The notes beneath the pieces are model-generated. The model had not been told where the DNA came from, did not search any database, and saw only the letters and a list, made by a program, of their open reading frames with translations. This document shows, one piece after another, positions 1-17,609 of a stretch of DNA of 17,609 nucleotides. The position numbers and the translations under genes are program-made. How positions within the stretch are numbered: the first letter of the stretch is position 1; every line of letters begins with the position of its first letter. This DNA is from a virus (taxonomy: Duplodnaviria > Heunggongvirae > Uroviricota > Caudoviricetes), in IMG/VR virus record IMGVR_UViG_2675903413_000002, positions 1 to 17,609 of that record; one strand, given 5' to 3'.

Positions 1-1734
1 ATGAAAGAAAAAAAATTCGTTAGTGAGCTTTTCCTTGAAAATGGGCAGTTTATTTTAGTCGGTTTGACAGGTCGAACTGGTTCTGGTTGCACAACAACAG
101 CTAATATTCTTGAAAACGAAAAAACAGTCTTCCCTGATGTAAGTAAATTACAGGGGTTTTACAAGGGATTGGATGTCCATCGTTATAATATAGTTAAAAA
201 ATTCGCAGAAAATCACTGGGAAAATTTTTACTCAATTAAGGTGAGTGACCTAATCTCAGCGTATCTTCTGATGTTAACAGCTGAGGAAGCTTCTGAATTC
301 ATTCTATCATCTAATAAATCTATCAGTAAAGAGCATTTAGATATTGTATTAACTTTTGGTGTATTCTCAGATAATCTCATTTTGACAAGATTTAAAAATG
401 TAATTGAGAATTTGCTTGATCATAATAGTGAATTGAAGCTTGATGAAAAAACGATTAATAAATTTATATCAATTTTGAAGTTAGTTAGAAAATTTACTAA
501 AGAATTCAAAGCTGAACTAAATGAGATAAACTCAAATTTATATGTTTCAGCCTATCAGTTAGCAGGTAAGTCAATTAGACGTCGTGGGCGTATTGAAGTC
601 GATTTTGAAGATAAAGAGTTTATGCCTAAATCTGTTTTTCATTTGCCGGAAACTATTAATAGGGTTATTAAATTAATAAGAAAAAGCAAAAGAGATAACG
701 CATTAATTGTCATAGATGCTATTAGAAATCCATATGAGGCAAAATTTTTTAAGGATAGATATTCTGCATTTCATTTAATGTCAATAAATGCCCCGGATGA
801 ACATCGAACAAACTATTTGCGGAAACTACATAAGTTTTCAGAAAAGCAGATAGAGGAAATAGATTCTGTAGAGTCAGGTAAAGGTGATAACTCTTACAAA
901 CATCTCACCAATCCAAATGTAACTAAATGTATTGAACTATCAGATATACACATTTTTAACCCAAAAAATGAATTTGATAATGACAATATTTTAAAAGCAC
1001 AATTAGCGTGGTACATCGCACTGATGAAGCATCCTGGTCTGATAACACCTACTGCAATGGAAAGGGTTATGCAAGTTGCGTATACGGTAAAATTAAACTC
1101 TGGCTGTATATCTAGACAGGTGGGAGCTGTAGTAACTGATGGTGATAATTCAATAAAATCAGTTGGTTGGAATGATGTTGCCAACGGTCAGATTCCTTGC
1201 TCTATGAGATCTCTAGATGGCCTAATGAACGATTTTGATGAAAAAACGTACAGTCATTATGAGAGAAATAATAGTTCTTTCAGAATTAAAGCTAATGAGA
1301 AACTCTTAAATTTTAGGGCGATAGATAAAACTGGTGATATTTATAGAGGCAGGAACTTATCTTATTGTTTTAAAGATATACATAATGATCTTGATAAAGA
1401 GAAAAAAGGTAATCAAGTTCATACACGTGCATTACATGCTGAGGAAAACGCATTTTTGCAACTTGCAAAATATGGTGGTATTGGCGTTCTGGGGGGGAAG
1501 TTGTATACAACTGCCAGTCCCTGTGAGTTGTGTGCGAAAAAAGCTTATCAGTTAGGTATATCTGAAATTGTATTTATTGATCCCTACCCAGGTATAGCTC
1601 AAGACCATATTATTAATATAGGTAGTAAGCCACCAAAGTTAATACAATTTAGAGGCGCAATTGGGAAGTCATATCACCGACTTTATGAGCAAATTATCCC
1701 GATAAAAGATGAGTTAGAATATCTCCTTGAGTAG
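1..1734 (+). CDS. Two-domain nucleotide deaminase, AvcD/dCTP-deaminase-like putative anti-phage protein (N-terminal P-loop kinase-like domain, C-terminal dCMP/cytidine deaminase zinc-binding domain)
   Basis: 577-aa ORF starting at window position 1. N-terminal glycine-rich P-loop-like motif GLTGRTGSGCTT (nt 61-96) with Cys where the Walker A Lys normally sits. C-terminal HAEENA (nt 1435-1452) and PCELC (nt 1519-1533) match the H(A/C)E...PCxxC zinc-binding signature of dCMP/cytidine deaminases. Gene is visibly AT-rich relative to the prophage backbone. Confidence 0.6.
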   Translation: MKEKKFVSELFLENGQFILVGLTGRTGSGCTTTANILENEKTVFPDVSKLQGFYKGLDVHRYNIVKKFAENHWENFYSIKVSDLISAYLLMLTAEEASEFILSSNKSISKEHLDIVLTFGVFSDNLILTRFKNVIENLLDHNSELKLDEKTINKFISILKLVRKFTKEFKAELNEINSNLYVSAYQLAGKSIRRRGRIEVDFEDKEFMPKSVFHLPETINRVIKLIRKSKRDNALIVIDAIRNPYEAKFFKDRYSAFHLMSINAPDEHRTNYLRKLHKFSEKQIEEIDSVESGKGDNSYKHLTNPNVTKCIELSDIHIFNPKNEFDNDNILKAQLAWYIALMKHPGLITPTAMERVMQVAYTVKLNSGCISRQVGAVVTDGDNSIKSVGWNDVANGQIPCSMRSLDGLMNDFDEKTYSHYERNNSSFRIKANEKLLNFRAIDKTGDIYRGRNLSYCFKDIHNDLDKEKKGNQVHTRALHAEENAFLQLAKYGGIGVLGGKLYTTASPCELCAKKAYQLGISEIVFIDPYPGIAQDHIINIGSKPPKLIQFRGAIGKSYHRLYEQIIPIKDELEYLLE

Positions 1735-1766
1735 AAATATTATACTCATCCTTCCTGAGGTAAGCT

Positions 1767-1798
1767 TCAAGATGATCAATAAATATTGATCATCTTGA
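1767..1798. repeat. Perfect 14-bp inverted repeat (TCAAGATGATCAAT / ATTGATCATCTTGA) with 4-bp spacer, containing two GATC sites
   Basis: Read directly from sequence, 33 bp downstream of the deaminase stop codon; no T-tract follows on either strand, so it is not a classical intrinsic terminator. Confidence 0.8.
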
Positions 1799-2114
1799 AA
1801 GTTAATTGCAGAGTCAAACTAGTAGTCAGACTGAAGCTTCGATAAAAAATGTTTTTGTTTTTTTCATTTTCTAATGACTGTTTTTTATTGGTTTCTTTTT
1901 AATGTTGCAATGCTATGCTTTTCTACTATTTTTGAATGTGGCATCTTTGATGTTTTTATACAACAAAGATGAGGGCTTATAGGTTTTTTTGTGATGTAAA
2001 AATTATCTTATTCTATAAATAAAACCTAAACTCAGTCTGAAGAGTTAAATGAGAATGGATAACCTGCTGAATATTATATTTGTAAATAGTTTGAGTTTGT
2101 TTTCATAAGTTACT

Positions 2115-3131
2115 CTATCTTAAGTTGCATAAAGGGTTTTTAGTTACCGCATCTTCAAGGTGATCGGGCGAAAAGTGGGCGTAAATCATCGTCATTTTTA
2201 TATCGGCATGGCCCAGAATATCGCGCAGCACCAGTATGTTTCCGCCATTCATCATAAAATGGCTGGCGAATGTATGACGTAGCACGTGAGTGCATTGGCC
2301 CTCTGGCAGCTCGATGCCAGCTCGCTTTACTGCTCGTTCAAAGGCTTTTCTGCACGGGGTGAATAGCTTCCCTCTGTTCTTGGGGAGTTCGTCATACAGA
2401 TCTTGAGATATCGGCACGGTGCGGTTTTTCTTACCCTTCGTCTTGGTATAAGTGATGCGGTATTTAGATAACTGATGGCCCTGCAGGTTTTCAGCTTCAC
2501 TCCAGCGTGCGCCGGTGGCCAGGCATATTTTTGCAATCAAAAGCAGACTGGGGTTTTGAGAATCAGCGCAGGCATCTAGCAGACGTTTAATTTCTTCCGA
2601 GGTCAGGAACGCCAGTTCCCCCTCAGCGATTTTAAATGTTGGCAGCCCGGCGAGAGGATTTGGTGCTGACCAGTGGCCTAGTTTTTTCAATGTGCCGAAA
2701 ACCGATGATAGGTTACGTTGCTCAAGATTCACCGTGCGTGGTTTTACTGGCGACATTAGTGTGCCGTCTTCGTTACGAACGTCACCTTTTAACCGTGCTT
2801 CGCGGTATTTCGTAAAGTCACCGGCTGTCAGTTCTGAGGCGATGGGGTCGCCTAGACCATTACAGATAATTCTAAGTTTCGCCATGAGGCGCTTGGGGTC
2901 TGCGAGTGTCTGACCATACAGGGAATACCAAAGCTCAATTAATTCTGATAGGCGTCGCCGATCATCCTTTTCACCCAACCACGGTTTTTTATTCACTTCT
3001 TCCATTGTGAAGCTTTCAAAAGCAATGGCTTCGCCTTTCGTAGCAAATTGCTTACGCACGCGCTTACCATTGCGTCCATTGGGATAGCACTCACACAACC
3101 ATTTTCCGTTCGGCTGTTTTCTGATGGTCAT
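2115..3131 (-). CDS. int: Tyrosine recombinase, P2/186-family phage integrase
   Basis: 338-aa ORF; C-terminal catalytic motifs HVLRHTFAS (HxxR) and MTMIYAH (Tyr nucleophile); N-terminus MTIRKQPNGKWLCECYPNGRNGKR is typical of P2-family Int; lies immediately downstream of the repressor gene as in 186. Confidence 0.9.
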   Translation of the reverse strand: MTIRKQPNGKWLCECYPNGRNGKRVRKQFATKGEAIAFESFTMEEVNKKPWLGEKDDRRRLSELIELWYSLYGQTLADPKRLMAKLRIICNGLGDPIASELTAGDFTKYREARLKGDVRNEDGTLMSPVKPRTVNLEQRNLSSVFGTLKKLGHWSAPNPLAGLPTFKIAEGELAFLTSEEIKRLLDACADSQNPSLLLIAKICLATGARWSEAENLQGHQLSKYRITYTKTKGKKNRTVPISQDLYDELPKNRGKLFTPCRKAFERAVKRAGIELPEGQCTHVLRHTFASHFMMNGGNILVLRDILGHADIKMTMIYAHFSPDHLEDAVTKNPLCNLR

Positions 3132-3132
3132 A

Positions 3133-3765
3133 TCAAAGGCTCTTAATGATTTTCAGTGCGCGGCCTACTACCTCAATGTCATCTAGGCCACACTCAAACG
3201 ATGAATCATCCTGATGCACTACTAATTTGTTTCCCGGAAGTCGAGTCAATTTAACAATGCTTTTTATCCCGTCAATATCGACTAACCACATACCATTTAC
3301 TGGTGGTGTTTGGTTGCGATCTATTAAATAAGAATCACCAGAAGTAGTCACCAGCAGTAGGTTGCTTGAGTCTGAGGGGAGTATGCTGCTATCAATGATT
3401 GCTTTTCCAGCATCGACCAATAAACCACCGTTGAGAGTCGCCTTGTCAATTTCAGGAGATACTAGTTCAGAAAGAGGTACAACCTTGCTGGAGTTCACGG
3501 AATTGATATTTTTTTTAGGTTCAATGTTTGGACCTGGCTCCCCCTGTCCGGTGGTTAGCCACAGTAAAGAAACTCCTGTTTCCAAGGCGCACTGAATCAC
3601 CCACTCTGCAGGAAAACTATCTCTTAAGTATCTGTTTGCCATGGTACTTTTTGATGCGCCTAAGTGATCGCAAAGTTGCTGTCTGGACTTGAAATCATAG
3701 GCTGCCATTAGTCTATGGATAGCCTCTCTTCCCCCTGTATTCTCTCCAACCTTTACCTGTATCAT
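3133..3765 (-). CDS. cI: CI-like prophage repressor (helix-turn-helix N-terminal domain)
   Basis: 210-aa ORF directly upstream of int on the same strand (stop 3133, int start 3131); HTH-like segment (SKSTMANRYLR); AGGA ribosome-binding site 7 nt before the ATG; divergent from a rightward promoter with operator-like repeats. Confidence 0.7.
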   Translation of the reverse strand: MIQVKVGENTGGREAIHRLMAAYDFKSRQQLCDHLGASKSTMANRYLRDSFPAEWVIQCALETGVSLLWLTTGQGEPGPNIEPKKNINSVNSSKVVPLSELVSPEIDKATLNGGLLVDAGKAIIDSSILPSDSSNLLLVTTSGDSYLIDRNQTPPVNGMWLVDIDGIKSIVKLTRLPGNKLVVHQDDSSFECGLDDIEVVGRALKIIKSL

Positions 3766-3777
3766 TTTTTAATCCTG

Positions 3778-3806
3778 TTGACGTATCAAATATTGGATCG
3801 TAGTAT
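3778..3806 (+). promoter_or_regulatory. Candidate sigma70 early lytic promoter (pR-like): TTGACG - 17 bp - TAGTAT
   Basis: -35 TTGACG (3778-3783), 17-bp spacer, -10 TAGTAT (3801-3806); points toward the apl/cII operon starting at 3885; spacer overlaps an operator-like repeat. Confidence 0.45.
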
Positions 3807-3825
3807 CTCGATGTATCAAATATTG
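3783..3825. promoter_or_regulatory. Two 13-bp direct repeats GTATCAAATATTG (3783-3795 and 3813-3825), candidate repressor operators
   Basis: Exact 13-bp repeat with 30-bp (three helical turns) centre-to-centre spacing in the cI/apl divergent region; one copy lies in the promoter spacer, the other just downstream of the -10. Confidence 0.4.
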
Positions 3826-3884
3826 AATCAAGTAAAACGAGATAAAACGACGTAAACCAAACCTTAATCGGGAGATACTGCACT

Positions 3885-4127
3885 ATGAGCACTGATATTT
3901 CAATTCGTGTACCAAAAGAGATGGCTACGCCTGCAGAGTTCGCGGAATGGGAAGGTATCTCCCGCGGCTCTGTGTATCAAAAAATTCATCATGGTCAGCT
4001 TGCTAAATACATGGTCAAGAAAGAAAAAAACAAAGGCCGCGTAAGCCTGCGTTATTTAATGTACAAAACCGATCAGGTCCGTGAATCCCTCGGTCATTCC
4101 AACTTCCGCGTCATTGTTGGTAAGTAA
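3885..4127 (+). CDS. Small HTH DNA-binding protein, Apl/Cox-like excisionase-regulator candidate
   Basis: 80-aa ORF, first gene of the rightward operon opposite cI, at the position Apl holds in 186; GGGAG ribosome-binding site upstream; HTH-like segment ATPAEFAEWEGISRGSVYQKI. Confidence 0.5.
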   Translation: MSTDISIRVPKEMATPAEFAEWEGISRGSVYQKIHHGQLAKYMVKKEKNKGRVSLRYLMYKTDQVRESLGHSNFRVIVGK

Positions 4128-4159
4128 GTTCAATTATGAGAACTTTCTAAGGGGGTAGC

Positions 4160-4669
4160 ATGTTTGATTATAAGATTTCCAAACACCCGCATTTTGATGA
4201 AGCCTGTAGAGCTTTTGCACTTCGTCACAATATGGCGAAGCTGGCAGAACGTTCAGGAATGAATGTCCAGACTCTGCGAAACAAACTCAACCCAGATCAA
4301 CCGCATCAGCTCAATGCGCCAGATATCTGGCTACTTACCGATCTGACGGAAGATTCAACGCTGGTAGACGGTTTTCTGGCACAGATTCACTGCCTGCCAT
4401 GTGTACCGATTAATGAGGTGGCAAAAGAGAAACTGCCACATTACGTCATGAGTGCAACCGCAGAGATCGGGCGTGTTGCTGCAGGTGCGGTATCTGGCGA
4501 TGTAAAAACCAGTGCAGGTCGTCGTGATGCTATCAGCAGCATTAACTCTGTTACACGACTGATGGCGTTAGCTGCTGTTTCATTGCAGGCCCGTTTACAG
4601 GTTAATCCTGCGATGGCAAGTGCAGTTGATACTGTAACCGGCCTCGGTGCTTCATTCGGTTTGCTGTGA
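4160..4669 (+). CDS. cII: Phage CII-like regulatory protein (186 CII family)
   Basis: 169-aa ORF (same length as 186 CII as I recall it) at the apl-cII position; GGGGG ribosome-binding site; N-terminal HTH-like region. Confidence 0.65.
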   Translation: MFDYKISKHPHFDEACRAFALRHNMAKLAERSGMNVQTLRNKLNPDQPHQLNAPDIWLLTDLTEDSTLVDGFLAQIHCLPCVPINEVAKEKLPHYVMSATAEIGRVAAGAVSGDVKTSAGRRDAISSINSVTRLMALAAVSLQARLQVNPAMASAVDTVTGLGASFGLL

Positions 4670-4676
4670 GGTGCTT

Positions 4677-4877
4677 ATGCTGACGAAAGAACCATCATTT
4701 GCATCGCTGCTGGTAAAACAAAGTCCGGCAATGTACTACGGTCACGGCTGGATCATGGGTGAGGATGGTAAACGCTGGCATCCGTGCCGTTCACAAGATG
4801 AATTGCTGGCAGAACTATCTACGAAAAAACGGGGGAACAAATGGCTATTGAAGGCGCTGCGGCGACTGTTCCATTAA
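4677..4877 (+). CDS. Hypothetical small early-region protein
   Basis: ATG at 4677 preceded by GAGGTG; 66 codons; its 3' end overlaps the next ORF by 37 nt, so one of the two assignments may be wrong. Confidence 0.3.
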   Translation: MLTKEPSFASLLVKQSPAMYYGHGWIMGEDGKRWHPCRSQDELLAELSTKKRGNKWLLKALRRLFH

Positions 4878-5182
4878 GCCCCGGTGAACGCCTGAATGGA
4901 CTTAATCACATAGCGGAATTAAGGGCGAAAGTTTTTGGCCTGAATATTGAGTCAGAGCTTGAGCGGTTTATTAAAGATATGCGTGATCCACGGGATATCA
5001 ATAACGAACAAAATAAACGAGCACTGGCAGCCATATTCTTTATGGCAAAAATTCCGGCTGAACGTCATAGCATCAGCATCAATGAGCTGACCACTGACGA
5101 AAAGCGGGAGTTGATTAAAGCAATGAATCATTTTCGTGCAGTGGTGAGCTTATTTCCCAGACGGCTAACCATGCCGAATTAA
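4841..5182 (+). CDS. Hypothetical P2-like early-region protein
   Basis: 113-aa ORF with GGGGGAAC ribosome-binding site ending 3 nt before the ATG; position between cII and the DUF2732/TraR genes matches the small early ORFs of P2-like phages. Confidence 0.45.
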   Translation: MAIEGAAATVPLSPGERLNGLNHIAELRAKVFGLNIESELERFIKDMRDPRDINNEQNKRALAAIFFMAKIPAERHSISINELTTDEKRELIKAMNHFRAVVSLFPRRLTMPN

Positions 5183-5249
5183 CCAACTAATGAAATTAAT
5201 GGCGTAAACCCGCCGGGCATCCCTTTATCTAAATTCAGGAGAATTGATT

Positions 5250-5483
5250 ATGCGTAATATTGAAATCCTCACGACTAAAACCGGACCGGATGATGCAGGG
5301 CTTAATATTTTACTGACAGAGGCTCGTCTGGAAGAACGCCGGGCAAGGGCTGAAGCAATGGCAGCTCGCCTTGATAGCCTGGCGTGTCATATCTCATCCC
5401 GTCAGCTAAACCACGTGGAAGCGGCAGAACTGCTGCGTGTGACTGCTGAAGCAATCCAGAACGAAGCGCAGGAGATCCACTAA
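5250..5483 (+). CDS. DUF2732-like small protein typical of P2-like early regions
   Basis: ATG at 5250 with AGGAG ribosome-binding site (5237-5241); the ORF-track start at 5244 is TTG and is rejected; stop overlaps the next start (TAATG). Confidence 0.5.
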   Translation: MRNIEILTTKTGPDDAGLNILLTEARLEERRARAEAMAARLDSLACHISSRQLNHVEAAELLRVTAEAIQNEAQEIH

Positions 5484-5710
5484 TGGCTGATGCAATGGAT
5501 CTCGTACAGCAGCGCGTTGAAGAAGAACGCCAGCGCCATATCCGTGCTGCCCGTGCCAAAACACCGGGCGTGTCTCGCGTGCTTTGCATTGAGTGTGAAG
5601 CGCCAATTCCGCCAGCACGCCGCCGTGCCATTCCGGGTGTGCAGCTTTGCATTACCTGCCAGGAAATTGCAGAGCTGAAAGGCAAACATTACAACGGAGG
5701 TGCTGTATGA
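5483..5710 (+). CDS. TraR/DksA-family C4 zinc-finger protein
   Basis: 75-aa ORF with CIECEAP...CITCQE (CxxC-N17-CxxC); typical of the TraR-like ORF upstream of gene A in P2-like phages; overlaps the downstream gene as ATGA. Confidence 0.7.
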   Translation: MADAMDLVQQRVEEERQRHIRAARAKTPGVSRVLCIECEAPIPPARRRAIPGVQLCITCQEIAELKGKHYNGGAV

Positions 5711-6564
5711 GCACCATCCTGAAATGGGCGGGAAATAAAACCGCCATTATGTCCGAACTGAAAAAACACCTTCCTGCTGGCCCGCGACTGGTTGAACCTT
5801 TCGCGGGTTCCTGTGCTGTGATGATGGAGACGGATTACCCCAGCTATCTTGTTGCGGATATTAATCCTGATTTAATCAACCTCTATAAAAAGGTTGCTGC
5901 TGATTGTGAGGCATTTATATCTCGTGCCAGAGCTTTATTTGAGGAAGCAAACAGGGAGGTGGCTTATTACAACATAAGGCAGAAGTTTAATTACTCCACT
6001 GAAATTACTGATTTCATGAAAGCGGTATATTTTCTGTATCTCAATCGTCATGGTTACCGTGGGTTATGTCGCTATAACAAGAGCGGGTATTTCAACATTC
6101 CCTACGGTAATTATAAAAATCCGTATTTCCCTGAAAAAGAAATTCGCGCATTTGCAGAGAAAGCCCAGCGGGCAACGTTTATCTGCGCCAGCTTTGATGA
6201 AACGCTGGCGATGTTGAAGGCGGGGGATGTGGTGTATTGCGATCCGCCGTATGACGGCACGTTTTCCGGTTATCACACTGACGGCTTCACTGAAGATGAC
6301 CAGTATCACCTGGCATCCGTTCTTGAACATCGGTCATCAGAAGGACATCCGGTCATTGTTTCTAACAGTGACACATCCCTGATCCGTTCGCTGTATCGCA
6401 ATTTTACTCACCACTACATCAAGGCAAAACGCAGCATCGGCGTAGCAGCTGGTGAGAGTAAATCTGCAACAGAAATCATCGCTGTTTCTGGGGCGCGCTG
6501 CTGGGTGGGATTTGATCCTTCGCGTGGCGTGGATAGTTCTGCCGTGTACGGAGTGCGTGCATGA
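5707..6564 (+). CDS. dam: DNA N6-adenine methyltransferase (Dam/D12-class)
   Basis: 285-aa ORF from ATG 5707 (the ORF-track start at 5647 is an upstream in-frame extension); SAM-binding FAGSCAV motif and catalytic DPPY motif ([10 protein letters not shown], nt about 6229-6258); ribosome-binding site ACGGAGGTG; stop overlaps gene A start (ATGA). Confidence 0.85.
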
Positions 6565-8975
6565 GCCATGCTGATATGAACAACTGCAGCGGCTTTAACG
6601 AGGCCGCCGCAGCATTCTCATGGAACAGCCCGAAAAAGGCTATTAACCCTTATCTGGACCCGGCGGAAGTTGCGCCGGTTTCTGCGCTTTCAAACCTGAT
6701 CACTCTGTACGCTGCCGATAACGAGCAGGAACAACTGCGCCGTGAGGCACTGAGTGATCAGGTCTGGGAGCGTTATTTCTTTAATGAATCCCGTGATCCT
6801 GTCCAGCGCGAAATGGAGCAGGATAAGCTCATTAGCCGGGCAAAGCTGGCGCATGAGCAGCAGCGTTTTAATCCAGACATGGTCATTCTGGCGGACGTCA
6901 ACGCCCAGCCTTCCCATATCAGCAAGCCGCTGATGCAACGTATTGAATACTTCAGCAGCCTGGGCAGGCCAAAGGCTTATTCCCGCTATTTGCGTGAGAC
7001 GATTAAGCCATGTCTGGAACGACTGGAGCATGTACGCGAGAGTCAGCTATCCACTTCTTTTCGCTTTATGGCAAGCCATGAAGGGCTGGACGGCCTGCTG
7101 ATCCTGCCTGAAATGAGTCAGGATCAGGTGAAACGCCTGTCCACCCTTGTTGCTGCGCATATGAGCATGTGTCTTGATGCAGCTTGTGGCGATTTGTATG
7201 CCACCGATGACGTTAAGCCAGAAGAAATCCGCAAAACATGGGAAAAGGTGGCAGCGGAAACCCTGCGTCTGGATGTTATTCCGCCTGCGTTTGAGCAACT
7301 CCGTCGGAAAAGAAACCGCCGTAAACCCGTGCCCTATGAACTCATTCCGGGTTCGCTGGCGCGTATGTTGTGTGCCGACTGGTGGTATCGGAAATTATGG
7401 AAGATGCGTTGCGAATGGCGGGAAGAGCAGTTGCGTGCTGTCTGCCTGGTCAGCAAAAAAGCATCCCCCTATGTCAGCTATGAAGCCGTGATGCATAAAC
7501 GTGAGCAGCGCCGTAAGTCGCTGGAGTTTTTTCGTTCTCATGAACTGGTGAACGAAGACGGCGACACGCTGGATATGGAAGATGTGGTAAACGCCAGCAG
7601 CAGCAACCCTGCGCATCGCCGCAATGAGATGATGGCCTGTGTTAAAGGTCTGGAGCTTATCGCGGAAATGCGCGGTGACTGCGCCGTTTTCTACACCATC
7701 ACCTGTCCGTCACGTTTCCATTCCACGCTAAATAACGGCAGGCCCAACCCAACCTGGACAAATGCGACGGTAAGACAAAGCAGTGATTATCTGGTCGGCA
7801 TGTTTGCTGCATTTCGTAAGGCGATGCACAAAGCCGGATTGCGGTGGTATGGCGTGCGGGTGGCTGAGCCGCATCATGACGGTACAGTTCACTGGCACCT
7901 GTTGTGTTTTATGCGCAAAAAAGACCGCCGCGCCATCACTGCATTACTGCGTAAGTTTGCCATCCGTGAAGACCGCGAGGAGCTGGGCAATAACACAGGG
8001 CCGCGCTTTAAGTCTGAGTTGATTAACCCGCGCAAAGGAACGCCGACAAGCTACATCGCGAAATACATTAGTAAGAACATTGACGGGCGTGGTCTGGCTG
8101 GCGAGATCAGCAAGGAAACGGGTAAATCCCTGCGTGATAACGCTGAATACGTTAATGCCTGGGCGTCTCTGCATCGTGTTCAGCAATTCCGCTTCTTTGG
8201 CATTCCGGGGCGTCAGGCTTACCGTGAACTGCGATTGCTGGCTGGTCAGGCGGCAAGGCAACAGGGGGACAAAAAAGCAGGTGCGCCGGTACTGGATAAC
8301 CCGCGCCTTGATGCAATCCTGGCTGCTGCTGATGCTGGTTGTTTTGCCACCTACATCATGAAGCAGGGCGGCGTACTGGTTCCCCGCAAATATCACCTGA
8401 TCAGAACCGCTTATGAAATCAACGAAGAGCCGACCGCCTATGGCGATCACGGCATTCGTATTTATGGCATCTGGTCACCCATTGCAGAGGGCAAGATCTG
8501 CACTCATGCAGTGAAGTGGAAAATAGTTCGTAAGGCCGTTGACGTTCAGGAGGCGGCAGCCGACCAGGGCGCTTGCGCCCCTTGGACTCGTGGCAATAAC
8601 TGTCCCCTTGCTGAAAATTTGAACCAACAAGGGAAAGACAAATCAGCTGATGGGGACTCCAGAACGGATATTACCTGTATGAATGACAAGGAGTTGCACG
8701 ATTACCTGCACAGTATGAGCAAAAAAGAGCGCCGGGAACTGGCTGCAAGGTTACGCCAGGTGAAACCGAAACGGCGTAAAGACTACAAACAGCGAATTAC
8801 AGACCATCAGCGACTGCAGCTCGTGTATGAGCTGAAGTCCAGAGGATTTGATGGCAGCGAGAAAGAGGTCGATTTACTCCTTCGCGGAGGCAGTATTCCG
8901 TCAGGAGCAGGCCTGCGTATCTTCTATCGGAACCAGCGTTTGCAGGAAGATGATCAGTGGCGGAACCTGTATTAA
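6561..8975 (+). CDS. A: Replication initiation endonuclease, P2 gpA-like rolling-circle initiator
   Basis: 804-aa ORF; HUH-type motif VHWHLL and paired active-site tyrosines in SYIAKYISK (Tyr codons at 8052-8054 and 8064-8066); located after the TraR-like and dam genes as in P2-like phages. Confidence 0.9.
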
Positions 8976-9069
8976 TTACGCGGGTTAACAATTCGTGCTC
9001 TTAATAATACCAGGCATATCAGGCTGATGAACGTAAAAAAACGTTTTACATCAGTAAGATTATTATATA

Positions 9070-9085
9070 CTGTAAATATAAACAG
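9070..9085. promoter_or_regulatory. LexA (SOS) box CTGT-N8-ACAG
   Basis: TACTGTAAATATAAACAGTG (9068-9087) closely matches the LexA consensus TACTGTATATATATACAGTA; lies about 45 bp upstream of the small ORF/DinI-like pair and overlaps a TATACT -10-like hexamer. Confidence 0.6.
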
Positions 9086-9128
9086 TGATTATACATACAG
9101 TATTGCGTGTGGTGTCATAGGAGGAAAG

Positions 9129-9317
9129 ATGCAGGACTATTTTTTGGAGTCTTTGAAGCTCCAGCGCATTGATTTTTTTCTTAAGCTTGTAGCGGCTAGT
9201 GAGTGTAGTGATGAAGATAAGGGGCTGGCTCTGCAGTGGGTTTCTGAATTGACTGATGAACTCATGGCAAAAATCAGAACCCACGAATACAACCGCTCAA
9301 TGGATGTCATCAGCTGA
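9129..9317 (+). CDS. Small SOS-controlled protein, possible Tum-like antirepressor module
   Basis: 62-aa ORF from ATG 9129 with strong ribosome-binding site AGGAGGAAAG; the ORF-track start at 9027 is rejected; directly downstream of the LexA box and upstream of the DinI-like gene. Confidence 0.4.
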   Translation: MQDYFLESLKLQRIDFFLKLVAASECSDEDKGLALQWVSELTDELMAKIRTHEYNRSMDVIS

Positions 9318-9327
9318 GGTGACTTTT

Positions 9328-9561
9328 ATGCGCATTGAAATAATGATCGATAAAGAGCAGAAGATTAGCCAGTCTACCCTGGACGCCCTTGAATCCGAGC
9401 TTTACCGCAATCTGCGCTCCCTGTATCCCAAAACGGTAATTCGTATCCGCAAAGGTAGCTCTAACGGTGTGGAACTGACCGGACTGCAACAGGACGAAGA
9501 AAGAAAACAAGTGATGAAAATTATGCAGAAGGTGTGGGAAGACGACAGCTGGCTGCATTAA
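9328..9561 (+). CDS. DinI-family protein
   Basis: 77-aa ORF MRIEIMIDKEQ...VWEDDSWL, with the MRIE start and acidic WxxDxW-type C-terminus typical of DinI; ribosome-binding site GAGGTGA; ATG 9328 is in frame within ORF-track entry 9256..9561. Confidence 0.75.
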   Translation: MRIEIMIDKEQKISQSTLDALESELYRNLRSLYPKTVIRIRKGSSNGVELTGLQQDEERKQVMKIMQKVWEDDSWLH

Positions 9562-9696
9562 GAAACGTTGCTGGCGTCTGAACTTGCTTCTGGCGTCAGC
9601 AAGGTTGAACAACGAGCCCTTGCGAGGCGTTAGCTCTGTAGTGCATGTCTATGCCGCATGAGATCGCATGATCGTTTGAGGATCGTTTTTGCTAAG

Positions 9697-9722
9697 GCCC
9701 GCCAGAACTGGCGGGCTTTTGC
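9697..9722 (+). terminator. Rho-independent terminator
   Basis: GCCCGCC-agaactg-GCGGGC stem-loop followed by TTTTG; ends the LexA-controlled operon. Confidence 0.7.
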
Positions 9723-9765
9723 GTAGATCATGCAGGTGCATGAAAACCACTACATAAAGCGGGCA

Positions 9766-9784
9766 GGCGTGGCGGGGATACGAG
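9766..9784. other. cos-like sequence (candidate cohesive-end site)
   Basis: GGCGTGGCGGGGATACGAG: the first 13 nt match the 19-nt cohesive end of phage 186 as I recall it (GGCGTGGCGGGGAAAGCAT). From memory, not verified. Confidence 0.4.
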
Positions 9785-9811
9785 CGCGCGCTTAGCCATG
9801 AATCTGTGGAC

Positions 9812-9857
9812 TTGATGGTGAAGCTAAGGTAATTTGTATCAAAAAAAGCAGTACAAT
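9812..9857 (+). promoter_or_regulatory. Candidate promoter elements for the two-gene cassette
   Basis: TTGATG (9812-9817) with a weak TGTATC 17 bp downstream; alternatively a good -10 TACAAT at 9852-9857 with a poor -35. Neither is convincing alone. Confidence 0.2.
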
Positions 9858-9870
9858 AGGGATATATAGA

Positions 9871-10950
9871 GTGGCGTTATCAGATGCGTTAATTACAGTA
9901 AATCAAGCAGAACGGGGCGGTGAAAACGCGTTGAGAGGCTTTTCATATCAAGCCTCTTGGGGGATAAATTATTTACTTGAGAAACAAAAAGAAAAGGAGA
10001 AATATTTATTTCTATTTGAATATCATGACGATATTCTTGTATTGAATTCATCTGTTTCTCCGACTAGTGCTGAGTTTATCCAAGTTAAAACAAAAAAAGA
10101 TGGTAAATGGACACTCGCAGCAATAGTGAACGCAACAAAAGCTAAACCTAAATCATTTGTTGCAAAACTATATGACCATTTCTATCAATTCGTTGGTCAC
10201 GAAATTTATATGGTTCTGTTATCGAATGCTGGATTCGATTTCTTAAATGATAATAACGAAAAAGGTAGTGATCTTAATAATGAGCATAAGGAAATTATAA
10301 TTAGTAAGGTTCAAGAGCAGCTAAATACTAAAAAAGAAGTTCCTCTTGATAAAATAAAATTTAAAACATCTGATCTTAGTTTGTTAGATCCTAACTCACA
10401 TTTATACGGGAAAGTTGCAGTTTTTTTGAATTCTTACTTTGGGGATGATCATGGTATTAATTCAACAGCATTCACTAAATTATTAATCAATAAGTGTAAT
10501 GAGAAGGTTAGTGTTGCTTCTAGTGATATCAAAACTTTTGAAGATTTAGTACTAAAGAAAGGTATATCTTCAGAATTTGTAACTGATTTATTATCTGGAC
10601 TCATTGCAAGCATAAAAATAACGCCAAAATGGGAACAGGTTTGTATGTTGCTTGGTACTTTCTCAGATCCTTATGAGGGGATTAAATTACAATCAGTTTT
10701 TACACGCATATCAATAAAAGTGCTCAATGTCAATTCAATATACTATCTTTATTTTCTGGAATTTCAATCGGCTCTAAAGAGTATAGAGCATTATCGTGAG
10801 ATACCTGTTCGAGACCTCTTCTTTACACTCGAAAAAACAATTGCAGCGGGGGACGGGGATTTCTCTTTATTAAATCAAGAAGAGAAATTTATGATTGCTA
10901 TATATGCAATTATAAAGTTGACTTTTGAGGATGTTTCTTATGAAGAATAA
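9871..10950 (+). CDS. Putative defence effector: DUF4297/Cap4-like PD-(D/E)xK nuclease N-terminal domain with a C-terminal domain of unknown function (LmuA-like)
   Basis: 359-aa ORF with GTG start and TAGGGA Shine-Dalgarno-like sequence; N-terminal RGFSYQASWGINYLL motif followed by EYHDDILVL...EFIQVKTKK (Asp53/Asp54, Glu68, Gln71-x-Lys73) resembling a PD-(D/E)xK core; strongly AT-rich; sits between the cos-like site and the portal remnant. Confidence 0.65.
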   Translation: MALSDALITVNQAERGGENALRGFSYQASWGINYLLEKQKEKEKYLFLFEYHDDILVLNSSVSPTSAEFIQVKTKKDGKWTLAAIVNATKAKPKSFVAKLYDHFYQFVGHEIYMVLLSNAGFDFLNDNNEKGSDLNNEHKEIIISKVQEQLNTKKEVPLDKIKFKTSDLSLLDPNSHLYGKVAVFLNSYFGDDHGINSTAFTKLLINKCNEKVSVASSDIKTFEDLVLKKGISSEFVTDLLSGLIASIKITPKWEQVCMLLGTFSDPYEGIKLQSVFTRISIKVLNVNSIYYLYFLEFQSALKSIEHYREIPVRDLFFTLEKTIAAGDGDFSLLNQEEKFMIAIYAIIKLTFEDVSYEE

Positions 10951-12598
10951 CGTTAAATTTAAAAATATAAAAATACTCTCATTAAGAGACAGAAAAGCTT
11001 TTTCTTATGAGTTTTCAGAAGGGGTTAACTTCATATATGGTACAAATGATGTTGGTAAATCAAGCCTGATTAAAAGTCTTTATTACACATTAGGTGGAGA
11101 TTTAAGGCTTGATGATGCTTGGAAATCAGATGATATAGTTACACTGGTGGAAATTAATAACGGGGAAAGTGATTTTATTTTTTTGCGTTATAAAAAGATT
11201 ATTGGTGTCTTTGATTTGAAGAATGATGATCTAGTCGTGTATAACACGATTTCGTCATTAGCATCTCGTGTTTCAAATATATTTGGTTTTAAACTGGAAT
11301 TACATAATAAATATACGGGTGCTACGACTCAGGCAAACCCTGCTTGTTTGTTTGCCCCATTCTTTATTGATCAGGATGAAGGATGGAAAGCGGTGATAAA
11401 TTCTTTCGAAAACATGAGTATGTACTCAGAATGGCAAAAAAACATTCTTTACTATCACTCTGGAATTAAGCCAAAGGAATATTACACAGTTCAAGGGAAA
11501 ATCAAAGAAGTTAAAGTTAAAATTTCAGAGTTAGATGGTTTTGTTAAGGTTCTAAAAAGAAGCAAAAGTAAGATTGATGAATCTTTTGGTGTGGTTTTAT
11601 TTGATGTTGATTTGGATTTTTATAAATCAAAGTTAGAACGTATATTAAATGAATATTCTAATTTGAATTTAGTTCAGACAGAATATAGATTGAATCTTTT
11701 GAGGTTATATTCTAGGAAGAATTTCCTTGAGAGTGAACTCAAAGAGATAACTGCGATTATTGATAATGAATTTGAGATTTCGAATTTTCGAGATGATAAT
11801 GTTGCTTATTCAGTAAATGAATATAATTATATAAACCATAGAGATGAAATGCTCAAAAACATTGCTGTTCTTGCAGATGAGAAAAGCAAGATTGAGGAAA
11901 ATATTCCTAAATTGAATCAAAAGCTAGAAGAGTCAAGGGCTGCTTCAGAGGCGTTGCAGGCGCTGATTTTAGAAACTCAATCGGAAATAACGCTTCATGA
12001 TGTTATTAAATCTGCTGCATACCATGAAATTGAATCTACTTTTGTTTCACAGTTAGATGAGTTATTCGTTGAGATTGGTCGAAAAGAAGGCGAGTTGACA
12101 GAATTACAAGAAGAATTAGAAGTATACAATGATAAGAAAAGAACTGTTAAAATAAATGACTGTTTCAAAGAGTATTTCGCTAAAGCTCTTAAAGAGCTTG
12201 GTGTCGAAAATACAAAGGTAGGTGGCCTTAGTAGTTATAATAATATTACTAAGGGTAAGACTGGTAGTCGAGGTCCTCGAGGTATATTTGCATTTCACTA
12301 CGCGCTACTTAGTGTTATGAAAAGCAACTCTTCAGTTGAGAATATGCCTATAGTAATAGACTCTCCAAAGCAACAAGATTTGGATCCAGAGCATACGCAT
12401 AAGCTTATAAAACTATGCTTGGATGGGTTTTCCCTTACAAATCAGATTATTATTGGCACTGTTGGTTATGAGAGTTTCATGGATGGTTTTAATAGCATCA
12501 AACTTGAAAATAAATATCATCTTTTAAATGATGAACATTATGATAATGTTTATTCTCAATTAATGCCATTGTTTGAACGGGTGATACTTTCAAGATGA
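10940..12598 (+). CDS. SMC/Rad50-like coiled-coil ATPase (LmuB-like)
   Basis: About 552 aa from ATG 10940 (ribosome-binding site GAGGAT 7 nt upstream; overlaps the upstream stop by 11 nt). Walker A GTNDVGKSS (nt 11039-11065); long Glu/Lys/Leu-rich coiled-coil middle; C-terminal Walker B-like MPIVIDSPKQQD (nt about 12344-12379). Confidence 0.75.
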   Translation: MKNNVKFKNIKILSLRDRKAFSYEFSEGVNFIYGTNDVGKSSLIKSLYYTLGGDLRLDDAWKSDDIVTLVEINNGESDFIFLRYKKIIGVFDLKNDDLVVYNTISSLASRVSNIFGFKLELHNKYTGATTQANPACLFAPFFIDQDEGWKAVINSFENMSMYSEWQKNILYYHSGIKPKEYYTVQGKIKEVKVKISELDGFVKVLKRSKSKIDESFGVVLFDVDLDFYKSKLERILNEYSNLNLVQTEYRLNLLRLYSRKNFLESELKEITAIIDNEFEISNFRDDNVAYSVNEYNYINHRDEMLKNIAVLADEKSKIEENIPKLNQKLEESRAASEALQALILETQSEITLHDVIKSAAYHEIESTFVSQLDELFVEIGRKEGELTELQEELEVYNDKKRTVKINDCFKEYFAKALKELGVENTKVGGLSSYNNITKGKTGSRGPRGIFAFHYALLSVMKSNSSVENMPIVIDSPKQQDLDPEHTHKLIKLCLDGFSLTNQIIIGTVGYESFMDGFNSIKLENKYHLLNDEHYDNVYSQLMPLFERVILSR

Positions 12599-12604
12599 AA
12601 ATAT

Positions 12605-12622
12605 GGCCTCAGAAATGAGGCC
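12605..12622. terminator. Stem-loop GGCCTCA-gaaa-TGAGGCC between the convergent cassette and portal remnant
   Basis: Perfect 7-bp stem; on the minus strand it is followed by AUAUUUUC, so it could terminate the leftward portal transcript; it may also insulate the cassette 3' end. Confidence 0.5.
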
Positions 12623-12638
12623 GACTAAATTATCTTAA

Positions 12639-13148
12639 TTAAATTTTTAGTTCGTAGGTTGAAAAATTTATAATTCTATCGTTTAACCAATTATTTATTT
12701 CTAGAAACATTTTTTGTAGAGGCAGTAGCTCATTTCGTACAAATACTGTGCTTGCCTTTTCGATATCCCCAAACCCCCCGACATTATTAGGCATTATCCC
12801 CATCATTTGTGGCGGCACACGATGCGCCGCCATCATGTCGTCCCGGCTCACGTTCTTGATATTCAGGAACTCATCCTTCGCCGCCACTTCTGACAACGGG
12901 ATAATCTGAAGCCCGTCCTTTTTACCGTTAGGCGAGTACATAAACAGGTTACGGAAGTTACCAGGACCTTTGGCGCTTTTCATCGCATTGCGGAGGTTGT
13001 TCACATCCTCCTGGTTCTGCGCAGCATCGGTCATGTACATGATGAAGCCTGCATGACTGCCGTTAATGTAATACTTGCGGCGGAACAGCGTGGCGGACTC
13101 GTTGAGCAGAGCTGACGGAATGGCAGAAAGATAGGTGCTCTGCTCAGT
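12639..13148 (-). pseudogene. Q: Portal protein (gpQ-like) C-terminal fragment; 5' part of the gene deleted
   Basis: Only about the last 170 codons of the minus-strand ORF look portal-like (…HRVPPQMMGIMPNNVGGFGDIEKAS…). The ORF-track upstream extension to 13565 is the antisense strand of the tape-measure fragment and is rejected. Confidence 0.5.
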
Positions 13149-13160
13149 CCGATAGGTCTT

Positions 13161-14051
13161 GTGGTTACTGCACTGGCGGGCGTGGCGCTGGTTGTCTGGA
13201 AATACTGGCAACCCATCACCGCATTTCTCGCTGGTGTGGTGGAAGGATTCAAAGCGGCGGCAGGTCCCATCAGTGCAGCATTCGAACCACTTAAGCCTGT
13301 GTTTCAGTGGATTGGCGACAAAGTGCAGGCGTTGTGGGGCTGGTTTACTGATCTGCTGACGCCCGTTAAGTCGACCTCTGCCGAACTGCAGAGCGCAGCG
13401 GCAATGGGGCGACGATTCGGGGAGGCACTGGCGGAAGGGCTGAATATGGTCATGCATCCGCTGGACTCCCTGAAATCCAGCGTTTCCTGGTTGCTGGAAA
13501 AACTCGGCATTGTCAGTAAAGAGGCTGCAAAGGCGAAACTGCCGGAAAGAGTGACGCGTCAGCAACCTGCGACGGTGAATGCAGACGGTAAAGTGATGAT
13601 GCCATCGGGTGGTTTTCCGTCATGGGGATATGGCTTTGCGGGGATGTATGACAGCGGCGGCTATATCCCGCGCGGGCAGTTTGGCATCGTCGGTGAAAAC
13701 GGGCCGGAAATTGTTAACGGCCCGGCAAATGTGACCAGCCGGAGAAATACAGCTGCACTGGCTGCCGTTGTTGCCGGAATGATGGGCGTTGCTGCCGCGC
13801 CTGCAGAGCTTCCACCGTTGCATCCTTTGGCACTTCCCGCGAAAGGCGGCGAAGCGATGGTGAGTCGTGCAGCCACTGTGCCGCCCGTTCACCGGATTGA
13901 GGCACCGACGCAGATCATCATTCAGACGCAGCCAGGACAAAGTGCGCAGGATATTGCGCGGGAGGTGGCACGCCAGCTTGATGAACGTGAACGCAGGCTG
14001 AAGGCAAAAGCCAGGAGTAACTACAGCGATCAGGGGGGATACGACGCATGA
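13161..14051 (+). pseudogene. T: Tail tape-measure protein (gpT-like) C-terminal fragment
   Basis: 296-aa ORF rich in Ala/Gly with a …GIVGENGPEIVNGPANVT… segment typical of tape-measure C-termini; far shorter than the about 800 aa expected; directly followed by U and D as in P2; abuts the portal fragment with no intervening structural genes. Confidence 0.55.
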
Positions 14052-14533
14052 TGATGGTGCTGGGATTGTACGTGTTTATGCTGAGCACCGTTCCGTATCA
14101 GGAACTGCAGTATCAACGCAGCTGGCGACATGCGGCAAACAGCCGGGTAAACCGTCGTCCGTCCACGCAGTTTCTGGGACCGGACAACGACATGCTGACG
14201 CTTTCTGGTGTTCTTATGCCGGAGATAACGGGCGGCAGGCTGTCGTTGCTGGCTCTGGAGCAGATGGCAGAACAGGGAAAAGCATGGCCCCTGATTGAAG
14301 GCAGCGGCACGATTTACGGCATGTATGTGATTGAGGGACTGAATCAGACTAAAACGGAGTTTTTCCGCGATGGTATGCCGCGCCGGATTGAGTTTACCCT
14401 GTCGCTCAAACGTGTGGATGAATCCCTGTCCGATATGTTCGGTGATCTCAGTGCGCAGCTGAATAATTTGCAGGATACGGCAACGTCTGCCTTAAGCGAT
14501 ATCAGTAAAACGGTGGGAGGGCTGCTGTCGTGA
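14048..14533 (+). CDS. U: Tail protein gpU-like
   Basis: 161-aa ORF, start overlapping the T stop (ATGA); position and size match P2 gpU between T and D. Confidence 0.7.
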   Translation: MMMVLGLYVFMLSTVPYQELQYQRSWRHAANSRVNRRPSTQFLGPDNDMLTLSGVLMPEITGGRLSLLALEQMAEQGKAWPLIEGSGTIYGMYVIEGLNQTKTEFFRDGMPRRIEFTLSLKRVDESLSDMFGDLSAQLNNLQDTATSALSDISKTVGGLLS

Positions 14534-15630
14534 ATTTCAGCTCTGAACTGCTTAACAAAGGCAACAAAACTCCCGCATTCAGCATCAGTATTGAGGGGAA
14601 GGATATCACCACTGTGCTGGATAACCGCCTGATGAGTCTGACGTTGACGGACAATCGGGGCTTTGAAGCAGACCAGCTTGATCTGGAGCTGGACGACGCC
14701 GACGGAAAAATCGTGCTGCCGCGCCGTGGTGCGGTCATCACGCTGGCGCTGGGCTGGAAGGGGCAGCCGCTTTTCCCGAAAGGGGCATTCACGGTGGACG
14801 AGATTGAACACACTGGCGCACCGGATCGCCTGACTATCCGGGCGCGAAGTGCTGATTTTAGGGAAACGCTGAATACCCGCCGTGAAAAATCGTGGCACAA
14901 GACCACCGTCGGGGAAGTGGTGAAGGAAATAGCCGCGCGGCACAAGCTGAAGATGGCACTGGGTAAAGACCTGTCGGATAAGCCCGTGGAACATATAGAC
15001 CAGACCAATGAGAGTGACGGCAGTTTTCTGATGCGGCTGGCGCGCCAGTACGGTGCTATTGCGTCGGTGAAAAATGGCAATCTGTTATTCATCCGGCAGG
15101 GACAGGGCAAAAGCGCCAGCGGTAAACCTCTGCCGGTGATCACTATCACACGCAAGGACGGCGACAGTCACCGCTTTACCCTGGCAGATCGCGGAGCCTA
15201 TACGGGGGTAATTGCCAGTTGGTTGCATACCCGCGAACCCGTGAAGAAAGAAAGCACCACGGTGAAGCGTAAGCGCAGGACCGCAAAGCAGAAGAAAGAG
15301 CCGGAAGCGAAGCAGGGCGATTACCTGGTGGGTACGGATGAAAACGTGCTGGTACTTAATCGCACTTATGCCAACCGGAACAACGCTGAACGGGCAGCGA
15401 AAATGCAGTGGGAACGCCTGCAACGCGGCGTTGCGTCATTCTCGCTACAACTGGCGGAAGGTCGGGCAGATCTCTACACGGAAATGCCAGTGAAAGTCAG
15501 TGGCTTTAAACAGCCGATAGATGATGCGGAATGGACCATTACGACTCTGACACATACCGTCAGCCCGGATAACGGTTTTACAACCAGTATTGAACTCGAA
15601 GTGAAGATTGATGATCTTGAAATGGAATAA
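14530..15630 (+). CDS. D: Tail protein gpD-like
   Basis: 366-aa ORF with GTG start overlapping the U stop (GTGA); located immediately upstream of ogr as in P2. Confidence 0.7.
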   Translation: MNFSSELLNKGNKTPAFSISIEGKDITTVLDNRLMSLTLTDNRGFEADQLDLELDDADGKIVLPRRGAVITLALGWKGQPLFPKGAFTVDEIEHTGAPDRLTIRARSADFRETLNTRREKSWHKTTVGEVVKEIAARHKLKMALGKDLSDKPVEHIDQTNESDGSFLMRLARQYGAIASVKNGNLLFIRQGQGKSASGKPLPVITITRKDGDSHRFTLADRGAYTGVIASWLHTREPVKKESTTVKRKRRTAKQKKEPEAKQGDYLVGTDENVLVLNRTYANRNNAERAAKMQWERLQRGVASFSLQLAEGRADLYTEMPVKVSGFKQPIDDAEWTITTLTHTVSPDNGFTTSIELEVKIDDLEME

Positions 15631-15698
15631 TGTGTTCTCAATATTGATATTTTGTGTATCATTACAATGATTCTGATAGCAAAGGTAGGGATCTGGAT

Positions 15699-15917
15699 AT
15701 GATGAATTGTCCGAAGTGTGGTCATGCGGCGCACACAAGGAGCAGTTTTCAAGTAACAGAAAGCACCAAAGAGCGTTACTGCCAGTGCCAAAATATTAAC
15801 TGCGGGAGCACTTTTGTTACCCATGAAACAGTGGTCCGGTTTATTGTGACACCTGCATTGATTGCTACAGCCCCTCCACATCCATTGCCAGGTGGTCAGG
15901 GGCATATGAATTTTTGA
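15699..15917 (+). CDS. ogr: Ogr/Delta-family zinc-finger late-gene transcription activator
   Basis: 72-aa ORF MMNCPKCGHAAHTRSS...KERYCQCQNINCGSTF...PHPLPGGQ, matching the P2 Ogr zinc-finger pattern (CxxC...CxC...C) and length; ribosome-binding site GGTAGGG 8 nt upstream; the ORF-track start at 15654 is rejected. Confidence 0.85.
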   Translation: MMNCPKCGHAAHTRSSFQVTESTKERYCQCQNINCGSTFVTHETVVRFIVTPALIATAPPHPLPGGQGHMNF

Positions 15918-15923
15918 GAAAGA

Positions 15924-15943
15924 GAACCTGCTACGGCAGGTTT
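15924..15943. terminator. Hairpin AACCTGC-tacg-GCAGGTT followed by TTTTTATT (ogr terminator; overlaps candidate attR core)
   Basis: 7-bp stem with 4-nt loop and T-tract on the plus strand, 7 nt after the ogr stop; the stop of the convergent minus-strand gene (15944-15946) lies inside the T-tract. Confidence 0.55.
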
Positions 15944-16426
15944 TTATTCATCTGGGATCTCACCCGTTTCAAGAAAATGTATAAAGCCAGGCTCATCTAT
16001 GATGATTGTGCCTTTCATCCTGGCTGCCGATACTTTTGATGGGCCTGCATTGTAACCGCAACAGAGCATCTGAAGGCTTTGGGTTACAGAGGTTCTTACC
16101 GTTAATCCTTGTTCATTCGCCTTATCAACCAATCTTTCTTTATCTGCTTTCTTAAATCCGGTGAAGCACACATCGAATGTATTTTTTTTCGGACCAGACT
16201 GCTTAGTGAGATGTGAGTAGTTTTCGGGGAGGAATGACGCGCATTCCTGAATGGCTTGTTCTGGTGAATCGTACTGTTTAAGAATGCGGTCTTTTCGGAA
16301 GGTTTTTATTCGATCGGTGTTCTTACAAATGCCCTGTATATGATTTTCGCTATAACTGATGCTCTGTATTGAGTGAACACCGATACGACCATTTGCATTG
16401 ATGTAAACAAAGTGAAGTTCTTCCAT
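15944..16426 (-). CDS. WYL-like N-terminal domain / BRCT C-terminal domain protein
   Basis: 160-aa ORF with ribosome-binding site AAGAGG. C-terminal FDVCFTGFKKADKERLVDKANEQGLTV...NAGPSKVSAARMKGTIIIDEPGF resembles the BRCT domain of NAD-dependent DNA ligase; N-terminal …RIKTFRKDRIL… resembles the WYL motif. Confidence 0.6.
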   Translation of the reverse strand: MEELHFVYINANGRIGVHSIQSISYSENHIQGICKNTDRIKTFRKDRILKQYDSPEQAIQECASFLPENYSHLTKQSGPKKNTFDVCFTGFKKADKERLVDKANEQGLTVRTSVTQSLQMLCCGYNAGPSKVSAARMKGTIIIDEPGFIHFLETGEIPDE

Positions 16427-16510
16427 GTGAAACCTCTTTGCATGATTTCAAGATGGCGACAGGCAAGATGGACGCAAAAGTCTGTCGCCATTTTGCCGCC
16501 ACTACCAAAG

Positions 16511-16539
16511 AAAAAGGGGCTACGCTTTCACGTAACCCC
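16511..16539 (-). terminator. Rho-independent terminator of ssrA
   Basis: On the minus strand: GGGGUUACG-UGAAAG-CGUAGCCCC (9-bp stem with one G-U pair) followed by UUUUUC, just 3' of the tmRNA CCA end. Confidence 0.7.
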
Positions 16540-16549
16540 TTGATTTATT

Positions 16550-16912
16550 TGGTGGAGCTGGCGGGAGTTGAACCCGCGTCCGAAATTCCTACATCCTCGG
16601 TACTACATGCTTAGTCAGTCTTTACATTCGCTTGCCAGCTGCGGACGGACACGCCACTAACAAACTAGCCTGATTAAGTTTTAACGCTTCAACCCCAGGC
16701 AGGGCTTCCACGCGATCTCTTTTGGGTTTGACCTCTCTTGATCCCCGTCCTAAGAGCGGAGGCTAGGGAGAGAGGGCTCTAAGCAGGTTATTAAGCTGCT
16801 AAAGCGTAGTTTTCGTCGTTTGCGACTATTTTTTGCGGCTTTTTACGAGGCCAACCGCCCCTCGGCATGCACCTTGGGTTTCGCAAATCCCGTCGAATCC
16901 AGAATCAGCCCC
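16550..16912 (-). ncRNA. ssrA: tmRNA (transfer-messenger RNA, SsrA)
   Basis: Minus strand begins GGGGCTGATTCTGGATTCGACGGG and ends …GGTTCAACTCCCGCCAGCTCCACCA; contains the tag reading frame GCAAACGACGAAAACTACGCTTTAGCAGCTTAA (ANDENYALAA); 363 nt, enterobacterial-type. Confidence 0.95.
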
Positions 16913-16926
16913 AATGTGTAAAGGTA

Positions 16927-16932
16927 AGTATA
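16927..16932 (-). promoter_or_regulatory. ssrA promoter -10 hexamer (TATACT on minus strand)
   Basis: TATACT lies about 15 nt upstream of the mature tmRNA 5' end on the minus strand, consistent with a precursor processed by RNase P; the -35 was not confidently identified. Confidence 0.45.
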
Positions 16933-17126
16933 CCAGATTTATGAGCGCCATGACCAGCCTCAATGGCGTTATCGTTAAAGATTTAGCACCCATGTAGCCT
17001 GATTTTTATTCGATTAAGCAATGGGATGGCAACATTTGTGTCGGATGTGATAGCCAATAAGATGTTCATTCGCGCCGCCGGAGAGGGAGGCGCGGTGAGG
17101 AACTGGTCAATAATTGGAGTGCAGGT

Positions 17127-17609
17127 TTAACGGTGGGCGTTTTTCATGATACGTGCTTTATCCACCTGCCATTCGCGCTCTTTGATATCTGAACGTTTAT
17201 CGTGCTGTTTCTTACCTTTGGCGACGCCGATTTTCACTTTGCACCAGGCATTTTTCCAGTACAGGGAGAGCGCCACTACGGTATAGCCTTCTCGATTGAC
17301 GCGACCGTACAATGAGTCCAGTTCGCGCTGGTTGAGAAGTAACTTGCGGGTACGGGTAGGATCGCACACCACATGCGTGGAGGCCACGGCCATTGGCGTG
17401 ATGTTAGCGCCAAACAGAAATGCCTCTCCGTCACGCAGAAGGACGTAGCTGTCGCTGATATTGGCTTTTCCTGCGCGCAGGGATTTAACTTCCCAGCCTT
17501 GCAGGGCAAGTCCCGCTTCGAACTCTTCTTCGATAAAGTATTCGTGACGGGCGCGCTTGTTAAGCGCGATGGTCGCTGAACCAGGTTTATGTGCTTTTTT
17601 CTTCGTCAT
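17127..17609 (-). CDS. smpB: SsrA-binding protein SmpB
   Basis: 160-aa [31 protein letters not shown]… essentially identical to enterobacterial SmpB; directly upstream of ssrA on the same strand; start codon at the window edge. Confidence 0.95.

Follow-up and report, generated by a model that had tools for sequence, protein, structure and literature searches.

[quoted passage not shown] The proposed function follows from homology, as the encoded protein and the AW1.7 enzyme (WP_045268677; Tal et al., Nat Microbiol 2022) align from end to end with 72% identity (577 versus 576 aa). The value as a discovery is small: the gene is already correctly named in RefSeq, the family, its mechanism and the essential Cys30 are published and already known, and a hotspot for defence genes between att and the integrase has been reported in P2-like prophages. 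What is useful is the correction that the deaminase gene is cargo of the prophage and not its neighbour, the refinement that the protein groups with the AW1.7 enzyme and not with the AvcD proteins, and the two unannotated gene families that fill the slot in sister prophages, as candidates for defence screening.

Domain architecture and family placement

The window begins exactly at the ATG of the deaminase gene. The following features were assigned to the gene and its product:

1..1734, plus strand: coding sequence of the putative anti-phage dCTP deaminase, 577 aa, ATG at base 1 (open reading frame and translation)
1..1035, plus strand: predicted N-terminal NMP-kinase-like P-loop domain with a helical insertion within it, about aa 1-345
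70..96, plus strand: P-loop GRTGSGCTT, aa 24-32, with Cys30 replacing the Walker-A Lys
1048..1635, plus strand: predicted C-terminal zinc-dependent dCMP-deaminase-fold domain, about aa 350-545
1105..1200, plus strand: stretch from Cys369 to Cys400, the equivalents of AW1.7 C370 and C401 in the alignment
1435..1443, plus strand: HAE motif, aa 479-481, with His479 as predicted zinc ligand and Glu481 as predicted catalytic residue
1519..1533, plus strand: PCELC motif, aa 507-511, with Cys508 and Cys511 as predicted zinc ligands

The protein passed the NCBIfam equivalog NF041025 "anti-phage dCTP deaminase" with 425.4 bits against a cutoff of 400 (E 2.4e-127, profile positions 1-437 of 437), and the same model yielded 449 bits for the AW1.7 enzyme and 470 bits for AvcD of ETEC. 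It was also matched by the PADLOC dCTPase profile (1.7e-145) and by Pfam dCMP_cyt_deam_1 (1.6e-14), and stayed below threshold for the ComEB/dCMP deaminase equivalog TIGR02571 (36 bits versus a cutoff of 219). A kinase-like N-terminal domain, a zinc cytidine/dCMP deaminase C-terminal domain and a length above 350 aa, by which Tal et al. delimit the family, are all present. The locus of RefSeq protein WP_021565872.1 (FDAARGOS_1337) corresponds to window positions 1-2114 at 100% nucleotide identity, and the identical gene is labelled anti-phage dCTP deaminase there. A preliminary description, made from the letters of the window, had proposed this identity together with the kinase-like plus dCMP-deaminase architecture; both are upheld by the HMM comparison (NF041025, PADLOC) and by the alignment with the AW1.7 enzyme. 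The features on which it had relied, i.e. a P-loop with Cys at the Lys position, HAE...PCxxC, AT-richness and convergence with int, were all seen in the sequence, the GC content being 33.1% for the gene and 27.4% for the spacer behind it compared to 48.5% for int and 46.3% for the remaining prophage.

The likeness to the AW1.7 enzyme extends to an identical P-loop GRTGSGCTT (G29, C30), the domain architecture, the zinc and catalytic residues, the equivalents of C370 and C401 and the equivalog. The AW1.7 gene also adjoins an integrase gene in a tRNA-linked mobile element; nevertheless, its carrier differs, as it is a small tRNA-Phe island with a P4-type integrase and a DUF927 primase-like gene, whereas the window gene is found at ssrA, in a 186/P2-like prophage where it fills the slot between att and int, and the upstream non-coding regions of the two genes are unrelated. 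The AvcD proteins of V. cholerae, V. parahaemolyticus and E. coli ETEC H10407 p58 (Hsueh et al. 2022, 2023) have the same overall architecture and fall into equivalog NF041025; by analogy, the window protein would share with them the deamination of deoxycytidine nucleotides as a defence and an activation tied to the shut-off of host transcription. However, identity to ETEC AvcD is 26% over the C-terminal 60% (aa 228-572), the N-terminal region barely aligns, and the P-loop of ETEC AvcD, which is also non-canonical, is a different one (GFAGCGMKT). Judged by sequence, the window protein belongs to the AW1.7 clade rather than to the AvcD clade. The deaminase domain is nearest to dCMP deaminases in both sequence and fold, including T4 Cd and the enzyme of cyanophage S-TIM5. 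The dCMP deaminases of T4 (Cd, 1vq2), S. mutans (2hvv) and S-TIM5 (4p9c) and the bifunctional dCMP/dCTP deaminase of PBCV-1 (7fh4) have the fold and the HAE...PCxxC zinc site of the C-terminal domain, but they serve metabolism, consist of one domain of about 140-190 aa and have neither a kinase-like N-terminal domain nor a defence role. An AF2 model of the protein reached a pLDDT of 79.9, and neither sequence nor profile searches retrieved a solved structure matching the N-terminal domain.

The P-loop region reads GLTGRTGSGCTT, with the Walker-A stretch G24-R-T-G-S-G29-C30-T31. Conservation was followed in 115 close homologues and in 150 distant representatives at 35-59% identity. All 115 full-length close homologues keep the P-loop with Cys30, and the catalytic and zinc residues are conserved among them as well; in the distant representatives the position is occupied by Cys in 131 of 138 and by Lys in none. 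The His and Glu of the HAE motif are kept in 149 of the 150 representatives, as is Cys508, while Cys511 is found in 148 and both Cys369 and Cys400 are invariant (150/150). In these alignments, Cys at the Walker-A Lys position is a hallmark of the family, conserved throughout, and not a peculiarity of the window gene. Thus, of the "non-canonical" P-loop emphasised in the preliminary description, Cys30 itself stands but is nothing new, since the residue is family-wide and has already been mutated in AW1.7, where G29A, C30A, C370A and C401A each abolish defence (Tal et al. preprint, bioRxiv 10.1101/2021.04.26.441389). Because the P-loop always carries Cys in place of the catalytic Lys, the N-terminal domain, judged by fold and conservation, most likely serves to bind a nucleotide or to regulate, and not to transfer phosphoryl groups.

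The deaminase gene was present in 20 of 5,426 complete E. coli genomes (0.4%) and is accessory, not core; a housekeeping dCMP deaminase-kinase fusion conserved in the core genome, considered earlier as the outcome that would overturn the identification, is not what was found. In PHROGs the family appears among (pro)phage proteins as phrog_8118, "unknown function", and no full-length homologue was detected in sequenced free phages, lytic or temperate, at ≥80% coverage. The carriers of homologues comprise an ICE, the tRNA-Phe island, plasmids and a Vibrio region with a ParE toxin and short repeated 30-aa ORFs. A scan of genome contigs for related loci yielded a single, incomplete Photobacterium locus.

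Proposed mechanism and the upstream region

The AW1.7 homologue defends against several phages; after infection with T7, dCTP, dCDP and dCMP are depleted and dUMP rises, and the mutations of T7 escape mutants lie in gp5.7, which inhibits the RNA polymerase of the host (bioRxiv 10.1101/2021.04.26.441389). Phage-triggered deamination and protection have been reported for the AW1.7 and U09 homologues as well as for AvcD proteins. By homology to what was shown in AW1.7, the window enzyme would be made constitutively and held inactive until an infecting phage tampers with host transcription. The activated enzyme would then turn dCTP, dCDP and dCMP into deoxyuridine nucleotides, and the collapse of the deoxycytidine pool would stall phage DNA replication. 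The C-terminal domain would act as the catalytic zinc deaminase, with His479, Glu481, Cys508 and Cys511 along with the invariant Cys369 and Cys400, and the N-terminal domain with its NMP-kinase-like fold and Cys P-loop would be essential, though probably not as a phosphotransferase.

The region upstream of the gene was read in locus L001, identical to the window over this stretch. The left-hand att copy lies there at -240 to -195 relative to base 1 (L001 19760-19805), so that only 195 bp separate att from the ATG; about 120 bp of these are a phage att arm common to sister prophages with other cargo, and the cassette-specific sequence amounts to about 76 bp before the ATG. The gene might be the toxin of an AvcID-type type III toxin-antitoxin system, in which an upstream AvcI-like RNA inhibits the deaminase and decays after phage-induced transcription shut-off, thereby releasing the enzyme. 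AvcD proteins pass the same equivalog, AvcI is encoded ahead of avcD and disappears once transcription is shut off (PMC10511110, PMC9455884), and the AW1.7 enzyme likewise responds to tampering with host RNA polymerase. Furthermore, the AW1.7 gene was tolerated when cloned together with its own upstream region, and a sizeable non-coding stretch precedes the gene at every locus examined. The dimensions of the locus speak against such a system: AvcI, the defining component of AvcID, has a minimum length of about 171 nt and is transcribed as an RNA of nearly 300 nt, compared to the 195 bp between att and ATG. The low identity to ETEC AvcD and the differing P-loops (GRTGSGCTT versus GFAGCGMKT) likewise count against it. 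The Rfam search upstream, at the E-value threshold, matched a tmRNA fragment only, the predicted RNA fold of the 195 nt was no better than that of shuffled sequences (z = +0.88), and the upstream regions of 11 lineages, compared by alignment and blastn-short, had no common block beyond the att repeat. A simple sigma-70 scan upstream of the ATG found no promoter. Inspection of this region, to which the preliminary description had referred a possible AvcI-like antitoxin, consequently detected no RNA that was conserved across lineages, structured or matched by Rfam; as there is no public model of AvcI and its sequence may not be conserved, this result does not prove its absence. Taken together, we regard an AvcID-type arrangement at this locus as unlikely. 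A tandem TGCCGCC at -101 and -90 was considered as a deaminase-specific promoter or RNA element and was rejected, as it lies in the att-proximal arm common to sister prophages with other cargo.

With only about 76 bp of its own ahead of the ATG, the cassette has too little room for an RNA of at least 171 nt, and we tentatively suggest that dCTP deaminases of the AW1.7 clade might work without an AvcI-type RNA antitoxin. The off-on switch would then be intrinsic to the protein, possibly via the invariant Cys P-loop binding a nucleotide whose level shifts on the phage-induced shut-down of host transcription. This proposal is conceivable, if still on the doubtful side; in any case, the AvcI RNA model should not be carried over to the window gene without evidence.

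The deaminase gene between att and integrase

The features that define the position of the gene in the prophage are as follows:

1735..2114, no strand: spacer of 380 bp between the convergent stops of the deaminase gene and int, AT-rich (27% GC), part of the swapped cassette
1761..1804, no strand: inverted repeat (hairpin) with 21-nt arms, 27 nt past the deaminase stop codon
2115..3131, minus strand: prophage tyrosine integrase, 338 aa, convergent with the deaminase gene (Pfam Int_N and Phage_integrase; RefSeq "site-specific integrase")
16549..16594, no strand: right-hand att copy, the 3' end of ssrA and the only copy in the window
16550..16912, minus strand: ssrA (tmRNA), integration target of the prophage (ARAGORN; RefSeq annotation of identical loci)

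A defective 186/P2-like prophage is integrated at ssrA, and it carries the deaminase gene as cargo between att and int. In L001 att is a direct repeat of 46 nt, and two copies each were found in L001, L004, L033 and L034. The left-hand copy was read in genomes identical over this stretch, with L001 as reference, and it is situated upstream of the deaminase gene. No third copy or remnant was detected between the gene and int (window positions 1-2300, up to 3 mismatches in 38 nt, and blastn-short). Two att copies flank the element and none separates the gene from int; the deaminase gene therefore lies inside the prophage, and its earlier placement immediately outside the integrase end had to be corrected. 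The left att copy is beyond the window, so the prophage boundary could not have been checked from the window. The integrase family was found in 219 of 5,426 genomes.

A position outside the prophage would make the gene a remnant of an older ssrA-linked island beside which the P2-like phage integrated. The ssrA site of E. coli is known to host tandem and decayed elements (PMC10121019), and an older integrase fragment was indeed seen beyond the left att copy (NCTC9038, TUM1887); moreover, the gene is convergent with int, has a far lower GC content and is separated from it by the 380-bp spacer, and in the P0007 lineage it resides in small islands without an intact prophage. However, after tandem insertion an att copy would be expected to separate the gene from int, and not even a remnant was found there. 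The sole second att copy is located beyond the gene as seen from int, and the older integrase fragment lies further out. In sister prophages with the same int, precisely this interval is filled by another single gene and homology breaks off sharply on both sides, and a Citrobacter homologue with 89% identity shows the identical order att-deaminase-int. Behind the deaminase gene, the P0007 islands still contain a piece of the int 3' end, and they are for this reason decayed copies of the att-deaminase-int arrangement. A gene left over from an older neighbouring island is accordingly very improbable. About 150 nt left of att, conserved between E. coli and Citrobacter, were examined as a possible special element and turned out to be the pre-integration flank of ssrA, between att and the older integrase.

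[quoted passage not shown] All four deaminase-bearing prophage copies examined were defective. The window prophage is without most structural genes, yet it retains the deaminase gene and a Lamassu system, which is consistent with host retention of defence cargo. That the gene instead serves nucleotide metabolism in host or prophage replication, as a T4 Cd-like enzyme or a dCMP deaminase-kinase fusion feeding dTTP synthesis, is most improbable: its deaminase domain is indeed closest to dCMP deaminases such as T4 Cd and that of S-TIM5 and phrog_8118 is listed without a function among (pro)phage proteins, but the gene occurs in no more than 20 of the 5,426 E. coli genomes, the family as a whole lacks the Walker-A Lys on which phosphoryl transfer depends, the 72%-identical AW1.7 protein depletes deoxycytidine nucleotides only on infection and blocks phages, slot and prophage hold other defence cargo, e.g., Lamassu, and sequenced free phages lack a full-length copy.

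The cargo slot in sister prophages

In sister prophages the slot between att and int is occupied by a phrog_7835 gene (about 400-420 aa) or a phrog_21256 gene (222 aa), in each case a single gene. Homology to these prophages breaks off at about -76 and, on the side of the int stop, at about 2112-2124 (2069 in one case). Defence hotspots of P2-like prophages have been described (Rousset et al. 2022, PMC9122126), and the att-integrase interval is a minor one, holding 3% of P2 defence systems (NAR 2026, PMC13586616); the term deaminase occurs 0 times in the latter report. In the window prophage, Lamassu takes up the classical gpA-portal hotspot and the deaminase gene the att-integrase interval, and the occupancy of this slot by deaminase, phrog_7835 or phrog_21256 genes is a detail of the described pattern. 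Neither phrog_7835 nor phrog_21256 had a Pfam, PADLOC or NCBIfam match. As a corollary of the RNA-independent control suggested above, both may be uncharacterised single-gene defence proteins, and the two unannotated families are reasonable candidates for defence screening.

The terminator scan did not call the hairpin at 1761..1804, which has no T-run. The predicted RNA fold of positions 1735-1830 was markedly stable (z = -4.78), with none of 200 shuffled sequences as stable, and the hairpin probably terminates transcription in both directions, that of the deaminase gene as well as that of int, which converge here.

Family assignment and the P-loop of the deaminase

The window opens with an uninterrupted reading frame, whose product has an N-terminal P-loop region that includes FILVGLTGRTGSGCTTTANIL and a dCMP/cytidine deaminase zinc-binding region (Pfam match over aa 353-525, 1.6e-14):

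1..1734, plus strand: deaminase gene, 577 aa, starting at base 1
aa 24-31 of the deaminase: Walker A motif, G24-R-T-G-S-G29-C30-T31, with Cys30 where the canonical Lys stands
aa 479-481 of the deaminase: HAE motif
aa 507-511 of the deaminase: PCELC motif

The protein reached 425 bits with the NCBIfam equivalog NF041025 'anti-phage dCTP deaminase' (cutoff 400), matched the PADLOC dCTPase model with 1.7e-145 and shared 72% identity with WP_045268677 of E. coli AW1.7 from end to end, supporting the identity that had been proposed from the sequence. Window 1-2114 was 100% identical to E. coli FDAARGOS_1337, whose annotation lists the gene as anti-phage dCTP deaminase WP_021565872.1. By every feature testable in silico, the window protein is to be classed as a member of this family. 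The features noted in the preliminary description (reading frame, P-loop with Cys, deaminase motifs, AT-richness and convergence with int) proved real, and the HMM scores lay far beyond chance. That the gene might instead encode a housekeeping dCMP deaminase of the core genome was contradicted by a TIGR02571 score of 36 bits (cutoff 219) and by its occurrence in 20 of 5426 complete E. coli genomes (0.4%). In PHROGs the family is phrog_8118, function unknown; no full-length homologue was found in sequenced free phages, and sequence and profile searches found no solved structure for the N-domain.

The P-loop had been described as non-canonical. Cys does occupy the Lys position, but this is not unusual: among the best 150 cluster representatives (35-59% identity), 138 have a residue there, which is Cys in 131 and Lys in none, and every one of 115 close homologues of full length (58% identity or more) has GRTGSGC[ST][ST]. 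C369 and C400 were invariant among the 150 representatives, and H479, E481, C508 and C511 were kept in 148-149 of them. Judged by this conservation, Cys30 is a family-wide trait and no peculiarity of the window gene. AW1.7, one of two genes cloned by Tal et al. and the one characterised in detail, lost both defence and dCTP depletion in each of the mutants G29A, C30A, C370A and C401A (bioRxiv 10.1101/2021.04.26.441389). Since C30A was thus made in a close homologue, the Cys30 experiment proposed earlier has in essence already been done. The family-wide loss of Lys with retention of the NMP-kinase fold supports the earlier suggestion that the N-domain is probably a nucleotide-binding or regulatory module rather than a kinase.

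The AW1.7 enzyme protects cells from a panel of phages; in its presence, T7 infection leads to a collapse of dCTP, dCDP and dCMP and an increase in dUMP, with ribonucleotides unaffected, and T7 escapes through mutations in gp5.7, a host RNA polymerase inhibitor (bioRxiv 10.1101/2021.04.26.441389). The window protein would perform the same catalytic chemistry through H479, E481, C508 and C511, would likewise require its Cys-containing P-loop domain, and would presumably be activated by phage-imposed shutdown of host transcription.

Location of the deaminase relative to the att copies

The window is bounded by the start codons (ATG) of the deaminase and smpB; between the deaminase and ssrA lies a 186/P2-like prophage that carries int, CI, CII, Fil, Dam, replication endonuclease A, a Lamassu pair, a truncated portal gene, a few tail genes, D and ogr. 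Sequence upstream of base 1 was read in L001, the identical FDAARGOS_1337 locus.

L001 19760-19805: left att copy (46 nt, direct repeat of the ssrA 3' end); 195 bp separate it from the deaminase ATG downstream
1761-1804: inverted repeat with near-perfect 21-nt arms, 27 nt past the deaminase stop
2115..3131, minus strand: int (integrase; Int_N and Phage_integrase), convergent with the deaminase
9871-10950, plus strand: LmuA, Cap4-nuclease/DUF4297, 359 aa (PADLOC 4e-143)
10925-12598, plus strand: LmuB, SMC-like ATPase, 557 aa, overlapping LmuA (PADLOC 6e-253)
12639-13565, minus strand: truncated portal gene (partial Phage_portal match), fused to the last genes of the late operon (tail protein, D, ogr)
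15944-16426, minus strand: 160-aa reading frame flanked by ogr and the att copy at ssrA, at the opposite prophage end
16550-16912, minus strand: ssrA (tmRNA)
17127..17609, minus strand: smpB

GC content was 33.1% in the deaminase, 27.4% in the 380-bp spacer after it, 48.5% in int and 46.3% in the remaining prophage. The hairpin at 1761-1804 (fold z = -4.78, without a T-run) is probably a bidirectional stop separating the convergent deaminase and int transcripts.

The gene had been placed immediately outside the prophage. The att copies argue for the opposite: one lies upstream of the deaminase, the second in FDAARGOS_1337 is at ssrA, and no copy or remnant was found between deaminase and int, the window's single copy being that at ssrA. 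These positions put the deaminase within the element that the att copies delimit, in the interval from att to int. A direct att search revealed the same two-copy pattern in NCTC9038. Just past the distal att position, NCTC9038 and TUM1887 carry part of a different, older integrase, as would be expected if the P2-like element, deaminase included, had integrated between ssrA and a pre-existing island.

The window prophage is defective, most head, lysis and tail genes being deleted within 12639-15630. All four deaminase-bearing copies inspected were defective, in different ways; the deletions in FDAARGOS_1337, NCTC9038 and TUM1887 differ from that in the window.

The att-int interval and the sequence upstream of the deaminase

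The int family was found in 219 of the 5426 complete E. coli genomes, compared to 20 for the deaminase. In sister prophages that share int, CI and the downstream genes, another single gene takes up the att-int interval, and homology between deaminase-bearing and other prophages ends at about -76 from the ATG and returns around 2112-2124, where int has its stop codon. Two alternatives occupy the slot:

L004 4716-5981, L036 2760-3983 and L037 2781-3986 (att-int loci), minus strand: phrog_7835, function unknown, 401-421 aa, in strains H2, S88 and LF82
L033 3371-4039, L038 3308-3976 and L015 2108-2734 (att-int loci), minus strand: phrog_21256, function unknown, 208-222 aa (222 aa in O157:H16 98-3133 and VCSW8)

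Because they share the slot with the deaminase and gave no Pfam, PADLOC or NCBIfam match, both are candidates for uncharacterised defence genes. In E. coli, the tmRNA locus is known as a hotspot for defence islands (PMC10121019). A Citrobacter homologue (89% identity) also shows the order att-deaminase-int, in some cases with an extra phrog_21256 gene. In the P0007 lineage (deaminase 75% identical), a 164-nt fragment matching the int 3' end directly follows the deaminase (L018/L019 4784-4947), and smpB is nearby in two loci (L019 and L020). This locus resembles a degraded version of the arrangement, in which the deaminase appears to have outlived the prophage that brought it.

An upstream antitoxin RNA had been considered by analogy with AvcD. 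AvcD proteins deaminate dCTP and dCMP, and AvcI, a labile RNA encoded upstream, inhibits the enzyme and disappears once transcription stops; its minimum is ~171 nt and its transcript nearly 300 nt (PMC10511110). NF041025 was passed by the window protein, AW1.7 and ETEC H10407 AvcD alike. Nevertheless, identity to the latter was only 26%, over aa 228-572, and its P-loop reads GFAGCGMKT compared to GRTGSGC in the window protein, which by sequence groups with the AW1.7 type, not AvcD. In the 195 nt between att and ATG, an Rfam search gave no match except a tmRNA fragment, folding was no better than that of shuffles (z = +0.88), and the upstream regions of ten other lineages had nothing in common with it besides the att repeat. 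Moreover, ~120 of the 195 nt are an att arm common to prophages with other cargo, so that only ~76 bp travel with the deaminase. An AvcI-like RNA thus finds no support and would be difficult to accommodate; the cassette boundaries speak weakly against an antitoxin of the AvcI type.

The att-proximal arm contains a tandem TGCCGCC motif (TGCCGCCAAAGTGCCGCC; L001 19900-19920, window -101 to -84), which E. coli and Citrobacter share and the P0007 lineage keeps in part. As it falls within the segment common to prophages with other cargo, the motif is more likely to be an arm site for the integrase or an accessory factor than an element regulating the deaminase.

Existing literature or RefSeq already covers the gene and its name, the essential Cys30 and the cargo position between att and int; our analysis adds the corrected location inside the prophage, the AW1.7-type assignment and the cassette boundaries as refinements, and the two unannotated slot families as leads.

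Further defence cargo and other carriers

The two Lmu genes represent a predicted complete Lamassu pair in the classical P2 gpA-portal hotspot, whose cargo differs among the four inspected copies; sister prophages carry DUF4145, an AAA ATPase with an S8 peptidase, a TIR protein or DUF4062 there. The 160-aa reading frame is a hypothetical or BRCT-domain protein in RefSeq and matches phrog_2561 ('DNA ligase', 2.2e-77) and, weakly, PADLOC PDC-S48 (1.8e-7). Since strain H2 has a reverse-transcriptase-domain protein at this position, the ogr-ssrA interval may be another variable slot.

Other dCTP deaminase homologues (L003 4044-5792, L002 5515-7245 and L022/L023 3001-4734) travel on other vehicles. 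That of E. coli LF82 lies within an integrative conjugative element, that of AW1.7 between a P4-type integrase and tRNA-Phe, and Pantoea homologues are on plasmids; in V. vulnificus, the surrounding region with a ParE toxin and repeated 30-aa reading frames resembles an integron cassette array.

What the first reader, a model, noticed from the sequence alone, without database searches (positions are those of the whole stretch)
9871..12598. AT-rich two-gene cassette in the prophage defence hotspot: DUF4297/PD-(D/E)xK-like protein plus SMC-like ATPase (Lamassu-like candidate)
Between the cos-like site and the portal remnant (the P2 locus where tin/old-type accessory genes sit) there is a compositionally foreign, strongly AT-rich two-gene operon. 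Gene 1 (359 aa) has an N-terminal GFSYQ...HDD...EFIQVK arrangement resembling the DUF4297/Cap4-type PD-(D/E)xK nuclease fold; residues from about 150 onward carry no motif I can recognise and could be a sensor or regulatory domain. Gene 2 (about 552 aa) has Walker A GTNDVGKSS, a roughly 250-aa coiled-coil, and a C-terminal Walker B-like IVIDSPKQ, i.e. an SMC/Rad50-like ATPase. The two are translationally coupled (ATG 10940 lies inside the last codons of gene 1). Nuclease-effector-then-SMC-ATPase is the organisation of type I Lamassu (LmuA/LmuB), but I cannot tell whether this is a canonical Lamassu or a divergent, uncharacterised relative.
Basis: partly seen in the sequence, partly recalled or inferred. 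Interest (0 to 1): 0.85.

Follow-up and report, generated by a model that had tools for sequence, protein, structure and literature searches.

The report
Type I Lamassu defence cassette, prophage-borne

Summary
Two co-oriented ORFs, 9871-10950 (359 aa) and 10940-12598 (552 aa), overlap by 11 nt and have 32% GC against 49-56% in the flanking phage genes. Both match PADLOC Lamassu models over their full lengths (LmuA 4e-143, LmuB 5.9e-253). The best structural match for both predicted folds is the solved type I LmuAB complex of Bacillus cellulasensis (9ux7). There is no room for an lmuC gene, so this is type I (clade S). LmuB has a Walker A (K40), a Q-loop, a signature-like motif and the deviant Walker B (IVIDS) typical of short Lamassu, but no CxxC zinc hook. 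LmuA keeps the invariant HDD...QVK (K73) nuclease motif. The cassette lies between a cos-like site and the portal gene, where sister prophages carry a retron or a DUF262 gene instead. It also occurs in Klebsiella and Salmonella P2-like prophages and in a Cronobacter lambdoid prophage. It is under strong purifying selection (dN/dS about 0.1). The prophage in this window has lost about 18.8 kb of morphogenesis genes but keeps the cassette. By homology, an LmuA1:LmuB2 complex senses DNA ends, then released LmuA tetramerises and degrades DNA, aborting the infection. Novelty is low.

The parts
9766..9784 (+). cos-like site (context anchor, not part of the system): GGCGTGGCGGGGATACGAG
   Evidence: It matches the annotated 19-nt cos of phage 186 at 15 of 19 positions, with the first 13 identical. 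In 186 and P2 only about 170-190 bp separate cos from the portal stop codon. Here the gap is about 2.85 kb because of the cassette.
9806..9870 (+). Cassette-specific upstream region with an inferred own promoter (-35 TGGACT 9807-9812, 17-nt spacer, -10 TAATTT 9830-9835; alternative -10 TACAAT 9852-9857) and a Shine-Dalgarno AGGGA at 9858-9862, 8 nt before the GTG
   Evidence: Homology to prophages carrying other cargo stops at about 9805 (matches end at query position 204-206). The TGGACT...GTAATTT...TAGGGATATA blocks are conserved even in the Cronobacter lambdoid-prophage copy. The upstream early operon ends at a hairpin plus T-run at 9691-9722 (I4). The consensus promoter scan did not call this site, so the promoter is inferred only.
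9871..10950 (+). lmuA, 359 aa: N-terminal Cap4/DUF4297 PD-(D/E)xK-type dsDNA nuclease (residues 15-212, nt 9913-10506; H52-D53-D54 and Q71-V72-K73 invariant) plus a helical LmuA C-terminal domain (residues about 213-359, nt 10507-10947)
   Evidence: PADLOC LmuA PDLC00243 at 4e-143 over residues 1-356. Pfam Cap4_nuclease at 1.4e-33. Invariant columns in the homolog alignment. AF2 model with pLDDT 86. Foldseek top hit 9ux7_C, the LmuA of the type I LmuAB-DNA complex, over 352 aligned columns, followed by HamA, VcLmuA, Cap4 and SeLmuA. dN/dS 0.12.
10940..12598 (+). lmuB, 552 aa: Rad50/SMC-like ABC ATPase. N-terminal head half with Walker A G34-x4-G39-K40-S41 and Q-loop D144-Q145; antiparallel coiled coil at residues about 179-419 with the apex at about 279-288 and no CxxC; C-terminal head half with a signature-like T441-G442-S443 and a deviant Walker B I471-V-I-D474-S475
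   Evidence: PADLOC LmuB PDLC00255 at 5.9e-253 over residues 3-550. Profile hit to PDB 9ux7_A 'Lamassu protein LmuB' at 8.7e-45 over the full length. AF2 model with pLDDT 84.6. Foldseek top hit 9ux7_A at 3e-24, then the type II LmuBs, then Rad50/SbcC/SMC. Motifs and the absence of CxxC. dN/dS 0.08.
12605..12622 (.). GC-rich hairpin GGCCTCAGAAATGAGGCC between the lmuB stop (12598) and the convergent portal stop (12639); a likely terminator
   Evidence: The scan calls it terminator-like on the minus strand. The hairpin is conserved in the Salmonella copy. The Cronobacter copy has an equivalent hairpin followed by a T-run on the plus strand right after lmuB.
12639..13132 (-). Portal (gpQ/W-like) gene remnant; deletion junction at 13132/13133 (context)
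   Evidence: blastn against the intact sister prophage: window 1-13133 aligns to L001 and window 13132-17609 aligns to L003 19269-23746. L003 512-19268 (about 18.76 kb, from the rest of the portal gene to inside the tape-measure gene) is missing.

Best explanation
The cassette is a complete type I (two-gene, LmuC-less, clade S) short Lamassu anti-phage system with a Cap4-nuclease effector. It is carried as exchangeable cargo in the gpA-gpQ defence hotspot of a 186/P2-like prophage integrated at ssrA. The proposed mechanism is inferred by homology to the solved Bacillus cellulasensis LmuAB and to the Vibrio and Salmonella LmuACB systems. Two LmuB protomers pair along their short coiled coils. 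One LmuA monomer is held inactive through its C-terminal domain at the head-distal part of the LmuB arms. The LmuB head, together with the LmuA N-terminal domain, binds free dsDNA ends or replication intermediates made by an infecting phage, with ATP binding and slow hydrolysis (K40; deviant Walker B D474-S475) tuning the response. LmuA is then released and tetramerises through its C-terminal domain, which juxtaposes Cap4 nuclease domains (D53/D54, Q71-x-K73). These degrade DNA non-specifically, and the infected cell dies before phage progeny are made (abortive infection). Shown here: family membership, motif integrity, gene architecture, mobility, purifying selection and hotspot context. Inferred: expression, complex stoichiometry, the trigger, nuclease activation and the phage spectrum.
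For: Both proteins give full-length, very strong PADLOC LmuA and LmuB hits, and LmuA matches Pfam Cap4_nuclease. The LmuB family profile hits the solved type I LmuB 9ux7_A over its full length at 8.7e-45, but hits the type II LmuBs (9ny5, 9uxl, 9hqu) only weakly at the N-terminus. Confident AF2 models have the type I LmuAB complex chains as their best PDB matches. Walker A, the Q-loop, the signature-like motif and the short-Lamassu Walker B hhhhD[QSTE] are invariant in 30 homologs (motif definition in PMC12663957). The LmuA HDD...QVK motif is invariant. It aligns with the equivalent HamA motif and corresponds to the catalytic lysines BcLmuA K59, VcLmuA K57 and SeLmuA K68. No plus-strand ORF of 30 aa or more lies between or after the two genes, and only 40 nt separate the lmuB stop from the portal stop. 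The same Cap4-nuclease-then-LmuB pair without LmuC recurs in Vibrio cholerae (43% identity) and Elizabethkingia (26% identity). The slot is a true variable hotspot: 1277 of 5426 complete E. coli genomes match the flank, only 11 carry this cassette, and others carry a retron Ec78-type system or a DUF262 gene there. The cassette is in intact prophages at two different chromosomal sites, in Klebsiella P2-like prophages at 99.4% identity, in the Salmonella P2-like hotspot and in a Cronobacter lambdoid prophage. dN/dS is 0.07-0.12. The mechanism is taken from 10.1101/2025.06.23.660979, PMC12663957 and 10.1101/2025.03.14.643221.
Against: There is no experimental evidence for this cassette, and no paper in the searchable library mentions its protein accessions. 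LmuA is only about 15% identical to BcLmuA, and sequence profiles alone did not retrieve any solved LmuA. LmuB lacks the CxxC zinc hook that BcLmuB has and that Salmonella LmuACB needs for protection, so apex dimerisation and LmuA docking may differ in detail. However, the functional Vibrio LmuB is also hook-less. No consensus promoter was called upstream. The AT-rich DNA might be silenced by H-NS; this lead rests only on an abstract, because the paper could not be read. The host prophage is defective, so selection acting on this particular copy cannot be shown.
Confidence: 0.88

Rival explanations
1. The system's main selected role is competition between mobile elements, such as eliminating plasmids or excluding other temperate phages or satellites for the benefit of the carrier prophage, rather than defending against lytic phages. 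The molecular mechanism would be the same.
For: The best-studied Lamassu, V. cholerae DdmABC, and its relatives have anti-plasmid activity and are triggered by palindromic or hairpin DNA. The cassette always travels on temperate phages in the copies examined: P2-like phages in four genera and one lambdoid phage.
Against: Type I BcLmuAB protects E. coli against the lytic phage T1. The V. cholerae copy of this subclade lies in the chromosome with no phage genes within 4 kb on either side. The two roles are not mutually exclusive and cannot be separated by sequence.
Confidence: 0.2
2. In this window the cassette is silent or decaying cargo of a dead prophage and has no current function.
For: The prophage has lost about 18.8 kb of morphogenesis and lysis genes. 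No consensus sigma-70 promoter was detected upstream. The DNA has very low GC, and such DNA is often silenced by H-NS (abstract only).
Against: Both ORFs are intact and 99.8% identical in DNA to the copy in an intact prophage. All catalytic motifs are preserved. The family is under strong purifying selection. The cassette-specific upstream block is conserved across unrelated phage backbones. The deletion stops about 500 bp short of the cassette, which fits retention of useful cargo during prophage domestication.
Confidence: 0.07
3. It is a different nuclease-plus-ABC-ATPase system (type II Lamassu with a missed LmuC, Hachiman, a CBASS Cap4 effector module, Gabija, PARIS or an OLD-like system) rather than type I Lamassu.
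For: There are weak secondary hits. The LmuA N-terminus matches HamA models (1e-8 to 5e-11) and the Cap4 and HamA structures. The LmuB Walker A region matches GajA, AbiL and RecF/Rad50.
Against: These hits are confined to the shared nuclease core or the P-loop and are more than 100 orders of magnitude weaker than the full-length Lamassu hits. There is no helicase (HamB), CD-NTase, SAVED domain, TOPRIM domain or LmuC-sized ORF anywhere in or next to the cassette.
Confidence: 0.02

Closest known systems
Type I Lamassu LmuAB of Bacillus cellulasensis NIO-1130 (Doron et al. 2018 system; cryo-EM 9ux7/9ux8; 10.1101/2025.06.23.660979)
   Same: It has the same two-gene lmuA-lmuB operon without lmuC, a Cap4/DUF4297 nuclease with a helical C-terminal domain in LmuA (about 360 aa) and a short LmuB (about 550-560 aa) with a deviant Walker B. 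It is the best PDB match for both proteins by fold, and for LmuB also by sequence profile over the full length.
   Different: Sequence identity is only about 15% for LmuA and about 20% for LmuB. The window's LmuB has no CxxC zinc hook and a shorter apex, whereas BcLmuB has 285-CQYC-288. The window's cassette is prophage-borne in Enterobacteriaceae.
Type II Lamassu LmuACB: Vibrio cholerae DdmABC (9nxx, 9ny5, 9uxh) and Salmonella enterica LmuACB (9hqu, 9hqx)
   Same: It shares a Cap4-nuclease LmuA with a tetramerising C-terminal domain, a short SMC/Rad50-like LmuB and the Walker A K40 position. VcLmuB is likewise hook-less. The presumed logic is the same: sequestration, DNA-end sensing, release and tetramerisation.
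   Different: Type II systems have a third subunit, LmuC, that bridges LmuA and LmuB and contacts DNA, and their LmuB is about 100 aa longer (DUF3732 family). They are related to the window's proteins only at the N-terminal head by sequence and give lower fold scores.
Cargo of the P2 gpA-gpQ (cos-proximal) defence hotspot: P2 old and tin, and retron, PARIS and other systems (Rousset et al. 2022, cited from background knowledge; PMC13586616)
   Same: It occupies the same slot between the replication gene A and the portal gene, is AT-rich and exchangeable, and is replaced by a retron Ec78-type or a DUF262 gene in sister prophages.
   Different: In P2, old and tin lie on the gpA side of cos and are transcribed towards A. 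Here, and in the 186-like sister prophages, the cargo lies on the portal side of cos and converges on the portal gene.
Rad50/SbcC-Mre11/SbcD DNA-end repair complexes
   Same: They share the ABC ATPase head split by an antiparallel coiled coil and the sensing of DNA ends. They have been proposed as the evolutionary source of Lamassu (PMC12663957). They are recovered as sequence and fold hits after the Lamassu hits.
   Different: Their coiled coils are much longer, they have a zinc hook, a canonical Walker B glutamate and an Mre11/SbcD phosphoesterase partner, and they have a housekeeping repair role.

Membership tests
Lamassu (family level) | LmuB: an SMC/Rad50-like ABC ATPase whose head is split by a short antiparallel coiled coil, with Walker A Gx4GK[ST] | tested here: met
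   G34-TNDV-G39-K40-S41. Helical arm at about residues 179-419 between two alpha/beta head halves. Full-length PADLOC LmuB hit at 5.9e-253. Foldseek hits to 9ux7_A, 9uxh_F and 9hqx_B, then Rad50/SMC.
Lamassu (short type) | Deviant Walker B hhhhD[Q/S/T/E] and a LmuB of about 600 aa or less (PMC12663957) | tested here: met
   P470-I-V-I-D474-S475, invariant across 30 homologs; protein length 552 aa (definition).
Lamassu (family level) | LmuA: an N-terminal effector domain fused to the conserved LmuA C-terminal (docking and oligomerisation) domain | tested here: met
   Cap4_nuclease at residues 15-212. The PADLOC LmuA model covers residues 1-356, including the C-terminal domain. The Foldseek alignment to BcLmuA 9ux7_C spans 352 columns with TM 0.51/0.59.
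Lamassu-Cap4 nuclease subtype | Intact PD-(D/E)xK-type active site with the catalytic lysine (BcLmuA K59, VcLmuA K57, SeLmuA K68) | tested here: met
   H52-D53-D54 and Q71-V72-K73 are invariant in 14 homologs and lie on adjacent beta-strands of the model. The motif aligns with HamA DDI...FVQVK. Residue-by-residue superposition on BcLmuA K59 was not done.
Lamassu type I (clade S) | Two-gene operon lmuA-lmuB, co-oriented and adjacent, with no lmuC | tested here: met
   The genes overlap by 11 nt. No other plus-strand ORF of 30 aa or more lies outside the two genes, and 40 nt separate the lmuB stop from the portal stop. The same pair without lmuC occurs in Vibrio, Elizabethkingia, Salmonella and Cronobacter. 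The LmuB profile matches type I BcLmuB over its full length but matches type II LmuB only at the N-terminus.
Lamassu type I as solved (BcLmuAB) | CxxC zinc hook at the coiled-coil apex of LmuB | tested here: not met
   LmuB has no CxxC; its only cysteines are at positions 136, 408 and 493. The whole subclade at 36% identity or more lacks it and has an apex about 15 residues shorter, whereas relatives at 29% identity or less have CP[TIMR]C at about residue 294. The hook is reported as variable (0, 1 or 2 copies) among short Lamassu systems and is absent in the functional VcLmuB, so it is not a family-defining feature.
Lamassu (family level) | LmuA1:LmuB2 complex that sequesters monomeric LmuA; DNA-end sensing; LmuA tetramerisation and nuclease activation | not testable with these tools
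   Known only for BcLmuAB, VcLmuACB and SeLmuACB. The structure tool predicts single chains only.
Lamassu (family level) | Confers phage (or plasmid) resistance by abortive infection | not testable with these tools
   No experiment on this cassette was found.
Defence-island or hotspot cargo | Located in a variable locus where alternative defence systems replace each other, with foreign composition | tested here: met
   An anti-phage dCTP deaminase also lies next to the prophage.
Hachiman / CBASS-Cap4 / Gabija (considered) | Partner genes HamB helicase, or CD-NTase plus a SAVED sensor, or GajB with a TOPRIM domain in GajA | tested here: not met
   Only weak partial hits to the shared nuclease core or P-loop. 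No such partner ORFs are present in the window.

The most novel reading that the evidence does not exclude
The enterobacterial and Vibrio subclade of type I Lamassu, which has lost both LmuC and the zinc hook, may hold its LmuB dimer together and dock LmuA in a way not seen in any solved complex. Because it sits immediately next to cos on phages that replicate by rolling circle and create cos ends at packaging, the carrier phage may also need an unrecognised way to avoid triggering its own DNA-end sensor. Candidates are timing, silencing or an anti-Lamassu factor.
Probability: 0.15. Interest if true: 0.45.

Novelty: already known. Interest (0 to 1): 0.12.

Why it matters
The value is mainly in annotation. 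RefSeq labels the two genes only as 'dsDNA nuclease domain-containing protein' and 'hypothetical protein' or 'AAA family ATPase', and they can be named LmuA and LmuB (type I Lamassu). The locus is a clear example of a defective prophage at ssrA that has shed its virion genes while keeping an intact defence cassette, next to a second defence gene (dCTP deaminase). It also shows one two-gene module moving between P2-like and lambdoid phages of several genera. It does not open a new mechanistic question beyond those already posed for Lamassu: what exactly triggers it, and how a carrier phage avoids self-activation.

Tried and rejected
1. Single-sequence phmmer of LmuA against the PDB found nothing, and a 14-sequence LmuA profile found only the HamA N-terminus. 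The relation to solved LmuA chains therefore had to be shown by fold.
2. NCBIfam has no Lamassu model. It returned only sub-threshold SMC, Rad50 and RecF hits for LmuB and noise for LmuA.
3. The search for a hidden lmuC or any other small gene on either strand found none. Minus-strand ORFs inside the cassette are 60 aa or shorter and have no support.
4. The consensus promoter scan found no more sites than shuffled sequence does, and none just upstream of lmuA. The proposed promoter therefore rests only on conservation.
5. Repeat and Rfam scans of the cassette found no structured RNA, no flanking direct or inverted repeats and no transposon ends. Only the tmRNA was found elsewhere in the window, so the mechanism of cassette exchange is not evident; it is presumably recombination in the conserved flanks.
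6. A literature search for the exact protein accessions gave no hits. The H-NS silencing preprint could not be opened. The NAR 2026 hotspot paper has no supplementary tables held as text, so the frequency of Lamassu in P2 hotspots could not be read there.
7. The alternative classifications (Hachiman, CBASS Cap4, Gabija, PARIS, type II Lamassu) were considered and rejected, as listed under the rival explanations.
Full report
**Observation**

The window holds two co-oriented ORFs at the stated coordinates. ORF1 runs 9871-10950 (GTG start, 359 aa). ORF2 runs 10940-12598 from its ATG (552 aa); the mechanical ORF call begins at TTG 10925. RefSeq annotators use the same two starts in a genome whose DNA is 99.8% identical over window 1-13133. 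The genes overlap by 11 nt, and this overlap is conserved in the Salmonella and Cronobacter copies.

The cassette is 32% GC (GC3 24-26%), against 49% for the early phage genes and 56% for the tail genes. One numbering point needs correcting: the Walker A lysine is K40 in ATG numbering, and K45 only in TTG numbering.

**What the two proteins are**

- **LmuA (ORF1), sequence evidence.** It matches Pfam Cap4_nuclease (DUF4297) at 1.4e-33 over residues 15-212. It matches the PADLOC LmuA model PDLC00243 at 4e-143 over residues 1-356 of 359.
- **LmuB (ORF2), sequence evidence.** It matches the PADLOC LmuB model PDLC00255 at 5.9e-253 over residues 3-550 of 552. It gives only sub-threshold SMC_N, AAA_23, Rad50 and RecF hits in the general libraries.
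- **LmuB, profile against the PDB.** A 30-sequence LmuB profile hits chain 9ux7_A, 'Lamassu protein LmuB', at 8.7e-45 over the full length. It touches the type II LmuBs (9ny5, 9uxl, 9hqu) only at the N-terminal head.
- **LmuA, profile against the PDB.** Sequence profiles of LmuA did not reach any solved LmuA.
- **Fold evidence.** The AF2 model of LmuA (pLDDT 86) has chain C of the same type I LmuAB-DNA complex, 9ux7_C, as its best Foldseek hit over 352 aligned columns. HamA, VcLmuA, Cap4 and SeLmuA follow. The LmuB model (pLDDT 85) has a two-part ABC head separated by helices spanning residues about 179-419. Its hits run 9ux7_A first (3e-24), then the type II LmuBs, then Rad50, SbcC and SMC.

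**Motifs**

- **LmuB.** Invariant across homologs are Walker A G34...G39-K40-S41, Q-loop D144-Q145, a signature-like G442-S443...P446-R447, and Walker B P470-x-V-I-D474-S475. The last fits the 'hhhhD[Q/S/T/E]' form described for short Lamassu systems.
- **LmuA.** H52-D53-D54 and Q71-V72-K73 are invariant. K73 corresponds to the catalytic lysines mutated in BcLmuA (K59), VcLmuA (K57) and SeLmuA (K68).
LmuA residues about 213-359 form the helical LmuA C-terminal domain. In the solved complexes this domain docks on the distal LmuB coiled coil and drives tetramerisation.

**Type I versus type II**

There is no LmuC-sized ORF. Nothing of 30 aa or more lies on the plus strand outside the two genes, and only 40 nt separate the lmuB stop from the convergent portal stop. 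The same pair without LmuC, a Cap4-nuclease protein of about 360 aa followed by a LmuB of about 550-575 aa, recurs in Vibrio cholerae (LmuB 43% identical) and in Elizabethkingia (26% identical). This is the type I architecture, clade S of Haudiquet et al., where LmuC was lost.

The one feature that differs from the solved type I complex is the zinc hook. BcLmuB has CQYC. The window's LmuB has no CxxC. The entire subclade at 36% identity or more lacks the hook and has an apex about 15 residues shorter, whereas relatives at 29% identity or less carry CPxC at about residue 294. Zinc-hook copy number is already reported as variable among short Lamassu systems, and the functional Vibrio LmuB has none. 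This is therefore a known kind of variation, not a failed membership test.

**Context**

- **The prophage.** The window is a 186/P2-like prophage integrated at ssrA. It contains integrase, CI, CII, Dam, gpA and a DinI-like gene, then the cassette, a portal remnant, and the tape-measure remnant, U, D and ogr, followed by tmRNA and smpB.
- **Position relative to cos.** A cos-like site at 9766-9784 matches the annotated 186 cos at 15 of 19 positions, with the first 13 identical. In 186 and P2, cos lies only about 170-190 bp from the portal stop. Here the cassette fills that interval. P2's own old and tin sit on the other side of cos, but the whole gpA-gpQ interval is the recognised P2 defence hotspot.
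- **Frequency.** The left flank occurs in 1277 of 5426 complete E. coli genomes. The cassette occurs in only 11.
- **Alternative cargo.** Sister prophages carry a retron Ec78-type RT-PtuA-PtuB system or a DUF262 gene in the slot.
- **Carrier prophages.** The cassette is present in intact prophages at two different chromosomal sites, in 12 Klebsiella P2-like prophage records at 99.4% identity, and in the same slot of a Salmonella P2-like prophage at 87-89% amino-acid identity. It also lies between the replication and Q-antiterminator genes of a Cronobacter lambdoid prophage at 68-72% identity.
- **What travels with it.** About 65 nt of upstream sequence and a downstream hairpin travel with the genes. 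The upstream early operon ends at its own terminator, 9691-9722. The cassette therefore probably has its own promoter: -35 TGGACT at 9807-9812 and -10 TAATTT at 9830-9835. This is inferred only, since the scan did not call it.
- **Selection.** dN/dS against the Salmonella and Cronobacter copies is 0.12 for lmuA and 0.07-0.08 for lmuB.

None of this fits a morphogenetic role.

**State of this copy**

Compared with the intact sister prophage, the window has a clean deletion of about 18.76 kb, from inside the portal gene to inside the tape-measure gene (junction at 13132/13133). The deletion ends about 500 bp from the cassette, and the cassette is untouched.

**Mechanism (by homology, not shown here)**

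For type I BcLmuAB, cryo-EM and biochemistry show the following (10.1101/2025.06.23.660979):

- The complex is LmuA1:LmuB2, with monomeric LmuA anchored by its C-terminal domain to the distal coiled coils.
- A dsDNA end binds directly to one LmuB head and to the LmuA N-terminal domain.
- Nuclease activity is stimulated by linear DNA and modulated by ATP.
- Protection against phage T1 is lost in K59A and in interface mutants.

For the type II systems, released LmuA forms a tetramer that builds the active nuclease site. I expect the window's system to work the same way, ending in non-specific DNA degradation and abortive infection.

**Comparison and novelty**

The cassette is a member of type I Lamassu. 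Every testable defining feature is met, apart from the non-defining zinc hook. Existing PADLOC subfamily models recognise it at near-maximal scores, and it is present in RefSeq genomes, although under uninformative product names. No paper in the searchable library mentions the exact proteins, so this particular member is experimentally uncharacterised. As a kind of system it is already known.

The most novel reading still open has two parts. The hook-less, LmuC-less subclade might assemble differently from any solved complex. A cos-adjacent DNA-end sensor on a cos phage might also require a self-avoidance mechanism. I rate this as unlikely to be more than a modest variant.

**Verdict**

This is an ordinary, already classifiable defence system in a textbook hotspot, and its interest is low.

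Noticed in passing
window 1-1734 (+): A second AT-rich (33% GC) defence gene lies just outside the integrase end of the prophage. It is a 577-aa anti-phage dCTP deaminase: PADLOC dCTPase at 1.7e-145, Pfam dCMP_cyt_deam_1 at residues 353-525, and the RefSeq name 'anti-phage dCTP deaminase' in the sister genome. It sits between ypjA and the prophage, so the ssrA locus holds at least two defence systems side by side.
   Followed up: partly
window 13132/13133: This is a clean internal prophage deletion of about 18.76 kb relative to the intact sister prophage in E. coli VG888-46E9. It fuses the portal gene (about half retained) to the 3' part of the tape-measure gene, and it removes the terminase, capsid, lysis, baseplate, fibre, invertase, sheath and tube genes. 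The long minus-strand 'ORF' at 12639-13565 is a chimera that reads across this junction.
   Followed up: yes
window 15944-16426 (-): A 160-aa ORF of moderate GC lies between ogr and ssrA, at the attR-proximal end of the prophage. It has no Pfam hit. Its C-terminal 70 residues weakly match the PADLOC candidate PDC-S48 (1.8e-07). RefSeq calls it a hypothetical protein. It may be another piece of accessory cargo.
   Followed up: partly
window 16550-16912 (-) and 17127-17609 (-): tmRNA (ssrA; Rfam 295.8 bits; tag peptide ANDENYALAA) and smpB. The prophage is integrated at the 3' end of ssrA.
   Followed up: yes
window 9691-9722: A strong hairpin followed by a T-run (GCTAAGGCCCGCCAG AA CTGGCGGGCTTTTGC) lies downstream of the DinI-like gene (9256-9561) and just upstream of cos. 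It probably terminates the early operon, and it insulates the Lamassu cassette from early transcription.
   Followed up: partly
L004 6393-9663 and L005 6280-8061 (same slot in other E. coli 186-like prophages): Other cargo occupies the identical cos-to-portal slot: a retron Ec78-type RT + AAA ATPase + PtuB HNH system in one prophage and a DUF262 (GmrSD-like) gene in another.
   Followed up: partly
L002 23800-25320 (-): In the E. coli 23CRST028 prophage that also carries this Lamassu cassette, a 506-aa SIR2-family gene is inserted on the opposite strand between the virion morphogenesis gene and baseplate gene V. This is a second cargo site in the tail region.
   Followed up: no
L011 3988-4665 (+): The Salmonella P2-like prophage has an extra 225-aa ORF with no Pfam hit between the DinI-like gene and lmuA. 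This ORF is absent from the E. coli copies.
   Followed up: no
alignment A2 (LmuB homologs), apex columns equivalent to window LmuB residues 268-300: Within type I LmuB, loss of the CxxC zinc hook coincides with a shortening of the apex by about 15 residues. It separates the gammaproteobacterial subclade (36% identity or more) from more distant relatives such as those in Elizabethkingia, Oligoflexia and a mine-drainage metagenome.
   Followed up: partly

Follow-up and report, generated by a model that had tools for sequence, protein, structure and literature searches.

The window, by which we mean the whole 17,609-nucleotide stretch of DNA analysed here, carries an integrase gene, a CI repressor gene, an early operon and two predicted defence cassettes, followed by fragments of a portal and a tape-measure gene, the genes U, D and ogr, and the bacterial genes ssrA and smpB. 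Positions 1-16594 align to the genome of Escherichia phage Cartapus (NC_070909; Peduoviridae, Elveevirus) in six collinear blocks with 82-97% nucleotide identity. Gene order is collinear with that of Cartapus throughout (integrase, CI, cox, CII, Dam, gpA, cos, portal, tape measure, U, D, ogr), and Pfam matches within the element include Phage_portal, Phage_P2_GpU, Phage_GPD, Phage_GPA, Phage_CI_repr and Ogr_Delta. Both the order int-CI-cox-...-gpA-cos-Q...T-U-D-ogr-att and the homology of its parts place the element in the Peduoviridae. The full set of head, tail and lysis genes that characterizes a viable phage is not present; 18,757 bp from Q' to T' are gone.

In the right flank, smpB and ssrA are 100% identical to their counterparts in many E. 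coli chromosomes. Because the element is collinear with Cartapus and its att core lies over the 3' end of ssrA, the window is, as judged from these alignments, a P2-like (Peduoviridae, Elveevirus-like) prophage at ssrA of E. coli. E. coli VG888-46E9 (NZ_CP128581) provides the best reference, an intact prophage that likewise occupies ssrA; its coordinates are given below as L004. Window positions 1-13133 correspond to L004 3679-16811 (99.83% identity, 23 mismatches) and positions 13132-17609 to L004 35569-40046 (99.40% identity, 27 mismatches), in both cases without gaps. The window opens with the start codon of a cargo gene, a short distance inside attL. By comparison with the reference, attL should lie about 240 bp to the left of the window, its core being equivalent to L004 3438-3483. 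The features are as follows.

1-1734, plus strand: anti-phage dCTP deaminase (predicted), 577 aa, in the att-int hotspot; PADLOC and Pfam
2115-3131, minus strand: integrase, intact, 338 aa; protein identical to that of VG888, 82% nucleotide identity to the integrase region of Cartapus
3133-3765, minus strand: CI repressor, intact, 210 aa; Phage_CI_repr and Phage_CI_C
3885-8975, plus strand: early operon, all genes intact; Cox-like, CII-like, Fil, DUF5347, DUF2732, TraR/DksA, Dam and gpA
6561-8975, plus strand: replication endonuclease gpA
9070-9085, plus strand: perfect LexA box, CTGTAAATATAAACAG, followed by a 62-aa gene and a DinI-like gene, to 9561
9734-9792, plus strand: retained cos site, 98% identical to the annotated 59-bp cos of Cartapus in an alignment that wraps around the ends of the Cartapus record
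9871-10950, plus strand: LmuA (Cap4 nuclease); PADLOC LmuA, E = 4e-143; Pfam Cap4_nuclease
10940-12598, plus strand: LmuB (SMC-like ATPase); PADLOC LmuB, E = 5.9e-253
12639-13133, minus strand: C-terminal fragment of the portal protein (gpQ), residues 180-343 and stop; Pfam, and alignment to VG888 and Cartapus
13132-13133, no strand: deletion junction and recurrent break site 'P'; TA common to both parental sequences
13134-14051, plus strand: C-terminal fragment of the tape-measure protein (gpT), codons 721-1025 of 1025; nucleotide identity
14048-14533, plus strand: gpU, intact; Pfam Phage_P2_GpU
14530-15630, plus strand: gpD, intact; Pfam Phage_GPD
15699-15917, plus strand: ogr, intact
15944-16426, minus strand: BRCT-domain protein, 160 aa, between ogr and attR; weak matches to Pfam BRCT (E = 0.0011) and PADLOC PDC-S48
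16549-16594, minus strand: attR core, 46 bp, overlapping the 3' end of ssrA
16550-16912, minus strand: ssrA (tmRNA)
17127-17609, minus strand: smpB

All 19 retained phage genes are full length, and their products differ from those of VG888 by 0-4 amino acids. The element thus keeps the parts needed for repression, excision and replication, and these intact ORFs predict that it can still carry out all three.

Two kinds of cargo accompany these genes. The product of the first gene matches the PADLOC dCTPase model over residues 9-573 (E = 1.7e-145) and Pfam dCMP_cyt_deam_1 over residues 353-525. It therefore combines a C-terminal zinc deaminase domain with a model match along most of its length, as in the anti-phage dCTP deaminase family, and is a predicted defence protein. 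Its VG888 counterpart lies at the same position, differs by one amino acid and is named 'anti-phage dCTP deaminase' in RefSeq. Between cos and the portal fragment, a nuclease of the Cap4/DUF4297 type (LmuA) adjoins LmuB, which is the arrangement of a two-gene Lamassu system and is likewise predicted to act in defence. Both of these genes are full length, overlap by 11 nucleotides and encode proteins identical to those of VG888. Judged by their ORFs, both systems are presumably functional in defence; they are of known kinds and are carried intact. The two locations correspond to published P2 defence hotspots, one between gpA and the portal gene (Rousset et al. 2022, PMC9122126) and the other between the integrase gene and att (PMC13586616), and the placement of the cargo is the textbook arrangement, with no difference from those reports.

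The portal-tape measure junction

The portal fragment comprises the last 164 codons, plus the stop codon, of a 343-codon gene. It matches Pfam Phage_portal with E = 3e-10 over profile positions 143-277 of 321 and has no nucleotide mismatches to the VG888 portal gene. A longer minus-strand ORF of 308 aa (12639-13565) is a read-through chimera in which only the last 164 codons belong to the portal. On the other side of the junction are the last 305 of 1025 tape-measure codons (the C-terminal 30%), with one mismatch to VG888. The earliest possible start codon of this fragment is a GTG at 13161 with no obvious RBS. No Pfam domain was found in the tape-measure fragment, and its identity was assigned by 97-100% nucleotide identity to annotated full-length genes.

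In the alignment to Cartapus, window positions 12710-13133 correspond to Cartapus 943-1366, the 3' half of the portal gene, and positions 13132-16594 to Cartapus 20001-23463, which run from tape-measure codon ~720 through U, D and ogr. Because the two gapless L004 blocks fix both endpoints, the length missing relative to the VG888-46E9 prophage is exactly 18,757 bp. Both flanks are collinear with the intact relative, there is one junction, and no other lesions are present, as expected of a single deletion. No IS or repeat was found at the junction, where the portal reads straight into the tape measure; an IS-adjacent or transposon-adjacent deletion would carry an IS or transposon end at its fixed junction.

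Relative to the VG888 prophage, the head functions lost are the N-terminal half of the portal, both terminase subunits, scaffold, capsid and head completion. The lysis functions lost are holin, lysozyme and spanins, and on the tail side the tail completion, baseplate, tail fibre, DNA invertase, sheath, tube and E/E' genes are missing together with 70% of the tape measure. Nothing but U, D and a remnant of the tape-measure gene is left of the tail genes, and the head and lysis genes are all gone. The element now measures 16.8 kb, compared with 35.5 kb for the intact phage (47% of its length). This gene content shows that the element can neither build particles nor lyse the cell. Since the P-Q/O, V and F late promoters would, by analogy with P2, have been inside the deleted block and lost with it, the leftover T', U and D would be without a late promoter and are probably silent.

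An initial annotation, made from the sequence of the window, had described a portal C-terminal fragment joined to a tape-measure C-terminal fragment by a simple deletion lacking IS or repeat remnants, with nearly all morphogenesis genes lost. It had also proposed alignment to an intact P2-like genome as a check. With the endpoints mapped on both Cartapus and the VG888-46E9 prophage, the join is confirmed, and it is direct, with a 2-bp TA overlap. The loss is likewise as described, in that all head and lysis genes and most tail genes are gone. The retention of integrase, repressor, replication genes, an SOS module and accessory cargo agrees with our finding that int, CI, cox, gpA, cos, the LexA-box module and the two cassettes are intact. 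Only the placement of the junction at about 13141-13165 needs correction, as the real junction at 13132-13133 lies ~10-30 nucleotides further left.

Carriers and age of the deletion

Carriers of the same junction were found by exact look-up of the 296-aa ORF formed by the tape-measure remnant. The portal'-T' junction was recovered from three draft assemblies only: GCA_001269265.1, GCA_903972235.1 and the Logan assembly SRR11308030. The first of these is 100% identical to the window over 14.4 kb and is presumably its source. Over 13.4 kb, GCA_001269265.1 and SRR11308030 are both 100% identical to the window, and GCA_903972235.1 has no mismatches and two gaps; the three carriers may be one clone. 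By BLAST, none of 5,426 complete E. coli genomes has the junction, and an exact junction-spanning 40-mer was absent from species-representative genomes and JGI metagenomes. Nine complete genomes have an intact portal gene beside the same Lamassu cassette.

Relative to VG888 there are 50 substitutions in 17.6 kb, with none in the portal fragment and one in the tape-measure fragment. The deletion thus looks young and strain-limited rather than old or fixed, because the junction is absent from complete genomes, its few carriers are near-identical and the two fragments are nearly unmutated.

Deletions of the morphogenesis block have occurred independently in many E. coli P2-like prophages. In strain H2, a portal'|T' deletion with a 9-bp overlap is found together with the same ssrA site and Lamassu cassette as in the window, and this allele is present in at least six more assemblies. 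PEC41, F1005, TUM12355, VE-V10-F, PE15 and others have deletions with different endpoints. Because such independent deletions are common, the 18.8-kb deletion as such belongs to a known class, and by itself it is ordinary prophage decay of a kind already described. It is chiefly useful because its endpoints are mapped precisely against an intact parent that is nearly identical.

The pattern of loss and retention can also be read as domestication in the sense of Bobay et al. (2014). The deletion would then be old, and the prophage would have been selected for its dCTP deaminase and Lamassu cargo and for immunity without the risk of lysis. Both cargo systems are indeed intact and identical or nearly so to those of intact phages, the lysis and particle genes are lost while the repressor and integrase are kept, and many strains show comparable losses of morphogenesis genes in which the hotspot cassette was spared. 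Moreover, PMC13586616 describes defective P2-like elements whose defence genes are near-identical as a common occurrence. Against this stand the absence of the junction from all 5,426 complete genomes and from the species-representative and metagenome scans, and the complete or near-complete identity, over 13.4 kb, of the only three carriers found. The same defective allele was not found at the orthologous locus across diverged strains, as would be expected of a domesticated prophage. In addition, the useless remnants (portal', T', U, D, ogr, gpA and cos) are as intact as the cargo, so that a very young deletion without any selection would look alike. A comparison of purifying selection between retained genes and remnants has too little divergence to draw on (the 50 substitutions in 17.6 kb, with 0 and 1 in the fragments), and these data do not separate selection for the cargo from a lack of time for decay. 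We consider domestication rather doubtful. The initial annotation had seen here the pattern expected for a domesticated prophage kept for its cargo and had suggested asking whether the junction is conserved across strains. Neither its absence from the complete genomes, nor the three near-identical drafts, nor the nearly unsubstituted fragments speak for that conclusion.

A second possibility is that the 16.8-kb element excises, replicates and is packaged by a P2-like helper, for example as a ~33.6-kb dimer, and so spreads its cargo as a helper-dependent 'mini-P2'. P4 multimers fill P2-size heads, and the element has 47% of the intact genome length. It keeps int, cox, gpA/ori, ogr and cos, the excision and replication genes being intact and the cos site being 98% identical to an annotated P2-type cos. 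In one of the other carriers, GCA_903972235.1 (L009), the deleted prophage is followed, past the att core, by a P4-like satellite in tandem, and the right flank therefore differs. Furthermore, a prophage with the same Lamassu cassette and a junction near the same portal position (L014) occupies another attachment site, ybjL. However, the satellite's insertion in tandem at the same att core accounts for the differing right flank, helper-manipulating genes of the sid or psu type are absent, and the carriers, which may be one clone, give no evidence of transfer. Helper-dependent spread is quite improbable.

Finally, an assembly artefact, in which late genes present in the source were collapsed or mis-joined, has no direct support beyond the observations that some E. 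coli carry several P2-like prophages (up to eight matching places per genome) and that contigs break at such junctions, and it is very unlikely given that two assemblies from NCBI and one from Logan (possibly one clone) have the identical junction, that a 2-bp overlap is too short for a k-mer (de Bruijn) mis-join, and that analogous deletions are present in closed genomes.

The left break site

The left end of the deletion, L004 16811, is designated P. On the portal-sense strand the sequence around it reads ...CCCGGTTA|TCTTTCTGCC.... Further junctions of this type were sought by looking up the 133-aa ORF of the portal remnant and by scanning for the 20-mer that ends at the junction. The same left end is common to five different deletions, whose right ends are spread over 7 kb:

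L018, SRR27314520: right end at L004 31319, in the sheath gene
L126, ERR12864302: right end at L004 35254, in the tape measure; different hotspot cassette, with SIR2
Window type, GCA_001269265.1 and two others: right end at L004 35569, in the tape measure
L037, IMG genome 2695420596: right end at L004 37666, in D
L020, SRR31141154 and two similar places: right end at L004 38255, in ogr

The junction's position is not arbitrary, as its left break recurs, a point that the initial annotation had missed. Each of the five right parents has TA at the junction, and the overlap between parents is 2-3 nucleotides (TA or ATA); TA makes up 3.1% of dinucleotide positions in the region concerned. At least three sequence backgrounds are represented among the five deletions, and their hotspot cassettes are of at least two kinds. 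Judged by SNP haplotypes of the cassette, the window type and the ogr type group with the intact VG888 phage (1-2 SNPs in 3.4 kb), and the sheath type falls in another clade, which also holds intact phages. Because these haplotypes lie in separate clades with intact phages, a single ancestral event does not explain the series.

Two estimates bear on how unusual this recurrence is. Five of 14 distinct junctions fall on one nucleotide within a visible stretch of ~110 nucleotides (simulation p ~1.5e-5). This sample is biased towards the surroundings of P, since it was gathered by exact look-ups of an ORF of 131-135 aa, which gene callers report when a portal gene is broken close to P. Among complete genomes, a 160-bp window around P has 19 broken matches out of 1,224, whereas two control windows in the portal gene have 5 of 1,164 (Fisher p = 0.007) and 1 of 513 (p = 0.013). 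A broken match here means partial BLAST coverage, some of which may stem from divergent sequence and not from a breakpoint. Of the ~12 morphogenesis deletions in complete genomes, none lies exactly at P.

Other truncations cluster nearby: L122 at -8, L133 at ~+9, L132 at +12 and the ybjL prophage L014 at +13 relative to P. L014 and L132 resemble P-type junctions across which a small second deletion has occurred. The remaining junctions are at +25, +28, +74, +80 and +98. Several matches were set aside. L079 and L099 are chance 20-mer matches in unrelated bacteria, the very abundant 133-aa portal ORFs of Shigella represent a nonsense-mutation pseudogene with no deletion, L013 is a scaffold gap, and L021 is a 26-bp tandem duplication.

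The recurrent left end suggests a site-specific break in the portal gene. We found nothing on a portal deletion hotspot in the literature searched, within which the recurrent break appears to be unreported.

Possible routes and known systems

The window most likely arose through a recent, single illegitimate deletion of 18,757 bp, from portal codon ~180 to tape-measure codon ~720, by a break-and-rejoin route. In such a route, a break or nick would occur at the specific position P in the portal gene, and the left (cos-proximal) end would be preserved to the nucleotide while DNA to the right was lost or resected. The ends would then be rejoined through 2-3 nucleotides of TA/ATA microhomology. 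A break specific to P is inferred because four other deletions with different right ends have exactly this left end. Alternatively, an enzyme might recognize the retained side, leaving the site open to repeated cutting, or a one-ended break followed by microhomology-primed restart could give the same pattern.

Several agents that might act at P were assessed. The crossover sites of the phage's own invertase are TTCTCCCAAACC-AA-CGTTTATGAAAA and TTCTCACATACC-TT-GGTTTGGGAGAA, so that a Gin-like invertase acting at quasi-sites would be expected to use the native AA/TT cores and the TTCTCNCAAACC half-site, which P lacks. By inspection, the TA core is all that P and the five partner sites have in common; none of them agrees with the half-site consensus at more than 6 of 12 positions, and they do not qualify as quasi-sites of a serine invertase of the Gin/Cin type. 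Pseudo-cos cleavage by terminase was rejected because P bears no resemblance to cos, and gpA action at a pseudo-origin because gene A contains no P-like sequence beyond a 7-mer. Chi protection of one end was likewise discarded, as the prophage has no Chi sites. For a homing endonuclease, the one candidate considered was a GIY-YIG gene near a decayed portal in L134, which has no homologue in the phage collection.

Structural signals at P and insertions into it were also sought. A search for a transposon-like inverted repeat of the retained end gave 17-18 of 24 positions at best, with no partner. P shows no significant hairpin or cruciform potential (z = -0.3), and of the partner sites only the sheath site folds slightly better than shuffled sequences. 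No insertion at P was found in IMG/VR with the pattern BTARCCGGGCAGGCCGTAGATCTCC (0 matches) or among 60 rows sampled from the 346 matching records of the phage collection, all of which are uninterrupted and in a single piece.

As none of the agents tested is supported, the mechanism is one that we infer and is unproven. We tentatively raise the possibility, which we do not regard as the likely one, that P is cut or nicked site-specifically, with the cos side kept and the morphogenesis side eroded to the next usable TA, in a directed route from phage to defence island. Candidate agents would be a nuclease with its binding site on the retained side, gpA or a recombinase of the phage itself acting aberrantly, or an RNA-guided or homing nuclease of a competing element. 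If the portal gene is indeed broken repeatedly at one nucleotide, and the lytic side is always the one lost, then a specific molecular event may lie behind the 'grounding' of prophages into stable defence islands. The P-type prophages would in that case form a nested series, grounded and non-lytic but with their defence cargo retained, instead of being products of random decay. Such an event would be identifiable and testable, with implications for the fixation of defence cargo in bacterial chromosomes.

Nested deletions with one fixed end are known from IS-adjacent deletion, from aberrant site-specific excision and from repeated nuclease cutting, for example in CRISPR self-targeting. The P-type deletions resemble these in that one end is constant to the nucleotide and the other varies over 7 kb, with 2-3 nucleotides of identity between the parents. 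They differ in that no IS, recombinase site, protospacer logic or nuclease was found at P.

Among intact relatives, the VG888 prophage shares the gene order, attachment site, dCTP deaminase and Lamassu system of the element at 99.4-99.8% identity, and Cartapus shares its gene order at 82-97% identity. In contrast to both, the element is without the 18,757 bp from mid-portal to mid-tape measure and hence without virion and lysis functions. P4-like satellites are also small integrated elements with int, replication genes, cos, an activator of the Ogr/Delta type and defence cargo, and they too are devoid of structural genes. However, the element derives from a helper phage by deletion and encodes gpA rather than the alpha primase, with no sid, psu or epsilon. 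The alpha primase-helicase, the sid/psu/delta genes and the ~11-kb size that characterize such satellites are not found, and its genes are instead P2 early and late genes.

In E. coli K-12, the P2 remnant consists of a D' fragment and ogrK. The defective P2-like prophages described in PMC13586616 likewise keep intact defence genes, and the right-end genes D and ogr are often what remains. The present series differs from the prophages described there in that its deletions repeatedly end at one and the same nucleotide of the portal gene.

A recurrent breakpoint in the portal gene

Five different deletions share exactly the same left end, P, within the portal gene (window 13132-13133; positions 16810-16811 in L004, the intact ssrA prophage of E. 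coli VG888-46E9). Besides the deletion in the window, these are found at four loci from other assemblies (L018, L020, L037 and L126). Their right ends all differ, lying in the sheath gene, the tape measure gene (two cases), D and ogr, and each join carries the dinucleotide TA. Several additional portal truncations fall no more than about 13 nt from P. We looked for a mechanism that would explain recurrent breakage at P and found none. The recombination sequence Chi (GCTGGTGG) is absent from both strands of the intact 35.5-kb prophage (L004 3438-39031), where the expectation is about 1.6 sites for the searched 42-kb locus.

In the window, a perfect inverted repeat arose through the deletion. 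Its 10-bp arms, TGAGCAGAGC (13105-13114) and GCTCTGCTCA (13138-13147), flank a 23-nt spacer that spans the junction. This repeat is probably a chance occurrence, because the remaining P-type junctions lack it.

Other portal lesions and their persistence

A second, independent deletion joining portal and tape measure fragments is present in E. coli H2 (L003 14041-14864), in a prophage of the same type that carries the same Lamassu cassette (LmuA and LmuB). Its left end is located 98 nt from P and its ends overlap by 9 bp. Since this allele occurs in at least seven assemblies (L003, L101 and five similar places), deleted alleles such as the H2 type do spread or persist. The portal gene is also disrupted in L021 (GCA_902847725.1), where a 26-bp tandem duplication about 60 nt from P breaks it into ORFs of 221 and 133 amino acids. 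The same 133-aa C-terminal ORF call arises in Shigella P2-like prophages (L108-L119; flexneri, boydii and dysenteriae assemblies) from a nonsense mutation, CGCAAG to CGATAG, and is indexed in more than 1,000 collection blocks. These Shigella ORFs were rejected as deletions and represent a clonal portal pseudogene.

Among phage records, NC_049449.1 (Klebsiella phage ST437-OXA245phi4.2) is 95% identical to this portal region. It was deposited as a phage but is just 18,281 bp long, roughly half as long as a P2-like genome, and may be a further deletion derivative.

In L009 (GCA_903972235.1; region 13400-20891), a copy of the deleted prophage that differs from the window by two gaps and no mismatches is followed, past about 23 nt of att core, by a P4-like satellite with genes for an alpha primase, AlpA, Delta and Psu. 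Thus, satellite and helper-type prophage stand in tandem at this locus, and the latter is no longer able to build capsids.

Possible cassette exchange, cargo positions and a retained LexA-box module

Across 42 portal variants (loci L001-L137), the C-terminal portion of about 35 residues (window 12639-12709) is hypervariable among lineages and appears to vary along with the neighbouring hotspot cassette, while the preceding 95 or so residues are nearly invariant. This pattern seems to place the boundary for cassette swapping within the portal gene, at its 3′ end. Identity between the window and Escherichia phage Cartapus (NC_070909) ends at 12710. In addition, the prophage in L014 (GCA_030003955.1), which is integrated at ybjL and not at ssrA, has a junction between portal and D fragments 13 nt from P. 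Its Lamassu cassette is nevertheless the same one (99.3% identity), an indication that the cassette and the region of the junction are able to pass from one P2-like backbone to another.

The following features of the window lie outside the portal region.

9070-9085: perfect LexA box, CTGTAAATATAAACAG, upstream of the next two genes
9129-9317: 62-aa gene
9328-9561: DinI-like gene
15944-16426, minus strand: 160-aa protein between ogr and attR, with weak matches to a BRCT domain and to PADLOC PDC-S48

The interval between ogr and attR could be a third cargo position; the same site holds a reverse transcriptase in L003 and a 238-aa hypothetical protein in L006. The LexA box and the two genes downstream of it fit the SOS-controlled module of 186-type phages, which is kept in the deleted element.
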